From Escherichia coli (lineage in GTDB: Bacteria > Pseudomonadota > Gammaproteobacteria > Enterobacterales > Enterobacteriaceae): a DNA stretch of 64,000 nt. Both the position numbers and the translations under genes were made by a program. The stretch is taken from NCBI RefSeq assembly GCF_003790525.1, contig NZ_CP033635.1. One strand, given 5' to 3'. Positions 1 through 64,000 of this stretch are shown piece by piece. How positions within the stretch are numbered: position 1 is the first letter of the stretch; each line of letters opens with the position of its first letter. The notes below the pieces were generated by a model. That model had not been told where the DNA came from, made no database searches, and saw only the letters and a list, made by a program, of their open reading frames with translations.

Positions 1-2
1 GC

Positions 3-1223
3 ATAAACGGCGGCAACTCAGGTGTACGCGAAGGTAGCTGGGATCTGGGAGTAGAATGGTTCCCGATGCTCGAGAATCCTGTTAAAACGCAGATTTCCGT
101 CTTTACATGGACAGATGCCATCGACCATGGTACGGAAATGACCGCGACCCGTGATGGTGTTCGTGGAAAAGAAAAACTGGATGTCCCCATCAAGTTTTTA
201 TGGTGCTACGCCAGTAACACATTGATCAATCAACATGGCGACATCAATCACACCCATGAGGTGCTTCAGGATGACAGCAAGTGCGAGATGATTGTTGGCA
301 TTGACCACTTCATGACTGCCTCGGCTAAGTATTGCGATATCCTGTTGCCCGACCTGATGCCAACAGAGCAAGAAGACCTTATCTCTCACGAATCTGCCGG
401 GAATATGGGCTATGTGATCCTCGCCCAACCCGCAACCTCAGCAAAATTTGAACGCAAACCCATCTACTGGATTCTGAGTGAAGTTGCCAAACGCTTAGGA
501 CCAGACGTTTATCAAACCTTTACTGAAGGTCGCAGTCAGCATGAATGGATCAAATATCTCCATGCGAAAACGAAGGAACGTAACCCTGAGATGCCCGACT
601 ACGAGGAGATGAAAACGACCGGGATCTTTAAGAAAAAATGCCCGGAAGAACACTACGTCGCTTTCCGCGCATTCCGTGAAGATCCACAGGCAAACCCGTT
701 GAAAACACCTTCGGGGAAAATCGAAATTTATTCTGAACGACTGGCGACGATTGCGGATACCTGGGAATTGAAAAAAGATGAAATTATTCATCCCCTTCCT
801 GCATATACCCCAGGTTTTGATGGCTGGGACGATCCCCTGCGGAAAACCTATCCACTGCAGCTAACGGGCTTCCACTACAAAGCACGTACCCACTCCAGCT
901 ACGGCAATATTGATGTGTTACAGCAGGCCTGCCCACAAGAGGTGTGGATCAACCCCATTGATGCTCAGGCACGCGGTATCCGTCATGGCGATACCGTGCG
1001 GGTATTTAACACTAATGGAGAAATGCTGATTGCCGCAAAAGTGACTCCGCGTATTCTGCCTGGCGTTACCGCCATCGGGCAAGGTGCGTGGCTTAAAGCG
1101 GATATGTTTGGTGACCGGGTCGATCACGGCGGCAGTATCAATATTCTGACCTCTCACCGCCCTTCACCGCTGGCAAAGGGAAACCCGTCGCACAGCAATC
1201 TAGTCCAGATCGAAAAGGTTTAA
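3..1223 (+). CDS. ynfF: DMSO-reductase-family S-/N-oxide reductase catalytic subunit, C-terminal 406 codons; 5' end lies outside the window
   Basis: Frame is open from nt 3 (track ORF 66..1223 is only the first in-window ATG). DmsA-paralog sequence. Directly upstream of ynfG-ynfH-dmsD as in K-12. Confidence 0.9.
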   Translation: MNGGNSGVREGSWDLGVEWFPMLENPVKTQISVFTWTDAIDHGTEMTATRDGVRGKEKLDVPIKFLWCYASNTLINQHGDINHTHEVLQDDSKCEMIVGIDHFMTASAKYCDILLPDLMPTEQEDLISHESAGNMGYVILAQPATSAKFERKPIYWILSEVAKRLGPDVYQTFTEGRSQHEWIKYLHAKTKERNPEMPDYEEMKTTGIFKKKCPEEHYVAFRAFREDPQANPLKTPSGKIEIYSERLATIADTWELKKDEIIHPLPAYTPGFDGWDDPLRKTYPLQLTGFHYKARTHSSYGNIDVLQQACPQEVWINPIDAQARGIRHGDTVRVFNTNGEMLIAAKVTPRILPGVTAIGQGAWLKADMFGDRVDHGGSINILTSHRPSPLAKGNPSHSNLVQIEKV

Positions 1224-1233
1224 GGAGTAGCCC

Positions 1234-1851
1234 ATGACCACACAATATGGATTTTTTATCGATTCCAGCCGCTGTACTGGCTGTAAAACCTGCGAACTGG
1301 CGTGCAAAGATTTTAAAGATCTTGGCCCGGAAGTCAGTTTCCGCCGTATTTATGAATATGCTGGCGGCGACTGGCAGGAAGATAATGGCGTCTGGCACCA
1401 GAACGTGTTCGCTTATTATCTCTCCATCTCCTGTAACCATTGCGATGACCCCGCATGTACAAAAGTCTGCCCCAGCGGCGCAATGCATAAGCGTGAAGAT
1501 GGCTTTGTGGTGGTTGATGAAGATGTTTGTATCGGCTGCCGCTACTGCCACATGGCTTGTCCGTACGGCGCACCACAGTACAATGCTGAAAAAGGGCACA
1601 TGACGAAGTGCGATGGTTGTTATTCGCGCGTCGCCGAGGGGAAACAACCCATATGTGTCGAATCCTGCCCGCTGCGTGCACTTGAATTCGGTCCAATTGA
1701 AGAGCTGCGCCAGAAGCACGGCACTCTGGCTGCCGTTGCGCCACTGCCGCGCGCGCATTTCACAAAACCCAATATCGTTATCAAACCTAACGCCAACAGC
1801 CGCCCGACCGGCGATACCACTGGTTATCTGGCTAATCCGGAGGAAGTGTAA
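1234..1851 (+). CDS. ynfG: 4Fe-4S electron-transfer subunit (DmsB paralog)
   Basis: 205 aa with four Cys-cluster motifs (CTGCKTC, CNHC, CIGCRYC, CDGC). aaggag RBS upstream. Confidence 0.95.
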   Translation: MTTQYGFFIDSSRCTGCKTCELACKDFKDLGPEVSFRRIYEYAGGDWQEDNGVWHQNVFAYYLSISCNHCDDPACTKVCPSGAMHKREDGFVVVDEDVCIGCRYCHMACPYGAPQYNAEKGHMTKCDGCYSRVAEGKQPICVESCPLRALEFGPIEELRQKHGTLAAVAPLPRAHFTKPNIVIKPNANSRPTGDTTGYLANPEEV

Positions 1852-1852
1852 A

Positions 1853-2707
1853 ATGGGAAATGGATGGCATGAATGGCCACTGGTTATCTTTACCGTATTG
1901 GGTCAATGCGTAGTAGGCGCGCTGATTGTTAGCGGAATTGGCTGGTTCGCCGCCAAAAATGACGCAGACCGTCAGCGTATTGTCCGTGGCATGTTTTTCC
2001 TCTGGCTGTTGATGGGCATCGGGTTTATTGCCTCTGTCATGCACCTGGGGTCGCCACTGCGGGCGTTTAACTCGCTGAATCGAATCGGAGATTCTGGTCT
2101 GAGTAACGAGATTGCTGCCGGTTCCATATTTTTTGCCGTTGGCGGATTATGGTGGCTGGTGGCAGTCATCGGTAAAATGCCGCAAGCGTTGGGGAAACTC
2201 TGGTTACTTGTCAGCATGGCGCTCGGCGTCATTTTCGTCTGGATGATGACCTGCGTGTATCAAATCGACACAGTGCCAACCTGGCATAACGGTTACACTA
2301 CGCTGGCTTTCTTCCTGACAGTATTGTTGAGCGGTCCAATACTTGCTGCCGCAATTCTGCGGGCAGCCCGCGTTACATTTAATACCACACCATTTGCCAT
2401 CATTAGCGTTCTGGCGCTGATCGCTTGTGCCGGGGTGATTGTGCTGCAAGGTTTGTCTCTGGCGTCTATTCACTCATCCGTACAACAAGCCAGCGCACTG
2501 GTACCAGATTACGCCTCCTTACAGGTCTGGCGTGTGGTATTGTTATGCGCAGGTCTAGGATGCTGGCTTTGTCCGCTCATTCGTCGCCGTGAACCTCACG
2601 TTGCCGGACTTGTTCTGGGGTTAATCCTCATTCTTGGCGGTGAAATGATCGGGCGTGTGCTCTTTTATGGCCTGCACATGACGGTAGGAATGGCTATTGC
2701 AGGTTAA
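1853..2707 (+). CDS. ynfH: DmsC-type membrane anchor subunit
   Basis: Track ORF 1613..2707 overlaps ynfG. The in-frame ATG at 1853, 2 nt after the ynfG stop, gives the 284-aa polytopic protein expected from K-12. Confidence 0.9.
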   Translation: MGNGWHEWPLVIFTVLGQCVVGALIVSGIGWFAAKNDADRQRIVRGMFFLWLLMGIGFIASVMHLGSPLRAFNSLNRIGDSGLSNEIAAGSIFFAVGGLWWLVAVIGKMPQALGKLWLLVSMALGVIFVWMMTCVYQIDTVPTWHNGYTTLAFFLTVLLSGPILAAAILRAARVTFNTTPFAIISVLALIACAGVIVLQGLSLASIHSSVQQASALVPDYASLQVWRVVLLCAGLGCWLCPLIRRREPHVAGLVLGLILILGGEMIGRVLFYGLHMTVGMAIAG

Positions 2708-2749
2708 CAAATTGGTGCGGGGCAACCCGCACATTTCAGGATGTTAGGA

Positions 2750-3364
2750 ATGACCCATTTTTCACAGCAAGATAATTTTTCTGTTGCGGCGCGCGTGTTG
2801 GGCGCGCTGTTTTATTACGCTCCAGAGAGTGCGGAAGCCGCCCCCCTGGTTGCGGCACTCACCCGTGACGGCTGGGAAACTCAGTGGCCTCTACCAGAAG
2901 AGTCATTAGCGCCGCTGGTGACTGCTTTTCAGACACAGAGTGAAGAGACTCACGCCCAGGCTTGGCAGCGTTTGTTTGTCGGCCCGTGGGCACTGCCGTC
3001 ACCGCCGTGGGGATCGGTCTGGCTGGATCGCGAATCTGTGCTGTTTGGCGATTCAACATTGGCACTTCGTCAGTGGATGCGCGAGAAAGGCATTCAGTTT
3101 GAAATGCAGCAAAACGAACCGGAAGATCATTTTGGTTCACTGCTGTTGATGGCTGCGTGGTTGGCGGAGAATGGTCGCCAGACAGAATGCGAAGAATTGC
3201 TGGCATGGCACCTTTTTCCGTGGTCAACACGTTTTCTTGACGTTTTTATCGAAAAAGCAGAACACCCTTTCTACTGTGCACTGGGTGAACTGGCTCGCTT
3301 AACGCTGGCGCAATGGCAATCACAACTGTTGATTCCTGTCGCGGTTAAACCACTCTTTCGATAG
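2750..3364 (+). CDS. dmsD: Tat-proofreading chaperone for DmsA/YnfE/YnfF
   Basis: Sequence MTHFSQQDNFSVAARVLGALFYY... matches remembered K-12 DmsD (204 aa). Track ORF starts 3 codons earlier. Confidence 0.9.
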   Translation: MTHFSQQDNFSVAARVLGALFYYAPESAEAAPLVAALTRDGWETQWPLPEESLAPLVTAFQTQSEETHAQAWQRLFVGPWALPSPPWGSVWLDRESVLFGDSTLALRQWMREKGIQFEMQQNEPEDHFGSLLLMAAWLAENGRQTECEELLAWHLFPWSTRFLDVFIEKAEHPFYCALGELARLTLAQWQSQLLIPVAVKPLFR

Positions 3365-3558
3365 GATCACCGTAATATTGCCGGATGGTGACGATTACGC
3401 GCGATTCGGCAATAATACGTTACAGTGTCACGTTTTTTTATCTCTTAAAGCACGCACTGCTTTTGCGGCTGGCCTCTTTTGCCGCAAAATAGTCGCCCGT
3501 GTTTCATTGCCCATTTCTGCTCATGCATCATCTACACATCTATCCGGATCTGAGCACT

Positions 3559-4815
3559 ATGTTCCGCCGTCTGCTTATCGCAACAGTCGTCGGTATTCTT
3601 GCGGCCTTTGCCGTTGCCGGGTTTCGTCATGCAATGCTGCTACTGGAGTGGTTGTTCCTCAATAATGACTCCGGCAGTCTGGTCAATGCAGCGACAAATC
3701 TTTCCCCATGGCGACGGTTGCTAACTCCGGCGCTCGGCGGACTGGCGGCGGGTTTGTTGCTGATGGGCTGGCAGAAATTTACCCAGCAACGCCCTCATGC
3801 GCCGACCGATTACATGGAAGCGTTGCAAACCGATGGTCAGTTCGATTACGCAGCAAGCCTGGTTAAATCGCTTGCCTCTCTGCTGGTAGTAACCAGCGGC
3901 AGTGCAATTGGTCGCGAAGGTGCGATGATTCTTTTAGCTGCCCTTGCCGCCTCCTGTTTTGCCCAACGTTTTACGCCACGCCAGGAGTGGAAATTATGGA
4001 TCGCCTGTGGAGCTGCGGCGGGAATGGCTGCGGCCTATCGAGCCCCGCTTGCTGGCAGTTTATTTATAGCCGAAGTGCTGTTTGGCACTATGATGTTGGC
4101 CTCTCTCGGCCCGGTGATTATTTCCGCCGTCGTGGCGTTGCTGGTTAGCAATCTGATTAATCATAGCGACGCGTTACTCTACAGCGTACAACTCTCAGTG
4201 ACGGTTCAGGCTCGTGACTATGCGCTGATTATCAGTACAGGTGTGCTGGCAGGTCTGTGCGGACCACTGTTGTTAACGTTAATGAACGCCTGTCATCGTG
4301 GATTTGTAAGTCTCAAACTTGCGCCGCCCTGGCAACTGGCACTGGGCGGGTTGATCGTGGGTCTGCTTTCCCTGTTCACACCTGCAGTGTGGGGCAACGG
4401 CTATAGCACCGTACAATCCTTTTTAACCGCCCCGCCACTGTTAATGATCATTGCCGGGATCTTCCTCTGTAAACTGTTTGCCGTGCTGGCGAGTAGTGGT
4501 TCTGGCGCGCCCGGTGGTGTCTTTACACCGACGCTATTTATCGGTCTTGCCATTGGCATGTTGTATGGTCGTAGCCTGGGATTATGGTTCCCTGATGGCG
4601 AAGAAATTACGCTTTTACTCGGATTGACCGGGATGGCGACACTATTGGCGGCAACCACGCACGCGCCGATTATGTCGACGTTGATGATATGTGAAATGAC
4701 CGGGGAGTATCAGCTACTCCCCGGTTTATTGATTGCCTGCGTAATTGCGTCGGTAATTTCGCGGACGTTACACCGTGACTCTATCTACCGCCAGCACACT
4801 GCGAAGCATAGCTAA
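3559..4815 (+). CDS. clcB: ClC-family voltage-gated chloride channel / H+:Cl- antiporter
   Basis: 418 aa from [11 protein letters not shown]..., with GSGIPE-like/GREG motifs and many TM segments. Track ORF has a 20-codon upstream extension. Confidence 0.9.
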
Positions 4816-5463
4816 GCGGATGTATTGCCCCAGTTCACGCTGTTCGGCGCGCGGCAGATAAGGCAGTTCACCAATGAGCGGTGCCGGAAGTTTTTTACCG
4901 AGCACATCAATGATTTCCGCATAATGCGCAAGTCCTGGGTTGATTCGGTTAGCCACCCAGCCAATGAGCGGCAGCCCGTCGTTGGCAATCGCCTGAGCTG
5001 TTAGCAGTGCATGGTTAATGCAACCTTCCTGAATACCGACAACCATCAACACCGGCAGTTGTTCCTGCACCACCCATTCAGAGAGCGGACGCAAATCATT
5101 CATCAGACTGCGCCAGCCGCCAGTCCCTTCTACCACGACATGATCGACTTTATCGGTCAGGTTTGCCAGGCCGTTTGAAATGAGGGTGTAATTGATTGGG
5201 CAACTGTGCGCCACGCTACTTTCTTCTTCGCTTAACGCGATAGGATTAACTGCTTCATAAGGCAGTTCGATGGTTGAAACACTCTGCAACACCAGGGCAT
5301 CTTTATTACGCAGCCCTTCGGGTGTCTCTTTGCTCCCCTTCGCTACGGGTTTATATCCCGCAACCGTTTTTCCCTGGGAGGCTAACGCTTGTAGCAATGC
5401 GCGGGAAACCACCGTTTTCCCTACAGAAGTGTCTGTACCGGTAATAAAGAAACGCTTCAGCAT
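4768..5463 (-). CDS. ynfK: Dethiobiotin synthetase paralog
   Basis: 231 aa from [17 protein letters not shown] (P-loop). 3' end overlaps the clcB 3' end by 48 nt, as in K-12. Confidence 0.9.
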
Positions 5464-5587
5464 CACTAACTCCACCGTTATGCTTCACAAATATAAACCA
5501 GGAAAATAATTAACCTTGAAAGTCTAAGTTATGCTTTCCTGGCCCAAATTGAGATAGCGCAAATTTTGGTAGAACAGTTAAAAAATG

Positions 5588-6808
5588 TTAACCCTGCAAC
5601 AGACGAATCAACAAAGAACCGTTATACATCGCGTCTTTTACTAGCGCAGCCCCTGCCATCGTACCCTGGTTAGAAAATTGAGTACTCTCAACGCTAATGT
5701 GCTGACTATACGCAGGAAGGGCCTGCTGACGGATGCTGTCCGAGATGACCGGGAAGAGGATATCTGCCGCTTTACTTAACGGTGAGCCAATCAGTATTTT
5801 TTGTGGGTTAAATAAATTCACCATGATGGCAAGAATGCGCCCGACATGCGCGCCCACCCCGGTAATGATGTCTTTTGCCAGTAGATCGCCGCGCAATGCC
5901 GCCTGACACAATGAGTCCACGGTTAACGGCTGTCCATGTAACATCGAGCTCATGGATTGATTGAGACGCAGCTGTGCCAGCTCAAGAATACTGTCCACAC
6001 TGGCGATGGTTTCGAGGCAGCCGTGATTCCCGCAATAACAGCGTTTCCCATACGGGTCGACCTGCGTGTGACCTATTTCCACGAGGCTACTGCTGCCGGC
6101 GTGTAGCAGATGACCATCGGTAATGACGCCCGCCCCCACGTTGTGATCGATAACCACCTGAATCACATCGCGCGCCCCGCGTGAGGCACCAAACAAGGCC
6201 TCTGCCATCGTCCATGCGCTGATATCATGCTGGATATAAACCGGTACGCCGGTATGCTGCTCCAGCGCCTCGCCGAGCGGCATCTCTTTTACATCCTCGT
6301 AGAACGGCATGCGATGTACAATGCCATTTTCCGTATCAATAATTCCCGGCAAGGTTATGGCAATCGAAGTTAGACGCTCAAGTTTTTTCTGGTGGCGGAT
6401 AAAAAACTGATCGATATGGGAAATGATACGATCCAGCAATGGTGAGTCATCTTTTAACGCCAGTTCCTGCGCCTCCTCCACCACCAGTTTGCTGCTCAGA
6501 TCGCGCAGAGCAAGGAAAATCTCCCCGCGACTAATGCGCAGAGAAAGATAGTGCCAGGCTTCAGTTTCAACCACCAGCCCCACCGCCGGACGGCCACGGT
6601 TCCCCGCTTCTTTGATTTCCAGCTCTTGCACCAGGTGTGCTTCGAGCATCTCACGGACAATTTTAGTGATACTGGCAGGAGCCAGTTGCGCCAGACGGGA
6701 AAGATCGATACGCGAGACTGGACCAAGCTGATCAATCAGGCGATATACCGCGCCCGCGTTGGTCTGCTTTATTTGATCAATGTGCCCAGGCTGGTTTTCA
6801 GCAACCAC
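5588..6808 (-). CDS. mlc: ROK-family global repressor of PTS/sugar genes (Mlc/DgsA)
   Basis: 406 aa, GTG start, N-terminal wHTH plus ROK Cys motif CYCGNHGC. Confidence 0.95.
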   Translation of the reverse strand: MVAENQPGHIDQIKQTNAGAVYRLIDQLGPVSRIDLSRLAQLAPASITKIVREMLEAHLVQELEIKEAGNRGRPAVGLVVETEAWHYLSLRISRGEIFLALRDLSSKLVVEEAQELALKDDSPLLDRIISHIDQFFIRHQKKLERLTSIAITLPGIIDTENGIVHRMPFYEDVKEMPLGEALEQHTGVPVYIQHDISAWTMAEALFGASRGARDVIQVVIDHNVGAGVITDGHLLHAGSSSLVEIGHTQVDPYGKRCYCGNHGCLETIASVDSILELAQLRLNQSMSSMLHGQPLTVDSLCQAALRGDLLAKDIITGVGAHVGRILAIMVNLFNPQKILIGSPLSKAADILFPVISDSIRQQALPAYSQHISVESTQFSNQGTMAGAALVKDAMYNGSLLIRLLQG

Positions 6809-6942
6809 CGCATACTCCCTATATTTTCGCGCTCCGAAATAATCTGTAGGCTATGGTGAAGCACTTCAATACGTGTCGTCAAATTTTTACTTAGGCATGT
6901 GATTAACAGCACATTTTTCGGGCTTTTTCGCTGAAATTTCCC

Positions 6943-7836
6943 TCACCTGAGAGCATTCAGCAGATGAATACGAAAGTTTCGCGCAGCTGGACTTTGTTCA
7001 TGATGTTTCGGCCAGACCAACCACATTTCAGAAACCGCATCCTCTTCAGCAATCGGCACCCAGCGCATTTCGTTGAGCTGAACACGTTTAAATGACGCAG
7101 GCAAAATTGAAACGCCCAGACCAGCGGAAACCAGACCGATGATGGTCATTGCCTCACCCACCTCCTGAGTGATGACGGGCGTCAAATGGTAACGTCGCAT
7201 CAGTCCGAGAATATCGTCATACAGCCCTGTCCCGACGTGCGGATCAAAAAAGACAAAGGGTTCTTTCGCCAGTTCAGCCAGCGTTACACTCGGGTTATTT
7301 GCCAGGGGATGATCGTGCGGGATCATCGCCATAAGCGGTTCATGGACGATGACTGCGTGTTCAAGCGTCTCCGGTAACGCTGTGTTACGCAGCAATCCCA
7401 TATCCAGCGTTCCTTCAATGAGCGGAGCGATTTGCTCGCGAGTGTTCATTTCGCGGGTTTGTAAATGGACATCGGGATAATCACGGCGAAACAGCGATAA
7501 CGTATCAGACACCGCCCGAATAAAAGGAGCGGACGAAGTAAAACCAATACGCAACTCCCCCGCTTCACCCTGATGCAGTCTTTCAGCGCGAGCGGCAGCG
7601 TCATCCACCATAGACAGGATTTGCCGACTATCTGCAAGAAACTGTTTTCCTGCTGCCGTCAGAAATACACTGCGATTGGTTCGTGCCAGCAGTCGGGCAC
7701 CAATTTGTTGCTCCAGCGCCTGAATCTGCTGGCTTAGCGGCGGTTGCGAAATATTCAGGCGGGCAGCGGCGCGCCCGAAATGCAGCTCTTCTGCAACCGC
7801 AACAAAGTAACGCAGATGACGAAGTTCAATATTCAT
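6943..7836 (-). CDS. ynfL: LysR-type transcriptional regulator
   Basis: 297 aa with N-terminal LysR HTH (LRYFVAVAEELHFGRAA). Divergent from ynfM. Confidence 0.9.
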   Translation of the reverse strand: MNIELRHLRYFVAVAEELHFGRAAARLNISQPPLSQQIQALEQQIGARLLARTNRSVFLTAAGKQFLADSRQILSMVDDAAARAERLHQGEAGELRIGFTSSAPFIRAVSDTLSLFRRDYPDVHLQTREMNTREQIAPLIEGTLDMGLLRNTALPETLEHAVIVHEPLMAMIPHDHPLANNPSVTLAELAKEPFVFFDPHVGTGLYDDILGLMRRYHLTPVITQEVGEAMTIIGLVSAGLGVSILPASFKRVQLNEMRWVPIAEEDAVSEMWLVWPKHHEQSPAARNFRIHLLNALR

Positions 7837-7942
7837 ATTTAAAACATCTTATTTGAGATTATTAATATATTAGACAGAACAATTCGATTTTCCTAATCTA
7901 TCCATAAGCCTGATCCACAGGCATATTTAGCAAGGATTTCAA

Positions 7943-9196
7943 GTGAGCCGTACTACAACTGTTGATGGCGCTCCGGCAAGCGACACTGACAAGCAAAGCA
8001 TTTCTCAGCCAAATCAATTTATTAAACGCGGTACGCCGCAATTTATGCGCGTCACCCTGGCGCTGTTCTCTGCCGGACTGGCAACCTTCGCACTTCTCTA
8101 TTGTGTGCAACCTATCCTTCCGGTGCTTTCGCAGGAGTTTGGCTTAACGCCCGCGAACAGTAGTATTTCACTGTCCATTTCCACGGCGATGTTGGCTATC
8201 GGTTTGCTGTTTACTGGCCCGTTATCCGATGCCATTGGTCGCAAACCAGTGATGGTCACGGCGCTACTGTTGGCCTCCATTTGTACGTTACTTTCGACAA
8301 TGATGACCAGCTGGCACGGCATTTTGATTATGCGCGCCTTGATTGGGCTTTCGTTAAGTGGCGTAGCAGCTGTTGGCATGACTTATCTTAGCGAGGAAAT
8401 CCACCCCAGTTTCGTGGCCTTTTCGATGGGGTTGTATATCAGCGGCAACTCAATTGGCGGCATGAGCGGACGCTTAATTAGCGGTGTCTTCACGGACTTT
8501 TTCAACTGGCGAATTGCGCTGGCGGCAATCGGTTGTGTCGCGCTGGCCTCGGCGTTAATGTTCTGGAAAATCCTCCCTGAATCACGCCATTTTCGCCCGA
8601 CTTCGCTGCGACCTAAGACGTTGTTTATCAACTTTCGTCTGCACTGGCGTGACCGGGGATTACCGTTATTGTTCGCAGAAGGCTTTTTGCTGATGGGGTC
8701 GTTCGTCACGCTGTTTAATTACATCGGCTATCGGTTGATGCTCTCCCCCTGGCATGTCAGTCAGGCTGTGGTTGGCTTATTATCGCTGGCCTATTTGACC
8801 GGTACATGGAGCTCACCCAAAGCCGGAACCATGACCACCCGCTATGGGCGCGGTCCGGTGATGTTGTTTTCGACGGGGGTTATGCTGTTTGGTTTACTGA
8901 TGACCTTATTCAGCTCGCTGTGGCTGATCTTTGCCGGAATGTTACTCTTCTCAGCCGGATTCTTCGCAGCCCACTCCGTTGCCAGCAGCTGGATCGGCCC
9001 CCGCGCAAAACGCGCTAAAGGCCAGGCCTCCTCGCTGTATCTGTTCAGTTACTATCTGGGGTCGAGTATTGCCGGGACGCTGGGTGGTGTTTTCTGGCAT
9101 AACTATGGCTGGAACGGCGTCGGCGCATTTATTGCTCTGATGCTGGTCATTGCTCTGCTGGTCGGGACGCGTTTGCATCATCGTCTGCACGCCTGA
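7943..9196 (+). CDS. ynfM: MFS transporter
   Basis: 417 aa, GTG start, 12-TM MFS pattern. Confidence 0.9.
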   Translation: MSRTTTVDGAPASDTDKQSISQPNQFIKRGTPQFMRVTLALFSAGLATFALLYCVQPILPVLSQEFGLTPANSSISLSISTAMLAIGLLFTGPLSDAIGRKPVMVTALLLASICTLLSTMMTSWHGILIMRALIGLSLSGVAAVGMTYLSEEIHPSFVAFSMGLYISGNSIGGMSGRLISGVFTDFFNWRIALAAIGCVALASALMFWKILPESRHFRPTSLRPKTLFINFRLHWRDRGLPLLFAEGFLLMGSFVTLFNYIGYRLMLSPWHVSQAVVGLLSLAYLTGTWSSPKAGTMTTRYGRGPVMLFSTGVMLFGLLMTLFSSLWLIFAGMLLFSAGFFAAHSVASSWIGPRAKRAKGQASSLYLFSYYLGSSIAGTLGGVFWHNYGWNGVGAFIALMLVIALLVGTRLHHRLHA

Positions 9197-9199
9197 AAA

Positions 9200-9239
9200 A
9201 ATAAGTCCGGACTGAGGTAAATACCCGTCCGGACTTATT
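9200..9239. terminator. 13-bp-stem hairpin just after the ynfM stop
   Basis: aataagtccggac...gtccggacttatt. The A-run lies on the 5' side only, so any T-tract is on the minus strand. Confidence 0.45.
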
Positions 9240-9620
9240 GCCTGCTCAAACCAACGTTAATAGCCATCCTAAAATAGACGAAGCGCCAGCCAATTCCCGC
9301 AGCGCATCTAGCGTCATCAGGATTATAAGTACCCAAATAAACGGATTCATTTTGCTGTGTGTCATTTATTACTGATGCGCAGTTATTCTACCGCTTTGTG
9401 GGTAGTAAAATAGTTAACCCGATCAAGACTACTATTATTGGTAGCTAAATTTCCCTTAAGTCACAATACGTTATTATCAACGCTGTAATTTATTCAGCGT
9501 TTGTACATATCGTTACACGCTGAAACCAACCACTCACGGAAGTCTGCCATTCCCAGGGATATAGTTATTTCAACGGCCCCGCAGTGGGGTTAAATGAAAA
9601 AACAAATTGAGGGTATGACA

Positions 9621-9929
9621 ATGAAAAAAGTATTAGCTCTGGTTGTTGCCGCTGCTATGGGTCTGTCTTCTGCCGCCTTTGCTGCAGAAACTGCGACCAC
9701 ACCTGCTCCGACTGCGACGACCACCAAAGCAGCGCCGGCGAAAACTACACATCATAAAAAACAGCATAAAGCAGCACCTGCCCAGAAAGCGCAGGCGGCT
9801 AAAAAGCATCATAAAAATGCGAAAGCTGAACAGAAAGCTCCTGAACAAAAAGCGCAGGCAGCGAAGAAACACGCCAAGAAACACAGCCATCAGCAACCGG
9901 CAAAACCTGCTGCACAACCCGCAGCGTAA
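9621..9929 (+). CDS. asr: Acid shock periplasmic protein
   Basis: 102 aa from [21 protein letters not shown]; Lys/Ala/His/Gln-rich repeats. Confidence 0.9.
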
Positions 9930-10021
9930 GTTTTCAACAGTAATGCTGGCGCGCCCCCTCGCGCCTGAAAATTACGGTGCTAAGCGGTTAACGTTTAGCA
10001 CCGCCTTTAGCGGAGGGTAGT

Positions 10022-10105
10022 ATGGTGGGCCGTTATCGCTTTGAGTTCATTCTTATCATCCTTATTTTATGCGCACTGATTGCCGCCCGTTTTTATCTTT
10101 CCTGA
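10022..10105 (+). CDS. ydgU: 27-aa small membrane protein
   Basis: ATG at 10022 encodes MVGRYRFEFILIILILCALIAARFYLS, matching remembered K-12 YdgU. ggaggg RBS. Below the track length cut-off. Confidence 0.75.
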   Translation: MVGRYRFEFILIILILCALIAARFYLS

Positions 10106-10204
10106 TCGTAGTTATCTGATTTTACTCCCACTTTCATCCCGTCCCGTCTATAGTATTTATGAGGGTTTGCTTTTAATAATCATAATTACCCACCAGAGTG
10201 TGAT

Positions 10205-11026
10205 ATGCGTACAACCATTGCTGTAGTGTTGGGTGCAATTAGTTTGACGTCTGCTTTTGTGTTTGCAGATAAACCAGACGTTGCCAAATCGGCAAACGAT
10301 GAGGTCAGCACCCTGTTTTTTGGTCATGATGATCGTGTGCCAGTAAATGACACGACCCAATCACCGTGGGATGCGGTTGGGCAACTGGAAACGGCCAGCG
10401 GCAATTTATGTACGGCTACGCTGATTGCACCCAATCTGGCATTAACGGCAGGACACTGTTTATTGACGCCGCCAAAGGGTAAAGCCGATAAAGCGGTAGC
10501 GCTGCGTTTCGTGTCAAATAAAGGTCTTTGGCGCTATGAGATCCACGACATAGAAGGCCGCGTTGACCCGACACTAGGAAAGCGGTTAAAAGCAGATGGG
10601 GATGGCTGGATTGTACCTCCCGCAGCTGCGCCGTGGGACTTCGGTTTGATTGTGCTACGTAATCCCCCTTCTGGCATTACACCGTTGCCGTTATTTGAGG
10701 GAGATAAAGCCGCGCTTACCGCCGCATTAAAAGCAGCTGGTCGTAAAGTGACTCAGGCGGGCTACCCTGAAGATCATCTCGATACGTTGTACAGTCATCA
10801 AAACTGTGAAGTGACTGGCTGGGCGCAAACGTCGGTGATGTCGCATCAGTGCGATACCTTGCCGGGAGACAGCGGTTCGCCTCTGATGTTGCATACCGAT
10901 GACGGCTGGCAATTAATTGGGGTACAAAGCTCGGCTCCTGCCGCGAAAGATCGCTGGCGCGCCGATAACCGGGCCATTTCTGTTACCGGTATTCGCGACA
11001 AGCTGGATCAACTGTCGCAAAAATAA
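10205..11026 (+). CDS. ydgD: Secreted trypsin-like serine peptidase
   Basis: 273 aa with a signal peptide and TAGHC / GDSGSP catalytic motifs. Confidence 0.9.
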
Positions 11027-11033
11027 TGTTCAA

Positions 11034-11059
11034 ACGCTGCCCGACAGTGCGGGCAGCGT
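11034..11059. terminator. Hairpin between convergent ydgD and mdtI
   Basis: acgctgcccg-acagtg-cgggcagcgt, a 10-bp GC-rich stem. Confidence 0.6.
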
Positions 11060-11064
11060 GTTCA

Positions 11065-11394
11065 TCAGGCAAGTTTCACCATGATCATTCCAGCCAACAG
11101 CAAGACCAGGCCAATCCAGCCTTTACGATTTAACCGTTGACCAAACAAGATCCAACCTGCGGCTAACGTGGCGGCAATACCAAACCCGCCCCACAATGCA
11201 TAAGCGACAGACAAGTCGATCCCTTTAACGGCCTGAGAAAGCGCACTAAAGGCAGCCAGCACCGCCGCCAGGGAGAGCAAGCCAAATATTTTGCGACGAA
11301 AGCCGTCAGAAAATTTCAAAAAGACGTTAGCAACGATTTCCAGCACGATTGCCAATGCCAGCCAGGCGGCGTGAACCCATTCAAACTGCGCCAT
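11065..11394 (-). CDS. mdtI: SMR-family spermidine exporter subunit
   Basis: 109 aa, 4 TM. Overlaps the mdtJ stop. Confidence 0.95.
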
Positions 11395-11746
11395 GGTTCA
11401 CCTCCAGTTCAGGTTTACGCGCTTTACGAGTACCTGATTTGATCAACACAATCCCGGCGACCAGGGTGGTTAACCCGGCAATTTTCATCAGCGATAAACT
11501 TTCGTCGAATAACAAAACGCTAAACAAGGTAATAAATAAAATACCGATACCTTCCCACAGCGCATAAGCCACGCCTAAGGCGATCTTTTTAACGGCGAAA
11601 GAGAGAAATATATACGACAGAGAAATCATCACCAGCATTAAAATAAAGCCGCCATTTCCCTCACTGACGCTCGCCCATTTCATAGACAGCGTACCGGTAA
11701 TTTCTGTAGCAATAGCCAGACCTAATAAAATCCAATAAATATACAT
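11381..11746 (-). CDS. mdtJ: SMR-family spermidine exporter subunit
   Basis: 121 aa, 4 TM. Confidence 0.95.
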
Positions 11747-12157
11747 TGTCCTTCTCCTGCAAGAGAATTATTTTAATTTTCGCTTAATTCAGCGAAACCA
11801 AAGTAAAGTGGTCAAGCCCCGCGCATAGCGCAAGCTTAAGCAGGAGAAAGGACTAAAGCGCGTTGCGCCAGTGCTGCTCACCTACGAGCAAGATAGTGGA
11901 TGAGGTACGAAGATGGGTAAATGTAGAAAATAACGTCCTGAACAAATTGTCCATAATATTACAATTATCCGCAGTGTTGCTTCTCGTCATCGCGGATGAT
12001 AATTGTCCTCGGTAGTTGAACACGCCTGATTTGTATCATAGCTTAAGAATTAACTCAAAATATTTTCACTTCTTTACCTGAGCGGTTTGATTTTCGTTAT
12101 GATGACGGAGCGAAAAAGACATTATTATTAGCAAAGGAAGAAAAAACGGGGACAAGC

Positions 12158-12322
12158 ATGGCAAAGCCGATCATCACGCTCAATGGCCTAAAAATCGTCA
12201 TTATGTTGGGAATGCTGGTCATTATTCTCTGCGGTATCCGTTTTGCCGCCGAGATCATCGTGCCGTTTATTCTCGCATTATTTATTGCTGTTATATATAA
12301 CTTATTTCGCTTAACTAATTGA
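12158..12322 (+). pseudogene. tqsA: tqsA 5' fragment (AI-2 exporter). The first ~46 codons are native, then 8 island-encoded codons and a stop.
   Basis: [45 protein letters not shown] matches the remembered TqsA N-terminus. The frame leaves tqsA sequence at 12294/12295. Confidence 0.9.
12286..12294 (+). repeat. attL core (TGCTGTTAT)
   Basis: Identical 9-mer at 23720..23728. The two tqsA halves rejoin in frame across it (..[11 protein letters not shown]..). Confidence 0.8.
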
Positions 12323-12365
12323 TTTAATTAAATAATTTGCACTACAAAAAGTGCCAAAAATCGCA

Positions 12366-12423
12366 AATTAACTACACCATTAACTACACCGTTCGGCGCA
12401 CTGTATGAAACAACGTGGAACAA
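12366..12423 (+). repeat. Arm module, left end: AATTAACTACACC ATTAACTACACC, then 19 nt, then ACAACGTGGAACAA
   Basis: The same two-part module recurs in the same orientation at 23567..23624, next to int. Probable arm-type Int/RDF binding sites. Confidence 0.6.
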
Positions 12424-13466
12424 ATAGACACAAGCGGCAGGCTATACCGTTATCATTTTTCAGCTATCCGTCATGAAGCTGGTGGATGATCACGGATAAC
12501 CAGGCATCTACAGCGCCTTAAAAAGCTGAACCCGACAAACATTTCTGCTTATCGGGTCCGATCGCTCTTTCTACTCGTGGCAGATGAGTTTACTAGGAAG
12601 GGGGGAACATTGTATCAGGCTATCCCCTTTCTGTGCTGATTCGGCTGGTGAATGATCTACTTGGGGCACTACACTTTTCGGATAGTGCGGGTATCCGGTT
12701 TTCTGCCTCATCGAATTTTAAGCCTTCTGACGGCCTGTATATCATTTCCTGTGGAGTTGCCGCCCTGATAGCGAATACTGCGGCAGCATGTGATTTACCC
12801 CCCGTTCTGTTGATGTTTGATGTGGCTGGTTGATGTGCTGCCATGTTTTCCGCCAATGGTGGAAAAGCCCACCAGCGCAACGCAGGACGCATAAAACCAT
12901 TGCGATGACTCTGGACGCAAAACCACGTTTAACGATGTTTTGCACTGAACCAGAATACTGTTCGTTTTTGTCTCGATGTCCGTACGTATTACGTCCGCAC
13001 CTAATCCGGCATCATGCCCACCAGCGTAACGCATTTTTTTAATTTCGTGGCTGTGCGTCCACCAGCTACGCCGGAATGGGGTATTCCGTTTCAACGGAAC
13101 AGGTATGACGAACATAATCGCACCTTCTCCCGAAAACGGTGCGACCTGCATCATCGAAATGGTGATTCAGCTACTCGGCGATTTTCACCATTCAGAATCT
13201 GGCGGGTGAGTTATCCAGCTTCCACCAATGGGGGATTCTGGAACAATCAACGGGTTACGCCTTATCAGCAAAAAAGCACATCAACTGTAAAGGAAATCGT
13301 TATGGTTGCTGGTGGGCTGCGTCACCATCATGGTGATGATGCTGTCCAGTCAGCCGGAACGGTTGAACAGGGTGGCTATGGGTCACTCTGTTGTGCGTTA
13401 TTTGCGTGATCCTGGTACGGGGTGACTATCTTTCAGATAGTCGGTTGCCTGGTTACACGAAAAAAT
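12424..13466. other. ORF-poor, Chi-rich segment at the integrase-distal end of the island
   Basis: Only short, mutually overlapping ORFs (131 aa or less) in all six frames. Five Chi octamers: + strand at 12478 and 13308; - strand at 12869, 13018 and 13059. 18-bp direct repeat GCCCACCAGCG(C/T)AACGCA at 12867 and 13016. Confidence 0.6.
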
Positions 13467-13838
13467 TTACTTCCTGCGTTTATCCTGCTTTGTATGCCCG
13501 TGCTGAATGCCCCGCAGTGGATCTTCTTTTTTCAGGTCGATCCCCATGTCCGTTAGTGTTTTTGTGGCGGCGGTTCTTATGGCACAAATCAGGTCTCTTT
13601 CCGGTTCCCGGGTTATGGTTGCCTTCCGGATGCATGCCGTTCGTCGTTCCGTTACATACTGACGCGCTTCATCACTTGCCGCCTGTTTCAGTAACTCACC
13701 CCAGCGATTAGCCGCCCGTCGCCATAAACCTTTCGCTTCCAGTTCTTCCGCTTTGTCATCATGCACCATAAGCATAATCCCATTGATACCTGTTAACTCT
13801 GAATGGTTGGTTTCTGTTCTTTTGATAATTTCCCGCAT
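13467..13838 (-). CDS. PerC-family transcriptional regulator (copy 2)
   Basis: Core MVHDDKAEELEAKGLWRRAANRWGELL is the PerC/Pch signature and parallels the paralog at 17352..17624. The internal ATG at 13769 (100 aa) may be the true start. Confidence 0.7.
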   Translation of the reverse strand: MREIIKRTETNHSELTGINGIMLMVHDDKAEELEAKGLWRRAANRWGELLKQAASDEARQYVTERRTACIRKATITREPERDLICAIRTAATKTLTDMGIDLKKEDPLRGIQHGHTKQDKRRK

Positions 13839-13840
13839 AG

Positions 13841-13872
13841 CTTATTGTATGACAGTACTGTCCCACAATAAG
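13841..13872. promoter_or_regulatory. 32-bp nested palindrome in the divergent perC2 / orf96 control region
   Basis: CTTATTGTatGACAGTACTGTCccACAATAAG. Overlaps the aaggag RBS of the 13884 ORF. Confidence 0.5.
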
Positions 13873-13883
13873 GAGTTGCACGC

Positions 13884-14174
13884 ATGAGAATGACTAGGCA
13901 CAAAAAACAGATTCTTGAACTCTACAAACCTGAGTATCGCGATTGGGTGCGGGTGGAGGCCGGAGATCCGCCTTTTGATGTTCGTGGTGTGACAGTGCTG
14001 CTCTATGGTTCCGAATATCGGCGATATCACATAGAGGCAACACGAAGGACGCTAAACGCTATGGTTCGTGATAAGTTGCTGGAGCGTGTGAAAGTCCGTG
14101 AGCCACGTTTTGATGTGCGTATTGGTGGCGATGGTGCGCATTGCACGGTAATCCGCTATGGCCTGGTAAGGTAA
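13884..14174 (+). CDS. Hypothetical protein, 96 aa (island cargo)
   Basis: ATG preceded by aaggag. No family recognised. Confidence 0.6.
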   Translation: MRMTRHKKQILELYKPEYRDWVRVEAGDPPFDVRGVTVLLYGSEYRRYHIEATRRTLNAMVRDKLLERVKVREPRFDVRIGGDGAHCTVIRYGLVR

Positions 14175-14204
14175 GCCATCGGGTAAATCAGATGATTAAA
14201 TCAC

Positions 14205-14226
14205 CAGAATGTAAATTTACATTCTG
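14205..14226. terminator. Perfect 22-bp palindrome between convergent ORFs
   Basis: cagaatgtaaatttacattctg. No clear T-tract. Confidence 0.4.
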
Positions 14227-14276
14227 CCAGCCACCAGCTACCCTCCTCAAAATTGAGGACCCTTTTTATCAACTGG

Positions 14277-14558
14277 TTACCGCCGCAACCGTTCCGGCTT
14301 CTTCCACTGATAAGTGTTTTTCGCGCTCTCCTGATACATCGCCACGCGTCGACGGTATGCCAGCAACTCTAGTACTCTGATTCGTATGTCGCGCATATCC
14401 ACGCCGTTAAGCTCAATACCATCACGGCGCATTACATCAGCAACAACACGCACATAATTTTCGGCGGTCACGCTGTCCGGCTGCGTGGCCTGTTCGTCAT
14501 GCTGCTGGCTGATTCCGGTAACGCGGCGGATTAATCCCAGTAGTTCGACTTCTGTCAT
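14277..14558 (-). CDS. Hypothetical protein, 93 aa
   Basis: Track ORF 14277..14756 runs through the cos/cosB DNA. The internal ATG at 14558 (MTEVELLGLIRRV...) lies just past cos copy 1. Confidence 0.55.
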   Translation of the reverse strand: MTEVELLGLIRRVTGISQQHDEQATQPDSVTAENYVRVVADVMRRDGIELNGVDMRDIRIRVLELLAYRRRVAMYQESAKNTYQWKKPERLRR

Positions 14559-14591
14559 TGTGCCCCCATCGCTCTGATAGTCTGGTGTCGT

Positions 14592-14656
14592 CGGGTCCTT
14601 TCCGGCATGTGGACCCGTTACGGGGCGTCGACCTCGCGCGTTTTCACTATTTATGA
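14592..14656 (+). other. Lambda-like cosQ-cosN, copy 1; predicted 12-nt cohesive end GGGCGTCGACCT at 14623..14634
   Basis: GGGTCCTTTCCGG..CCGTTACGGGGCGTCGACCTCGCGCGTTTTCACTATTTATGA closely parallels my recollection of lambda cos (..GGGTCCTTTCCGGTGATCCGACAGGTTACGGGGCGGCGACCTCGCGGGTTTTCGCTATTTATGAAAA). Confidence 0.8.
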
Positions 14657-14672
14657 AAATTTTTCGGGATCC

Positions 14673-14769
14673 ATGTCCGGTTTCTCTGCAAGTTAACCAT
14701 ATGAAAAATATAAAAACATGCTTTCCATGAACCGGACATGCGCAAAAAACAGACACTAAAACCGGACAT
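14673..14769 (+). repeat. cosB-like array: three AACCGGACAT sites (14673..14682 inverted, 14730..14739, 14760..14769) around an A/T-rich spacer
   Basis: Position just after cosN, and the one-inverted plus two-direct layout, mimic lambda R3-I1-R2-R1 with a different site sequence. Confidence 0.6.
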
Positions 14770-14837
14770 CGAACCAGTTAACCGAAAGTGTGCACAAATC
14801 ACATTCATTGCTGCGAGTGATTAACAAGTTATCGGCT

Positions 14838-15272
14838 TTACTGTTCTGTATCGGCTGATTGCTCCATGCTGGCACGGCGAACGCTTACGGCATGACGCCA
14901 CCCAGCCAGAAAGCCAGCCATTTTATTTCGTGCCTTGCTCACATCTTCCGGTGAATAGCCGTAAATATGCAAACCTTCATCAAATCGATGTTCTGTTTCT
15001 TCACTGGAGTACTCGTCACGCTCAGATGAAAGCAGCCTCGCAAACATAATTTTTTCCAGCGCACTGGTTTCTACGTGATATCCGATGGTCTGAAGATGGC
15101 TTTTACCTGAATACCAAAGCAATGTATGCCCGATGTGATAACCGCCAGACTTTCCGCGATCCGCATTAAGATACGGCATCCCCTGTTTGGTCCATGCGCG
15201 AATAGTGGTTCTGTTAACCTTGAAATGTTCAGCTATTTCCTGCTGACTTACAAAACAAGCTTTATCAATCAT
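14838..15272 (-). CDS. Nu1-like small terminase / packaging-specificity protein (N-terminal wHTH)
   Basis: VSQQEIAEHFKVNRTTIRAWTKQGMPYL aligns by eye with lambda Nu1 VNKKQLADIFGASIRTIQNWQEQGMPVL. Starts 67 nt downstream of cos copy 2, the lambda cos-Nu1 arrangement. The C-terminal half is not recognisably Nu1-like. Confidence 0.75.
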   Translation of the reverse strand: MIDKACFVSQQEIAEHFKVNRTTIRAWTKQGMPYLNADRGKSGGYHIGHTLLWYSGKSHLQTIGYHVETSALEKIMFARLLSSERDEYSSEETEHRFDEGLHIYGYSPEDVSKARNKMAGFLAGWRHAVSVRRASMEQSADTEQ

Positions 15273-15339
15273 AATGTTACCTTAACTGCATGGTTAAATA
15301 TCAATCAAGTGGTGGTGGTGTCACCTTCACGGAAAAACG

Positions 15340-15404
15340 TCATAAATAGCGAAAACGTGCGAGGTCGACGCCCCGTAACGGGTCCACATGCCGGAAAGGA
15401 CCCG
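15340..15404 (-). other. Lambda-like cosQ-cosN, copy 2 (inverted); cohesive-end sequence at 15362..15373
   Basis: Reverse complement of 14592..14656 with 2 mismatches in 65 nt. No AACCGGACAT sites between it and the Nu1-like start. Confidence 0.8.
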
Positions 15405-15429
15405 CAAAAAAAGCCGGATTTCTCCGGCC
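15405..15429 (-). terminator. Rho-independent terminator after the capsid operon
   Basis: Minus strand reads GCCGGA-gaaa-TCCGGC followed by TTTTTTT. Nearly identical hairpin at 17322..17345. Confidence 0.7.
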
Positions 15430-15502
15430 TTGTCTCAGATGGTTTTCAGTATGCGATAGATGTCGCCGTCATCGCCCTGGTTTGTGCCATCGTTCCCCCT
15501 GC

Positions 15503-15838
15503 TTATCGGGCCAGCGGCTGAACGGATACGCCGGAACCCGCAAAGGCGGCGCATTTTTTCGCATCGGTGTCGACGCTCTCAGGCCAGTTAACGGCGGCAA
15601 TATTGAATATCCCCGTCTTGTAACACTGTGCTGATTTCTGCTTTGACGTGTCCACAGGGTACGAGGTCAGATAAACAGCCTTGCCAGATTCCTTACCATC
15701 CCACGCCTTAAACTCGCCATTGTCTGCCAGCATCAGCGGGGTAAATTCCTGAATAACGCCAGCATCAGCGGCAAAATGTACCAGCGTCGTGGATACCTGT
15801 TGGCTGCCTGAAAATAACTCAATGTATGGAGCGTCCAT
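15503..15838 (-). CDS. Head decoration protein (lambda gpD-like)
   Basis: 111 aa. TPLMLADNGEFKAWDG and AAFAGSGVSV parallel gpD TPLMLDTSSRKLVAWDG and TAFAGTAISIV. Confidence 0.8.
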   Translation of the reverse strand: MDAPYIELFSGSQQVSTTLVHFAADAGVIQEFTPLMLADNGEFKAWDGKESGKAVYLTSYPVDTSKQKSAQCYKTGIFNIAAVNWPESVDTDAKKCAAFAGSGVSVQPLAR

Positions 15839-15849
15839 AGAATCCCCCG

Positions 15850-16905
15850 TTAAGCAATTTTGACGGTAACAAATTTGCGAATATCTGCCGGTACAGGCTG
15901 CGGTGCGCTGTGCGTCTGCACGTACTCAATCGCCGGATCGCCGTCCTCAATCCAGTTTTTCGGGTAGTACATGTTTTGCGTTGCGCCCGTTCTTACCGCT
16001 TCCTGATCCATAATCGCACCATATGCCACCAGCCCTTTATTGTTGGTGTTACCCAGGACCAGCAAATCAGGCTCAAGGAAATATTTTTCGGTCCCGTCGC
16101 TGTCAGTGTATTTGCCGGAATAGACGATAAGGGCCAGATCACCAAGATAGCCTTTAAAGCTCACCACTTCGCCCAGGTTTTTACAGGCCAGCTCGGCGGC
16201 GGATTCTGATCCACGGGAAAGATCGTACAGTTCACGGAATTTTTTAAAGCTGCGTAATGTGCGCCATACCTCACCGCCCATAATCATGACGTTGGCGGGG
16301 CAACCTGCCTGATCAGCATAAAGCTCGATGTCATAGATTGGGTCGTGCATGTCTTTATCCTGCTGGGACCATTTTTTACCACTGGCCTGCTGTATGATGC
16401 AGTTTTCCGGTATTTTCCAGTCGATTTCATAGCGTTCTATGCCTTCGCCCTCAATGATGTTTTTTCCGGTCGTTACCGCATTCACCGCCAGCCATTCCAC
16501 GCGCGCCTTAATGGCGTTTATCTGGCGGCGCATGTTGCCAGTAATCAGGCGCATACGGCGGTAAGTTGGATCGTTAAGCTGTGCCGGATCTTCTCCATCC
16601 ATGCGCATGATGGTCTTTGTTGGATCGATTTCGTGCTTTGGCTTCATGTAGCCTGGTTTAATCGTGCTGGTTTCGTACCCTTTATCGCGCTGGACCTGAC
16701 TACCCACCATAGGAGAACAGAACGCTGACATCGTAACCTCTTCAATGTCCAGGGTGTCCAGCATGATGTTTTGGGTGTTGAAGGTCGCCACGTTCGGGAA
16801 AAACAGCGTGGTAAACAGCGGACTAAATTTATATTCCGAAATATCCCCGCGATTCAGGTACGCGAAAAGCTGGTTAGTTGTAAGTGCCTTTGCTTTGCCT
16901 GTCAT
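15850..16905 (-). CDS. Major capsid protein (lambda gpE family)
   Basis: 351 aa. PGYMKPKHEIDP and YYPKNWIEDGDPA parallel gpE PGYVKPKHEVNP and RYPKNWVTTGDPA. Confidence 0.9.
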   Translation of the reverse strand: MTGKAKALTTNQLFAYLNRGDISEYKFSPLFTTLFFPNVATFNTQNIMLDTLDIEEVTMSAFCSPMVGSQVQRDKGYETSTIKPGYMKPKHEIDPTKTIMRMDGEDPAQLNDPTYRRMRLITGNMRRQINAIKARVEWLAVNAVTTGKNIIEGEGIERYEIDWKIPENCIIQQASGKKWSQQDKDMHDPIYDIELYADQAGCPANVMIMGGEVWRTLRSFKKFRELYDLSRGSESAAELACKNLGEVVSFKGYLGDLALIVYSGKYTDSDGTEKYFLEPDLLVLGNTNNKGLVAYGAIMDQEAVRTGATQNMYYPKNWIEDGDPAIEYVQTHSAPQPVPADIRKFVTVKIA

Positions 16906-17111
16906 TATTCACCTCCGTGAACCTGATTGATACCCAGCGCCGCACGCAAATAGGTGCGCACCTGCCAGCCTGTTGACGGCTCAACCATCGCCAGCGGATC
17001 AAGTCCTGCCGCAATGCCTGCTTTTACATTCTGCTGGTGGCGTTCCTTGAGCGCCTCCACGATGTCGGGGCTTATGTAGACCGTCACCCCGCCTTTTTTC
17101 TCTTCTGCCAT
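16905..17111 (-). CDS. Hypothetical 68-aa protein, first gene of the capsid operon
   Basis: Stop overlaps the MCP start (TAATG). aagaggaa RBS. Confidence 0.6.
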   Translation of the reverse strand: MAEEKKGGVTVYISPDIVEALKERHQQNVKAGIAAGLDPLAMVEPSTGWQVRTYLRAALGINQVHGGE

Positions 17112-17145
17112 AGTCAGAAATTCCTCTTTGACTTAAAAAATCATA

Positions 17146-17195
17146 ACTGGATGTTCATCCAGTCCTGATTATAATCATGATTGCATTTTGCGCAA
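17146..17195 (-). promoter_or_regulatory. Candidate sigma70 promoter of the capsid operon with an overlapping 18-bp palindrome (CTG-N10-CAG)
   Basis: Minus strand: TTGCGC (17195..17190), 16 nt, TATAAT (17173..17168), then ACTGGATGAACATCCAGT (17163..17146). Confidence 0.5.
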
Positions 17196-17321
17196 CAATA
17201 TTGAGTTACGTTGCAAATTATGAAATGATTATCCCGATCATGTGTGTCAGTTCACCATAAAAAACCTCGTATACAAAAGCCCCATAAGCCCCCTGTGACC
17301 TTATCGGGCTTTTTTTAGGCG

Positions 17322-17345
17322 TAAAAAAGCCGGATTGCTCCGGCT
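17322..17345 (-). terminator. Rho-independent terminator after perC copy 1
   Basis: Minus strand reads AGCCGGA-gcaa-TCCGGCT followed by TTTTTT. A plus-strand hairpin with a T-run sits back-to-back at 17286..17317. Confidence 0.7.
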
Positions 17346-17351
17346 GTGTGC

Positions 17352-17624
17352 TCACTTCTGCGGGTAGTTGCGCCATATTGCTTTGCCAATACCAGCTATC
17401 CCCATTTGTTTTTCAGTGCGATTAACTGACCTTTTCAGAGCGCCTAAATCATCCGGCGGCTCCGGTGGCCTCTGTGCCTTACGGATACATTCCGCGCGAC
17501 GCATTGCCACCTGTTCGCGCTCCTTGTCTGTCTCCACCAGCCTCATAACTTCACCCCATCGCGCCGCCGCCCTCCGGTAAAAGCCTTTTGCCTCGAGTTC
17601 CTCCGCTATGCGGTCATGTACCAT
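17352..17624 (-). CDS. PerC-family transcriptional regulator (copy 1)
   Basis: 90 aa from MVHDRIAEELEAKGFYRRAAARWGEVM. Start is 11 nt after the ssb stop with a ggggg RBS. Track ORF 17352..17744 overlaps ssb. Confidence 0.75.
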   Translation of the reverse strand: MVHDRIAEELEAKGFYRRAAARWGEVMRLVETDKEREQVAMRRAECIRKAQRPPEPPDDLGALKRSVNRTEKQMGIAGIGKAIWRNYPQK

Positions 17625-17634
17625 CGTCACCCCC

Positions 17635-18045
17635 TCAGAACGGAATATCATCACCGTAAGGGTCATCGCCTCCCGCTGGTGGCTGATTACCCTGTGTGCC
17701 TGTGGTTTTGCGTCTGTTCCCGCCAGGACGTGCCGCACGGGCACTGATTACGCTGTCTGCAATAACCTGCCAGCCCTGCCGCGTTTCCCCGTTCTGTCCG
17801 GTCCACTGGCTGACCTGCATCGTGCCGGATACGCTGGCAACGTCGCCTTTTTGATGTTTAGCCAGAAAGTCGGCCTGTTTGCCAAATGCGATGACCGATA
17901 ACCATAACGTCGCCTGTCCGTCCTGTGCCTGGCCGCATGGTAAAGATACCGCCATACGCGCCAGCGTCATCGGTGTACCCTTACTGGTCTGTTTTACCTG
18001 CGGGTCGTCCACCAGCCGCCCGTAAGCTGCTATCTGTGCTGTCAT
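17635..18045 (-). CDS. ssb: Single-stranded DNA-binding protein
   Basis: 136 aa with an OB-fold N-terminus, a Gly/Pro/Gln linker and the acidic tail DDIPF. Confidence 0.85.
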   Translation of the reverse strand: MTAQIAAYGRLVDDPQVKQTSKGTPMTLARMAVSLPCGQAQDGQATLWLSVIAFGKQADFLAKHQKGDVASVSGTMQVSQWTGQNGETRQGWQVIADSVISARAARPGGNRRKTTGTQGNQPPAGGDDPYGDDIPF

Positions 18046-18284
18046 GCTGTCTGCTCTCCGGTTTTAACGTTGATGGTTGTTACCTGTTCTGCTTCGGCAA
18101 TATCCCGCTCTGTCAGCGTGGCAAAGTTTGCCGCCGTCGTTGTCATGAATGCGCTTATCAGTTCGGGATGTGCTTTCGCGTATCCTTCCCCTGTGTTGCG
18201 GTCGATGATTTTTATCGCCACCCTCAGCCAGTGCTCTGTAAGGTCAATGGCGCGGTGATCTGTCTTTTTGTGGCTTACCTTCAT
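18042..18284 (-). CDS. Hypothetical protein, 80 aa
   Basis: ATGA overlap with the ssb start. No family recognised. Confidence 0.6.
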   Translation of the reverse strand: MKVSHKKTDHRAIDLTEHWLRVAIKIIDRNTGEGYAKAHPELISAFMTTTAANFATLTERDIAEAEQVTTINVKTGEQTA

Positions 18285-18287
18285 GAT

Positions 18288-18656
18288 TTACTCCAGAGTA
18301 CCGCTATTGCTGCTGTCGTTAACCGGATACCAGGCAAATACCATCGATTCACCACAGTGAACAAACTTCTTATCCGGCAGATAAAGGCACTCGCACATTC
18401 CCTCATCAGGACTATGCGGACTCATGCCCAGCTCACTGGTCAGCACGGGTAAGATTTCGCGGCAGGTGTTCCCCGCACCGAAATAATCAACCTCACAAAG
18501 CGCCCATGCAGCAATCGGGCTGTACCATTCCGTGCCGTCGTCGTCTTTGAACTTAGCCCACCAGCCAGGAAGGGCAGTTGATATGCTCAGTGTTTCAATT
18601 TCAGTGTTCATAAATTTACCTTCGGTATTTTGTCCTGCTGTTCGATTTTTATTCAT
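18288..18656 (-). CDS. Hypothetical protein, 122 aa (alternative start at 18611)
   Basis: First gene downstream of the iteron region. No family recognised. Confidence 0.6.
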   Translation of the reverse strand: MNKNRTAGQNTEGKFMNTEIETLSISTALPGWWAKFKDDDGTEWYSPIAAWALCEVDYFGAGNTCREILPVLTSELGMSPHSPDEGMCECLYLPDKKFVHCGESMVFAWYPVNDSSNSGTLE

Positions 18657-18660
18657 TGCT

Positions 18661-18860
18661 CACCATCTCTCACTTTTACTACTCACTTTTTAAAGCGTCT
18701 CGCTTCGTCTCACTTGAGATTTTTGTGTTTTGTATGTGCATGTTTCATAAGTGTTTTTTCACTGCTCACTTTTGAGCATGTATACAGGTGAGAAAGTGAG
18801 TAATTGTGTTAATATTTTGTAAAAACCTCACCATTACTCACTTTTACTACTCACTTTTTA
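18661..18860. repeat. Putative origin of replication: CTCACTT iterons flanking an A/T-rich core
   Basis: CTCACTT at 18669, 18682, 18709, 18765, 18837 and 18850, with an inverted copy at 18794. 32-bp direct repeat at 18661..18692 and 18829..18860. Immediately 3' of the initiator gene. Confidence 0.7.
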
Positions 18861-20264
18861 CAGTGGTCCTACATCATCACCATCAATGTAAATCACGGCG
18901 TCTTTTTCCAGTTTGGCTAACCATCGCCGCATATTTTTCACGTCATACCCAAGCCGTTTCATGTCATCACGTAACAGCGGGATCGTGCACTTGTCGCCGT
19001 TCTGTGTGCGTGAACGGATGCACCCCCATAGCGCGGTATGGTTTTCCGTCTTGTTGCCTGCCTCCTCGATGCGCTCCAGTTCAGCAGGGGCGCGGGGAAC
19101 GTCAATCACCACCATGGACACAATTTCTTCGCCATCTGTATCGGTGAACACCTCCACGCTTTTAAGGTCGTATGCACTCTCTTTTGGCTCCTCTGCGTCC
19201 TTCATCTTCGTACACGCCGCAACCAGTGCTGTAACGTCTGAATTTTCCCTGCTGATTCGGTACTCTGCATCAAGCGCGGCACGGAATGCACTGGAACCAC
19301 GCGCCCCCTTTGTTTCATCCTTGCCGGAATGGTGAACCACCAGCACCGTGGCCCCTGTGGCCTGCTTTATCGCGTCACACCCCTGGATAAATGCGCCCAT
19401 ATCACGGGAATCATTTTCATCATTCCCACCAAAGCAACGGGCCAGCGTGTCGATCACAATCAGCCGCACATTTTCGCCCGTTCTGCTCTTAACAAGTCCG
19501 GCAGTCCTGATAACCTGCTCCACATAGTCAGGCGATGCAGGGAAAACAGGCGCGTTAATGATGCACAAATCTGTAACCACCTTGTCGTGGGTTATCTCCC
19601 ACGCCTTAACGCGGCGTTTTACGCCCATGCTGCCTTCACCAGCGATATAGATAACCGCACCCTTACTTACCCTGCGGCCTCCCCATGCCATACCTGTGGC
19701 AACATGGCACGACCAGGAAATGGCGAGGAACGATTTATAAGAACCGCTGGCCCCGTAGGTGCTGCATAATGACTCAGCCGGAATAAGCCCCTTAATGACG
19801 TAGCTTTGCTGCGCATCGAATCCCTCAGAACCCCATGAGATGGGAAGTGTGATTTTTCGCTTTCCGCCATTCATGACCAGGCTTTCCCCTCTCTCCCATG
19901 TTTCCCGTAGTCGTGGTAGCTGGTCGCTCCAGTCCTCCAGCAGTTCGAAATTTTCAGAAAGTAGCCGCGCCTCCTGGACTCCGGCGATCGCCAGTTTTGT
20001 GGCAATGGTCAGCATCTGCATATCGTCCAGGTTTCCGGCGCGTATGACCTTTACCCTGTATCGTCCTTCATCAACAATCTGTAAGTTGTCCAGTTCGCTT
20101 AACTGATAACGGCCCAGATAAACCGGAGGGATGGGATCGCCTGCTTTTTTGGCCTGTGCAATCATGTAATGTTCTGCAAAGGAGTGAGCATTATCACCCG
20201 CAAAAATAACCGCCTCAGTGTGTTTATCTTTCGGTAACAGTTTTACGTTCGGTGCAAGTTTCAT
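18858..20264 (-). CDS. Replication initiator, RecA/DnaB-like (AAA_25-type) ATPase with a C-terminal wHTH; Pri-Rep analogue
   Basis: 468 aa. Walker A GASGSYKS, Walker B LIVIDTLARCF, VLVVHHSGKDETKGARGSSA. Confidence 0.8.
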   Translation of the reverse strand: MKLAPNVKLLPKDKHTEAVIFAGDNAHSFAEHYMIAQAKKAGDPIPPVYLGRYQLSELDNLQIVDEGRYRVKVIRAGNLDDMQMLTIATKLAIAGVQEARLLSENFELLEDWSDQLPRLRETWERGESLVMNGGKRKITLPISWGSEGFDAQQSYVIKGLIPAESLCSTYGASGSYKSFLAISWSCHVATGMAWGGRRVSKGAVIYIAGEGSMGVKRRVKAWEITHDKVVTDLCIINAPVFPASPDYVEQVIRTAGLVKSRTGENVRLIVIDTLARCFGGNDENDSRDMGAFIQGCDAIKQATGATVLVVHHSGKDETKGARGSSAFRAALDAEYRISRENSDVTALVAACTKMKDAEEPKESAYDLKSVEVFTDTDGEEIVSMVVIDVPRAPAELERIEEAGNKTENHTALWGCIRSRTQNGDKCTIPLLRDDMKRLGYDVKNMRRWLAKLEKDAVIYIDGDDVGPL

Positions 20265-20548
20265 TTCTTACCCCCTGCGACCAGCATTTCACGGATTTTG
20301 CGGATATAACTTGCAGCACGTTTCTGATTAACGGCTTTACGATGGCCCACCAGCGTGAAATCACGCCGGAACTGATAAACAGGCATAACGCAGTCATATT
20401 CGTAGCCTTCACGGCGGTAAGTGATGCGACGTTCCTCCACGCCCTTAATCATTACCGTGCCGCCGTAGTTATCACGGAAAATATCGCCGGGACGGATTTC
20501 AGGACGAGCGGGGCCGCTGGCATTAACGCCAGAATTTTTATTTTTCAT
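20261..20548 (-). CDS. Small conserved phage/satellite protein (DUF4222-like by recollection)
   Basis: 95 aa. ATGA overlap with the initiator start. Confidence 0.6.
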   Translation of the reverse strand: MKNKNSGVNASGPARPEIRPGDIFRDNYGGTVMIKGVEERRITYRREGYEYDCVMPVYQFRRDFTLVGHRKAVNQKRAASYIRKIREMLVAGGKK

Positions 20549-20553
20549 GTTTT

Positions 20554-20781
20554 TTATTCTCCGGTGTGCTGTTCTTTATATCTGTCGTGAATTGCCATCA
20601 CTGTATTTAATTCATTAATAACAGCCGTTAATAGCGTACGCACGGCAGAAAACATCATTGAATCAGATTCATCGCCACTTTCCTGCACATCAATTAAATT
20701 AAGTAGTAATGCGTCCATTTCCTTTGCGCGGATTAATGCCTTTTCACAATGAAAAATAACACCAAAGGGTATTTTATTCAT
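20554..20781 (-). CDS. Hypothetical protein, 75 aa
   Basis: ATG at 20781 overlaps the icd-like stop (ATGAATAA). Track ORF starts 14 codons earlier. Confidence 0.55.
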   Translation of the reverse strand: MNKIPFGVIFHCEKALIRAKEMDALLLNLIDVQESGDESDSMMFSAVRTLLTAVINELNTVMAIHDRYKEQHTGE

Positions 20782-20971
20782 GACTCCCCTCCTGACGGAT
20801 ACGGGCGGCGAATACAGCGACACAACCGGACGGGCAACGGTTACGCGCTTCGCGTTCCGTCCAGGCGGTCACGTGGATAATTTGAGATTCTCCGGCACTC
20901 AGTGCCAGAAAACGCCACACAAAGGCGGTTTGTGTGTGCGCTAGTCGTGGGGTATGCTGTGTTCCAGCCAT
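20774..20971 (-). CDS. Icd-like (P4 host cell-division inhibitor-like) protein, 65 aa
   Basis: MAGTQHTPRLAHTQTAFVWRFLALSAGESQIIHVTAWTEREARNRC..VFAARIRQEG fits the remembered Icd-like pattern. aggag RBS. It forms the C-terminal part of the implausible 308-aa track ORF. Confidence 0.65.
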   Translation of the reverse strand: MAGTQHTPRLAHTQTAFVWRFLALSAGESQIIHVTAWTEREARNRCPSGCVAVFAARIRQEGSHE

Positions 20972-21056
20972 AATCGTTACTCCTGTTAACGGTTTGGTTA
21001 GACGCCCTGCATGTGTTACAGCACTGCGGGGCGTTGTCTTTTTAACGGCTTTCGTG

Positions 21057-21104
21057 ATAGGGTGTACACCTATCAAGCAAAAACATAACGCTATAGGTGT
21101 ACAC
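21057..21104. promoter_or_regulatory. Operator-like sites sharing TAGGTGTACAC in the divergent icd / RHH control region
   Basis: ATAGGGTGTACACCTAT (21057..21073, near-palindrome) and ATAGGTGTACAC (21093..21104, abutting the RHH ATG). The minus-strand TTGACA hexamer overlaps the RHH start. Confidence 0.5.
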
Positions 21105-21299
21105 ATGTCAACAGTTATTAAGCGAGATAAAAAACCAAAGGGAACAGGAAAAGCCCCCCCATTCCATATGCGAATAGCTCCAGAACTGAAAGAGCAGTTT
21201 GATAATGAGGCCAGCAATGATGGGGTAAGCCTAGCCAACTGGCTTAAAGAGTTGGGGCGCGCCGAACTAAAGCGACGCGGCATTGAACCTAAAGGCTGA
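21105..21299 (+). CDS. Ribbon-helix-helix (Arc/CopG/HicB-antitoxin-like) DNA-binding protein, 64 aa
   Basis: FHMRIAPELKEQFDNEASNDGVSLANWLKELGRAELKR is a typical RHH fold signature. Opposite strand to the rest of the island. Confidence 0.7.
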   Translation: MSTVIKRDKKPKGTGKAPPFHMRIAPELKEQFDNEASNDGVSLANWLKELGRAELKRRGIEPKG

Positions 21300-21302
21300 T
21301 GT

Positions 21303-21428
21303 ATGACTGAAAAGCAGACCGATAACAAACTTTCTCTACCAGAGAATAAACCAGCAGGCTTCTTACCAAGAAAAATCCTTGATGAGATCAAACGCCGCCA
21401 GCGCCGCAAGGCCAAAGAGCAGGAATAG
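21303..21428 (+). CDS. 41-aa basic micro-protein, co-oriented with the RHH gene
   Basis: ATG 4 nt after the RHH stop. MTEKQTDNKLSLPENKPAGFLPRKILDEIKRRQRRKAKEQE. Followed by a terminator. Confidence 0.4.
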   Translation: MTEKQTDNKLSLPENKPAGFLPRKILDEIKRRQRRKAKEQE

Positions 21429-21459
21429 CCCACCAGCAAGCCAGCACACTGATCACATT

Positions 21460-21488
21460 GGCCACCGTGACAGGTGGCCTTTTCTTTG
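21460..21488 (+). terminator. Rho-independent terminator of the RHH operon
   Basis: GGCCACC-gtgaca-GGTGGCC followed by TTTTCTTT. Confidence 0.7.
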
Positions 21489-21540
21489 CCCGTTATCCGG
21501 CAATTGTGGCGCTTCGCCACACGGTTGATATAATTCCCCT

Positions 21541-21611
21541 GCTCAGATTCATTTTTTGCGCGGCAGGTAAATTGTTCAGAAAGGCGGCTCCTTATCGGGG
21601 CCGCTTTTTTT
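21541..21611 (+). ncRNA. Candidate ~70-nt small RNA, antisense to the alpA-to-icd leader
   Basis: Extended -10 TGaTATAAT at 21526..21534. Hairpin plus T7 terminator at 21580..21611. No ORF. Confidence 0.3.
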
Positions 21612-21752
21612 ATGTCTGAAAAACCGCGATTTTGTTGTTTTTCAGTTTCACCAGGCCGAACGAAGCCCCGCCCATGTTCGGGCGTATATCCAGTCTTCAT
21701 GGTTAAATCTCTGTATTAGTGGATGGGTGGCGGCTGTGTGCCGCCAGTCTTT

Positions 21753-21941
21753 TTAGTGAACTGCCTCGCAGCTTTCCTTCCATGCCAGAACTTCGGATAA
21801 AGACCAGCCAACGGAACGACCGCCCAGCTTACGCCGTGATGGGAATTGTCCGGCCTTTTCCAGGCGGTAGCGGCATGAGCGGCTAAGGCCTGTTAGCTTT
21901 TCGCATTCTTTTTCACGTATAAAGCGATCAGTGCTTAACAC
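21753..21941 (-). CDS. alpA: AlpA-family (MerR-like HTH) phage regulatory / excision-control protein
   Basis: 62 aa, GTG start. REKECEKLTGLSRSCRYRLEKAGQFPSRRKLGGRSVGWSLSEVLAW is the AlpA signature. Confidence 0.8.
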   Translation of the reverse strand: MLSTDRFIREKECEKLTGLSRSCRYRLEKAGQFPSRRKLGGRSVGWSLSEVLAWKESCEAVH

Positions 21942-22100
21942 TATTGCCCCCTTTCGTTTCTTAAAGAGTTATTTCGTGTTCTATTGCGTTGGGATGTGTC
22001 TGATTGTGTCAGGGTGATTCAGAGTTGGCAAATGTTGGTGGCGGGTATTTTACAGAAACGGGGTGATTTTAATAAAAATCATTTTAATTCAGTATTATGC

Positions 22101-22133
22101 AAAGGCATAAAATCTCGTTTTATGCCTTTTTTC
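22101..22133 (+). terminator. Strong hairpin plus T-run in the int-alpA spacer
   Basis: AAAGGCATAAAA-tctcg-TTTTATGCCTTT followed by TTT. Confidence 0.55.
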
Positions 22134-22233
22134 TCACTATTTAAAGCGTTATTCGCTAATGTATAAAAAACCAGTTGAGCATTAAAAATCAGCAACTTAT
22201 AAATCTGTATACTTTTTGACCTCTTGTTCGTGG

Positions 22234-22267
22234 TTGTTTCACGTTGTTGTGTATTGTTGCACGTTGT
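22234..22267 (-). repeat. Two more ACAACGTGNAACAA motifs (22234..22247 and 22254..22267), 20 bp apart
   Basis: Same 14-mer as in both arm modules (12410 and 23611), here in the opposite orientation just downstream of int. Confidence 0.5.
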
Positions 22268-22315
22268 ATCTGTGCACTTATCCAGTATGCGCATACTGAA
22301 AAAACACGAAAAAAA

Positions 22316-23566
22316 TTATTTTCTTCTGGCTACTGGTAGCGTGGTTACGTTTTCATGTGCTCCCGCCAGTATCTCCAACCGCTCCACCCACATATCCAGC
22401 GCATTGCGTTTCGCATCCAGATAACGGGAATGATTATAAACTCGCTGCATTCCTGGCATCTGGTGGCCTGTAAGCTGCTCCACGACGTGAGGATCCACGC
22501 CTAAATCGTTCAGCATCGTTGTAAAGGTGCGCCGGATGTCATGCAGTGACCATTGAGGGTGTTTTAGCCTCCTGTGCGCTAATCTGCCGTACTGCGATAC
22601 GCTGGCCTCCTGTTTCACTTCCCCCAGTAATAAGCCCGTGTGCCTGTTCTGCTCCACCAGCCGCGTGACGAACGGCAGGATCGCTTCCGGTATGGGCCGG
22701 AATATTGCGACCTTCGTTTTGCTGTGCTCCTTCGGAACGGTCCAGAGCATTTCCGTGAAATCCCACTCCCCGATCTCCGATAACCTCAGTTCTACCGTCC
22801 TGGCTCCGAAGACAATCAGGAGGCGGATTAGTGCGACGTAGTAAGGGGAAAATATTTTTTTGTCCAGTGCCTGCAATAATTCGCCCAGTTCTTTGGTGCT
22901 TAAGACACGTTCGCTTATATCCGGTTTTTTCCCAACGTCCGCCACGTTCAGATCGTCCAGAACGTTGCTGATTGCATAGCGCCGCCTCCGGCAAAACTTA
23001 AGCGCCTGTTTGCACGCCTGTAGCACGAATCCGGCAGTAACAGGCGTTCGCTTTGCCACCCGATCAAAACAGGCCAGCCAGTGCCGTAGCTCGCATTTAT
23101 CCAGCGGCATAGCACCAATGTGCTGTATTACGTGATTATTAAGTCGCCTTTTCAGGGCGATATAATCCACGCGGTTTTCCTTTACGTAAGACTCAAGCCA
23201 GTAGGTGAGCGCATCTCCAACCGTTACAGGCTTTAACGCTTCCTGCATGGTGTAATTCATCTCATGACGTGGATTTTTCCCCTCAGCCAGCCATGCGCGA
23301 CACTGGGCGGCTTTTTCCCTGGCTGATTTCAGGCTCAGATCAGGATAATTTCCCAGCTTAATACGTTCCGGTCGTGTCTCTCTTCCCGTTCCGGCCCTGT
23401 AAGTGAAATACCAGGTTAAAAGGCCGCTGGTTGAATGCCTGACGCTCAGATTTCCACCGTCATTAAGAAAGGCTGTTTTTTGGGCGGGTGTGCCGTTGAT
23501 TTTCCTTAGCTGTGTATCGCTCAGCTTGTTAAGTGCTCTGGTCATAATTTTGAATCCGGTCATCAC
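22316..23566 (-). CDS. int: Tyrosine recombinase, P4-type integrase (N-terminal arm-binding domain plus catalytic domain)
   Basis: 416 aa. LSDTQLRK N-terminus, catalytic HDIRRTF...GHQ..MQRVYNHSRY. Alternative start at 23545. Confidence 0.9.
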   Translation of the reverse strand: MMTGFKIMTRALNKLSDTQLRKINGTPAQKTAFLNDGGNLSVRHSTSGLLTWYFTYRAGTGRETRPERIKLGNYPDLSLKSAREKAAQCRAWLAEGKNPRHEMNYTMQEALKPVTVGDALTYWLESYVKENRVDYIALKRRLNNHVIQHIGAMPLDKCELRHWLACFDRVAKRTPVTAGFVLQACKQALKFCRRRRYAISNVLDDLNVADVGKKPDISERVLSTKELGELLQALDKKIFSPYYVALIRLLIVFGARTVELRLSEIGEWDFTEMLWTVPKEHSKTKVAIFRPIPEAILPFVTRLVEQNRHTGLLLGEVKQEASVSQYGRLAHRRLKHPQWSLHDIRRTFTTMLNDLGVDPHVVEQLTGHQMPGMQRVYNHSRYLDAKRNALDMWVERLEILAGAHENVTTLPVARRK

Positions 23567-23624
23567 AATTAACTACACCATTAACTACACCGATCGTTGC
23601 ACAAAGGGCTACAACGTGAAACAA
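23567..23624 (+). repeat. Arm module, right end (AATTAACTACACCATTAACTACACC, then 19 nt, then ACAACGTGAAACAA)
   Basis: Begins 1 nt upstream of the int start codon. Direct repeat of 12366..12423. Confidence 0.6.
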
Positions 23625-23719
23625 GCTGGAACAAGAAAAATCACAAATTTGTTTATAATCAAAAACATAATGCACAACCTGAAACATTATGAAACGGCAA
23701 AAAACACTAATTGATAAAG

Positions 23720-23728
23720 TGCTGTTAT
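23720..23728 (+). repeat. attR core (TGCTGTTAT)
   Basis: Identical to 12286..12294. tqsA sequence resumes here. Confidence 0.8.
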
Positions 23729-24626
23729 TCTTAACCCGCTGGTGCAACACATGGTCCGCTGGCGAGTGCCGCGTGTACTGGCGGTGTCGATTTTGATGAC
23801 CATCATCGTGATGGCGATGGTGTTGCTGTTAGCTTATCTGGGTTCCGCGCTCAACGAGTTGACGCGGACGTTACCGCAATATCGCAACTCTATTATGACG
23901 CCGCTGCAAGCGATTGAACCGTTGTTGCAACGCGTAGGGATTGATGTCTCAGTTGACCAACTGGCGCATTACATTGATCCGAACGCGGCAATGACGTTGC
24001 TCACCAACTTATTGACGCAGTTATCTAATGCCATGTCATCAATCTTTTTATTGCTGCTGACGGTGCTGTTTATGTTGCTCGAAGTGCCACAATTGCCCGG
24101 AAAATTTCAGCAAATGATGGTGCGTCCGGTTGAAGGGATGGCGGCGATTCAGCGTGCGATTGACAGTGTGTCTCATTATCTGGTGCTGAAAACAGCCATC
24201 AGCATCATCACCGGCCTGGTCGCCTGGGCGATGCTCGCCGCACTCGATGTTCGCTTCGCTTTTGTCTGGGGATTGCTGGCCTTTGCGCTTAATTACATCC
24301 CTAATATTGGTTCAGTTCTCGCGGCAATCCCCCCTATCGCTCAGGTACTGGTGTTTAATGGCTTCTACGAAGCGTTGCTGGTGCTGGCGGGATATCTGCT
24401 AATTAATCTGGTCTTCGGCAATATTCTGGAGCCGCGCATCATGGGACGTGGGCTGGGGCTTTCCACATTGGTGGTATTTTTGTCGTTGATTTTTTGGGGA
24501 TGGTTGTTAGGACCGGTGGGTATGCTGCTTTCCGTGCCGTTAACAATTATTGTCAAAATTGCGCTTGAACAAACAACGGGAGGTCAAAGCATCGCCGTTC
24601 TGTTAAGCGATCTCAACAAAGAGTGA
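23720..24626 (+). pseudogene. tqsA: tqsA 3' fragment (codons ~44 to the end). A 294-aa ORF from GTG 23742 stays open.
   Basis: ..[26 protein letters not shown].. continues the remembered TqsA sequence. In-frame TAA at 23715. Confidence 0.9.
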
Positions 24627-24644
24627 CGGCCTCCGCAGAGGCCG
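24627..24644. terminator. Hairpin between convergent tqsA and pntB
   Basis: CGGCCTC-cgca-GAGGCCG. No T-tract. Confidence 0.45.
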
Positions 24645-24650
24645 TCAGGG

Positions 24651-26042
<1,392 letters not shown>

Positions 26043-26049
26043 TTACCCC

Positions 26050-27645
<1,596 letters not shown>

Positions 27646-28106
27646 TCATGTACGAGCTAAATGTTACTCCGTTAAAATAAATTAGTAACAAACGCCCTAT
27701 AACGTACTGAAAATTATGCCTGTGATCTAGCGCCAAAAATCAGTATTTCGGCGTGAACTCGCAAAATATTAACGATTCAGCCGTGATAGTGGGATAAACA
27801 CCTTAGAACGCTGGATAAAGACTGATAATTGTCTTCGACGGTCGGGTAAAACGAGACATCGCCCCGGTACGAATCACTACTTAACATTAAATTAACTTAT
27901 ACAATTCAGTTGATTCAGTAGTATTGATGCTGATACGGCTGTTTTTTTAAGCATAGACGGTCATTTGAGCAGGATTAAAATTGGCTTAAGGAATGTGATA
28001 TGAAAAATGACGCAGACAGTTACACCGTTTAAATGCAATAATCAGCCACGTTTCTCGTTAATAACAATACCAGTACTTGGTTTGCGCAAGGCGAAGGATT
28101 ATTTTT

Positions 28107-29051
28107 ATGAAGCTTAAGAACACCCTCCTGGCGTCGGCACTGCTTTCTGCTACGGCATTCTCCGTTAACGCAGCAACAGAACTGACACCGGAGCAAGCGG
28201 CAGCGGTTAAACCTTTTGACCGTGTAGTGGTTACCGGTCGTTTTAATGCTATTGGCGAAGCGGTGAAAGCCGTTTCTCGTCGCGCAGATAAAGAAGGTGC
28301 CGCCTCTTTTTATGTTGTCGACACTTCTGATTTTGGTAACAGCGGTAACTGGCGTGTGGTCGCTGACCTCTATAAAGCCGATGCTGAAAAAGCAGAAGAA
28401 ACAAGTAATCGCGTAATTAACGGTGTTGTCGAACTGCCGAAAGATCAGGCTGTTCTGATTGAACCGTTTGACACGGTCACCGTCCAGGGCTTCTATCGTA
28501 GCCAGCCAGAAGTCAATGATGCCATCACCAAAGCAGCAAAAGCGAAAGGTGCCTACTCTTTCTACATCGTTCGTCAAATCGATGCCAACCAGGGCGGCAA
28601 CCAGCGTATTACTGCATTCATCTATAAAAAAGATGCTAAGAAACGTATCGTCCAGAGCCCGGATGTGATCCCGGCAGATTCCGAAGCAGGACGTGCAGCT
28701 CTGGCTGCCGGTGGCGAAGCTGCGAAGAAAGTTGAGATCCCGGGGGTTGCGACTACCGCATCACCAAGTTCTGAAGTCGGTCGCTTCTTTGAAACCCAGT
28801 CATCAAAAGGCGGGCGTTACACCGTCACGCTCCCGGATGGCACTAAAGTCGAAGAACTGAACAAAGCGACCGCAGCGATGATGGTCCCGTTCGACAGCAT
28901 CAAATTCTCTGGCAACTACGGCAACATGACCGAAGTCTCCTATCAGGTTGCGAAACGTGCCGCGAAGAAAGGTGCTAAGTATTACCACATCACCCGCCAG
29001 TGGCAGGAACGTGGTAATAACCTGACCGTCAGCGCAGATCTGTATAAATAA
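28107..29051 (+). CDS. ydgH: Periplasmic DUF1471 (YdgH/BhsA/McbA-family) repeat protein
   Basis: 314 aa from MKLKNTLLASALLSATAFSVNA (signal peptide). Confidence 0.9.
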   Translation: MKLKNTLLASALLSATAFSVNAATELTPEQAAAVKPFDRVVVTGRFNAIGEAVKAVSRRADKEGAASFYVVDTSDFGNSGNWRVVADLYKADAEKAEETSNRVINGVVELPKDQAVLIEPFDTVTVQGFYRSQPEVNDAITKAAKAKGAYSFYIVRQIDANQGGNQRITAFIYKKDAKKRIVQSPDVIPADSEAGRAALAAGGEAAKKVEIPGVATTASPSSEVGRFFETQSSKGGRYTVTLPDGTKVEELNKATAAMMVPFDSIKFSGNYGNMTEVSYQVAKRAAKKGAKYYHITRQWQERGNNLTVSADLYK

Positions 29052-29069
29052 CTATTCAGTTACTCCTAT

Positions 29070-29100
29070 AAGGCGGCTTGATGCCGCCTTTCGCATTTTT
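29070..29100 (+). terminator. ydgH terminator
   Basis: AAGGCGGC-ttgat-GCCGCCTT followed by tcgcaTTTTT. Confidence 0.65.
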
Positions 29101-29236
29101 AGTCACAAATTTCCCCGCGACCATTGCATGCAGACACATCTCTTCGTAAAATCCCGCGCTTCAGTGGCAAACTCCATTTTTATGCGTTTTGCCCTAATAT
29201 TTATTCTTCTTATCACGTTTTAATCACTGGATATCG

Positions 29237-30619
29237 ATGGAAAAGAAACTGGGACTGAGCGCACTCACCGCGCTGGTATTAAGCTCAATGCTGGGCGCGG
29301 GTGTTTTCAGTCTGCCGCAAAATATGGCGGCAGTTGCCAGCCCGGCAGCACTGCTCATCGGCTGGGGTATTACTGGCGCTGGCATTTTATTGCTGGCCTT
29401 TGCCATGCTGATCCTCACGCGCATTCGTCCCGAACTTGACGGCGGTATCTTTACCTATGCCCGCGAAGGGTTTGGCGAGCTAATCGGCTTTTGTTCCGCA
29501 TGGGGATACTGGCTGTGCGCAGTCATCGCCAACGTCTCCTATCTGGTGATCGTTTTTTCCGCGTTAAGCTTTTTTACGGACACGCCGGAATTGCGCCTGT
29601 TTGGCGATGGTAATACCTGGCAATCGATAGTCGGTGCATCGGCTTTATTGTGGATTGTTCACTTTTTGATCCTGCGCGGGGTGCAAACCGCTGCCAGCAT
29701 TAACCTGGTGGCAACACTGGCAAAACTGTTGCCGCTGGGTCTGTTTGTTGTGCTGGCGATGATGATGTTCAAACTGGATACCTTCAAGCTCGACTTCACC
29801 GGACTTGCACTTGGCGTACCCGTTTGGGAACAGGTGAAAAACACCATGCTGATCACCCTGTGGGTTTTCATTGGTGTGGAAGGTGCCGTGGTTGTTTCTG
29901 CGCGTGCGCGTAATAAACGTGATGTTGGCAAAGCGACACTGCTGGCGGTTCTCTCCGCTCTGGGCGTTTACTTGCTGGTAACGCTGCTTTCGCTGGGTGT
30001 GGTGGCACGTCCTGAACTGGCTGAAATTCGTAACCCGTCAATGGCCGGTCTGATGGTGGAAATGATGGGACCATGGGGCGAAATCATCATCGCAGCCGGT
30101 TTGATCGTTTCCGTTTGCGGCGCGTACTTAAGCTGGACCATCATGGCGGCAGAAGTTCCGTTCCTGGCCGCCACTCATAAAGCATTCCCGCGCATTTTTG
30201 CGCGCCAGAACGCACAAGCTGCGCCATCCGCCTCACTGTGGTTGACCAACATCTGCGTGCAAATTTGTCTGGTGCTCATCTGGCTGACCGGTTCCGATTA
30301 CAACACATTGCTGACCATCGCCTCAGAAATGATTCTGGTGCCCTATTTCCTGGTCGGCGCGTTCTTGCTAAAAATCGCAACCCGTCCACTGCATAAAGCG
30401 GTAGGTGTCGGTGCCTGCATTTATGGCTTATGGTTATTGTACGCCTCTGGTCCAATGCACTTGCTGTTATCCGTTGTTCTGTATGCACCGGGGCTGCTGG
30501 TTTTCCTGTACGCGCGTAAAACGCATACCCATGATAATGTACTGAATCGTCAGGAAATGGTGCTGATTGGCATGCTGTTAATTGCCTCAGTTCCGGCGAC
30601 CTGGATGCTGGTGGGATAA
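29237..30619 (+). CDS. ydgI: APC-family amino-acid (arginine:ornithine-type) antiporter
   Basis: 460 aa, 12-13 TM. Confidence 0.9.
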   Translation: MEKKLGLSALTALVLSSMLGAGVFSLPQNMAAVASPAALLIGWGITGAGILLLAFAMLILTRIRPELDGGIFTYAREGFGELIGFCSAWGYWLCAVIANVSYLVIVFSALSFFTDTPELRLFGDGNTWQSIVGASALLWIVHFLILRGVQTAASINLVATLAKLLPLGLFVVLAMMMFKLDTFKLDFTGLALGVPVWEQVKNTMLITLWVFIGVEGAVVVSARARNKRDVGKATLLAVLSALGVYLLVTLLSLGVVARPELAEIRNPSMAGLMVEMMGPWGEIIIAAGLIVSVCGAYLSWTIMAAEVPFLAATHKAFPRIFARQNAQAAPSASLWLTNICVQICLVLIWLTGSDYNTLLTIASEMILVPYFLVGAFLLKIATRPLHKAVGVGACIYGLWLLYASGPMHLLLSVVLYAPGLLVFLYARKTHTHDNVLNRQEMVLIGMLLIASVPATWMLVG

Positions 30620-30655
30620 CGTTCATCCCATCGTTGGATAGCAAAGGAGATAACG

Positions 30656-31378
30656 ATGGGTAAAGCCCAACCCTTGCCAATATTAATTACTGGCGGTGGT
30701 CGTCGCATCGGCCTCGCCCTCGCATGGCATTTCATTAATCAAAAGCAACCGGTGATTATCAGCTATCGGACGCACTATCCCGCCATTGATGGACTTATTA
30801 ACGCAGGTGCGCAGTGTATTCAGGCTGATTTTTCGACCAACGACGGTGTGATGGCGTTTGCCGATGAAGTACTAAAAAGCACCCATGGCCTGCGTGCTAT
30901 TTTGCATAACGCCAGCGCGTGGATGGCAGAAAAACCAGGTACATCACTGACCGACGTACTGGCTTGCATGATGCAGATCCACGTTAATACCCCATACCTA
31001 CTCAACCATGCACTGGAAAGATTACTGCGTGGGCACGGACACGCCGCCAGCGATATCATTCACTTTACCGATTATGTGGTGGAGCGCGGTAGCGACAAAC
31101 ATATTGCCTATGCTGCAAGCAAAGCGGCACTGGATAATATGACCCGCTCGTTTGCCCGCAAGCTGGCACCGGAAGTGAAAGTGAATTCTATTGCGCCATC
31201 GCTAATCCTGTTTAATGAACATGATGATGCCGAATATCGACAACAGGCGCTGAATAAATCACTGATGAAAACCGCGCCTGGCGAGAAAGAAGTGATCGAC
31301 CTGGTCGATTACTTACTTACCAGCTGCTTTGTCACCGGACGCAGTTTCCCTCTTGATGGCGGTCGTCATCTGCGTTAA
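30656..31378 (+). CDS. folM: Dihydromonapterin / dihydrofolate reductase (SDR family)
   Basis: 240 aa with TGGGRRIG Rossmann motif and YAASKAAL catalytic motif. Confidence 0.9.
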   Translation: MGKAQPLPILITGGGRRIGLALAWHFINQKQPVIISYRTHYPAIDGLINAGAQCIQADFSTNDGVMAFADEVLKSTHGLRAILHNASAWMAEKPGTSLTDVLACMMQIHVNTPYLLNHALERLLRGHGHAASDIIHFTDYVVERGSDKHIAYAASKAALDNMTRSFARKLAPEVKVNSIAPSLILFNEHDDAEYRQQALNKSLMKTAPGEKEVIDLVDYLLTSCFVTGRSFPLDGGRHLR

Positions 31379-31710
31379 TGCAGCTTTATCCAGCATATAA
31401 TCAACACCCATGCGCTTATCCCCCAACACGCAACAGAACCAACAAAAGCGGCGGGCAAGCGCATCATTCCGGTGAAATACCACAGCGACGCCAGGTAAAC
31501 AAAATAGGGAATAATCGACCACATACTAAAAATGATGGTTGCGCGTAAGGCTTCAATGCCGCGTTCGCTGGCAACAATATAATGCGCGATAAGCGCAAAG
31601 GTCGGGAAAAGTGGAATCAGCCCGGCGATATAATAATTTTTCGTTTTTGCTAAAACACCAATCAACAGCACTACCAGCGCACCGAGCGCGGCTTTGATTA
31701 CCAGCCCCAT
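31375..31710 (-). CDS. ydgC: GlpM-family inner-membrane protein
   Basis: 111 aa, 4 TM. Confidence 0.9.
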   Translation of the reverse strand: MGLVIKAALGALVVLLIGVLAKTKNYYIAGLIPLFPTFALIAHYIVASERGIEALRATIIFSMWSIIPYFVYLASLWYFTGMMRLPAAFVGSVACWGISAWVLIICWIKLH

Positions 31711-31838
31711 CTTTTTACCTTAACACTTCCATAACAAGTCATCAGTAGAATACCTGATGAAACCTTGTTTAGAAACGATTGATAGTAAGTAAAAACAGTG
31801 CGGTGTATTGTGACGTTTTTATATCTACCGTGAATGTT

Positions 31839-32558
31839 ATGAACACTATCGTATTTGTGGAAGATGATGCGGAAGTCGGTGCACTGATTGCCGCATACCT
31901 GGCAAAACATGATATGCAGGTTACCGTAGAGCCGCGCGGCGACCGGGCCGAAGAAACTATTCTGCGAGAAAATCCGGATTTGGTGTTACTCGACATCATG
32001 CTACCAGGCAAGGACGGCATGACCATTTGTCGTGATTTACGCGCAAAGTGGTCCGGACCGATTGTTCTTCTAACCTCTCTCGATAGCGATATGAACCACA
32101 TCCTGGCACTGGAAATGGGCGCCTGCGACTATATTCTCAAAACGACGCCCCCTGCTGTTTTGCTAGCGCGTTTACGTTTGCATTTGCGTCAGAATGAGCA
32201 AGCCACAGTGACCAAAGGTATTCAGGAAACGTCTCTGACTCCCTACAAAGCCCTGCATTTCGGCACGTTGACCATCGATCCCATCAACCGCGTAGTCACC
32301 CTGGCTAACACTGAAATCTCGCTCTCGACAGCTGATTTCGAATTATTGTGGGAATTAGCTACCCATGCCGGGCAAATCATGGACCGCGATGCATTGCTGA
32401 AAAATTTACGCGGCGTCAGTTATGACGGTCTGGATCGTAGCGTGGACGTGGCTATTTCGCGGTTAAGAAAAAAACTGCTCGATAACGCCGCAGAACCTTA
32501 TCGTATTAAAACCGTGCGTAACAAAGGCTATCTTTTTGCGCCTCATGCGTGGGAATAA
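31839..32558 (+). CDS. rstA: OmpR-family response regulator
   Basis: 239 aa from MNTIVFVEDD. Track ORF has a 20-codon extension. Confidence 0.95.
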   Translation: MNTIVFVEDDAEVGALIAAYLAKHDMQVTVEPRGDRAEETILRENPDLVLLDIMLPGKDGMTICRDLRAKWSGPIVLLTSLDSDMNHILALEMGACDYILKTTPPAVLLARLRLHLRQNEQATVTKGIQETSLTPYKALHFGTLTIDPINRVVTLANTEISLSTADFELLWELATHAGQIMDRDALLKNLRGVSYDGLDRSVDVAISRLRKKLLDNAAEPYRIKTVRNKGYLFAPHAWE

Positions 32559-32561
32559 GCG

Positions 32562-33863
32562 ATGAAAAAACTGTTTATCCAGTTTTACCTGTTATTGTTT
32601 GTCTGCTTCCTTGTGATGTCTCTGCTGGTCGGGCTGGTGTACAAATTTACCGCCGAACGCGCAGGCAAACAGTCGCTGGATGATTTGATGAACAGTTCGC
32701 TGTATCTGATGCGCAGCGAATTGCGTGAGATCCCCCCACACGACTGGGGTAAGACGCTGAAAGAGATGGATTTAAATCTCTCTTTCGATCTGCGTGTCGA
32801 GCCGCTGAGTAAATACCATCTTGATGATATTTCCATGCACCGGCTGCGTGGCGGCGAAATTGTCGCTCTGGACGATCAGTACACCTTTTTGCAACGTATC
32901 CCGCGCAGCCACTACGTGCTGGCAGTTGGTCCTGTTCCTTATCTTTATTACCTCCATCAGATGCGATTACTGGATATCGCCCTGATCGCTTTTATTGCTA
33001 TTTCCCTCGCCTTTCCGGTGTTTATCTGGATGCGTCCGCACTGGCAGGATATGTTAAAACTGGAAGCAGCGGCGCAACGATTTGGCGATGGGCATCTCAA
33101 TGAACGTATCCACTTTGATGAGGGTTCGAGCTTTGAACGACTTGGTGTTGCATTTAACCAGATGGCGGACAATATCAACGCCTTGATTGCCAGCAAAAAA
33201 CAGCTTATTGACGGTATCGCTCACGAACTGCGAACACCGTTAGTGCGCCTGCGTTATCGACTGGAGATGAGCGATAACCTGAGCGCCGCCGAATCCCAGG
33301 CGTTGAACCGCGATATCAGTCAACTTGAAGCTTTAATTGAAGAGCTTCTGACTTATGCCCGACTCGATCGCCCACAAAATGAGCTTCATCTTAGCGAACC
33401 AGACCTGCCGTTGTGGCTGTCAACGCATCTGGCAGATATTCAGGCAGTAACGCCCGATAAAACGGTACGGATAAAAACGCTCATGCAAGGCCATTATGCG
33501 GCGTTGGATATGCGCTTAATGGAGCGCGTGCTGGATAATTTGCTCAATAACGCCCTGCGCTACTGTCATTCAACGGTTGAAACCAGCCTGCTACTGTCGG
33601 GGAATAGAGCGACATTAATTGTTGAGGATGATGGCCCAGGGATTGCCCCAGAAAACCGCGAACATATCTTTGAACCTTTTGTTCGCCTCGATCCCAGCCG
33701 GGATCGCTCAACCGGCGGCTGCGGGCTGGGGCTGGCAATTGTCCACTCTATAGCACTGGCAATGGGCGGTACGGTTAATTGTGACACCAGCGAACTGGGT
33801 GGTGCCCGCTTCTCGTTTAGCTGGCCGTTATGGCATAACATCCCGCAATTTACCTCTGCCTGA
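32562..33863 (+). CDS. rstB: Sensor histidine kinase
   Basis: 433 aa with 2 TM, HAMP and the H-box IAHELRTPL. Confidence 0.95.
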   Translation: MKKLFIQFYLLLFVCFLVMSLLVGLVYKFTAERAGKQSLDDLMNSSLYLMRSELREIPPHDWGKTLKEMDLNLSFDLRVEPLSKYHLDDISMHRLRGGEIVALDDQYTFLQRIPRSHYVLAVGPVPYLYYLHQMRLLDIALIAFIAISLAFPVFIWMRPHWQDMLKLEAAAQRFGDGHLNERIHFDEGSSFERLGVAFNQMADNINALIASKKQLIDGIAHELRTPLVRLRYRLEMSDNLSAAESQALNRDISQLEALIEELLTYARLDRPQNELHLSEPDLPLWLSTHLADIQAVTPDKTVRIKTLMQGHYAALDMRLMERVLDNLLNNALRYCHSTVETSLLLSGNRATLIVEDDGPGIAPENREHIFEPFVRLDPSRDRSTGGCGLGLAIVHSIALAMGGTVNCDTSELGGARFSFSWPLWHNIPQFTSA

Positions 33864-33905
33864 CACTATGCGCACGGTGGTCAAGTCACCACCATTGTGC
33901 TATAA

Positions 33906-36268
<2,363 letters not shown>

Positions 36269-36381
36269 GGCCTGCTCCTCACCTGATTAATTTTTTCTTT
36301 CTGTTTTGCTTTCGTTAAGCAACTTTTAGCTCACTCATTATTTACTATTTGATAACAAATGTTTGGTCTTTCGTGCCATGT

Positions 36382-36405
36382 AAAAAAACCGCCCCGAAGG
36401 GCGGC
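36382..36405 (-). terminator. fumA Rho-independent terminator
   Basis: Minus strand reads CCGCCC-ttcg-GGGCGG followed by TTTTTTT. Confidence 0.8.
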
Positions 36406-36410
36406 TCTGT

Positions 36411-38057
36411 TTATTTCACACAGCGGGTGCACTGTGTGAGTTGTATCTGCTGGAAGAAGTCATTTCCTTTATCATCCACAAGGATAAATGCCGGGAAATC
36501 TTCCACTTCAATTTTCCAGATGGCTTCCATTCCCAGTTCCGGATATTCAACACATTCCAGGCTCTTAATACTACCCTGCGCCAATACAGCGGCCGGACCA
36601 CCGATACTGCCAAGGTAGAAACCGCCGTGTTTTTTACAGGCATCCGTCACCTGCTGGCTGCGGTTGCCTTTCGCCAGCATGATCATACTTCCTCCCTGCG
36701 CTTGCAGTTGATCGACATAAGAATCCATCCGTCCGGCGGTCGTTGGGCCAAGAGAACCGGAGGCATAACCTTCCGGCGTTTTGGCCGGACCCGCATAGTA
36801 AATCGGATGATCTTTGATGTACTGCGGCAGCCCTTCACCGTTATCCATCCGCTCTTTCAGTTTGGCGTGAGCAATATCACGACCGACGATAATCGTGCCA
36901 TTCAGCGATAAGCGTGTAGAAACGGGATACTGCGACAACTGTGCGAGGATCTCTTTCATCGGACGGTTAAGGTCAACGCGCACCGCTTCGCCTTCTCCCG
37001 CTTTGCGCAGCTCTTCCGGGATATATTTTCCTGGATTATGTTCCAGTTTTTCGATCCAGATCCCCTGACGGTTGATCTTCGCTTTGATATTACGGTCAGC
37101 AGAACAGGAGACGCCCATACCGACCGGGCAGGATGCGCCGTGACGTGGCAGGCGAATCACGCGGATGTCGTGAGCGAAGTATTTACCACCAAACTGCGCA
37201 CCCAGACCAAGATTTTGCGCTTCGATCAGCAATTCTTTTTCCAGTTCCACATCGCGGAACGCCTGTCCGTGCTCATTCCCTTCCGTTGGCAGTTCATCAT
37301 AGTATTTAGCGGAAGCCAGTTTCACCGTTTTAAGGTTCGTTTCTGCAGAAGTTCCACCAATAACGAACGCAATATGATACGGAGGACAGGCCGCCGTACC
37401 CAGCGTGCGCATCTTCTCAACCAGGTAATTTTTCAGTTTCCCCGGCGTTAGTAACGCTTTGGTTTCCTGATACAGATACGTCTTGTTTGCCGAACCGCCA
37501 CCTTTGGCGATACAGAGGAATTTGTACTCGTCGCCATCAACGGCATAAAGATCGATCTGCGCTGGTAGATTGGTGCCGGTATTCACCTCTTTATACATAT
37601 CCAGCGGCGCGTTTTGCGAGTAGCGCAGATTATCTTCGATATAAGTGTTATAGACACCGCGTGCCAGCGCCGCTTCATCACCGCCACCGGTCCATACACG
37701 CTGCCCTTTTTTACCAACAATAATCGCGGTGCCGGTATCCTGACAGGTCGGCAGAATGCCTTTCGCCGCGATGTCGGAGTTACGCAGGAATTGCAGCGCC
37801 ACATATTTATCATTTTCGCTGGCTTCCGGGTCACGCAGAATGTCGGCCACCTGTTGTTGGTGAGCCGGACGCAGCATAAATGACGCATCATGAAACGCTT
37901 GACGCGCCAACAGAGTTAACGCTTCGGGTGCGACTTTCAAAATCTCCTGCCCTTCAAATTCAGATACGCTAACGTGTTCGCTGGTTAGCAGGTAATACTC
38001 AGTATCATCTTTTTTGAGTGGAAAAGGAGCCTGATAATGAAAGGGTTTGTTTGACAT
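36411..38057 (-). CDS. fumA: Class I (Fe-S) fumarate hydratase
   Basis: 548 aa. Confidence 0.95.
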
Positions 38058-38255
38058 TGTTCTCTCACTTACTGCCTGGTTTGGTTATGCTCTGGGCGGG
38101 TGTTCCGTTGCCCTGTTAAAAGCGAGTAACAATATCCTACACACTTTTTTAACAAAAACTGAGACTAGTACGACTTTTTGCGGCTCCAGGTTACTTCCCG
38201 TAGGATTCTTGCTTTAATAGCGGGATTAATTTCCACATTAAAACAGGGATTGATC

Positions 38256-39431
38256 ATGCAAAAACTCATTAACTCAGTGCAAAACTATGCCTGGGGCAGC
38301 AAAACGGCGTTGACTGAACTTTATGGTATGGAAAATCCGTCCAGCCAGCCGATGGCCGAGCTGTGGATGGGCGCACATCCGAAAAGCAGTTCACGAGTGC
38401 AGAATGCCGCCGGAGATATCGTTTCACTGCGTGATGTGATTGAGAGTGATAAAGCGACTCTTTTGGGAGATGCCGTTGCCAAACGCTTTGGCGAACTGCC
38501 TTTCCTGTTCAAAGTATTATGCGCAGCACAGCCGCTCTCCATTCAGGTTCATCCAAACAAACGCAATTCTGAAATCGGTTTTGCCAAAGAAAATGCCGCA
38601 GGTATTCCGATGGATGCCGCCGAGCGTAACTATAAAGATCCTAACCACAAGCCGGAGCTGGTTTTTGCGCTGACGCCTTTCCTTGCGATGAACGCGTTTC
38701 GTGAGTTTTCCGAGATTGTCTCCCTGCTCCAGCCGGTCGCAGGTGCACATCCGGCGATTGCTCACTTTTTACAACAGCCTGATGCCGAACGTTTAAGCGA
38801 ACTGTTCGCCAGCCTGTTGAATATGCAGGGTGAAGAAAAATCCCGCGCGCTGGCGATTTTAAAATCGGCCCTCGACAGCCAGCAGGGTGAACCGTGGCAA
38901 ACGATTCGTTTAATTTCTGAATTTTACCCGGATGACAGCGGTCTGTTCTCCCCGCTGTTGCTGAATGTGGTGAAATTGAATCCTGGCGAAGCGATGTTCC
39001 TGTTCGCTGAAACGCCGCACGCTTACCTGCAAGGCGTGGCGCTGGAAGTGATGGCGAACTCCGATAACGTGCTGCGTGCGGGTCTGACGCCTAAATATAT
39101 TGATATTCCGGAACTGGTTGCCAATGTGAAGTTCGAAGCCAAACCGGCTAACCAGTTGTTGACCCAGCCGGTGAAACAAGGTGCAGAACTGGACTTCCCG
39201 ATTCCTGTGGATGATTTTGCCTTCTCGCTGCATGACCTTAGTGATAAAGAAACCACCATTAGCCAGCAGAGTGCCGCCATTTTGTTCTGCGTCGAAGGCG
39301 ATGCAACGCTGTGTAAAGGTTCTCAGCAGTTACAGCTTAAACCGGGTGAATCAGCGTTTATTGCCGCCAACGAATCACCGGTGACTGTCAAAGGCCACGG
39401 TCGTTTAGCGCGTGTTTACAACAAGCTGTAA
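38256..39431 (+). CDS. manA: Mannose-6-phosphate isomerase
   Basis: 391 aa from MQKLINSVQNYAWGS. Track ORF has a 26-codon extension. Confidence 0.95.
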   Translation: MQKLINSVQNYAWGSKTALTELYGMENPSSQPMAELWMGAHPKSSSRVQNAAGDIVSLRDVIESDKATLLGDAVAKRFGELPFLFKVLCAAQPLSIQVHPNKRNSEIGFAKENAAGIPMDAAERNYKDPNHKPELVFALTPFLAMNAFREFSEIVSLLQPVAGAHPAIAHFLQQPDAERLSELFASLLNMQGEEKSRALAILKSALDSQQGEPWQTIRLISEFYPDDSGLFSPLLLNVVKLNPGEAMFLFAETPHAYLQGVALEVMANSDNVLRAGLTPKYIDIPELVANVKFEAKPANQLLTQPVKQGAELDFPIPVDDFAFSLHDLSDKETTISQQSAAILFCVEGDATLCKGSQQLQLKPGESAFIAANESPVTVKGHGRLARVYNKL

Positions 39432-39531
39432 GAGCTTACTGAAAAAATTAACATCTCTTGCTAAGCTTATTAAAGGCTTATAACACCTTCAGGCGGCCAG
39501 TCCGCCTGATTTCATTTTATGGATAATCATT

Positions 39532-41040
39532 ATGAATAAATCGCTGGTAGCGGTAGGCGTCATTGTTGCGCTAGGCGTAGTCTGGACAGGCGGCGCATGG
39601 TATACAGGCAAGAAGATTGAAACCCATCTCGAAGACATGGTCGCGCAGGCGAACGCGCAACTCAAACTGACCGCTCCTGAATCCAACCTGGAAGTGAGTT
39701 ATCAAAACTATCATCGCGGCGTATTCAGCAGTCAGCTGCAACTGTTGGTGAAACCCATTGCCGGGAAAGAAAATCCGTGGATTAAAAGCGGTCAGAGCGT
39801 CATCTTCAACGAATCGGTTGATCATGGTCCCTTCCCCCTTGCCCAGCTAAAAAAACTGAACCTGCTCCCGTCGATGGCATCAATTCAAACCACGCTGGTT
39901 AATAACGAAGTTAGCAAGCCACTGTTTGATATGGCAAAAGGTGAAACGCCTTTTGAGATTAACTCCCGCATTGGTTACAGCGGAGATTCCAGTTCCGATA
40001 TTTCGCTCAAGCCGCTGAATTACGAGCAAAAGGATGAAAAAGTCGCCTTTAGCGGCGGCGAGTTCCAGTTAAATGCGGACAGAGACGGCAAAGCTATCTC
40101 CCTTTCCGGAGAGGCGCAAAGTGGTCGGATAGACGCAGTTAACGAATACAACCAGAAAGTGCAGTTGACCTTTAATAATCTGAAAACCGACGGTTCCAGC
40201 ACGCTGGCAAGTTTTGGTGAGCGCGTAGGAAACCAAAAACTGTCACTGGAAAAAATGACCATTTCAGTGGAAGGCAAAGAACTGGCACTGCTGGAAGGCA
40301 TGGAGATCAGCGGTAAATCGGATCTGGTCAATGACGGTAAAACGATCAATAGCCAACTGGATTACTCGCTAAACAGCCTGAAGGTACAGAATCAGGATCT
40401 GGGCAGTGGCAAGCTGACTTTAAAAGTCGGCCAGATTGATGGTGAAGCCTGGCATCAGTTTAGCCAGCAATATAACGCGCAAACTCAGGCGCTGCTGGCA
40501 CAGCCAGAAATTGCCAACAATCCCGAACTTTATCAGGAGAAAGTGACGGAAGCCTTCTTTAGCGCCCTGCCGCTGATGTTGAAAGGCGATCCGGTGATTA
40601 CTATCGCGCCGCTAAGCTGGAAAAACAGTCAGGGTGAAAGTGCGCTGAATCTGTCGCTGTTCCTGAAAGATCCGGCAACGACTAAAGAAGCGCCGCAAAC
40701 GCTGACGCAGGAAGTAGATCGTTCGGTTAAATCTCTGGATGCGAAACTGACCATTCCGGTGGATATGGCAACTGAGTTGATGACTCAGGTAGCGAAGCTG
40801 GAAGGTTATCAGGAAGATCAAGCGAAAAAACTGGCGAAACAGCAAGTTGAAGGTGCATCAGCAATGGGGCAGATGTTCCGTCTGACCACCTTGCAGGACA
40901 ATACCATCACCACCAGCCTGCAATATGCTAACGGTCAGATAACGTTAAACGGGCAGAAAATGCCACTGGAAGATTTCGTGGGTATGTTTGCGATGCCGAC
41001 ATTAAACGTTCCGGCTGTACCCGCTATTCCGCAGCAGTAA
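39532..41040 (+). CDS. ydgA: DUF945-family periplasmic/membrane-anchored protein
   Basis: 502 aa with an N-terminal anchor. Confidence 0.9.
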   Translation: MNKSLVAVGVIVALGVVWTGGAWYTGKKIETHLEDMVAQANAQLKLTAPESNLEVSYQNYHRGVFSSQLQLLVKPIAGKENPWIKSGQSVIFNESVDHGPFPLAQLKKLNLLPSMASIQTTLVNNEVSKPLFDMAKGETPFEINSRIGYSGDSSSDISLKPLNYEQKDEKVAFSGGEFQLNADRDGKAISLSGEAQSGRIDAVNEYNQKVQLTFNNLKTDGSSTLASFGERVGNQKLSLEKMTISVEGKELALLEGMEISGKSDLVNDGKTINSQLDYSLNSLKVQNQDLGSGKLTLKVGQIDGEAWHQFSQQYNAQTQALLAQPEIANNPELYQEKVTEAFFSALPLMLKGDPVITIAPLSWKNSQGESALNLSLFLKDPATTKEAPQTLTQEVDRSVKSLDAKLTIPVDMATELMTQVAKLEGYQEDQAKKLAKQQVEGASAMGQMFRLTTLQDNTITTSLQYANGQITLNGQKMPLEDFVGMFAMPTLNVPAVPAIPQQ

Positions 41041-41050
41041 TTCACAGCCA

Positions 41051-41084
41051 AAACGCCGGAGATTTTTCTCTCCGGCGTTTTTTC
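41051..41084. terminator. Bidirectional terminator between ydgA and uidC
   Basis: AAACGCCGGAGA-tttttc-TCTCCGGCGTTT followed by TTT. Confidence 0.8.
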
Positions 41085-42350
41085 TTACTTCAGCATAAAG
41101 TCATACTGAATACTCATTTTCACATCCCAGTAATTCAGGCGATCGCCCAGCGTACTGCCATCGCGCTTTTCCCGCCCTTTATCGGCAGCAAGAAAGAAAT
41201 TCATCCCTTGTAACGGCCCTTCGCTGACCCGATAGTTCATACCCCCTAAGATACCCGCGCCTTCAATCCGCACATCTCGTTTACTGGATTCATAGCCGCG
41301 GGTCACAATCGGTGCAAATGTCAGCGTAAATTGCGGAGTTAAACGATAGTTGACGCCCAATTGCCAGGACTGCATTCCTTCACGGTTACGATCAAGACTT
41401 AATGAAAAGGGATAGCCAATGTCGGTGTCCACCACGGCACCATTCATTGCATGGCGCAAATAACCACCACTGCCAAATACGCTTCCCCACGGCGCATTCC
41501 AGGTCAATTGTCCACTAACCAACGCCGTTTCATTGGGCTGGCTGGTATTACGACTTAAACCTTCGAGTTGCGCGTAAAAGCCGAGCAACTCCCCTTTCAA
41601 CGTATAATTCGGGTCGAGCGGTATGCTTTTCTCGAGAATACTTTGTAACTGATTGGAAACATCTTTCTGTACCGATGCCCCCAGAGAATAGCGACTGGTA
41701 TCATCATGCCAACTGGCGGCTAAAAAAGAACGTGCGCGATGTTTATCGTATTTTCCCGTCTGGCTGTTATACACCCCTTCATCACGAATACCGGTTGTTG
41801 AATCGGTCCATAAAAATACTCGTGAACGCCACATTCCCCACAGATCAATATTTGGCGTTAAAGCCCAATAACCTAATGCTCCTTCAGAAACTGTCGGTAA
41901 TGTACGTTGCGAACTGCCAGCCATTAACGGAATACGATAAGGTAAGCTACCATAACTATAATCCGTCCCGAAGCGACCTAATTTAAGCAGACTACTTTCA
42001 CTGGGTTTTATTTTTACTGCCCCCAGGGCAAAGCCAAAACTTTTATCACCATCAAGATACCACCGGGTACTCATATCAGCACGAGCACCTAATTTATAAA
42101 CATAATACGCCCCGCCTTCAACGCCAATAATATTGGAATAGTAACCACTATTGAAATCGAGCAATCCTCCCTGTACCCATGCGTAAATATCTCTTCCCGC
42201 GCCAGCACTGGGCTTATCAGCCCTGCGTAATTCATTTTTCAGTCTGATGCGTAGTCCCGCTTCATCGTCAGCCAGTTGCGCCGCATAAGCAGAGGTAAGG
42301 CCAGAGGCAGCCGTCAGGCAAATAACGGCCATGGCCACTATTTTTCTCAT
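41085..42350 (-). CDS. uidC: Outer-membrane glucuronide porin
   Basis: 421 aa with a signal peptide and beta-barrel pattern ending in an aromatic residue. Confidence 0.9.
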   Translation of the reverse strand: MRKIVAMAVICLTAASGLTSAYAAQLADDEAGLRIRLKNELRRADKPSAGAGRDIYAWVQGGLLDFNSGYYSNIIGVEGGAYYVYKLGARADMSTRWYLDGDKSFGFALGAVKIKPSESSLLKLGRFGTDYSYGSLPYRIPLMAGSSQRTLPTVSEGALGYWALTPNIDLWGMWRSRVFLWTDSTTGIRDEGVYNSQTGKYDKHRARSFLAASWHDDTSRYSLGASVQKDVSNQLQSILEKSIPLDPNYTLKGELLGFYAQLEGLSRNTSQPNETALVSGQLTWNAPWGSVFGSGGYLRHAMNGAVVDTDIGYPFSLSLDRNREGMQSWQLGVNYRLTPQFTLTFAPIVTRGYESSKRDVRIEGAGILGGMNYRVSEGPLQGMNFFLAADKGREKRDGSTLGDRLNYWDVKMSIQYDFMLK

Positions 42351-42388
42351 AGTTGCACCTTTGATGTTCTGATTATTTTTATTGAATA

Positions 42389-45621
<3,233 letters not shown>

Positions 45622-45959
45622 TTAACCAATTCTGTGTTGCACACAGTTATCTGTGAGAAACCCACGGAAGAGAAATGGAAATAAAAAGAACTGACACCGC
45701 GATCAAAAAACCAAAAACTGCAATACCCACAGCGTGATATTGATCGCATTAATCTTTAAAACAGCGTTGACAGAAGCCACAAAATAAGCAATCGAACGTT
45801 CGTTCGAACATATTGGGAACGATAAACCCTCATGATATATTGCTACGATGAATATTTAGGTGGGATTCTCCGATCCCGGGGAGGATGATTTTTGCACAGA
45901 GAAATTACGATATGAAACGCGGGCTCAGTTGTCACCAGCCCGCGGAAAGAGAGAGAGGA

Positions 45960-46547
45960 TCAGGATGCGGTTAATATACCGCCAATCATCGCGCGTAATC
46001 CCTGAGCAAACGACGCTTCACGCGCCAGATCTTCCGCTTCGATATCGGCCAGTACACCGTAGGTCAGATCCAGCAGTAAACGTGAAGTCATTGCCGTGTT
46101 GATATCTGGGCTTATCTCGCCTTTTTGCTGGGCATCACGCATCCGCTGGGCAACAAATTCCGTGATCGTCATATGCTTATTTTTAAGCATGGCGGCGACC
46201 TGTGGGTTACGCATCCCTTCCGCCATAATTTCGACCACCAGCGCCCGTTGCCCAAAGGCTTCATGGGTGAGAGAGACAATAGACTCGACCATATAGTCAA
46301 CGAAATGAATCCCTTCAATCGGTTCCCGGAAACGGGCCAGCGCCCTCTCCTGGTCCTGTAAGATAATCGCCTGAATCAGGGCTTCTTTGGAGATGAAATG
46401 GTGATAGAGCGTCCCGGGACTAATGGCGCAAGATTTACAGATGGCTTTCATCGAGGCACTGTGAAATCCATTTTCTGAAAAAATCTCTCTGGCAGCATTG
46501 AGGATCCGGGTCCGTGTCGGTTGTGCTTCAGTTTGCATGTTATCCAT
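45960..46547 (-). CDS. uidR: TetR-family repressor of the uid operon
   Basis: 195 aa. The K-12 protein as I recall it has one extra N-terminal Met; here that codon is ACG. Confidence 0.9.
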   Translation of the reverse strand: MDNMQTEAQPTRTRILNAAREIFSENGFHSASMKAICKSCAISPGTLYHHFISKEALIQAIILQDQERALARFREPIEGIHFVDYMVESIVSLTHEAFGQRALVVEIMAEGMRNPQVAAMLKNKHMTITEFVAQRMRDAQQKGEISPDINTAMTSRLLLDLTYGVLADIEAEDLAREASFAQGLRAMIGGILTAS

Positions 46548-46777
46548 CGTTAACCAATATAGTTAGCATGAATAACTAGTTTACCGCGTTGTCCGGTGAG
46601 CGCCTATCATTGCTGTTGAATAGTGCGAAGGCACACTCAATTCGTAAGCTTTTTATCCAGATATTGGTTAACCAATAGCCGTGATTTGGCTGCCAGTTGT
46701 TTAGCAGAGACGTTGATGAGTTGCACACGCTATCCCGGTAAACAACACATACGGCTGTTTACCGGTTCGTTAGTGTA

Positions 46778-47545
46778 TTAATTGAGCTCCTGTACCCCAC
46801 CACCGGAGACGGTGAGAATTTGTCCGCTTACCCAGCTGGCTGCAGGCGAGCAAAGGAACAGCGCCGCGTTAGCTATATCTTGCGGTTGGCCCAGACGTCT
46901 GATTGGTGTGTGTTGCAACATTTTCTGTTCAATTTCTGGTGTAATAACGGATTTCAGGGCATCGGTTAATATTGCCCCCGGCGCAATGCCATTCACCCGA
47001 ATATTTTTTTCACCAAGGTCAAACGCCATATTTCTGACCAGATGACTGGCCGCAGCTTTAGATGATGCATAGGAGGTCATGTTTATATTTTTATTTTCTG
47101 CCGCCATAGAAGTAATGGTCAAAATAACGCCACCGCCATTTTTTTCCATTTCTGGCGCAACAAGTTGTGACAGATGGAAAAAAGAAAATACATTCAGTTC
47201 ATAAGCGCGGCGAAAATCTGCCATTGGCATATCAAACGGTTTAGGACCACCGCCACCGGCGTTGTTAACCAGGATATCAACTTTACCCAACTTACTGACG
47301 GCAAAGTCTGCCAGTGCAGAGAGTTCCTGTTCGGAAGTAATATCGCAGCGGCAGGCAAATGCCTGACCACCCAGTTGTTGAATTTCATTTACAACATGAT
47401 TAGCTGCATCGGCATTAATATCACTGACCACCACAGATGCGCCAGCTGTCGCGAATGTAATGGCAATTTCTTTACCAATACCTGCACCCGCACCTGTGAT
47501 GATGGCGCATTTTCCGTCGAGTCTCAGGTTGTCAGAATTAAACAC
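46778..47545 (-). CDS. hdhA: 7-alpha-hydroxysteroid dehydrogenase (SDR)
   Basis: 255 aa with TGAGAGIG and YASSKAA motifs. Confidence 0.95.
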   Translation of the reverse strand: MFNSDNLRLDGKCAIITGAGAGIGKEIAITFATAGASVVVSDINADAANHVVNEIQQLGGQAFACRCDITSEQELSALADFAVSKLGKVDILVNNAGGGGPKPFDMPMADFRRAYELNVFSFFHLSQLVAPEMEKNGGGVILTITSMAAENKNINMTSYASSKAAASHLVRNMAFDLGEKNIRVNGIAPGAILTDALKSVITPEIEQKMLQHTPIRRLGQPQDIANAALFLCSPAASWVSGQILTVSGGGVQELN

Positions 47546-47656
47546 ATAAACCTCCTGTGAACTTCAGTAAAAATAAAAGGCACCGCCTGTGTGCCACATT
47601 TTTTATCATTAACCTTGAGGAAAGGACTCTACCAGGTATAGCAGATAAAGAGAGGA

Positions 47657-50452
<2,796 letters not shown>

Positions 50453-50461
50453 GGATAAGAT

Positions 50462-51634
50462 ATGTTCGATTTTTCAAAGGTCGTGGATCGTCATGGCACA
50501 TGGTGTACGCAGTGGGATTATGTCGCCGACCGTTTCGGCACTGCTGACCTGTTACCGTTCACGATTTCAGACATGGATTTTGCCACTGCCCCCTGCATTA
50601 TCGAGGCGCTGAATCAGCGTCTGATGCACGGCGTGTTTGGCTACAGCCGCTGGAAAAACGATGAGTTTCTCGCGGCTATTGCCCACTGGTTTTCCACCCA
50701 GCATTACACCGCCATCGATCCCCAGTCGGTGGTGTATGGCCCTTCTGTCATCTATATGGTTTCAGAACTGATTCGTCAGTGGTCTGAAACAGGTGAAGGC
50801 GTGGTGATCCACACACCCGCCTATGACGCATTTTACAAGGCCATTGAAGGTAACCAGCGCACAGTAATACCCGTTGCTTTAGAGAAGCAGGCTGACGGCT
50901 GGTTTTGCGATATGGGCAAGCTGGAAGCCGTGCTGGCGAAACCAGAATGTAAAATTATGCTCCTGTGTAGCCCACAGAATCCTACCGGGAAAGTGTGGAC
51001 GTGCGATGAGCTGGAGATCATGGCTGACCTGTGCGAGCGTCATGGTGTGCGGGTTATTTCCGATGAAATCCATATGGATATGGTTTGGGGCGAGCAGCCG
51101 CATATTCCATGGTGTAATGTGGCGCGCGGAGACTGGGCGTTGCTAACGTCGGGATCAAAAAGTTTCAATATTCCCGCCCTGACCGGTGCTTACGGGATTA
51201 TAGAAAATAGCAGTAGCCGCGATGCCTATTTATCGGCACTGAAAGGACGTGATGGGCTTTCTTCCCCTTCGGTACTGGCGTTAACTGCTCATATCGCCGC
51301 CTATCAGCAAGGCGCGCCGTGGCTGGATGCCTTACGCGTCTATCTGAAAGATAACCTGACGTATATCGCAGATAAAATGAACGCTGCGTTTCCTGAACTC
51401 AACTGGCAGATCCCGCAATCCACTTATCTGGCCTGGCTTGATCTACGTCCATTGAACATTGACGACAACGCGTTGCAAAAAGCGCTTATCGAGCAAGAAA
51501 AGGTCGCGATCATGCCGGGATATACCTACGGTGAAGAAGGTCGTGGTTTTGTCCGACTCAATGCCGGGTGCCCGCGTTCGAAACTGGAAAAAGGTGTTGC
51601 TGGATTAATTAACGCCATCCGCGCTGTTCGTTAA
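50462..51634 (+). CDS. malY: PLP-dependent cystathionine beta-lyase / MalT antagonist
   Basis: 390 aa with the SGSKSFN PLP-lysine motif. Confidence 0.95.
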   Translation: MFDFSKVVDRHGTWCTQWDYVADRFGTADLLPFTISDMDFATAPCIIEALNQRLMHGVFGYSRWKNDEFLAAIAHWFSTQHYTAIDPQSVVYGPSVIYMVSELIRQWSETGEGVVIHTPAYDAFYKAIEGNQRTVIPVALEKQADGWFCDMGKLEAVLAKPECKIMLLCSPQNPTGKVWTCDELEIMADLCERHGVRVISDEIHMDMVWGEQPHIPWCNVARGDWALLTSGSKSFNIPALTGAYGIIENSSSRDAYLSALKGRDGLSSPSVLALTAHIAAYQQGAPWLDALRVYLKDNLTYIADKMNAAFPELNWQIPQSTYLAWLDLRPLNIDDNALQKALIEQEKVAIMPGYTYGEEGRGFVRLNAGCPRSKLEKGVAGLINAIRAVR

Positions 51635-51639
51635 CCCCA

Positions 51640-51669
51640 ATTGCGCAACGTAAAAAATCGTTGCGCAAT
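51640..51669 (+). terminator. Hairpin after malY
   Basis: ATTGCGCAACG-taaaaaat-CGTTGCGCAAT, with a T-run 7 nt later. Confidence 0.5.
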
Positions 51670-51737
51670 CGTGGATTTTTACCCTGCTTTGTTTTTATAA
51701 TGGTGCGCACTTTTATATCCAGAAAAAGAGTGCGACC

Positions 51738-52739
51738 ATGATTGATACCACCCTGCCATTAACTGATATCCATCGCCACCTTGATGGCAACATTCGTCCC
51801 CAGACCATTCTTGAACTTGGCCGCCGGTATAATATCTCGCTTCCTGCACAATCCCTGGAAACACTGATTCCCCACGTTCAGGTCATTGCCAACGAACCCG
51901 ATCTTGTGAGCTTTCTGACCAAACTTGACTGGGGCGTTAAAGTTCTCGCCTCTCTTGATGCCTGTCGCCGCGTGGCATTTGAAAACATTGAAGATGCAGC
52001 CCGTAACGGCCTGCACTATGTCGAGCTGCGTTTTTCACCGGGCTACATGGCAATGGCACATCAGCTGCCTGTAGCGGGTGTTGTCGAAGCGGTGATCGAT
52101 GGCGTACGTGAAGGTTGCCGCACCTTTGGTGTGCAGGCGAAGCTTATCGGCATTATGAGCCGGACCTTCGGTGAAGCCGCCTGTCAGCAAGAGCTGGAGG
52201 CCTTTTTAGCCCACCGTGACCAGATTACCGCACTTGATTTAGCCGGTGATGAACTTGGTTTCCCGGGAAGTCTGTTCCTTTCTCACTTCAACCGCGCGCG
52301 TGATGCGGACTGGCATATTACCGTCCATGCAGGCGAAGCTGCCGGGCCGGAAAGCATCTGGCAGGCGATTCGTGAACTGGGGGCGGAACGTATTGGACAT
52401 GGCGTAAAAGCCATTGAAGATCGGGCGCTGATGGATTTTCTCGCCGAGCAGCAAATTGGTATTGAATCCTGTCTGACCTCCAATATTCAGACCAGCACCG
52501 TGGCAGAGCTGGCGGCACATCCGCTGAAAATGTTCCTTGAGCATGGCATTCGTGCCAGCATTAACACTGACGATCCCGGCGTACAGGGAGTGGATATCAT
52601 TCACGAATATACCGTTGCCGCGCCGGCTGCTGGGTTATCCCGCGAGCAAATCCGCCAGGCGCAGATTAATGGTCTGGAAATGGCTTTCCTCAGCGCAGAG
52701 GAAAAACGCGCACTGCGAGAAAAAGTCGCTGCGAAGTAA
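51738..52739 (+). CDS. add: Adenosine deaminase
   Basis: 333 aa with the [10 protein letters not shown] metal-binding motif. Confidence 0.95.
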
Positions 52740-52746
52740 CAAAAAT

Positions 52747-52775
52747 GGATGGTGCTAATTGCACCATCCTCTTTT
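52747..52775. terminator. Terminator between convergent add and ydgJ
   Basis: GGATGGTGC-taatt-GCACCATCC followed by TCTTTT. Confidence 0.7.
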
Positions 52776-53815
52776 CACGCAAGGCACAGCGTCGCGCGAT
52801 GTTTGGCGGATTCGATGCCCTGCTCAATCAACTCCATTACCTGGATTGCCTGACTTGCCGGAACCGGATTTTCACCATCGCCATTTAACGCATCACGAAT
52901 AGCCGCATAGTAAGCCGGATAATTCCCTGGTACTGTCAACAGCGTTTCTTCGACACGTTCCTCACCTTCCACGCGGGTAAGTACGCCATCACGCATATCG
53001 TAGCCCCAGTCTTCCTGCGGCAGACGCTCGCCATTTTTCAGACGTTCTTCCTGTGGATCGAGGCCATATTTCACATAACTGCCTCGGGATCCATGCACGA
53101 TATAACGTGCTGACTCAGCAGCTGCCAGCATGGTACCGTGTAAAATGACTCGCCGCTGCGGATAGGACAAGATGGCGTGGAAATAATCGGTCGACTGCGC
53201 TCCGGGCCGTAACTGTGCCAAATCAACCGTCATGCTGACCGGTAAACCAAATAGCGTAATGGCCTGATCAAGAAGATGCGGTGCTAAATCGTACCAGATA
53301 CCGCTGCCAGGACCGCCCTGTTCACGCCAACGATCGCGCACCTGCGGACGGAAGCGGTCAAAATGAGACTCAAAGTAAGCAACTTCACCCAGTACGCCTT
53401 CCACGAGCAAACCTTTTAGCGTCAGGAAATCGCTATCCCAGCGACGGTTATGGAATACAGACAGCACACGCCCCAGGCTTTTTGCCAGCGCTTCCAGCTC
53501 TCGCGCTTGTGACAGTGTCACGGTAAAGGGTTTATCAACGACCACATGTTTACCCGCCTCAAGCGCCGCTTTGGCTAACGGGAAATGGGTATCGTTGGGT
53601 GTAGGAATGACAATCAGGTCTATGTTGGGATCGTTAAACAGATGCTTCGGCTCAGAGACAACCGCAACCGTTGGCCAGTCGGCTTTTACTTTTGTTTCAT
53701 CGCTGCTGGAGATTACCGCCAGTTCCAGCCCGGGCGTGCCCGCAATCAGGGGCGCATGGAAGGTTTTGCTCGCATAACCATACCCAATCAACCCAACACG
53801 GATGTTGTCGCTCAT
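52775..53815 (-). CDS. ydgJ: Gfo/Idh/MocA-family oxidoreductase
   Basis: 346 aa from MSDNIRVGLIGYGYASK. Track ORF has a 13-codon extension. Confidence 0.9.
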   Translation of the reverse strand: MSDNIRVGLIGYGYASKTFHAPLIAGTPGLELAVISSSDETKVKADWPTVAVVSEPKHLFNDPNIDLIVIPTPNDTHFPLAKAALEAGKHVVVDKPFTVTLSQARELEALAKSLGRVLSVFHNRRWDSDFLTLKGLLVEGVLGEVAYFESHFDRFRPQVRDRWREQGGPGSGIWYDLAPHLLDQAITLFGLPVSMTVDLAQLRPGAQSTDYFHAILSYPQRRVILHGTMLAAAESARYIVHGSRGSYVKYGLDPQEERLKNGERLPQEDWGYDMRDGVLTRVEGEERVEETLLTVPGNYPAYYAAIRDALNGDGENPVPASQAIQVMELIEQGIESAKHRATLCLA

Positions 53816-54057
53816 GTCATTGCCTCTCATTGAAGTATGATGGCTATTTGACACTATCCTTTACCCTCGCTCAACAGTTTAATAACCTGCCAGCAATAAG
53901 GGATGTTGTTTAACTTAAGTCAAAAAAATAGCGAATTTTCCAACGACAAAAGCTAAATATCGCAAAAACCTCAGTAAAAATCTTGCTGGAGCTATTATTG
54001 CTAAGTAACATTTACCCCCTGAAGTTAATGGATCAATCAACAGAGATGTGGGCTGTA

Positions 54058-54183
54058 ATGAATCGTCTTATTGAATTAACAGGTTGGATCGTTCTTGTCG
54101 TTTCAGTCATTCTTCTTGGCGTGGCGAGTCACATTGACAACTATCAGCCACCTGAACAGAGTACTACGGTACAACACAAGTAA
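54058..54183 (+). CDS. blr: 41-aa divisome-associated membrane protein (beta-lactam resistance)
   Basis: MNRLIELTGWIVLVVSVILLGVASHIDNYQPPEQS..VQHK matches remembered Blr. Confidence 0.8.
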   Translation: MNRLIELTGWIVLVVSVILLGVASHIDNYQPPEQSTTVQHK

Positions 54184-54455
54184 GCTCTGCGCTTGTAGAG
54201 CGACATGCTGCCCGTCCGGGTGCATGTTTTCACTTGTCGGATATTAAACCAGGAATTTATTATCTTGTTCGATGTTGTTGGTGATTGTCAGGGATAGTAA
54301 AGCGCGTTACTCTTTTCAGAGCAGTTTTTCATCTCTGAATATTTGCCATCAGCGCATTCTTATTATTGTAATAACACACGCGTTCACTTTTGGTGAAATT
54401 TTATCATCACTAATAATACCTACTCCTTTGGTATTAATTATTTTATGGACCTTTT

Positions 54456-54671
54456 ATGACTGTTCAGGACTACTTATTAAAATTTCGCAAAATCAGTTCA
54501 CTCGAAAGTCTGGAAAAACTCTACGACCATCTTAATTACACTCTGACGGATGATCAGGAACTGATCAATATGTATCGTGCTGCCGATCACCGCCGCGCAG
54601 AGCTGGTTTCTGGCGGGCGTTTGTTTGACCTCGGCCAGGTACCGAAGTCCGTCTGGCACTATGTCCAGTAA
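54456..54671 (+). CDS. cnu: Hha-family H-NS-binding nucleoid-associated protein
   Basis: 71 aa starting [26 protein letters not shown]. Confidence 0.95.
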
Positions 54672-54756
54672 AGAAAGTAGCGATCGGTTATAAAAGCCTT
54701 ATAATAACGCCCCTAAAATTAGATTTGCCTGTTTGCGTCGCTATTCTGGAGAACCT

Positions 54757-55197
54757 ATGACCACCACAACGCCACAACGTATTGGAGGCTGGTTGCTTGG
54801 CCCATTGGCCTGGCTTTTAGTCGCTCTGTTAAGTACGACGCTGGCGTTGTTGCTGTATACCGCTGCGTTATCTTCTCCGCAAACATTTCAAACGCTCGGC
54901 GGACAAGCACTGACGACACAAATCTTATGGGGCGTTTCTTTTATTACCGCTATCGCCATGTGGTATTACACACTGTGGTTGACCATCGCTTTCTTTAAAC
55001 GTCGGCGTTGTGTTCCTAAACACTATATTATCTGGCTGCTTATTTCCGTATTGCTGGCAGTAAAAGCGTTCGCTTTTTCACCCGTAGAAGATGGCATAGC
55101 CGTTCGCCAGTTGCTGTTTACTTTGTTGGCAACCGCATTGATCGTCCCCTATTTCAAACGCTCGTCGCGGGTGAAAGCGACGTTTGTGAATCCGTAA
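54757..55197 (+). CDS. ydgK: DUF2569 inner-membrane protein
   Basis: 146 aa from MTTTTPQRIGGWLLGPL. Confidence 0.9.
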   Translation: MTTTTPQRIGGWLLGPLAWLLVALLSTTLALLLYTAALSSPQTFQTLGGQALTTQILWGVSFITAIAMWYYTLWLTIAFFKRRRCVPKHYIIWLLISVLLAVKAFAFSPVEDGIAVRQLLFTLLATALIVPYFKRSSRVKATFVNP

Positions 55198-55273
55198 TAA
55201 CCTTACAGTTAACCTGTTGTCGCCTGCTCTGGATTAACGGATAATAGGCGGCTTTTTTATTTCAGGCCGAAAA

Positions 55274-55854
55274 ATGACTGACTACCTGTTACTGTTTGTC
55301 GGAACTGTACTGGTCAATAACTTTGTACTGGTCAAGTTTCTCGGTCTCTGTCCGTTTATGGGGGTTTCCAAAAAGCTGGAAACCGCGATGGGCATGGGGC
55401 TGGCAACAACGTTTGTAATGACGCTGGCGTCTATTTGCGCCTGGCTTATCGATACGTGGATTTTGATCCCGCTTAATCTGATTTACCTGCGCACCCTGGC
55501 GTTTATTCTGGTGATTGCTGTGGTTGTGCAGTTCACCGAGATGGTGGTGCGCAAAACCAGCCCGGTGCTTTACCGTCTGCTGGGGATTTTTTTGCCGCTT
55601 ATCACCACCAATTGTGCAGTGCTCGGCGTGGCGTTGCTGAATATCAATCTCGGGCACAATTTCTTGCAGTCGGCGCTGTACGGTTTTTCCGCCGCTGTCG
55701 GTTTCTCGCTGGTGATGGTGCTCTTCGCCGCCATCCGCGAACGCCTCGCTGTGGCTGATGTCCCGGCACCTTTTCGCGGTAATGCCATTGCGTTAATTAC
55801 CGCAGGTCTTATGTCTCTGGCCTTTATGGGCTTTAGTGGTTTGGTGAAGTTGTA

Positions 55855-55855
<1 letters not shown>
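55274..55855 (+). CDS. rsxA: SoxR-reducing / Rnf-type electron transport complex subunit A
   Basis: 193 aa, polytopic. Confidence 0.95.
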
Positions 55856-58552
<2,697 letters not shown>

Positions 58553-59611
58553 ATGGTATTCAGAATAGCTAGCTCCCCTTATACCCATAACCAGCGCCAG
58601 ACATCGCGCATTATGCTGTTGGTGTTGCTCGCAGCCGTGCCAGGAATCGCAGCGCAACTGTGGTTTTTTGGTTGGGGTACTCTCGTTCAGATCCTGTTGG
58701 CGTCGGTCAGTGCTCTGTTAGCCGAAGCTCTCGTACTCAAACTACGCAAGCAGTCGGTAGCCGCAACGTTGAAAGATAACTCAGCATTGCTGACAGGCTT
58801 ATTGCTGGCGGTAAGTATTCCCCCCCTCGCGCCATGGTGGATGGTCGTGCTGGGTACGGTGTTTGCGGTGATCATCGCTAAACAATTGTATGGCGGTCTG
58901 GGGCAAAACCCGTTTAATCCGGCAATGATTGGTTATGTGGTCTTACTGATCTCCTTCCCGGTGCAGATGACCAGCTGGTTACCGCCACATGAAATTGCGG
59001 TCAACATCCCTGGTTTTATCGACGCCATACAGGTTATTTTCAGCGGACATATCACCAGTGGTGGTGATATGAACACGCTACGCTTAGGTATTGATGGCAT
59101 TAGTCAGGCGACACCGCTGGATACATTTAAAACCTCTGTCCGTGCCGGTCATTCGGTTGAACAGATTATGCAATATCCGATCTACAGCGGTATGCTGGCG
59201 GGCGTTGGTTGGCAATGGGTAAATCTCGCCTGGCTGGCTGGCGGCGTATGGTTGCTGTGGCAGAAAGCGATTCGCTGGCATATTCCCCTCAGCTTCTTAG
59301 TAACGCTGGCGTTATGCGCAACGTTGGGCTGGTTGTTCTCACCAGAAACACTGGCAGCACCGCAAATTCATCTGCTGTCTGGAGCGACCATGCTCGGCGC
59401 ATTCTTTATTTTGACTGACCCGGTTACCGCTTCTACGACCAATCGTGGTCGTCTTATTTTCGGCGCGCTGGCGGGCTTATTAGTCTGGTTGATCCGCAGT
59501 TTCGGCGGCTATCCTGACGGCGTGGCTTTTGCCGTCCTGCTGGCGAACATCACGGTTCCTCTGATCGATTACTACACGCGTCCGCGCGTCTACGGCCATC
59601 GCAAAGGGTAA
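58553..59611 (+). CDS. rsxD: Rnf-type complex subunit D
   Basis: 352 aa, polytopic. Confidence 0.95.
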
Positions 59612-59614
59612 ACC

Positions 59615-60235
59615 ATGCTGAAAACTATCCGAAAACACGGCATTACACTGGCACTATTTGCAGCGGGTTCAACAGGGTTAACTGCGGCCATCAACCAGAT
59701 GACCAAAACGACGATTGCTGAACAGGCCAGTCTGCAACAAAAGGCGTTATTTGATCAGGTGCTGCCAGCCGAACGCTATAACAATGCGCTGGCACAGAGT
59801 TGCTATCTGGTCACTGCGCCAGAGTTAGGTAAAGGTGAGCATCGGGTTTACATCGCCAAACAGGATGACAAACCGGTAGCCGCCGTTCTGGAAACAACCG
59901 CGCCAGATGGCTATTCCGGTGCGATTCAGCTGCTGGTGGGAGCCGATTTTAACGGCACGGTACTTGGCACGCGCGTGACAGAGCACCACGAAACGCCAGG
60001 GCTTGGCGATAAAATCGAACTGCGCCTTTCTGACTGGATCACCCATTTTGCGGGTAAAAAAATCAGTGGTGCGGATGATGCGCACTGGGCGGTGAAGAAA
60101 GATGGTGGTGATTTCGACCAGTTCACCGGCGCGACGATTACTCCCCGCGCGGTGGTTAATGCGGTAAAACGCGCCGGATTGTACGCTCAGACGTTACCGT
60201 CACAACTTTCTCAACTTCCTGCCTGTGGAGAATAA
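59615..60235 (+). CDS. rsxG: Rnf-type complex subunit G (FMN-binding)
   Basis: 206 aa. Confidence 0.95.
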
Positions 60236-60238
60236 AGC

Positions 60239-60934
60239 GTGAGCGAAATTAAAGACGTTATTGTTCAGGGGTTGTGGAAAAACAACTCTGCGCTGGTCCA
60301 GCTGCTCGGCCTCTGTCCGCTATTGGCGGTCACGTCCACTGCCACTAACGCTCTGGGTTTAGGACTTGCGACTACGCTGGTACTGACGCTGACCAACTTG
60401 ACCATTTCGACGCTGCGTCACTGGACGCCAGCCGAGATCCGCATTCCCATTTACGTGATGATCATCGCCTCGGTGGTCAGCGCTGTACAGATGCTGATCA
60501 ACGCCTACGCCTTTGGCCTGTATCAATCATTAGGGATTTTTATTCCGCTGATTGTCACTAACTGTATCGTTGTGGGCCGCGCTGAAGCCTTCGCCGCCAA
60601 AAAAGGTCCGGCGCTTTCGGCACTGGACGGCTTTTCAATTGGTATGGGCGCAACCTGCGCCATGTGCGTGCTGGGTTCACTACGCGAAATTATCGGCAAT
60701 GGCACGTTGTTTGACGGTGCAGATGCGCTGTTAGGTAGCTGGGCAAAAGTATTACGCGTGGAAATTTTCCACACCGACTCCCCTTTCCTGCTGGCGATGC
60801 TGCCACCAGGTGCATTTATTGGCCTGGGACTGATGCTGGCAGGGAAATACCTGATTGATGAAAGAATGAAAAAGCGCCGTACTGAAGCAGCTGCCGAACG
60901 TGCATTGCCAAACGGTGAAACAGGGAATGTCTGA
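60239..60934 (+). CDS. rsxE: Rnf-type complex subunit E
   Basis: 231 aa, GTG start. Confidence 0.95.
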
Positions 60935-61569
60935 TGAACAAAGCAAAACGCCTGGAGATCCTCACTCGCCTGCGTGAGAACAATCCTCATCCCACCACCG
61001 AGCTTAATTTCAGTTCGCCTTTTGAATTGCTGATTGCCGTACTGCTTTCCGCTCAGGCGACCGATGTCAGTGTTAATAAGGCGACGGCGAAACTCTACCC
61101 GGTGGCTAATACACCTGCAGCGATGCTTGAACTGGGCGTCGAAGGGGTGAAAACCTATATCAAAACCATTGGGCTTTATAACAGCAAAGCAGAAAATATC
61201 ATCAAAACCTGCCGTATCTTACTGGAACAGCATAATGGCGAGGTTCCGGAAGATCGTGCTGCGCTTGAAGCCCTGCCTGGTGTAGGTCGTAAAACAGCCA
61301 ACGTCGTATTAAACACTGCATTCGGCTGGCCGACTATTGCTGTCGACACGCACATTTTCCGCGTTTGTAATCGTACTCAATTTGCGCCGGGGAAAAACGT
61401 CGAACAGGTAGAAGAAAAGCTACTGAAAGTGGTTCCGGCAGAGTTTAAAGTCGACTGCCACCATTGGTTGATCCTCCACGGGCGATATACCTGCATTGCC
61501 CGCAAGCCCCGCTGTGGCTCTTGTATTATTGAAGATCTTTGTGAATACAAAGAGAAAGTTGACATCTGA
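60934..61569 (+). CDS. nth: Endonuclease III (DNA glycosylase/AP lyase)
   Basis: 211 aa with HhH-GPD and the C-terminal CX6CX2CX5C cluster. Confidence 0.95.
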   Translation: MNKAKRLEILTRLRENNPHPTTELNFSSPFELLIAVLLSAQATDVSVNKATAKLYPVANTPAAMLELGVEGVKTYIKTIGLYNSKAENIIKTCRILLEQHNGEVPEDRAALEALPGVGRKTANVVLNTAFGWPTIAVDTHIFRVCNRTQFAPGKNVEQVEEKLLKVVPAEFKVDCHHWLILHGRYTCIARKPRCGSCIIEDLCEYKEKVDI

Positions 61570-62178
61570 AGAAAAGGGGTAACACCGATTACCCCATTCA
61601 TAACCTTTCTTTATCCTCTTTTAAAACATCTTTTTAACGTCAATGATGCCATTGCTTAGCGTTATCATCAGGTAATCCGTTTGTGGATAACCAAAAATGC
61701 AGGTTAATTGTTTTTTTAATAGCGAAATTTTCTATTCATTCGTGATCAAGATCACGATGCTGTGGCAATGTAAAAACATTGCAAGAACTAGGTTAAAATC
61801 ATTTAAATTTACACACGCAACAAATATTGACCTACAAAACATTACACTGGCTATTTTTCAGAAACTGGACTATCTCACTAGGAAAAACGCTAAATAGCAG
61901 AACATATCGCCGTTAAGCCATCATCCCCCTCTCAGGGTAGTGAAAAAATCTGCCGTTACGTTTTTTGAAAAATTTAACGCTGGATAACATTTCCCGGAAT
62001 GGTTGAATTCCCCGCCTCAGTTATATGTAACAGATTATTACAAAGGACTTGTCTGAAAGTGCAAGATAGTGAACATTACCTGCCGTTTCCCCTCCCACTA
62101 TAACAATTGCGCGTATGTTTTTAGGCATAACGCGAGAAAGCACCCCCGTTAATATGGGATGTAAAAAAAGAGGTAAAA

Positions 62179-63681
62179 GTGTCCACTGCAAACCAAAAAC
62201 CAACTGAAAGCGTCAGTTTGAACGCTTTCAAACAACCGAAGGCGTTCTATCTCATCTTCTCGATTGAGTTATGGGAACGTTTTGGTTATTACGGCCTACA
62301 AGGAATTATGGCTGTTTACCTGGTTAAACAACTGGGTATGTCTGAAGCGGATTCAATCACCCTTTTCTCTTCCTTTAGTGCCCTGGTTTATGGTCTGGTC
62401 GCTATCGGCGGCTGGTTAGGTGACAAGGTACTGGGTACTAAACGCGTAATTATGCTTGGCGCTATTGTGCTGGCGATTGGTTATGCTCTGGTTGCCTGGT
62501 CTGGTCACGACGCCGGTATCGTTTATATGGGTATGGCGGCTATTGCGGTCGGTAACGGCCTGTTTAAAGCTAACCCGTCTTCTCTGCTTTCTACATGCTA
62601 TGAGAAAAACGACCCGCGTCTGGACGGTGCATTCACCATGTACTACATGTCCGTCAACATCGGCTCTTTCTTCTCTATGATCGCCACCCCGTGGCTGGCC
62701 GCGAAATACGGCTGGAGTGTTGCGTTTGCGTTGAGCGTTGTAGGCCTGCTGATCACTATCGTTAACTTCGCCTTCTGCCAACGCTGGGTTAAACAGTACG
62801 GTTCAAAACCAGACTTCGAGCCTATCAACTACCGTAACCTGCTGCTGACCATTATTGGTGTTGTGGCACTGATCGCTATCGCCACCTGGCTGCTGCACAA
62901 TCAGGAAGTTGCGCGTATGGCGCTGGGCGTTGTTGCCTTCGGTATTGTGGTTATCTTCGGTAAAGAAGCCTTCGCGATGAAAGGTGCTGCGCGTCGTAAA
63001 ATGATCGTTGCCTTCATCCTGATGCTCGAAGCCATTATCTTCTTCGTGCTGTACAGCCAGATGCCAACGTCACTGAACTTCTTTGCGATTCGTAACGTTG
63101 AGCACTCCATTCTGGGTCTGGCCGTAGAACCTGAGCAGTATCAGGCACTGAACCCGTTCTGGATCATCATCGGTAGTCCGATTCTGGCCGCTATCTATAA
63201 CAAGATGGGCGATACCCTGCCGATGCCAACCAAGTTTGCAATCGGCATGGTGATGTGTTCTGGTGCGTTCCTGATTCTGCCGCTGGGTGCGAAATTCGCG
63301 TCTGACGCTGGTATCGTGTCTGTAAGCTGGCTGGTCGCGAGCTATGGCCTGCAGAGTATCGGGGAACTGATGATCTCTGGTCTGGGTCTGGCAATGGTCG
63401 CACAACTCGTTCCGCAGCGTCTGATGGGCTTCATTATGGGTAGCTGGTTCCTGACCACTGCCGGTGCAAACCTGATTGGTGGTTATGTTGCGGGTATGAT
63501 GGCTGTGCCGGATAACGTTACCGATCCGCTGATGTCACTGGAAGTCTATGGTCGCGTATTCTTGCAGATTGGTGTCGCTACTGCCGTTATTGCAGTACTG
63601 ATGCTGCTGACCGCGCCGAAACTGCACCGCATGACGCAGGATGACGCTGCAGACAAAGCGGCGAAAGCTGCTGTAGCGTAA
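62179..63681 (+). CDS. dtpA: POT-family di/tripeptide:H+ symporter
   Basis: 500 aa, GTG start, with the ExxERFxYY motif. Confidence 0.95.
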
Positions 63682-63702
63682 AATTCAGGGAAACTCTTTT
63701 AC

Positions 63703-63736
63703 AAGCCGCTAACTTTTCGTTAGCGGCTTTTTTTTG
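63703..63736 (+). terminator. dtpA Rho-independent terminator
   Basis: AAGCCGCTAAC-ttttc-GTTAGCGGCTT followed by TTTTTTT. Confidence 0.85.
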
Positions 63737-63785
63737 TTCAGCAACGCACTACCATACTTTAAACCACAGACAAAAGGAGTTACCG

Positions 63786-64000
63786 ATGAAATTGTTCTAC
63801 AAACCGGGTGCCTGCTCTCTCGCTTCCCATATCACCCTGCGTGAGAGCGGAAAGGATTTTACGCTCGTCAGTGTGGATTTAATGAAAAAACGTCTCGAAA
63901 ACGGTGACGATTACTTTGCCGTTAACCCTAAGGGACAGGTGCCTGCATTGCAGCTGGACAATGGTACTTTGCTGACGGAAGGCGTAGCAATTATGCAGTA
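63786..64000 (+). CDS. gstA: Glutathione S-transferase, N-terminal 71 codons; 3' end outside the window
   Basis: [32 protein letters not shown]. Confidence 0.9.

Follow-up and report, generated by a model that had tools for sequence, protein, structure and literature searches.

A probable rppA allele between two inverted cos sites in an Escherichia coli PICI, with a second cos site that may derive from a phage

The closest described relatives of the locus analysed here are the Rpp proteins of Gram-negative cos-type PICIs. The product of c1503, a protein of 144 residues harboured by the island EcCICFT073, was named RppA by Fillol-Salom et al. 2019 (PMC6739421), and its function in packaging is already known from genetics and crystal structures, both made public in 2019. 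RppA alone blocked phages lambda and phi80 but not HK97, and the escape mutations mapped to TerS (V3I, A55V, E65K and others). RppA was found to bind TerS and also to homodimerise in two-hybrid assays, and transfer of the island dropped upon deletion of rppA or with the TerS escape mutants (PMC6739421). The effect of RppA on plasmid transfer was a decrease for plasmids with a phage cos and an increase for plasmids with cos1; in chimeras with swapped cosB the response to RppA came from the cosB of cos1 only, and phi80 given this cosB became RppA-dependent (PMC6739421). Transfer mediated by lambda and phi80 requires cos1 and not cos2, and deletion of cos2 increased lambda-mediated transfer. Deletion of terS in phi80 abolishes EcCICFT073 transfer, and the helper TerS is therefore required.

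In RppC, residues 1-64 form a winged helix-turn-helix (wHTH) that can be superposed on the DNA-binding domain of lambda TerS, and residues 65-139 form three helices (alpha4-alpha6), with dimerisation via the alpha6 coiled coil. When bound to TerS(1-98), Rpp puts its DNA-binding domain where the second TerS domain would otherwise be, which gives a TerS-Rpp2-TerS arrangement (PMC6739421). Binding to TerS was lost with L51D and homodimerisation with F121R, and the R21A/T22A mutant retained interference and lost the promotion of cos1 packaging (PMC6739421). RppA and RppC share approximately 44% identity, do not form heterodimers and are poorly conserved in the residues of the C-terminal coiled coil (PMC6739421). 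Rpp proteins have no recognisable or conserved TerL-binding segment, and the hypothesis of Murialdo & Feiss is that the helper TerS likely supplies the TerL-binding domain that is missing from Rpp.

The island and its gene content

The window, which is the whole 64-kb stretch of E. coli DNA that was analysed, contains an island of approximately 11.4 kb. The insertion of this island has split an AI-2E transporter gene, so that the transporter profile is covered at positions 1-48 by 12158-12322 and at positions 52-344 by 23742-24626. The genes and signals surrounding the packaging region are the following.

14277-14558, minus strand: 93-aa ORF downstream of cos2, homologue of CFT073 C_RS07030 (a 93-aa CDS is annotated in CFT073)
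15406-15433, minus strand: hairpin plus U7 resembling an intrinsic terminator, between the decoration gene and cos1 (RNA fold -19.1 kcal/mol, z=-3.2)
15503-16905, minus strand: head-decoration (D-like) and major-capsid (E-like) genes, upstream of cos1 and rpp (Pfam HDPD 4e-17, Phage_cap_E 2e-49)
17352-23566, minus strand: island backbone with a PerC-family gene, SSB, AAA_25 replication protein, DUF4222, AlpA and tyrosine integrase (Pfam)

The gene content corresponds to the PICI set (int, alpA, replication protein and SSB, without terminase), and two PerC-family genes are present in the island. The decoration and capsid genes are in the same order in EcCICFT073. At the locus of the 93-aa ORF, PHROG 1561 matched residues 67-159 of a longer, mechanically called ORF. 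The hairpin at 15406-15433 was first spotted by eye and is supported by folding; it was not reported by a consensus terminator scan. A near-copy of it is present at 17323-17349, and an Rfam scan of the island gave no matches.

The sequence-only reading of this locus had held that no large terminase is encoded, and this was borne out. A tblastn search of the 64-kb window with TerS and TerL of lambda and of the PhiR12 type gave nothing below E=0.2, and Pfam and PHROG scans of the island ORFs detected no terminase. The gene located 3' of rpp is the 93-aa ORF and not terL.

The rpp product and its relation to Nu1

14838-15272, minus strand: rpp gene, probable RppA allele; 144 aa plus stop, ATG start (ORF list and homology)
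15081-15272, minus strand: N-terminal wHTH DNA-binding domain, residues 1-64, a putative mimic of the TerS DNA-binding domain (Nu1 alignment; limits from the RppC structure)
14841-15080, minus strand: C-terminal helical domain, residues 65-144, predicted to serve homodimerisation and additional TerS contacts (alignment to RppC alpha4-alpha6)

The translation of this ORF was the one quoted in the sequence-only reading, and an AAGG motif is located 8 nt 5' of the ATG. The protein was identical to CFT073 C_RS07025 (WP_000565609.1, 144 aa) at 138 of 144 positions (96%). C_RS07025 is c1503/rppA, as the RppA sequence in Fig. S1C of PMC6739421 (starting MIDKACFVSQQEIAEHFKVNRTTIRAWTKQGMPYLNADRGKSGGYHIGHT) and the delta-c1503 primers of that study match the window ORF, one primer matching the 3' end of rpp. 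The surrounding region of approximately 1.3 kb shared 94% identity with E. coli CFT073, within EcCICFT073. In a phmmer search against PDB, RppC ("Redirecting phage packaging protein C", PDB 6HLK/6HN7) matched residues 2-125 with E=4e-32. Homology to RppA and RppC over the full length, which characterises the Rpp proteins of Gram-negative cos PICIs, was thus present, and R21/T22, R25 and K29 of the recognition helix were all kept, together with L51 and F121. The ORF is very probably an RppA allele, i.e. an Rpp protein of a Gram-negative cos-type PICI that would redirect helper packaging. Experiments with the CFT073 allele and with RppC established the Rpp function, which is carried over to the window allele by homology.

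The first reading had also proposed that residues ~8-55 form a Nu1-like wHTH, and BLASTP, Pfam, PHROG 57 and phmmer agreed on such a region at residues 8-56. A single pairwise BLASTP between lambda Nu1 and the rpp product gave 15 identities over 49 positions (31%) at residues 8-55, with E=7e-7. The Pfam model Phage_Nu1 (PF07471) scored 16.6 bits at residues 8-56, under the 30-bit cut-off, so that the threshold for the full profile was not reached; only profile positions 3-52 of 164 were covered. PHROG 57 ("terminase small subunit") matched residues 7-54 with E=1.1e-8, and chains of the lambda TerS DNA-binding domain (1J9I, 6HN7_B and 7LW0) were found at E ~0.015-0.025 by phmmer against PDB. 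A tblastn search of the whole 64-kb window with lambda Nu1 did not report the rpp ORF at E<=10, and the likeness is therefore visible to pairwise and profile methods only. The Nu1 resemblance is restricted to residues 8-56 and is weak yet reproducible.

Past residue 55 the pairwise BLASTP with lambda Nu1 produced no alignment. Neither BLASTP nor a multiple alignment with the TerS of lambda, phage 21 and PhiR12 revealed Nu1 similarity in the C-terminal ~90 residues, and no conserved C-terminal block was present in the multiple alignment. These residues instead align to helices alpha4-alpha6 of RppC, which form its homodimerisation coiled coil; the C-terminus is therefore, as had been suggested, unlike the self-assembly and gpA-binding region of Nu1. 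The structural comparison suggested with that reading gave a divided result. The sequence match to RppC 6HLK (E=4e-32) stood, and the model-based part did not: AlphaFold2 on a 16-sequence alignment yielded a low-confidence model (mean pLDDT 56, pTM 0.38), and Foldseek of this model against PDB returned only insignificant matches to wHTHs of MntR/MerR type (best E=0.48) and did not retrieve 6HLK. The six helices of the model (10-17, 21-29, 47-62, 71-84, 91-103 and 108-143) are in an RppC-like order, a pattern compatible with the fold of RppC, which has six helices and a beta hairpin. As the model was poor and Foldseek did not recover 6HLK, the structural assignment to Rpp is one of sequence homology.

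A homologue search returned 17 relatives from Escherichia, Klebsiella, Phytobacter and Salmonella; RppC was missed by this search, so the extent of the family is understated by this number. The nearest cluster (97% identity) contains 229 sequences, each of which is unnamed or labelled "hypothetical". Pfam and NCBIfam contain no Rpp model, which accounts for the RefSeq label "hypothetical protein". The identification has an annotation value in this respect, as such islands and their packaging module pass unrecognised in routine annotation. In the 16-sequence alignment, R21, T22, T23, I24, R25, W27, T28 and K29 of the recognition helix were invariant, as was F121.

The window allele differs from CFT073 rppA by 7 nucleotides, of which 6 are non-synonymous and 1 is synonymous. 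The resulting substitutions relative to the characterised RppA are S54Y, R59H, E61Q, A62T, R64G and Q102H, and five of these six fall within residues 54-64, where helix alpha3 ends on its C-terminal side. Residues 54-66 were also the most variable stretch in the alignment of 16 family members. In the RppC contact tables, residues 63-64 (alpha3) belong to the homodimer interface, where they face alpha6 of the other subunit, and the contacts with TerS include residues 47 and 51. Partner affinity or helper range could therefore differ in the window allele. The variation at residues 54-66 hints at a diversified partner specificity, with numbers that are too small for a test.

The two cos sites and the target of Rpp

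The rpp gene is flanked by an inverted repeat with arms at 14592-14669 and 15327-15404 (78 nt, 91% complementary), each of which contains a cosQ and the cosN GGGCGTCGACCT.

15273-15404, minus strand: cos1, packaging site (RppA-responsive in EcCICFT073), with cosQ, cosN at 15362-15373 (GGGCGTCGACCT) and a non-phage cosB; aligns with CFT073 cos1 (published Fig. S1A)
15309-15326, minus strand: proposed R3-PICI, candidate Rpp binding site, bp 48-65 of cos1 (AGGTGACACCACCACCAC; position proposed by Murialdo & Feiss)
14592-14769, plus strand: cos2, inverted relative to cos1, with cosQ, cosN at 14623-14634 and a phage-type cosB; equals EcCICFT073 cos2 (published Fig. S1A)
14673-14682, plus strand: cos2 repeat ATGTCCGGTT at the lambda R3 position (bp 51-60; lambda R3 core bp 53-67)
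14730-14739, plus strand: cos2 repeat AACCGGACAT at the lambda R2 position, inverted relative to the first repeat (bp 108-117; lambda R2 bp 109-120)
14760-14769, plus strand: cos2 repeat AACCGGACAT, R1-like (bp 138-147)

The left cohesive end of cos1 is at 15373 and the ATG of rpp at bp 102, in agreement with the cos-rpp layout with the ATG at bp 102 described by Murialdo & Feiss 2022 (PMC9026076). The rpp gene is thus located inside a PICI and directly 3' of an island cos that combines a phage-like cosQ and cosN with a non-phage cosB. The window and CFT073 have the same R3-PICI sequence.

By analogy with the published work, Rpp would homodimerise via its C-terminal helices, and each N-terminal wHTH would replace one TerS DNA-binding domain, giving TerS-Rpp2-TerS complexes with TerS of the lambda/phi80 type. 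The hybrid DNA-binding pair would be blind to the phage cosB, and helper packaging would be blocked. The recognition helix of Rpp (R21/T22) would direct the complex to the cosB of cos1, directly upstream of rpp, and with the TerL-binding domain coming from the helper TerS, the helper TerL would nick the island cosN and fill helper capsids with concatemers of the island. The AACCGGACAT repeats lie outside this pathway, as part of the cosB of the inverted cos2, a near-exact copy of the cos of lambdoid phages of a different class.

The cos2 site points toward the 3' end of rpp. Exact copies of AACCGGACAT occur three times in the window, at 14673-82 (minus), 14730-39 (plus) and 14760-69 (plus), and all fall within 97 bp, at lambda-like R3 and R2 positions. 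When one mismatch was allowed over the whole window, 4 were found against 3.9 expected, which is no excess over chance. The argument for the repeats is drawn from how closely they cluster, where they are placed and that phages retain them. From cosQ up to and including the third repeat, a span of 179 bp, cos2 was 94.4% identical to the cos of PhiR12_1, _2, _2_star, _4 and _5. In PhiR12_1 this cos region is located between Rz and the Nu1/A/W/B head operon, and E. coli IAI39 and O55:H7 CB9615 have prophages in which the same cosB is directly upstream of the genes for the small and large terminase subunits. These phages and prophages carry no rpp. In the alignment, the island and phage sequences hardly differed between the cohesive end and the third repeat, right after which they diverged. 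The ATGTCCGGTT repeat at 14673-82 is kept in PhiR12_1, IAI39 and CB9615, and the more distant CB9615 copy of the cos has substitutions between the repeats and none inside them.

The TerS proteins of PhiR12_1 and IAI39 are identical (169 aa). The C-terminal 92 residues of this type of TerS share 46% identity with lambda Nu1, the N-terminal DNA-binding domain gave no alignment to lambda Nu1, and the protein showed no meaningful similarity to Rpp. The cos2 repeats are most likely the R sites of a TerS of the PhiR12/IAI39/CB9615 type. The 114-bp cosB of cos2 was present in 225 of 5426 complete E. coli genomes, and was 100% identical between the window island and EcCICFT073, in surroundings of 1.2 kb with only 94% identity. 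The strains PKF11 and PKF4, whose genomes are the nearest to the window, carry a second cosB2-type site.

The sequence-only reading had taken the three AACCGGACAT repeats as the target of Rpp, acting alone or with helper TerS, i.e. as island-specific R sites. The three exact copies, their layout resembling lambda R3 and R2 (bp 51-60 and 108-117 from cosN) and their distance of only ~70-165 bp from the 3' end of rpp speak for such a role. The repeats belong to cos2, however, and RppA-dependent plasmid transfer needs the cosB of cos1, the only cosB to respond in the published swap; in addition, phages and prophages that lack rpp have the same repeats in a cos that immediately precedes the gene for their own TerS. 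With the published cosB swap, a targeting of Rpp to these repeats is for the most part refuted already, and it is considered very improbable. The alternative means of redirection in the same reading, a direct recruitment of helper TerL, was contradicted by the phi80 terS deletion and by the absence of a recognisable TerL-binding domain in Rpp. Heteromerisation with helper TerS in the manner of Rpp, with packaging redirected, is the proposal that agrees with the 96% identity to RppA, and this mode of action was published in 2019 (PMC6739421).

A related explanation would be a shortened small terminase of the island that stands alone and recruits helper TerL without helper TerS. This would fit the Nu1-like wHTH and the cos directly upstream, as in lambda cos-Nu1, but the protein has no match to the C-terminal oligomerisation and gpA-binding region of Nu1, and no TerL-binding segment is conserved among Rpp proteins. 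The TerS escape mutants that do not bind Rpp also lose island transfer, and with a terS-deleted phi80 the transfer of EcCICFT073 is abolished; on this published loss of transfer the explanation was rejected, and its probability is regarded as slighter still than that of the repeats as target. The weakest case is that of a transcription regulator or excisionase of the MerR/BldC/Xis type, unrelated to packaging. Marginal HTH matches to HTH_17, MerR_1 and HTH_36 (Pfam, E ~0.002-0.01, all below cut-off) and a 17-bit match to NCBIfam HTH_BldC (77-bit cut-off) point in this direction, and a promoter-like -35 hexamer overlapping the proposed R3-PICI makes some autoregulation conceivable. These matches, however, span only the ~25-residue HTH, whereas Rpp is matched over the full length; an AlpA regulator is already encoded in the island, and the published genetics give packaging phenotypes to rppA (PMC6739421). 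A MerR/Xis-like regulator was rejected on the full-length Rpp match and the packaging genetics, and its likelihood is negligible.

With rpp as a probable RppA allele, we lean slightly towards the possibility that the island is "bilingual". The cos1 site with RppA would exploit terminases of the lambda/phi80/21 type by subverting their TerS, and cos2, as a mimic of a phage cos, would allow helpers of the PhiR12 type to package the island directly and independently of Rpp. If true, this would explain why these islands retain two inverted cos sites; the predicted helper range would widen, so that island cargo would have more routes of transfer in pathogenic E. coli, and a further class of lambdoid packaging specificity would be defined. 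The literature on the EcCICFT073 cos sites states that no phage cosB is identifiable there, and does not discuss the origin of cos2. A literature search for "cos2" and "PICI" returned only papers from 2018 and 2019, and nothing relevant was retrieved on the PhiR12 phages or on what cos2 does. The sole element that may be new is a phage origin for the cosB of cos2. The importance of this side observation would be modest if confirmed, and the re-identification of RppA itself adds very little.

Comparison with known systems

The SaPI protein Ppi is, like Rpp, a small satellite protein that binds the helper TerS and blocks helper packaging, and is not known to be related to Rpp in sequence. SaPIs use a TerS of their own for pac-type packaging, and are not known to form a hybrid DNA-binding unit with the helper TerS.

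With lambda gpNu1 (PF07471; 1J9I) the rpp product shares the N-terminal wHTH, and its gene likewise follows a cosQ-cosN-cosB. Unlike gpNu1, it has neither the Nu1 C-terminus nor an adjacent terL, and the homologous RppC dimerises by a different surface. Phages and prophages of the PhiR12_1/IAI39/CB9615 type have a cos that is near-identical to the island cos2 from cosQ to the third repeat, but it is followed by a canonical 169-aa TerS and then TerL, unlike rpp.

RppC of EcCIEC2733.1 (6HLK; 6HN7 with lambda TerS 1-98) shares with the window protein the wHTH and, as predicted from the alignment, the three-helix C-terminal domain, as well as R21, T22, R25 and K29. The closest system is EcCICFT073. 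The window island differs from it in its integrase and replication module, in its insertion site (the AI-2E transporter gene versus a position next to phoQ), in cosN (GGGCGTCGACCT at both window sites versus GGGCGGCGACCT) and in lacking C_RS07020, a 137-aa ORF that separates cos1 from the decoration gene in CFT073. Collinearity of the two islands extends from the capsid genes as far as the 93-aa ORF, they have the same cos1-rpp-cos2 layout, and the window protein has the same length as RppA (c1503, AAN79972.1/WP_000565609.1; 144 aa) and the same mutation-defined residues.

The two inverted cos arms

The island carries two cos sites in opposite orientation, cos1 (15273-15404, -), which lies upstream of rpp, and cos2. 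The elements considered here are the following (window coordinates unless a phage locus is named).

14592-14769 (+): cos2; counterparts at 3501-3679 of phage PhiR12_1 (L002) and at about 2925-3110 of the IAI39 (L004) and O55:H7 CB9615 (L005) prophage regions
14623-14634 (+): cosN of cos2, GGGCGTCGACCT
15362-15373 (-): cosN of cos1, GGGCGTCGACCT

Both cosN sites of the window carry a T at position 6 (GGGCGTCGACCT), whereas CFT073, lambda, phage 21 and PhiR12 share GGGCGGCGACCT. The spacers between cosQ and cosN are also more alike between the two arms in the window than they are in CFT073. The common T and the greater likeness of the spacers suggest that gene conversion has taken place between the two oppositely oriented arms. 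Matches of at least 99% to this region were found in only three complete E. coli genomes.

The cosB segment of cos2 contains three ATGTCCGGTT/AACCGGACAT repeats. Lambdoid phages PhiR12_1-5 and the IAI39 and CB9615 prophages have cos sites near-identical to this segment, repeats included. In these phages and prophages cosB lies directly upstream of the gene for a 169-residue small terminase (TerS), the DNA-binding domain of which is divergent. In phage 21, the R boxes annotated in cosB (L006 216-331) contain CATGTCGG / CCGACATG, and the repeat core of cos2, CATGTCCGG / CCGGACATG (window 14673-14769), differs from these by one base. Despite this small difference in the repeat core, the DNA-binding domain of the phage 21 TerS is lambda-like, unlike that of the PhiR12-type TerS. 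In the related island EcCICFT073 a phage cosB was not identifiable, according to published work on that island, and its native helper reportedly encodes a 21-type TerS.

The rpp allele and its upstream signals

The rpp gene of the window (14838-15272, -) differs from CFT073 rppA at seven nucleotides, six of which are non-synonymous changes. Five of these six are clustered in codons 54-64, with the remaining one in codon 102, and codons 54-64 are also the segment of highest variability in the Rpp family alignment. Diversifying selection, or recombination over a short patch, may account for this cluster, which would lie in a region of dimer or TerS contact. Two possible transcription signals were located upstream of the gene.

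15297-15324 (-): sigma-70-like promoter match, GTGACA, 16 nt spacer, GATATT (consensus match only)
15406-15433 (-): GC-rich hairpin with a 3' U7 tract, folding energy -19.1 kcal/mol (z=-3.2)

The promoter consensus scan returned 4 sites in the region scanned, where 1.9 were expected. The -35 hexamer of this match falls within R3-PICI (15309-15326), the site at which Rpp is proposed to bind, and Rpp might therefore regulate its own gene. The hairpin with its U7 tract lies between the decoration gene, which ends shortly before it, and cosQ of cos1, which follows closely; rpp and the capsid genes may therefore have separate transcripts. The hairpin was absent from the output of the consensus terminator scan; a copy with 89% identity, at 17323-17349, follows the PerC gene.

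Island ends, possible cargo and comparison with EcCICFT073

The island splits a gene for an AI-2E family transporter, and an exact repeat, a possible att or arm-type site, is present just inside each island end.

12158-12322 and 23742-24626: transporter gene parts (profile positions 1-48 and 52-344)
12366-12391 and 23567-23592: 26-nt exact direct repeat, AATTAACTACACCATTAACTACACCG
13467-13838: second PerC-family gene
13884-14174: 96-residue ORF without a family match
15503-16905 (-): major capsid (lambda E-like, Pfam 2e-49) and decoration (D-like, 4e-17) genes

The second PerC-family gene and the 96-residue ORF lie in the stretch 12322-14277, past the CFT073-like module, and about 1.1 kb of this stretch yielded neither a convincing ORF nor an Rfam match; it may represent cargo that is accessory or has decayed. 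Genes for a portal, protease or scaffold were not found on the island. The insertion site, integrase and replication module all differ from those of EcCICFT073. That island was described in a 2018 paper as lacking capsid morphogenesis genes and as being packaged in full-size helper capsids.

Follow-up and report, generated by a model that had tools for sequence, protein, structure and literature searches.

The best-studied family of phage-inducible chromosomal islands (PICIs) in E. coli is represented by EcCICFT073, the Gram-negative prototype from strain CFT073, in which the capsid and head-decoration genes of the c1498-c1500 region were named, and knock-outs made, in 2018 (Fillol-Salom 2018, PMC6092414). 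Deletion of c1499 or c1500 changed neither resident-helper transfer nor lambda interference, islands carrying c1499::cat were transferred by phi80 at up to 1e6/ml, and the capsid genes proved dispensable for transfer with lambda, phi80 and CFT073 phage 4; the EcCICFT073 DNA packaged with lambda was entirely of phage size (PMC6092414). When the EcCICFT073 genes downstream of ori were expressed singly, c1503, encoding RppA (redirecting phage packaging protein), was the only one to inhibit lambda (PMC6739421). These negative results come only from islands bearing c1501::tetA or c1499::cat, in which the operon was already disrupted, but they still show that the capsid genes are not required with the helpers used.

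Capsid genes are widespread among such satellites, being found in 21 of 29 reference Gram-negative PICIs (PMC10111431), and the PICI detection model of SatelliteFinder counts capsid morphogenesis among its five core components (PMC10085698). The capsid-forming PICIs (cf-PICIs), such as EcCIEDL933, encode their own major capsid protein (MCP) within an HK97-type module that includes portal, protease, head-tail connectors, HNH, TerS and TerL. Their left half (int, alpA and the replication genes) is related to classical PICIs (10.1101/2022.09.08.507074), and the capsid genes of the two groups show an almost perfect phylogenetic separation (PMC10085698). Two further satellites carry MCP homologues: PmCI172, which yields small capsids (PMC6092414), and the cos-packaged SaPIbov5, which lacks portal and protease and whose MCP homologue, Ccm, redirects capsid assembly (PMC5052747).

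An EcCICFT073-type island in tqsA

The window analysed here, 64,000 nucleotides of an E. coli genome, contains an 11,434-bp satellite (12294..23727, minus strand) of the EcCICFT073 type, integrated in tqsA between mdtJ and pntB. The two halves of tqsA (12158-12322 and 23742-24626; AI-2E_transport) flank the island, and the crossover core, GCTGTTAT, is present twice, at 12286-12293 and 23720-23727. A pair of 26-nt repeats at 12366 and 23567 was considered as att cores and dropped, as tqsA breaks at GCTGTTAT; these repeats are more likely to be arm-type sites. E. coli CM2 and PKF11 carry near-identical islands at this position, and in E. coli 042 the match also spans both flanks of the query.

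The island has the core features by which PICIs are recognised. A tyrosine integrase (22316..23566, minus strand; Pfam Arm-DNA-bind_3 and Phage_integrase), 92% identical to that of EcCICFT073, lies at one end, and adjoining it is an AlpA-family regulator (21753..21941, minus strand; Pfam Phage_AlpA, E=5e-18) with 95% identity to the EcCICFT073 protein. Replication is represented by a RepA-type replicative helicase (18858..20264, minus strand; Pfam AAA_25, E=8.5e-43) and, from Pfam matches, an SSB. Direct repeats of 37 nt just downstream of the helicase gene (18659-18695 and 18827-18863) are probably the iterons of an origin, so that the island would possess its own replicase module with an adjacent putative ori. 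A Phage_cap_E-type capsid morphogenesis gene (15850-16905), an orthologue of RppA and two cosN-like sites are also present, and the island falls within the ~10-15 kb expected of a PICI, without tail, lysis, portal or TerL genes.

The scanned island ORFs gave no match to portal, protease, TerL, tail or lysis families in Pfam and PHROGs, as the initial annotation had held for portal, protease and TerL. Head maturation protease, head-tail adaptor and connector are likewise absent from these ORFs, as are the HNH and TerS of the HK97-type module; the resemblance to cf-PICIs lies in a satellite-encoded MCP and the related left half. No P4-like satellite is indicated either, given that Sid, Psu, Delta and alpha primase have no Pfam or PHROG match among the island ORFs and that the replicase is of the RepA type; no Rfam family was found in the island.

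Together, these observations make it almost certain that the three genes considered below make up the late operon for capsid morphogenesis in a PICI of the EcCICFT073 type that has inserted into tqsA. The satellite context proposed initially is therefore borne out by an 11.4-kb integrase/AlpA/replicase island; the accompanying suggestion that such a module lies outside the classical PICI repertoire is not, given the published frequency of capsid genes (PMC10111431), their place in SatelliteFinder (PMC10085698), and the presence of c1498-c1499-c1500 in the prototype at 93-96% amino-acid identity. The operon arrangement is already known, is canonical for this family, and in itself adds nothing new. 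Helper-dependent induction, packaging and high-frequency transfer have been demonstrated only for the relative EcCICFT073 (PMC6092414, PMC6739421).

The two islands share gene order and gene lengths (68, 351, 111 and 144 aa), a 1-nt stop/start overlap between the first two genes, the terminator sequence and the inverted-repeat layout of cos1-rppA-cos2. They differ in that the window's island lacks c1501, a 137-aa Nu3-like gene, carries a RepA/AAA_25 helicase gene where CFT073 has a primase gene, has a second PerC gene, shows a G-to-T change in both cosN copies, and lies in tqsA rather than beside roxA/phoQ.

The capsid operon and its signals

The operon runs on the minus strand from a promoter and leader through a 68-aa gene, the MCP gene and the decoration (Dec) gene to a terminator, followed by cos1-rppA-cos2. 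All three ORFs are present at the coordinates first assigned to them, each preceded by a Shine-Dalgarno sequence. The MCP (15850..16905, 351 aa) is of the lambda gpE type and matches Pfam PF03864 (Phage_cap_E; E=2.1e-49, 168.8 bits against a cut-off of 22.9), with residues 26-349 aligned to positions 14-328 of the 329-position profile. A full-length alignment with lambda gpE (9-351 to 5-341, 6 gaps) gives 43% identity; identity to its orthologue c1499, the crystal structure of which is PDB 3BQW (E=4.8e-229), is 95%. Dec (15503..15838, 111 aa), the orthologue of c1500, is of the lambda gpD type and matches PF02924 (HDPD; E=4e-17, 62.9 bits, cut-off 29.1); it shares 37% identity with lambda gpD and 96% with c1500, and among solved structures its closest relative is 1TD0, the decoration protein (SHP) of phage 21. 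The gpE-like and gpD-like identities originally proposed thus hold in Pfam, PHROG and PDB matches as well as in the lambda alignments. The c1498-c1503 gene numbering used here was confirmed against the supplement of PMC6092414 and AAN79967.

The MCP, Dec and c1501 are homologous to the E, D and Nu3 region of lambda and phage 21, and their nearest phage relatives are phage 21-like. In contrast to the C/Nu3, D, E order of the phages, the satellite order is 68-aa gene, E, D and Nu3-like gene; furthermore, the satellite operon has no protease domain, identity is only 36-47%, and the 68-aa gene has no phage counterpart. Across 375 phage records, identity to the MCP itself does not exceed 47%.

The first gene of the operon (16905..17111, minus strand) encodes a 68-aa protein orthologous to c1498 (93% identity) and belonging to phrog_3255 (E=8.7e-36). 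As noted in the initial annotation, its TAA stop overlaps the ATG of the MCP gene (GAATAATGACAGG at 16910-16898), an arrangement from which the two genes are predicted to be translationally coupled. The family comprises only 31 clusters, from E. coli, Salmonella, Edwardsiella and metagenome contigs, and tblastn gave no match in 50,697 phage records. There was no match in NCBIfam, no meaningful match in a PDB profile search and no significant pairwise similarity to lambda W, FI and C or to c1501. An AlphaFold2 model (pLDDT 76) has a beta-alpha-alpha arrangement, for which Foldseek returned no PDB fold below E=5; in Pfam, one sub-threshold BrnA/ribbon-helix-helix match (E=0.15) was obtained, and a role as a ribbon-helix-helix regulator is only a guess. 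The protein had been put forward as a scaffold candidate, a suggestion weakened by its lack of a phage homologue or recognisable fold and by the location of the family's scaffold-like gene, the 137-aa c1501, downstream of the decoration gene.

A probable operon promoter, judged from its sequence, lies with the leader at 17135..17195 on the minus strand (-35 TTGCGC at 17195-17190; -10 TATAAT at 17173-17168). The leader contains a hairpin followed by a U-run (17165-17135; -22.1 kcal/mol, z = -2.66), and the region is kept in E. coli, Salmonella and Edwardsiella relatives although their proteins are only ~60% identical. A search of phage genomes with the promoter/leader motif gave chance-level matches only; a link to helper Q antitermination was also considered and found no support. 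At the other end, an intrinsic terminator (15406..15429, minus strand; GGCCGGA-GAAA-TCCGGCT followed by a T7 run) was not reported by a simple terminator scan, but was confirmed by folding (-19.1 kcal/mol, z = -2.7), and is identical in sequence to that following c1501 in EcCICFT073. The operon does therefore have its own terminator, as first described, but not directly after the decoration gene, a 14-codon stub lying between the two.

Beyond the terminator, a 78-nt inverted repeat provides two cos sites as its arms. The cosQ/cosN-like cos1 (15327..15404, minus strand) lies upstream of rppA and contains a cosN, GGGCGTCGACCT at 15373-15362, with a single mismatch to that of lambda; the inverted second copy, cos2 (14592..14669, plus strand), has its cosN at 14623-14634. 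An equivalent of cos1 has been described in EcCICFT073 (PMC6739421), as has cos2 (PMC6092414, PMC6739421), and the inverted pair is kept in the CFT073, Nissle and ETEC1732 islands. Between them, the RppA gene (14838..15272, minus strand) encodes an orthologue of c1503, 96% identical to the 144-aa EcCICFT073 protein and with weak TerS/Nu1 HTH matches.

Deletion of c1501, distribution and selection

A fourth gene, c1501 (137 aa; supplement of PMC6092414), belongs to the operon in most E. coli relatives, and the window's island retains only a 14-codon stub of it (15446..15490, minus strand). Alignment with EcCICFT073 shows that a ~358-bp deletion, bounded by two copies of the 9-bp repeat ACGATGGCA, removed the gene and shifted the frame, the junction falling just after ATGGCA, around 15485. 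The closest MCP alleles (99%), found on three IMG/VR contigs, retain the 137-aa gene, while another IMG/VR contig carries the same deletion; Salmonella and Edwardsiella relatives are also without a c1501-like gene. The window's island is thus a natural c1501-deleted form, and close relatives that retain the gene allow comparison.

By homology, c1501 resembles the C-terminal, Nu3 scaffold domain found in the head proteases of lambdoid phages. It aligns with positions 495-567 of the 583-position head maturation protease profile phrog_53 (E=1e-8), and in tblastn, regions annotated as Nu3/scaffold in phage 21-like phages matched it at 36-39% across 83 aa (E=2e-5 to 4e-4). In blastp, the CFT073 (p137) and ETEC (p141) proteins match residues 371-491 of the 495 in a helper gpC homologue (E about 2e-7). 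Direct BLASTP against lambda gpC/Nu3 was not significant; the homology came to light only with the PHROG profile and with phage 21-like or Edwardsiella prophage proteins. Loss of this gene may have impaired the capsid module of the island, although the Salmonella and Edwardsiella relatives that do without it speak against this. The recognition of c1501 as a Nu3-like fourth operon gene goes beyond the earlier reading of the locus, as does the observation that the published negative results rest on islands in which the operon was not intact.

Of 5,426 complete E. coli genomes, 610 (about 11%, or one in nine) contain 80% or more of the module. dN/dS is 0.08-0.13 for the MCP, 0.18-0.30 for Dec and, measured against the window's gene, 0.11-0.20 for the 68-aa gene, values indicative of purifying selection on these genes. 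Every relative examined carries intact ORFs. The triad of 68-aa, MCP and Dec genes, with its promoter and leader, is kept in Salmonella and Edwardsiella satellites, whereas the 68-aa gene is missing from another satellite lineage that carries MCP and Dec. The MCP of an Edwardsiella satellite is only 48% identical to that of the prophage in which the satellite is embedded, and the satellite MCPs appear from their sequences to form a satellite-specific clade, distant from phage MCPs. A search of genome contigs with the MCP for related loci yielded no confirmed locus, the relatives described here having come from other searches.

Possible roles of the capsid genes

What emerges is a puzzle: purifying selection acts on a conserved, satellite-specific MCP/Dec pair, usually accompanied by a scaffold homologue, for which no phenotype has been reported. 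The most reasonable mechanism is still mixed assembly, in which the capsid genes build shells on the portal, protease and terminase of the helper, a reading offered tentatively and somewhat short of probable. The satellite would contribute coevolved shell and cement proteins of its own, usually with a scaffold as well, and in the late phase of the helper these would assemble into procapsids on the helper portal. These would be matured by the helper protease, filled by helper TerS/TerL redirected by RppA to cos1, and completed with helper tails. Whether the shells were pure or mixed, and full-size (holding four 11.4-kb genomes, 45.7 kb) or small, would probably depend on the helper. As the cognate Dec and the scaffold are under purifying selection, the satellite MCP is expected to end in expanded, DNA-filled shells, rather than acting as a mere poison.

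Among described systems, SaPIbov5 Ccm is the closest mechanistic precedent for a satellite MCP working with helper head proteins, the other precedent being PmCI172. The likeness has limits: Ccm is only ~19% identical to the helper MCP and has a shortened delta domain, whereas the window's MCP is a full-length gpE homologue with its own Dec and, in relatives, a separate scaffold homologue. Moreover, Ccm gives small capsids and interference, neither of which has been seen for c1499. The published knock-out, phi80 transfer, packaged-DNA and single-expression results on EcCICFT073 (PMC6092414, PMC6739421) run counter to shell-building.

A stronger form of mixed assembly is that c1498-c1501 constitute a working half head module, producing satellite-specific and possibly small shells on a stolen portal, protease and terminase when the right lambdoid helper, possibly a phage 21-like one, is present. 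This seems somewhat unlikely on present evidence, and could have been missed so far because the published EcCICFT073 constructs carried c1501::tetA or c1499::cat. If true, it would represent a strategy intermediate between classical PICIs and cf-PICIs, with the window's island as a natural scaffold-less mutant; should the proteins prove to be part of transducing particles, a further class of satellites would have to be placed between "capsid stealers" and "capsid formers".

The initial annotation took small capsids to be the likely product, with the 68-aa protein as a candidate size determinant or scaffold; in such a scheme, satellite MCP and Dec on helper portal, protease and terminase would give T=3 or T=4 heads for one or two 11.4-kb genomes. 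Small capsids are indeed made with the MCP homologues of PmCI172 and SaPIbov5 (PMC6092414, PMC5052747), and volume scaling would give ~13.6 kb for T=3 and ~21 kb for T=4, set against 11.4 or 22.9 kb of island DNA. Such redirection is nevertheless unlikely here, since the EcCICFT073 DNA packaged with lambda was phage-sized, four island copies (45.7 kb) fit a full lambda head, and deletion of c1499 or c1500 was without effect on transfer or lambda interference, with the caveat that these constructs were operon-disrupted. Nor does the 68-aa protein suit the proposed role: it is without scaffold homology, phage homologue or fold match, its gene is absent from another MCP-Dec lineage, and the part of scaffold-like gene in this family belongs to c1501, lost from this island.

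Interference and defence functions are common among PICIs, and the dispensability of the capsid genes for transfer would suit a model in which satellite MCP and Dec enter the assembling capsids of certain phages, helpers or not, and poison them, while the satellite's own particles need neither protein. Ccm offers a parallel, acting specifically on the helper MCP, in which escape mutants map (PMC5052747). Lambda interference was, however, not relieved by deletion of c1499 or c1500, late genes of EcCICFT073 other than c1503 did not inhibit lambda when expressed singly, and a cognate Dec and scaffold homologue under purifying selection are hard to explain for a mere poison, which leaves this model improbable.

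A back-up role, discussed in PMC10111431, would have the satellite genes compensate for disrupted or delayed helper capsid expression, as the late genes of helpers (E, B, A, C) are frequent integration sites of these satellites; relatives of this island are embedded in the portal gene (Edwardsiella), gpA (Salmonella) and, at two loci, gene E. This is very unlikely, as the window's island and EcCICFT073 lie in chromosomal genes and not in helpers, the satellite MCP is so distant (~48%) from that of its own helper, and where a satellite interrupts a portal or terminase gene, the genes it carries are those for MCP and Dec, not the interrupted one. Least probable of all is a functionless remnant of captured helper late genes heading for loss, a reading that fits the missing c1499 phenotype (PMC6092414), the capture-and-loss cycle proposed in PMC10111431 and the loss of c1501 in this island, but not the intact ORFs with dN/dS of 0.08-0.3, the presence of the module in ~11% of complete E. 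coli genomes, the distinctness of a clade far from any phage MCP, or a promoter and leader kept across genera.

A capsid operon in an EcCICFT073-type island

The capsid genes lie within an 11,434-bp element that interrupts tqsA, between mdtJ and pntB, in the E. coli chromosome, with the crossover core GCTGTTAT present twice (12286-12293 and 23720-23727). Along the minus strand it carries first a tyrosine integrase and then AlpA, followed by small genes (Icd-like and HicB-like according to the RefSeq annotation of a near-identical island), a DUF4222 gene, a RepA-type helicase with repeats downstream, and SSB. Next come a PerC-family gene, the three operon genes, a cos site and a 144-aa HTH protein, and the island ends with an inverted second cos site, a 93-aa gene, a plus-strand 96-aa ORF and a second PerC gene. 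[quoted passage not shown]

A doubled motif, ATTAACTACACC, is found in direct orientation close to both island ends (12366-12391 and 23567-23592), and its copies are better explained as integrase arm-type sites than as the crossover core. Two 37-nt direct repeats (18659-18695 and 18827-18863; 92% identical), directly downstream of the RepA-type helicase gene, are probably ori iterons, their position matching that of described Gram-negative PICI replication origins. A 308-aa ORF (20774-21700, minus strand) overlaps several short RefSeq genes of the near-identical island (Icd-like, and HicB-like on the opposite strand) and is probably not a real gene.

The major capsid protein (MCP) gene (15850-16905, minus strand) encodes 351 aa that cover almost the entire Pfam Phage_cap_E profile (E=2.1e-49), align end-to-end with lambda gpE (43% identity, six gaps), and match PDB 3BQW, a "putative capsid protein of prophage" (E=4.8e-229). 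The decoration gene (15503-15838, minus strand; 111 aa) belongs to the Pfam lambda head decoration family (E=4e-17), with 37% identity to gpD and the phage 21 decoration protein as its closest solved structure. The gpE-like and gpD-like identities first assigned to these ORFs therefore stand, as does the coupling of a 68-aa gene (16905-17111, minus strand), whose TAA overlaps the ATG of the MCP gene; each of the three genes is preceded by a Shine-Dalgarno sequence. Among the island ORFs, Pfam and PHROG scans gave no portal, protease, large terminase, tail or lysis genes, in agreement with a satellite lacking portal and protease.

The CFT073 chromosome around its island, EcCICFT073, has the same gene run, with lengths of 68, 351, 111 and later 144 and 93 aa, and in both islands a one-base overlap joins the first two operon genes. 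Amino acid identity between the two is 93% for the 68-aa protein (AAN79967 in EcCICFT073), 95% for the MCP, 96% for the decoration protein, 96% for the 144-aa protein, 95% for AlpA and 92% for the integrase. The PerC-family genes differ in number, as the region of EcCICFT073 retrieved has one annotated and the window island two (13467-13838 and 17352-17744, both minus strand; Pfam E=7.6e-23 and 4.5e-39). In the published gene list (Fillol-Salom et al. 2018 supplement, PMC6092414) c1498 encodes 68 aa, c1499 a 351-aa capsid protein, c1501 137 aa and c1502 60 aa. The 144-aa c1503 is RppA, by which the helper's TerS is redirected to cos1 of the island (PMC6739421). The two cos sites of the window island, inverted relative to each other, correspond to the published cos1 and cos2.

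Of 29 reference Gram-negative PICIs, 21 have a capsid gene (PMC10111431). The SatelliteFinder PICI model counts "Capsid morphogenesis" among its five core components, and E. coli accounts for 97% of the elements that have all of them (PMC10085698). At least 80% of the module is present in 610 of the 5,426 E. coli genomes of a complete-genome collection. Given this literature and this frequency, the arrangement is already known and common, and the novelty relative to classical PICIs that had been claimed for it does not hold.

A fourth, Nu3-like gene and its loss

In EcCICFT073 the 137-aa c1501 starts 12 nt after the decoration gene, and the terminator follows only after c1501, whereas the window has lost ~358 bp lying between two copies of ACGATGGCA. 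What remains is the same start codon and a frame-shifted 14-codon stub (15490-15446, minus strand). The operon does end in a terminator, as initially annotated, with a GC hairpin and T7 run (15429-15406, minus strand; -19.1 kcal/mol), but the stub separates it from the decoration gene.

The four-gene layout, spanning ~2.15 kb, was found in 23 of 23 records sampled from the 582 at 90-95% identity to the module, with only 12 records at 95% or above. A fourth gene, coding for 141 aa, also occurs in the divergent E. coli lineage ETEC1732 (66% nucleotide identity), and the 137-aa gene is retained in three IMG/VR contigs (L017, L024 and L025; MCP 99% identical), while another, L027, has the same deletion as the window. 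Because the four-gene layout is widespread and retained next to 99%-identical MCPs, the loss of c1501 is recent.

The 137-aa protein is a member of phrog_1999, and its residues 46-119 match positions 495-567 of 583, at the C-terminal end of a head maturation protease family (E=1e-8). In tblastn residues 49-131 fall on annotated Nu3/scaffolding regions of phage 21-like phages (36-39% identity, E=2e-5 to 4e-4). In an Edwardsiella prophage, residues 371-491 of the 495-aa lambda gpC homologue align with both the CFT073 and the ETEC version (E ~2e-7), and direct comparison with lambda's own gpC/Nu3 was not significant. We conclude that the protein is homologous to the Nu3-type scaffold domain. The phage 21-like group is also the source of the nearest phage MCPs (46-47% identity), and since MCP, Nu3-like protein and decoration protein all point in the direction of phage 21, the operon may go back to a single capture, by an ancestor, of a lambdoid head segment. 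Rearrangement would have followed, as the satellite order is 68-aa gene, E, D, Nu3-like, whereas the phage order is C/Nu3, D, E. Without c1501 the window island's module may be weaker; the three-gene form may nevertheless still work, using the helper's own scaffold, as Salmonella and Edwardsiella relatives are also without c1501.

Maintenance of the operon and related satellites

Every ORF examined was intact, and pairwise dN/dS was 0.08-0.13 for the MCP, 0.18-0.30 for the decoration protein, 0.25-0.46 for c1501, and 0.11-0.20 for the 68-aa protein against the window's gene, with other pairs of the latter reaching 0.76. Satellite MCPs of E. coli, Salmonella and Edwardsiella share 62-75% identity with one another and at most 47% with any phage MCP in the collection; the Edwardsiella satellite MCP and its counterpart in the prophage hosting it share 48%. 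The ~130 nt upstream of the 68-aa gene are more conserved across these satellites than the proteins, and include (within 17135-17195, minus strand) a promoter-like TTGCGC-N16-TATAAT overlapping a palindrome, directly followed by a leader hairpin and U-run that precede the ribosome-binding site of the 68-aa gene. The 17135-17195 stretch had no match in phage genomes. A functionless remnant, one of the outcomes initially named as refutation, is made unlikely by the intact ORFs, low dN/dS, distinct MCP lineage and conserved upstream region; the operon consists of working genes of a satellite-specific lineage.

The 68-aa protein has 31 relatives (clusters) in a large protein collection, many from metagenome contigs; wherever a source organism is named, it is E. 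coli, Salmonella or Edwardsiella. It contains a conserved GLDPL motif, and its overlap with the MCP gene is kept in the Salmonella and Edwardsiella satellites. No tblastn match was found among 50,697 phage records, and no noteworthy match in Pfam, NCBIfam or PDB; the AlphaFold2 model (pLDDT 76), in which a short beta hairpin precedes two helices, gave no fold match. With neither phage homologue, family nor fold, its proposed role as a scaffold or size-determination factor finds no support.

The 68-aa/capsid/decoration triad occurs inside the portal gene of a helper prophage in Edwardsiella tarda (L004; CM130058.1, 649-11120), where the D and E genes of the helper itself are 3 kb away, and inside helper prophage gpA in a Salmonella contig (L006; 1284-10219). 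Both satellites are helper-embedded PICIs. Contig L024 (IMGVR_UViG_3300008491_000088, 1499-4611), with its 99%-identical MCP and intact 137-aa gene, has cos after the capsid operon and then lambda-like Nu1 and A genes in place of rppA, and may be a helper-embedded or recombinant element. A second satellite lineage in IMG/VR (L010, L013 and L026; MCP 55-56%, integrase 46% identical) carries the capsid-decoration pair; the upstream 68-aa gene is missing in L013, the one contig examined. Lambda-like late genes adjoin the satellite in L010 and L026, which suggests insertion in capsid gene E.

Possible roles for the satellite capsid proteins

Deletion of c1499 or c1500, in a c1501::tetA background, left resident-helper transfer and the lambda plaque block unchanged; a c1499::cat island was transferred at ~1e3/ml with lambda and 1e6/ml with phi80, and lambda-packaged EcCICFT073 DNA was all phage-sized (PMC6092414). 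When genes downstream of ori were expressed singly, only c1503 inhibited lambda (PMC6739421). On this evidence the capsid genes are unlikely to be essential for transfer or lambda interference, or to redirect capsid size with lambda. The small capsids initially expected are thus contrary to the sole published data, which come from operon-disrupted islands: the tetA marker lies inside the Nu3-like c1501 and cat replaces c1499 (PMC6092414, Table 1), so that the four-gene operon was already disrupted in the islands used. Our literature search found no later paper on the function of PICI capsid genes, and residual interest lies in this function, the Nu3-like c1501, the disrupted operons of the published tests and the natural deletion variant.

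A gpD-type decoration protein binds expanded shells only, as established for lambda, and a scaffold acts in procapsid assembly only. A satellite with the RppA/cos packaging hijack also keeps a coevolved MCP, a decoration protein and, in most cases, a Nu3-like scaffold, and because selection keeps the latter two alongside the MCP, the satellite MCP could end up in real shells. These would be nucleated by the helper portal, matured by the helper protease and filled by the RppA-redirected helper terminase, the reading we favour but hold tentatively, at somewhat less than even chances. The shells might be mixed or pure, and of full or small size: four island copies amount to 45.7 kb and fit a lambda head, and by simple volume scaling a T=3 shell could also take one copy and a T=4 shell two. 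Alternatively, the satellite proteins may poison the capsids of particular phages, or the genes may serve as a back-up copy for a helper-embedded lifestyle.

The cosN copies (14623-14634, plus strand, and 15362-15373, minus strand) lie in an inverted repeat (14592-14669 and 15327-15404), and both carry the same G-to-T change, reading GGGCGTCGACCT where lambda and EcCICFT073 have GGGCGGCGACCT. In an IMG/VR scan the GGGCGTCGACCT variant was present in four lambda-like phage contigs (L014, L019, L020 and L022) and two phage 21-like contigs (L011 and L015), which are candidate natural helpers.

Follow-up and report, generated by a model that had tools for sequence, protein, structure and literature searches.

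A candidate LexA operator over the capsid-unit promoter of a CFT073-type PICI in Escherichia coli

The island and its capsid unit

The window, by which is meant the whole 64,000-nt stretch of Escherichia coli DNA analysed here, carries on its minus strand an island of 11.2 kb (12366-23592), delimited at both ends by a 26-nt perfect direct repeat (Table 1). No tRNA gene lies near the island ends, and the integrase end adjoins a tqsA-like ORF (23742-24626), which is apparently shortened at its 5' end. The first half of the gene order comprises an integrase, AlpA, a RepA-type helicase/primase, an SSB and a PerC-family protein, and the second half a 68-aa ORF, a lambda-E-type capsid protein, a lambda-D-type decoration protein, an Rpp-like winged-helix protein and a second PerC paralogue. 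Judged from its gene content, its match to CFT073, the att repeats and the cosN-like sites, the island is a Gram-negative PICI of the EcCICFT073 type: int, alpA, pri and cos are arranged unidirectionally between the att repeats, and a full set of virion genes is absent.

The prototype, EcCICFT073, shares with this island the order int, alpA, pri, ssb, perC, c1498-like gene, capsid, decoration and rpp. The two share 92% identity in the perC-c1498 spacer, the capsid E homologue is 95% identical to the CFT073 copy, and the promoter and box described below are identical save for the 4 nt before the box. The island in the window differs in its chromosomal site, in being without c1501 and in its type of primase. 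Homologues of the 68-aa protein were found in Salmonella, Edwardsiella and Lelliottia.

Two intrinsic terminators of near-identical sequence (GCCGGAGnAATCCGGCTTTTTT) bracket the 68-aa ORF together with the capsid and decoration genes, and these three genes thus form an insulated unit, with the cosN-like sequences and rpp outside it. The cosN-like sequences are embedded in a 78-nt inverted repeat (14592-14669 and 15327-15404, 91% complementary) that flanks the rpp-like gene, and this pair, in opposite orientation, probably represents the counterparts of cos1 and cos2 of EcCICFT073. The two PerC-family genes are located at the distal end (13467-13838) and before the capsid unit (17352-17624); in many relatives sharing this promoter no upstream PerC gene is present. 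Further palindromes occur in the island: a perfect one of 22 bp (CAGAATGTAAATTTACATTCTG, 14205-14226) between cos and the second PerC gene, an imperfect one of 32 bp (13841-13872) just upstream of that gene, and a perfect one of 16 bp (CAGTATGCGCATACTG, 22283-22298) just past the integrase stop codon.

The counterpart unit of strain CFT073, within the locus c1483-c1505, has been covered by RNA-seq of a shift from 23 to 37 C (supplement of PMC12890032), in which significant log2 changes were recorded for c1498 (+2.24), c1499 (+2.05), c1500 (+1.45) and c1501 (+1.17), while those of pri (+0.31), ssb (+0.24) and c1503, the rpp gene (+0.33), were not significant. In the same data set alpA rose in parallel (+2.26) and sulA and umuD were unmoved. 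Since c1498 to c1501 move together while pri, ssb and rpp remain static, these data provide independent experimental support for a separate, promoter-driven unit at this locus. The initial annotation had spoken of a capsid-operon promoter, and both the flanking terminators and the CFT073 transcripts bear this out, in that a late operon of the satellite has its own promoter, apart from the replication module. The rise of about 4-fold at 37 C with sulA and umuD flat also indicates that the unit is expressed and regulated without SOS, and the parallel rise of alpA hints at another input. Deletion of c1499 or c1500 left transfer and interference unchanged (PMC6092414).

Table 1. Positions of the island, capsid-unit and promoter features in the window
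Feature	Position	Strand	Basis or remark
att repeat AATTAACTACACCATTAACTACACCG, two copies	12366-12391 and 23567-23592		perfect, 11.2 kb apart
cosN-like GGGCGTCGACCT	14623-14634; 15373-15362	plus; minus	one per arm of the 78-nt inverted repeat
Intrinsic terminator GCCGGAGAAATCCGGCTTTTTTT	15433-15407	minus	ends the three-gene unit, just before cosN-like site and rpp
Head decoration protein D homologue (c1500 homologue)	15503..15838	minus	Pfam PF02924, E = 4e-17
Major capsid protein E homologue (c1499 homologue)	15850..16905	minus	Pfam PF03864, E = 2e-49
68-aa protein (c1498 homologue), first gene of the unit	16905..17111	minus	no Pfam hit
ATG of the 68-aa ORF	17111	minus	read in sequence
Shine-Dalgarno AAGAGGA	17128-17122	minus	read in sequence
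TTTTTT run in the 5' untranslated region	17140-17135	minus	5 nt past the inverted repeat
20-bp LexA-type box GACTGGATGAACATCCAGTT (CTG-N10-CAG)	17164-17145	minus	heterology index 8.05
Inverted repeat ACTGGATGAACATCCAGT = ACTGGATG-AA-CATCCAGT (8+2+8)	17163-17146	minus-strand reading	read in sequence
CTG-N10-CAG dyad CTGGATGAACATCCAG	17162-17147	minus	16-bp geometry present
CAGG linker	17167-17164	minus	between -10 and dyad
-10 hexamer TATAAT (perfect)	17173-17168	minus	16 nt past -35
Spacer AAAATGCAATCATGAT, 16 nt	between -35 and -10	minus	read in sequence
-35-like hexamer TTGCGC	17195-17190	minus	read in sequence; 3/6 match to TTGACA
Conserved upstream block (ATTTCATAATTTGCAAC...)	17196..17228	minus	conservation among relatives
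Intrinsic terminator GCCGGAGCAATCCGGCTTTTTT	17345-17323	minus	ends the upstream alpA-pri-ssb-perC unit

The promoter dyad and its match to E. coli SOS boxes

The promoter of the unit reads, as initially annotated, TTGCGC-16 nt-TATAAT on the minus strand, with the dyad downstream of it. It is not listed by a consensus scan because its -35 hexamer agrees with the consensus at only three of six positions, although its -10 hexamer is perfect. The -35 hexamer is kept in all relatives, in most of them as TTGCAn, whereas the -10 hexamer is invariant among box-bearing relatives and reads TAAAAT in a clade without the box. The -10 sits inside a 12-bp perfect palindrome (TGATTATAATCA, 17177-17166). The dyad had been described as a perfect 18-bp palindrome following TATAAT immediately; its 8-nt arms in fact enclose a non-symmetric AA, so that 16 of the 18 positions pair, and it starts 4 nt after the hexamer. 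The CTG-N10-CAG spacing of the SOS box, also pointed out then, is present. The 20-bp box, which includes one further base on either side, begins 3-4 nt past TATAAT and extends across the predicted transcription start (~+1 to +20), behind a weak -35. The dyad is followed by TATGA and a run of six T, which is conserved also in relatives without the hairpin.

As a palindrome, the dyad is unremarkable in the window, which contains 29 inverted repeats when arms of 8 nt or more and loops of up to 6 nt are counted, whereas shuffled sequences give 8.5 +/- 3.2; palindromes being so common, it is notable only for its resemblance to a LexA site and for its position. No second copy of the dyad was found in the window. 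A role of the dyad as part of cos was considered and rejected, the cosN-like sequences lying elsewhere (15362-15373 and 14623-14634), in the 78-nt inverted repeat around rpp.

The match to LexA operators was scored with a matrix of 20 positions built from 20 E. coli SOS boxes, 18 of which are printed in PMC3009722. The score used is the Berg-von Hippel/Lewis heterology index (HI), calculated on the symmetrised matrix. The two others are the second box of lexA and that of uvrA, with presumed outer bases. On this 20-box matrix the site of the island, GACTGGATGAACATCCAGTT, has an HI of 8.05. Real operators, each left out of the matrix in turn, range from 2.1 to 17.3 (for example cho 8.1, ruvA 8.6, ftsK 9.8, dinB 12.0 and polB 17.3), and 12 further SOS boxes, reportedly those of the set of Fernandez de Henestrosa et al. 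2000, score 4.8-12.2 out of sample. The box at the capsid promoter is thus within the HI range of real LexA operators, and the earlier description of it as a possible weak site appears too cautious, as it is not especially weak on this measure.

The same holds for the G/C pair that had been regarded as a departure from the conserved T/A of the consensus. A G after CTG occurs in 11 of the 40 half-sites of the 20 published E. coli SOS boxes, and both halves of the ruvA box (CGCTGGATATCTATCCAGCA) carry it. By sequence, this known operator of ruvAB is the closest known counterpart of the island box, sharing its CTGGAT-N4-ATCCAG arms and 16-bp CTG-N10-CAG geometry and scoring 7.4 on the same matrix when not left out. 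The two differ in the central four bases, which are ATCT in ruvA and GAAC in the island box, the latter being closer to the GAGC of recA, as well as in their flanking bases and in their setting, a chromosomal repair operon as opposed to a mobile satellite.

The match is far beyond chance. According to an exact calculation, an HI of 8.05 or lower is expected at 2-6e-7 per position, which amounts to 0.01-0.04 chance sites per 64 kb, about 1e-4 per 240-bp spacer and 1-3 per E. coli genome. The site is the top-scoring one of the window, where the next unrelated site has an HI of 11.0. Apart from two homologous positions and one alpA promoter, fetched loci totalling 1.08 Mb yielded no site with HI <=10.5, and 12 further loci contained no site below HI 12.8.

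The position and the match together suggest that the 20-bp dyad at 17164-17145 is probably an operator for the host SOS repressor LexA, placed over the predicted transcription start. SOS boxes which overlap the start site are typical of genes under tight LexA control (PMC8072944). In undamaged cells a bound LexA dimer, located just downstream of the perfect -10 of this sigma-70 promoter and spanning its predicted start, would hinder open-complex formation or promoter escape and so keep transcription of the three-gene unit low. Upon DNA damage RecA would be activated and LexA would cleave itself, the same signal that induces helper prophages, and the vacated operator would permit transcription of the unit up to the terminator near 15410. 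In view of the CFT073 data and of a separate conserved inverted repeat that overlaps the -35, LexA would probably be one of several control layers on the capsid unit.

Variation of the box among related islands

Relatives were collected from IMG/VR with a promoter core chosen to exclude the dyad, which yielded 94 stretches, 90 of them homologous. These 90 loci contain 11 variants of the box, all with an HI of 5.5-9.5. Box positions 3-5, 8, 13 and 16-18 (CTG, T8, A13 and CAG) are invariant, and CTG and CAG are fixed in all 19 distinct box-bearing sequences, while the outermost base of the palindrome (A, T or G), the centre and box positions 1 and 20 vary, and the 4-nt linker between hexamer and box is hypervariable (CAGG, CATA, CAGA, CATG, CACA). 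The invariant positions coincide with those of highest information in the LexA motif. Across 12 variants, including those of Salmonella and Lelliottia, the number of bases per position correlates with LexA information content at Spearman rho = -0.74, a value of descriptive use only, given the kinship of the sequences and the symmetry of the motif.

Other genera were reached by protein-seeded retrieval. Salmonella islands, with capsid proteins 68% identical, have the arrangement TATAAT-CAT-GACTGGATGAAAATCCAGTA (HI 7.4). In an island of Lelliottia, in which the capsid is 58% and the first gene 40% identical, CACTGTTTTTTCATACAGTT (HI 6.6) precedes the homologous small ORF by 25 nt; it represents a canonical CTGT-N8-ACAG box, with arms of only 5 bp and little in common with the E. 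coli box beyond the LexA-informative positions. The orthologous promoters of E. coli, Salmonella and Lelliottia thus keep the box, with changes confined to the degenerate positions of the motif, and the presence of a canonical box at the homologous place in Lelliottia favours LexA as the ligand.

The dyad might instead be the target of another dimeric protein of island or helper-phage origin, which would keep the capsid unit repressed as long as the helper is inactive; the dyad's likeness to an SOS box would then be fortuitous. The 8-nt arms are indeed longer and more symmetric than LexA requires, ACTGGAT/ATCCAGT is nearly unchanged in the E. coli and Salmonella relatives, the island codes for several small uncharacterised proteins in addition to its two PerC-family regulators, and a clade without the box would be expected wherever the cognate protein is missing. 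The box does not, however, go together with an upstream PerC gene or with an Rpp homologue. PerC was rejected as the cognate regulator since many box-bearing islands have no PerC gene upstream, and Rpp and a second AlpA-like protein were rejected for lack of co-occurrence with the box. The module also crosses genera and occurs in islands with different replication and integrase modules, which is more in keeping with a conserved host factor; substitutions within the arms occur naturally (outer A to T or G, C to A); what the Lelliottia box has in common with the others is limited to the LexA-informative positions; the window contains the site only once; and a coincidental match of HI ~8 has a probability of ~1e-4 for the spacer. 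An operator for such a protein therefore appears unlikely, and this second option of the initial annotation, an island or helper repressor, is weakened by the lack of covariation with PerC or Rpp and by the spread across genera.

The dyad may also be considered at the level of RNA, either as a 5' stem-loop which stabilises the capsid mRNA or as a promoter-proximal attenuator with the downstream U-run, read through with the help of a helper antiterminator. A consensus scan flags the dyad as terminator-like, its fold has a free energy of -7.5 kcal/mol (z = -3.0), the Salmonella copy folds better still (-9.3 kcal/mol), and with a transcription start at A17163 the stem would form the very 5' end of the RNA. 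Yet the stem has 7-8 pairs with only three G-C, the U-run is offset by 5 nt, and neither a G+C-rich stem directly before a U-tract nor compensatory pairing, as in a terminator or attenuator, was found. The covariation observed was matched by 108 of 500 shuffles, and pairs are broken in the ATACAG variant, in the T variant and in the central variants, for two natural variant types without compensation, the Lelliottia copy reaching only -4.1 kcal/mol. The U-run is conserved equally in the U90 clade, which has no hairpin, and hence is not a dedicated terminator tail. In four loci ATCCAG is changed to ATACAG, whereby the hairpin drops from -7.5 to -2.0 kcal/mol and the HI improves to 5.7; a variant which loses the hairpin and gains in LexA score favours a LexA operator. 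A primary role in RNA is quite improbable.

The box is by no means universal. In a U90-type clade of E. coli (6 loci) the -35/-10 region, the T-run, the Shine-Dalgarno sequence and the operon are all kept and the box is absent, the place of the dyad being taken by GACTGACTTTTCGTTATGTT (HI 27; above 23 for the clade). Islands of Edwardsiella, Serratia, Cedecea, Scandinavium, Kluyvera, Kosakonia and Superficieibacter are likewise without it, as are the L114 lineage (capsid 62% identical) and two further lineages of E. coli/Salmonella, such that the box is found on 3 of roughly 13 lineages. Retention of the operon without the box in the U90-type clade and about nine lineages implies that LexA control would be accessory, dispensable and patchy. 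A scan of species-representative genomes seeded with proteins retrieved no relatives, and one seeded with the alignment retrieved 12 loci, none of them with the box; no similar DNA was found in the phage collection. Within E. coli the combined module of promoter and box is present in 595 of 5,426 complete genomes, including O157, O55 and uropathogenic (UPEC) strains. The E. coli relatives are mostly close kin, so that part of the conservation reflects shared descent, and the remainder of the 5' untranslated region is likewise well conserved.

These observations bear on the possibility that the dyad has no function at all and is a chance palindrome in a young, clonally spread promoter region. 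The abundance of palindromes of such size in the window, the overall identity of 90-95% among most E. coli copies, the lineages which keep the operon without the dyad and the absence of a known phenotype for the capsid and decoration genes (PMC6092414) would all be compatible with it. Against it stand the CTG..CAG core, fixed beside 4 hypervariable nucleotides, the retention or regain of the box in relatives from Salmonella and Lelliottia in spite of diverged flanks, and the LexA-matrix match at p ~1e-4 for the spacer, and we regard a functionless dyad as very unlikely. Of the alternatives raised by the initial annotation, a LexA site is thus the one favoured by the computed tests, namely the HI, the arms shared with ruvA, the fixed positions, the ATACAG variant and the Lelliottia box. 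As for conservation, through which that annotation had proposed to check the idea, the outcome is divided, the box being kept in relatives from E. coli, Salmonella and Lelliottia and lost in the otherwise conserved U90 clade.

Some relatives of the capsid gene (L101, L102, L104, L106 and L110) adjoin lambdoid portal, protease, capsid or tail genes. They are of the type described as helper-embedded PICIs (PMC10111431), and no LexA-type box was found ahead of their capsid gene. In the L114 lineage a different symmetric sequence, TGTTGATTTTTAACACAACA, occupies the equivalent place (L114:4726-4745), 275 nt before the capsid start codon; it carries TTG/CAA symmetrically in place of CTG/CAG and, with an HI of 17.8, is not of the LexA type.

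Parallels and further regulatory sequences

Control of mobile-element genes by LexA is well known, and no new principle would be involved here. In colicin promoters and in the tum promoter of coliphage 186, LexA boxes are positioned at or just past the -10 on mobile elements, whereby the host SOS repressor times a costly or lytic function. The genes concerned there are lethal or induction genes and the boxes are often in tandem, as opposed to the single box before head-protein homologues in the island.

A closer functional parallel may be operon I of the SaPIs of Staphylococcus aureus, which is repressed by LexA according to Ubeda et al. 2007, as that work is cited in PMC6092414 and PMC6739421. 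Both are operons of morphogenesis type in a satellite, with a promoter of their own and a site for the host LexA, a candidate site in the present case. Their hosts (Gram-positive for the SaPIs), LexA motifs, sequences and genes are unrelated, and the likeness is one of functional analogy, not of homology. SaPI operon I encodes terS and capsid-size genes, which are needed for packaging, whereas the island unit encodes E- and D-like head proteins, whose deletion had no effect on transfer or interference (PMC6092414), and Rpp and cos lie outside it. A promoter with a LexA site in the late operon of a satellite would fire with the same SOS signal that also induces helper prophages.

The timing of late genes in Gram-negative PICIs is largely obscure, the published elements being induction by AlpA and the action of Rpp, and published work assigns neither control nor role to the widespread capsid and decoration homologues. 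The literature on EcCICFT073 describes AlpA and Rpp and not the control of the capsid promoter. The papers on EcCICFT073, Rpp, capsid-forming PICIs (cf-PICIs), helper-embedded PICIs and EcCIMP1 make no mention of LexA acting on the capsid unit, so that the regulation proposed here appears to be an unreported case of a known kind. Literature searches yielded neither LexA control of late genes in other Gram-negative PICIs nor an EMSA, ChIP or SOS-transcriptome study of this locus (c1498-c1501 in CFT073). If the assignment is correct, the LexA operator would represent a simple regulatory input on the capsid unit, would explain why terminators insulate this unit from the AlpA-driven module, and would constitute a convergent parallel with the staphylococcal islands. 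Given the presence of the module in 595 of the 5,426 E. coli genomes, SOS-inducing antibiotics could switch on the unit in many clinical strains.

A second candidate site is found upstream of the box. The conserved upstream block forms, together with the promoter, an inverted repeat ATTGCAy-N3-ATGCAAT over the -35 and the spacer (17199-17178), which is perfect in copies of the O55/O157 type (L003, L004), present in Salmonella (L099:4636-4652), duplicated in Edwardsiella and kept even in the box-less clade. This repeat may be bound by a second regulator. The pattern TTGCA..TGCAA shows no enrichment in the window, and a search for an AlpA motif common to the alpA and capsid promoters gave no convincing shared word.

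A broader proposal would be that in Gram-negative PICIs the SOS repressor was recruited several times, each time independently, to different control points. The control point would be the capsid unit in the islands of CFT073 type, Salmonella and Lelliottia, and alpA itself in at least one box-less island (L079, box HI 4.3). LexA would then form one arm of an AND gate, the other being the second regulator at ATTGCAy-N3-ATGCAAT over the -35, and the head-protein homologues would be made only when DNA damage coincides with a helper or AlpA signal, in a convergent counterpart of the LexA control of SaPI operon I. We consider this scheme tentative and on balance doubtful.

Sequences resembling LexA sites are also present in the int-alpA spacer of the window, at 22157-22176 (HI 9.3) and 22268-22287 (HI 12.6). 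In islands of the CFT073 type this int-alpA site always ends in CAC or CAT and never in CAG, and alpA has been reported to be unresponsive to SOS alone (PMC6092414); for both reasons the site was set aside as support for LexA control. The occurrence of a LexA-like sequence upstream of a gene reported as SOS-independent means that a box-like sequence in these islands does not by itself imply SOS control. In islands with another integrase the int-alpA spacer contains a full TACTGGTTTTTTGTACAGTT, with an HI of 8.05 (L045:1241 and L008:11447 among the LexA-like sites listed), and in the box-less island L079 the strong TACTGTATTTTAATCCAGTA (L079:8812) is situated 57 nt before the alpA start codon.

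Follow-up and report, generated by a model that had tools for sequence, protein, structure and literature searches.

A putative Arc-like repressor and antisense RNA cassette between alpA and icd in a phage satellite of Escherichia coli

The approximately 780 nt between alpA and the icd-like gene of a phage satellite in Escherichia coli (20972-21752 in the window, i.e. the whole stretch of 64,000 nt analysed here) probably constitute a self-contained control cassette that would hold the icd-replication operon of a PICI silent. Both flanking genes lie on the minus strand, whereas the gene for the predicted repressor runs on the plus strand, against the operon that it would control. A sequence-only reading of this DNA had listed a number of features in the interval, and all of them are present where it had placed them. 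Their arrangement with respect to each other, their conservation among related loci and an additional antisense RNA nevertheless lead to a description that departs from that reading in several points.

The icd-like gene (20780..20971, minus strand; NCBIfam phage_ICD_like, 4.7e-18) is the first gene of a minus-strand operon and is followed by a 76-aa ORF, DUF4222 and a RepA-type helicase, with overlapping stops and starts. On the other side, the interval is bounded upstream by alpA (21753..21941, minus strand; Pfam Phage_AlpA, 5e-18), whose product is the published required activator of Gram-negative PICIs (PMC6092414). A domain search found int, alpA, icd, DUF4222 and the RepA helicase, the gene content by which such an island is recognised. 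An identical island is inserted in tqsA of E. coli CM2, where the identical RHH gene is annotated; SSB, PerC, capsid-like and head-decoration genes are also present. The block next to alpA (21612..21752) is conserved among E. coli islands, and 957 E. coli genomes contain it. Within it are the inverted repeat TGGCGGCTGTGTGCCGCCA at 21728-21746, with a T-run on the plus strand in the window, and the ATG at 21700 of a long minus-strand frame discussed below; in our reading of the alignment, codon periodicity of the substitutions in this block is not evident. A search for a candidate AlpA site, i.e. for motifs common to the region upstream of alpA and the icd promoter, returned short repeats at chance level only.

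For comparison we used about 65 related loci from many genera, with 61, 62, 55 or 47 of them entering individual counts. This comparison shows most features of the cassette to be under selection. The loci are phylogenetically related, so that the counts given here overstate independence, a concern that is reduced by the diversity of the operators, in eight classes, and of the stems, in at least six families.

The 64-aa product of the plus-strand gene at 21105..21299 has the ribbon-helix-helix (RHH) fold of the Arc repressor, as evidenced by profile, family and model searches. A profile built from 24 homologues matches P22 Arc (1b28) with an E-value of 0.0018, aligning residues 12-59 with Arc 2-49, and a PHROG match to 'Arc-like repressor' is found at 6.9e-6. 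In the AlphaFold model (pLDDT 80) helices extend over residues 26-38 and 43-57, and the top Foldseek matches are the Arc structures 1myl and 1par, with TM-scores of 0.61-0.85. Note that the β-strand is unformed in this monomer model, which is to be expected of a strand whose pairing requires the dimer. Differences between the gene and its O157 orthologue are mostly synonymous in the RHH frame. Neither family nor profile nor fold searches gave an Stl-like match; all of them place the protein with Arc-like RHH proteins.

In the PGAP annotation the same protein is named 'toxin-antitoxin system HicB family antitoxin', and a 2026 survey counts it among satellite toxin-antitoxin modules (PMC13612085). 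It would then be the HicB-type antitoxin of a type II pair, with the 41-aa peptide encoded downstream or another neighbour as the toxin. Pfam HicB (PF05534) does match residues 20-48 at an E-value of 0.0045, but with 17.3 bits against a cut-off of 21, and these residues belong to a protein that consists of a DNA-binding domain only. HicB antitoxins often end in an RHH domain, which is the sole part that the window protein resembles; the N-terminal domain of HicB is missing, no HicA is present, and no conserved partner was found downstream or upstream in about 60 loci. What is conserved alongside the gene is the opposed promoter, the hairpin and the first gene of the operon, and the nearest protein by both sequence and fold is Arc. 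With a domain score below threshold and this gene context we dropped the antitoxin identity, which we consider very improbable. As predicted from profile and model, the 64-aa protein is an Arc-like RHH repressor and not a HicB antitoxin.

Two candidate operators accompany the repressor gene. O1 (21057..21073) is the near-palindrome ATAGGGTGTACACCTAT with the core GGTGTACACC at 21061-21070, and O2 (21093..21104), ATAGGTGTACAC, abuts the RHH start codon. Both were located by a repeat finder, which reports a direct repeat 21061-21076 / 21096-21111 and 12-nt arms (21062-21073 / 21093-21104) that are 100% complementary. Within the 64 kb, exact GGTGTACAC is found at O1 and O2 only, while matches to the operator 9-mer with one mismatch do not exceed the chance expectation. 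The 9-mer directly 5' of the RHH start repeats exactly about 43 nt upstream (-40 to -44) in 42 of 65 related loci. The site-2 core and its upstream copy agree at a mean of 8.25 of 9 positions within loci as opposed to 5.9 of 9 between loci of different β-strand motif, and exact 9-mer matches between loci with different motifs occurred in only 8 of 3010 comparisons.

This variation follows the protein. The residues aligned to Arc Gln9 (P/A/Q/T/M/L/I/H) and Arc Asn11 (H/Q/R/K/N/S) vary, the one aligned to Arc Arg13 is invariant, and eight classes of operator core follow the two variable residues, each combination having its own core at both sites. The operator class goes with the RHH motif and not with the type of the first gene. 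Such co-variation is what one would find if side chains of the β-strand read the operator bases, and it supports the suggestion of the sequence-only reading that the RHH repressor has two cognate sites. RHH dimers would presumably bind GGTGTACACC; in the window, Pro19 and His21 are predicted to pair with this core, and Gln and Arg at residues 19 and 21 would be expected to favour GGTGACCACC. A distance of 35 bp separates the centres of O1 and O2; as this does not correspond to a whole number of helical turns, cooperative binding is uncertain.

Both sites overlap predicted promoters. The promoter of the icd-replication operon, P(icd), is predicted on the minus strand at 21082..21111, with a -35 TTGACA at 21111-21106, an 18-nt spacer and a -10 TATGTT at 21087-21082, and at 10/12 it is the top match of the interval in the promoter scan. 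This confirms the minus-strand TTGACA that had been noticed over the RHH ATG and adds the -10 hexamer to it. The -35 lies over RHH codons 1-3, the -10 between the two sites, and transcription would start near 21075. A perfect TTGACA is found on the minus strand in 59 of 61 distinct loci, retained because Ser2 of the RHH protein is always encoded by TCA and ATG, TTG or GTG start codons serve alike; in most loci TAnnnT follows after 17-18 nt. For the RHH gene itself we predict a plus-strand promoter with an extended -10, TGaTAGGGT, at 21055..21063, a -35-like TTGTCT at 21034-21039 and a start near 21070. Of 61 distinct loci, 45 have TGnTAnnnT between -66 and -34 upstream of the RHH start, beginning at -46 to -50 in nearly all of them. 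The two promoters stand face-to-face and overlap, with predicted starts about 5 nt apart, so that the 'compact divergent switch' proposed earlier has to be revised: they are not back-to-back. O2 falls within the 18-nt spacer of the minus-strand promoter, and O1 overlaps the -10 and start of the RHH promoter and covers about +2 to +18 of P(icd). The earlier proposal that the sites sit on the promoter heading the replication operon is likewise supported by the conserved minus-strand promoter into icd.

Taken by itself, the window contains no more promoter-like sites than its shuffled versions, and the case for more than chance therefore rests on the relatives. The promoter count and the frequency of one-mismatch 9-mers would both agree with a reading in which repeats, hexamers and hairpins arose by chance in a spacer rich in AT and regulate nothing. 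All of these elements are, however, conserved in position and co-varying across about 60 loci from many genera, and we give chance practically no credence.

Over the start of icd we predict as-icd (20966..21043, plus strand), a cis-antisense RNA that resembles SymR and is about 78 nt long, from its fold, its strand asymmetry and compensatory pairs. The RNA had not been part of the sequence-only reading. Its predicted promoter lies inside icd codons 5-14 (20930..20958, plus strand; -35-like TTGTGT at 20930-20935, 17-nt spacer, -10 TATGCT at 20953-20958), and the predicted start, A20966, is 3 nt inside the icd ORF. The RNA is complementary throughout to the leader, ribosome site and start codon of icd, and would form a 5' stem-loop (20966-20999) that displays an anti-Shine-Dalgarno CUCC in its loop and a terminator hairpin (21001-21035) followed by UUGUCUUUUU. 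Its folding energy is -35.9 kcal/mol (z -5.7), compared with -22.5 kcal/mol (z -2.1) for the opposite strand. Among the relatives, 48 of 55 distinct loci have a TAnnnT that precedes the C of the start codon of the first gene by exactly 16 nt, and no other offset is represented more than 5 times.

The hairpin is specific to one strand. In 47 of 47 loci the plus strand gives the more stable RNA hairpin, with a mean of -22.1 kcal/mol compared with -15.7 kcal/mol for the other strand, and across these loci the hairpin holds 129 G-U pairs on the plus strand against 24 on the opposite one. Double changes occur in register in the stem, with AU in 16, CG in 12 and GC in 4 cases at pair 2, and GC in 16 and CG in 14 cases at pair 4. 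The evidence for the hairpin thus consists of per-sequence folding on both strands and of in-register pair counts; MAFFT and RNAalifold applied to the leader hairpin gave a consensus of only -2.2 kcal/mol, because stem families of unequal length were misaligned. As five or more T within 8 nt after the hairpin are found in only 19 of 47 loci, some antisense transcripts may continue into the RHH gene.

The likeness to SymE/SymR of E. coli K-12 lies in an antisense promoter within the first codons of the toxin gene, in an RNA that covers start codon and ribosome site, and in its two stem-loops, all of them predictions in the window. The first gene is Icd-like here and SymE in K-12, so that the SymE-family target of SymR has no counterpart in the window, and the window uses a dedicated RHH repressor where K-12 uses LexA. 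SymE-type relatives have TAGAAT as their -10, placed over codons His5-Ser6; this is the position of the proven -10 of K-12 symR, in which the mutation CATTCT to CACTCC abolishes SymR (PMC1891008). The Rfam symR model (RF01809) aligns to 20966-21038 with 24.7 bits (E 0.11) at a gathering threshold of 61, and found nothing in the SymE-type relative L045.

Antisense to the whole cassette, and in frame with icd, runs an open frame of 308 codons (20774..21700, minus strand), which might be taken for the real gene of the interval, with the plus-strand ORFs as incidental. So long a run of open codons is improbable in random sequence, PGAP annotates counterparts of 247 aa and 286 aa in relatives as hypothetical or Icd-like proteins, and several differences in the first ~20 codons after the conserved ATG are synonymous. 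The third codon positions of this frame coincide, however, with those of the RHH and 41-aa genes, from which it would inherit its openness as well as its synonymous changes. Only 23 of 62 loci keep it open across the RHH gene, its extent in E. coli relatives, counted from the conserved ATG, lies anywhere between 71 and 308 codons, and its translation is rich in Cys, Ser and Arg, whereas the RHH product has a recognisable fold and co-varying operators. We rejected the frame as a gene, an interpretation that we hold to be highly unlikely; on its comparative openness it is a shadow ORF. This bears out the earlier view that the convincing coding sequences of the interval are found on the plus strand only. 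In O157:H7 genomes the RHH gene is unannotated because a spurious antisense ORF has been called in its place. Our Icd profile was built from trimmed sequences and excludes the fused long ORF.

Downstream of the repressor gene lies an ORF for a basic protein of 41 aa with the tail EIKRRQRRKAKEQE (21303..21428, plus strand). Locus L088 conserves it as a separate ORF, in which 9 codons differ synonymously and 7 non-synonymously (4/5/12 by codon position), and its tail is common to the C-termini of YlcI/YnfO proteins. Domain and profile searches gave no family match, and no such ORF follows the RHH gene in about 60 other loci, so far leaving one locus outside this island type. The ORF is an optional small gene and not a partner of the RHH protein; it probably represents real but optional cargo. 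The RHH and 41-aa transcript would end at intrinsic terminator 1 (21460..21488, plus strand), which had been pointed out before and was recovered by our scan (-15.7 kcal/mol, z -3.2). Its stem exists in three compensated versions, GGCCACC/GGTGGCC, GGCGACC/GGTCGCC and TGCGACC/GGTCGCA, each followed by a plus-strand T-run.

Beyond this terminator, a second plus-strand unit is predicted. Its promoter (21506..21534) consists of the inverted repeat GTGGCGCTTCGCCAC at 21506-21520 and the extended -10 TGATATAAT at 21526-21534, and would produce a non-coding RNA of about 70 nt (21541..21611) that ends in terminator 2 (hairpin 21583-21604, T7 at 21605-21611) and is antisense to alpA read-through. The 71-nt RNA folds with -27 kcal/mol (z -3.8). 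The extended -10 is invariant across 8 diverse islands, variants of terminator 2 are compensated and keep the plus-strand T-run, and the segment is present in 289 of 5426 E. coli genomes, CFT073 included, at 81-100% identity. This unit had also been proposed from the letters alone, and its conserved promoter and compensated terminators speak in favour of it; as-icd is nevertheless the better supported of the two RNAs. In L088 a different inverted repeat, TGGTCATTTCGACCA, replaces GTGGCGCTTCGCCAC. The window, with its RHH-type regulator, and CFT073, with one of YlcI type, have the same repeat GTGGCGCTTCGCCAC, so that neither local regulator is its obvious ligand. When trans targets of the 70-nt RNA were sought within the island, the strongest duplex other than in cis had -35.2 kcal/mol, which equals the best value for shuffled seeds, -35.1 kcal/mol, and no Rfam family matched this RNA at threshold. 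At permissive thresholds, an Rfam search of window and relatives gave no gathering score, with isrD and leader-peptide models falling on terminators only and no match to C4 or isrK. The int-alpA RNA (RF02996) was seen in two relatives and not in the window. A hydrophobic plus-strand ORF of 53 aa (21458-21619), first suspected from an in-frame indel of 12 nt, was discarded: it contains a stop in all 7 relatives, starts within the stem of terminator 1 and has no family match.

We propose that the Arc-type RHH repressor, presumably as a dimer, binds both operators, at the 10-bp palindrome GGTGTACACC of O1 and at the copy that O2 contains. With O2 in the promoter spacer and O1 just past the start, the bound repressor would block expression of icd, DUF4222, the RepA helicase and the genes beyond, and we infer, with good support, that the icd operon is repressed in this way. 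As O1 covers the extended -10 of the repressor gene, the repressor would also limit its own synthesis, and simultaneous occupancy of the two opposed promoters should be impossible. The constitutive as-icd of ~78 nt would pair with the icd leader, ribosome site and start and block translation of any transcript that escapes, and the two plus-strand terminators, along with the strongly promoted ~70-nt RNA, would separate the cassette from alpA and oppose read-through from there.

In other E. coli islands, CFT073 included, a YlcI/YnfO protein is encoded instead, and the minus-strand layout is the same: hairpin, site, -10, site, -35. A third site is found there at the promoter of the regulator itself, and the site sequences vary between islands. 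The CFT073 island, which adjoins roxA/pepT and which we take to be EcCICFT073, has its YlcI/YnfO protein in the repressor slot and carries a P4-family primase, SSB and PerC. Every E. coli island examined has either the cassette or its YlcI counterpart in this slot, and a capsid-forming island of O157:H7 that adjoins roxA also carries one or the other.

The biological role of the cassette might be a narrower one, namely that of a toxin guard, a hybrid of type I toxin-antitoxin system and repressor that silences a harmful first gene or stabilises the island, with derepression of the island due to AlpA alone. In Citrobacter and Enterobacter the RHH gene, operators and antisense hairpin are found at chromosomal sites outside satellites, by tRNA-Sec, before SymE-family toxin genes (PF08845, 8e-17) that no replication genes follow. 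Among the relatives the first gene may be Icd-like, SymE-like or one for a 176-aa protein, behind a constant cassette and with its first ~8 codons unchanged. Furthermore, AlpA is both required and sufficient for induction of EcCICFT073 (PMC6092414), so that a repressor is not obviously needed. In the window, however, the replication genes follow directly after icd with overlapping stops and starts, and shutting P(icd) would shut replication as well, unless there is an internal promoter. The presence of the cassette or its counterpart in the same slot of every E. coli island examined also argues against a mere guard. We regard this role as rather doubtful; its molecular mechanism would be the same as that proposed above, from which it differs in biological role alone.

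The sequence-only reading saw in the interval the Stl analogue of the satellite. Such control of the whole island by the cassette is a hypothetical role, and it can be extended further, albeit tentatively. In this extension, which we consider possible rather than likely, a swappable small repressor, either Arc-like RHH or YlcI/YnfO, would be the master repressor of Gram-negative islands, both classical and capsid-forming, backed by the two RNAs and with AlpA overriding the lock. The link to induction by a helper phage would then be a helper-triggered override by AlpA through antisense transcription across the repressor gene, or an anti-repressor of the helper. If this were true, the specificity classes would act like immunity groups and allow several islands to coexist in one cell.

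Several known systems share part of this organisation. In the immI region of phage P22, Arc has its operator between the -35 and -10 elements of Pant, and the ribosome site of the controlled gene is the target of the sar antisense RNA. The predicted cassette has the same ingredients, a small, autoregulating RHH repressor that would read DNA by its β-strand and a short antisense RNA on a ribosome site. The proteins share only ~25% identity, and that of the window has a basic N-terminal extension of 18 residues; it would use two separated 10-bp palindromes where P22 has one 21-bp operator. In addition, the window repressor gene is opposed to the operon that it would control, whereas the Arc gene is the first gene of its operon, the controlled genes are icd and replication genes in the one case and an antirepressor in the other, and the host element is a satellite rather than a phage. 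In immI of P1 and P7, icd heads an operon whose expression is limited by a small antisense RNA from immediately upstream, and the window icd is likewise at the head of an operon and under a predicted small antisense RNA. The C4 RNA of P1 and P7 derives by processing from the leader on the same strand and targets repeated sites in trans, whereas the RNA predicted here would be a true cis-antisense transcript. Stl, the master repressor of the SaPIs of Gram-positive bacteria, is a much larger helix-turn-helix protein, and the family, profile and fold searches with the window RHH protein point to Arc-like proteins and not to Stl. Furthermore, the RHH gene is located downstream of int and alpA and not next to int on the int strand as in Stl islands, and Gram-negative islands, unlike the Stl/Rpr system, have AlpA as a required activator. 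What the predicted layout has in common with Stl/Rpr is a repressor gene opposed to the PICI replication operon (layout according to PMC6092414).

The literature that we searched on PICI repressors, RHH proteins, HicB, YlcI/YnfO and Icd regulation does not describe this module, and current annotation names the RHH gene a HicB antitoxin or lists it as accessory cargo. The predicted as-icd would extend SymR-type control to Icd-like cell-division inhibitors, and the eight pairings of operator and β-strand provide a natural specificity code for an Arc-like repressor that would be usable for orthogonal genetic switches. For the satellites themselves, the cassette is a concrete and testable candidate, and it may be the repressor that those of Gram-negative bacteria were thought to lack.

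The interval of about 780 nt between alpA and the icd-like gene (20972-21752) lies in a phage-inducible chromosomal island (PICI) of about 12 kb that reads on the minus strand: integrase (22316-23566), alpA (21753-21941), the Icd-like gene (20780-20971), a 76-aa frame, DUF4222 and a RepA-type helicase (18858-20264), then SSB and PerC. A near-identical island of E. coli CM2, which lies in tqsA beside pntBA, goes on with genes for capsid-like and head-decoration proteins, and the island in the window is therefore a classical EcCICFT073-like PICI. Of 5426 complete E. coli genomes, just 4-5 have the interval in exactly this form, and the region as a whole is a mosaic, with a widespread icd leader and alpA-proximal block and an exchangeable middle. 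The alpA-proximal block (21612-21752) is kept in 957 E. coli genomes and contains an inverted repeat, TGGCGGCTGTGTGCCGCCA (21728-21746), immediately after the alpA stop, and a minus-strand TATAAC-like hexamer preceding a conserved ATG at 21700. Its substitution pattern is compatible with either coding or non-coding sequence, and it may serve as a target of AlpA or as a promoter. The int-alpA spacer (22101-22129 and 22234-22267) holds a perfect 12-bp hairpin (AAAGGCATAAAA / TTTTATGCCTTT) and tandem repeats TTGTTTCACGTTGT / TTGTTGCACGTTGT; the Rfam int-alpA RNA (RF02996) of the related loci L010 and L067 was not found in the window.

The elements listed by the sequence-only reading were recovered, namely plus-strand frames of 64 aa (21105-21299) and 41 aa (21303-21428), terminator 1 (21460-21488), TGATATAAT at 21526-21534, terminator 2 (a hairpin-T7 ending at 21611), a minus-strand TTGACA (21111-21106) with TATGTT 18 nt further on, and two GGTGTACAC sites, exact copies of which lie at 21061-21070 and 21096-21104 and nowhere else in the 64 kb, with 12-nt arms that are 100% complementary. 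As promoter-like sites in the window alone showed no excess over shuffles, every element was tested against relatives.

The 64-aa ribbon-helix-helix (RHH) protein belongs to a family of 61-64 aa for which a search of 5.8 billion proteins returned 28 clusters across Enterobacterales, and which is encoded at about 65 loci in a scan of one genome per species. Its profile aligns with Arc of phage P22 over residues 12-59 (E 0.0018), PHROGs labels it an Arc-like repressor, and an AlphaFold model (pLDDT 80) contains the two helices of the fold and matches Arc crystal structures best. The name HicB antitoxin was rejected, resting on a Pfam match below threshold, and among the loci compared no conserved downstream partner, HicA or other, was found. 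Most differences from the O157:H7 orthologue are synonymous when read in the plus frame. Further homologues are found on 120 plasmids, in some cases adjoining Icd-like genes, and in Pasteurella phage Pmp8 (OR544139.1, 15.3 kb; 5016-5180, 44% identity), a 15-kb 'phage' record of the size of a packaged Pasteurella PICI.

Two putative operators, O1 (21057-21073) and O2 (21093-21104), accompany the gene. In 42 of 65 loci an exact copy of the nine bases that precede the RHH start codon lies 40-44 nt further upstream. Within a locus the two copies match at 8.25 of 9 positions on average, versus 5.9 of 9 when loci that differ in beta-strand motif are compared, where exact cross-matches arose in 8 of 3010 comparisons. 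The operator cores form eight classes, each paired with particular residues aligned to Arc Gln9 and Asn11: PPFHMRI with GGTGTACACC, PQFRMRI with GGTGACCACC, PQFKMRI with GGTGGCCACC, PTFQIRI with GGTACGTACC, PAFQ(I/V)RI with GGTGTGTACC, P(M/L)FNVR(I/L) with GGTATAGACC, PIFSVRL with GTATGGACC and PHFKMRI with GTGCCCCCC. The arginine aligned to Arc Arg13 is invariant, and the operator class tracks the RHH motif irrespective of the downstream gene. That two separated sites change in concert with the residues predicted to read them is comparative evidence, and the strongest, that RHH would bind them.

At 59 of 61 distinct loci the second RHH codon is TCA, with ATG, TTG or GTG starts alike, and TTGACA is therefore kept on the minus strand. 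A TAnnnT hexamer follows it by 17-18 nt, between the two sites. The predicted minus-strand promoter (-35 21111-21106, -10 21087-21082, start near 21075) has O2 within its spacer and O1 at about +2 to +18. The plus strand has, in 45 of 61 loci, a TGnTAnnnT that begins some 46-50 nt ahead of the RHH start codon; the copy in the window, TGATAGGGT (21055-21063), is the predicted RHH promoter, with its start near 21070, and overlaps the left arm of O1. The switch had been described as divergent, but from these positions the predicted promoters stand face-to-face with overlapping cores, and a single operator pair can, on this layout, shut both.

At the icd end of the interval we find a candidate antisense RNA that the earlier reading had missed. 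A conserved hairpin between the operators and icd was considered as a leader structure of the icd mRNA, a reading rejected in favour of the plus-strand form. The latter is the more stable in 47 of 47 loci (on average -22.1 against -15.7 kcal/mol) and has 129 G-U pairs versus 24 on the minus strand; its at least six unrelated stem sequences are all fully paired, with double changes at in-register pairs. Upstream of this hairpin and inside the first gene, 48 of 55 distinct loci have a TAnnnT hexamer placed exactly 16 nt ahead of the start codon's complement, whether that gene is Icd-like or SymE-like or encodes an unrelated 176-aa protein. In SymE-type loci it reads TAGAAT, over codons His5-Ser6, and in K-12 symR a silent mutation of the same hexamer abolishes SymR, the antisense RNA of the SymE toxin (PMC1891008). 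In the window the predicted plus-strand promoter (TTGTGT 20930-20935, TATGCT 20953-20958) would start an RNA at 20966 that displays CUCC in a 5' stem-loop and ends in a terminator hairpin (21001-21035) followed by UUGUCUUUUU; the 81 nt of 20966-21046 fold with -35.9 kcal/mol (z -5.7). The one database match, below threshold, is to Rfam symR at precisely these coordinates, and we therefore file the RNA as SymR-like by design, not as a family member. Weak sub-threshold matches to IsrA, a Salmonella island sRNA (E 0.02-0.2), occur on the plus strand at the related loci L062 (2695-2819) and L050 (2695-2838), antisense within the SymE-like gene and directly upstream of the antisense promoter.

The proposed plus-strand RNA of about 70 nt further downstream gained support as a non-coding unit. 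TGATATAAT is invariant across eight diverse islands, three compensated stems at terminator 1 and compensated variants at terminator 2 always keep the plus-strand T-run, and an overlapping 53-aa frame, rejected as a gene, is broken in 7 of 7 relatives. The segment running from terminator 1 to terminator 2 is present in 289 E. coli genomes, CFT073 included, with 81-100% identity and behind either regulator type, RHH or YlcI/YnfO. A search for a trans target within the island found none, so that the cis-antisense position relative to alpA read-through is the only functional clue. An inverted repeat, GTGGCGCTTCGCCAC (21506-21520), occupies the -35 position of the small-RNA promoter and is replaced by a different one, TGGTCATTTCGACCA, in the related locus L088; which repeat is present does not depend on whether the local regulator is RHH or YlcI.

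The 41-aa frame differs from that of L088 by 9 synonymous and 7 non-synonymous codon changes, mostly at third positions, and its evolution is gene-like by this measure. It is missing from most loci, and its basic tail is that of YlcI/YnfO proteins. Behind the regulator, several islands encode small basic proteins, 41 and 57-58 aa long (window 21303-21428; L088 792-1097; L087, from CFT073, 4748-4921), whose Arg/Lys-rich motif (KRRQRRKAKEQE / RKRRRRKIEHESE) is common to the YlcI/YnfO C-terminal tail. The junction ...EPKG* TGATGT ATG is found again among them and suggests modular recombination. A 308-codon minus-strand frame (20774-21700) was rejected as a gene, its third-codon positions being common with those of the plus-strand genes; at 39 of 62 loci it is interrupted inside the RHH gene, and counted from the conserved ATG it is anywhere between 71 and 308 codons long in E. 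coli relatives. In O157:H7 and FORC_042, PGAP annotates the long antisense frame and overlooks the RHH gene, which starts with TTG; the O157:H7 island with the uncalled gene is capsid-forming, with terminase, portal and capsid genes. RefSeq/PGAP names such minus-strand frames (L003 3226-3969, which spans a plus-strand feature at 3332-3523, and L086 766-1626) 'hypothetical' or 'Icd-like', with pseudogene fragments in many genomes.

As an independent parallel, E. coli islands with YlcI/YnfO (NF041551) in the RHH slot have the same element order, that is hairpin, site, minus-strand -10, site and GTCAAG (minus-strand TTGAC), with a third site copy at the regulator's own promoter and site sequences that vary between islands. 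From its sequence YlcI/YnfO looks like another small RHH-type protein. From the strain, the roxA/pepT site and gene content we infer that the L087 island is EcCICFT073; there (4250-5450) a YlcI/YnfO protein takes the place of RHH, a minus-strand TTGACG / TATAGT promoter has repeated GGTGTGGCCCAC sites on either side, and the unit of terminator 1, TGATATAAT and terminator 2 lies downstream as in the window. The E. coli island L083 (309-488 and 994-1173) combines a YlcI/YnfO gene at the regulator position with a 59-aa RHH paralogue (PPFQFRL...RGIEPKE) that lies further on along that strand.

In the best-supported reading, for which we infer binding, transcription starts and repression, an autoregulated Arc-like repressor would block the promoter of the icd-replication operon, and the SymR-like RNA would add a second lock on icd translation. 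No minus-strand terminator was found downstream of alpA within the interval; we speculate that alpA-driven transcription might read antisense through the repressor gene into icd. AlpA is the published, required activator, and the existence of a repressor in Gram-negative PICIs was stated to be unclear (PMC6092414). To call the cassette an analogue of Stl, the master repressor of Gram-positive PICIs, goes further than the evidence. Taken singly, the Arc-type repressor and the SymR-type antisense RNA belong to known kinds, and their arrangement resembles phage immI regions; their combination, the predicted operator specificity classes and the systematic placement heading a Gram-negative PICI replication operon appear undescribed in the searchable literature, and a 2026 survey classed the cassette's genes as accessory toxin-antitoxin cargo (PMC13612085). 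In Citrobacter and Enterobacter (L045, L050, L062 and similar loci; about 2575-3200 and 3865-4151) the RHH cassette lies some 0.7 kb from tRNA-Sec (selC), in front of a SymE-family toxin gene that is followed by Hcp and unrelated genes. This occurrence therefore marks it as a mobile module that is not confined to satellites, and as it guards SymE toxins also at chromosomal sites that lack replication genes, control of a toxin may be what it primarily does.
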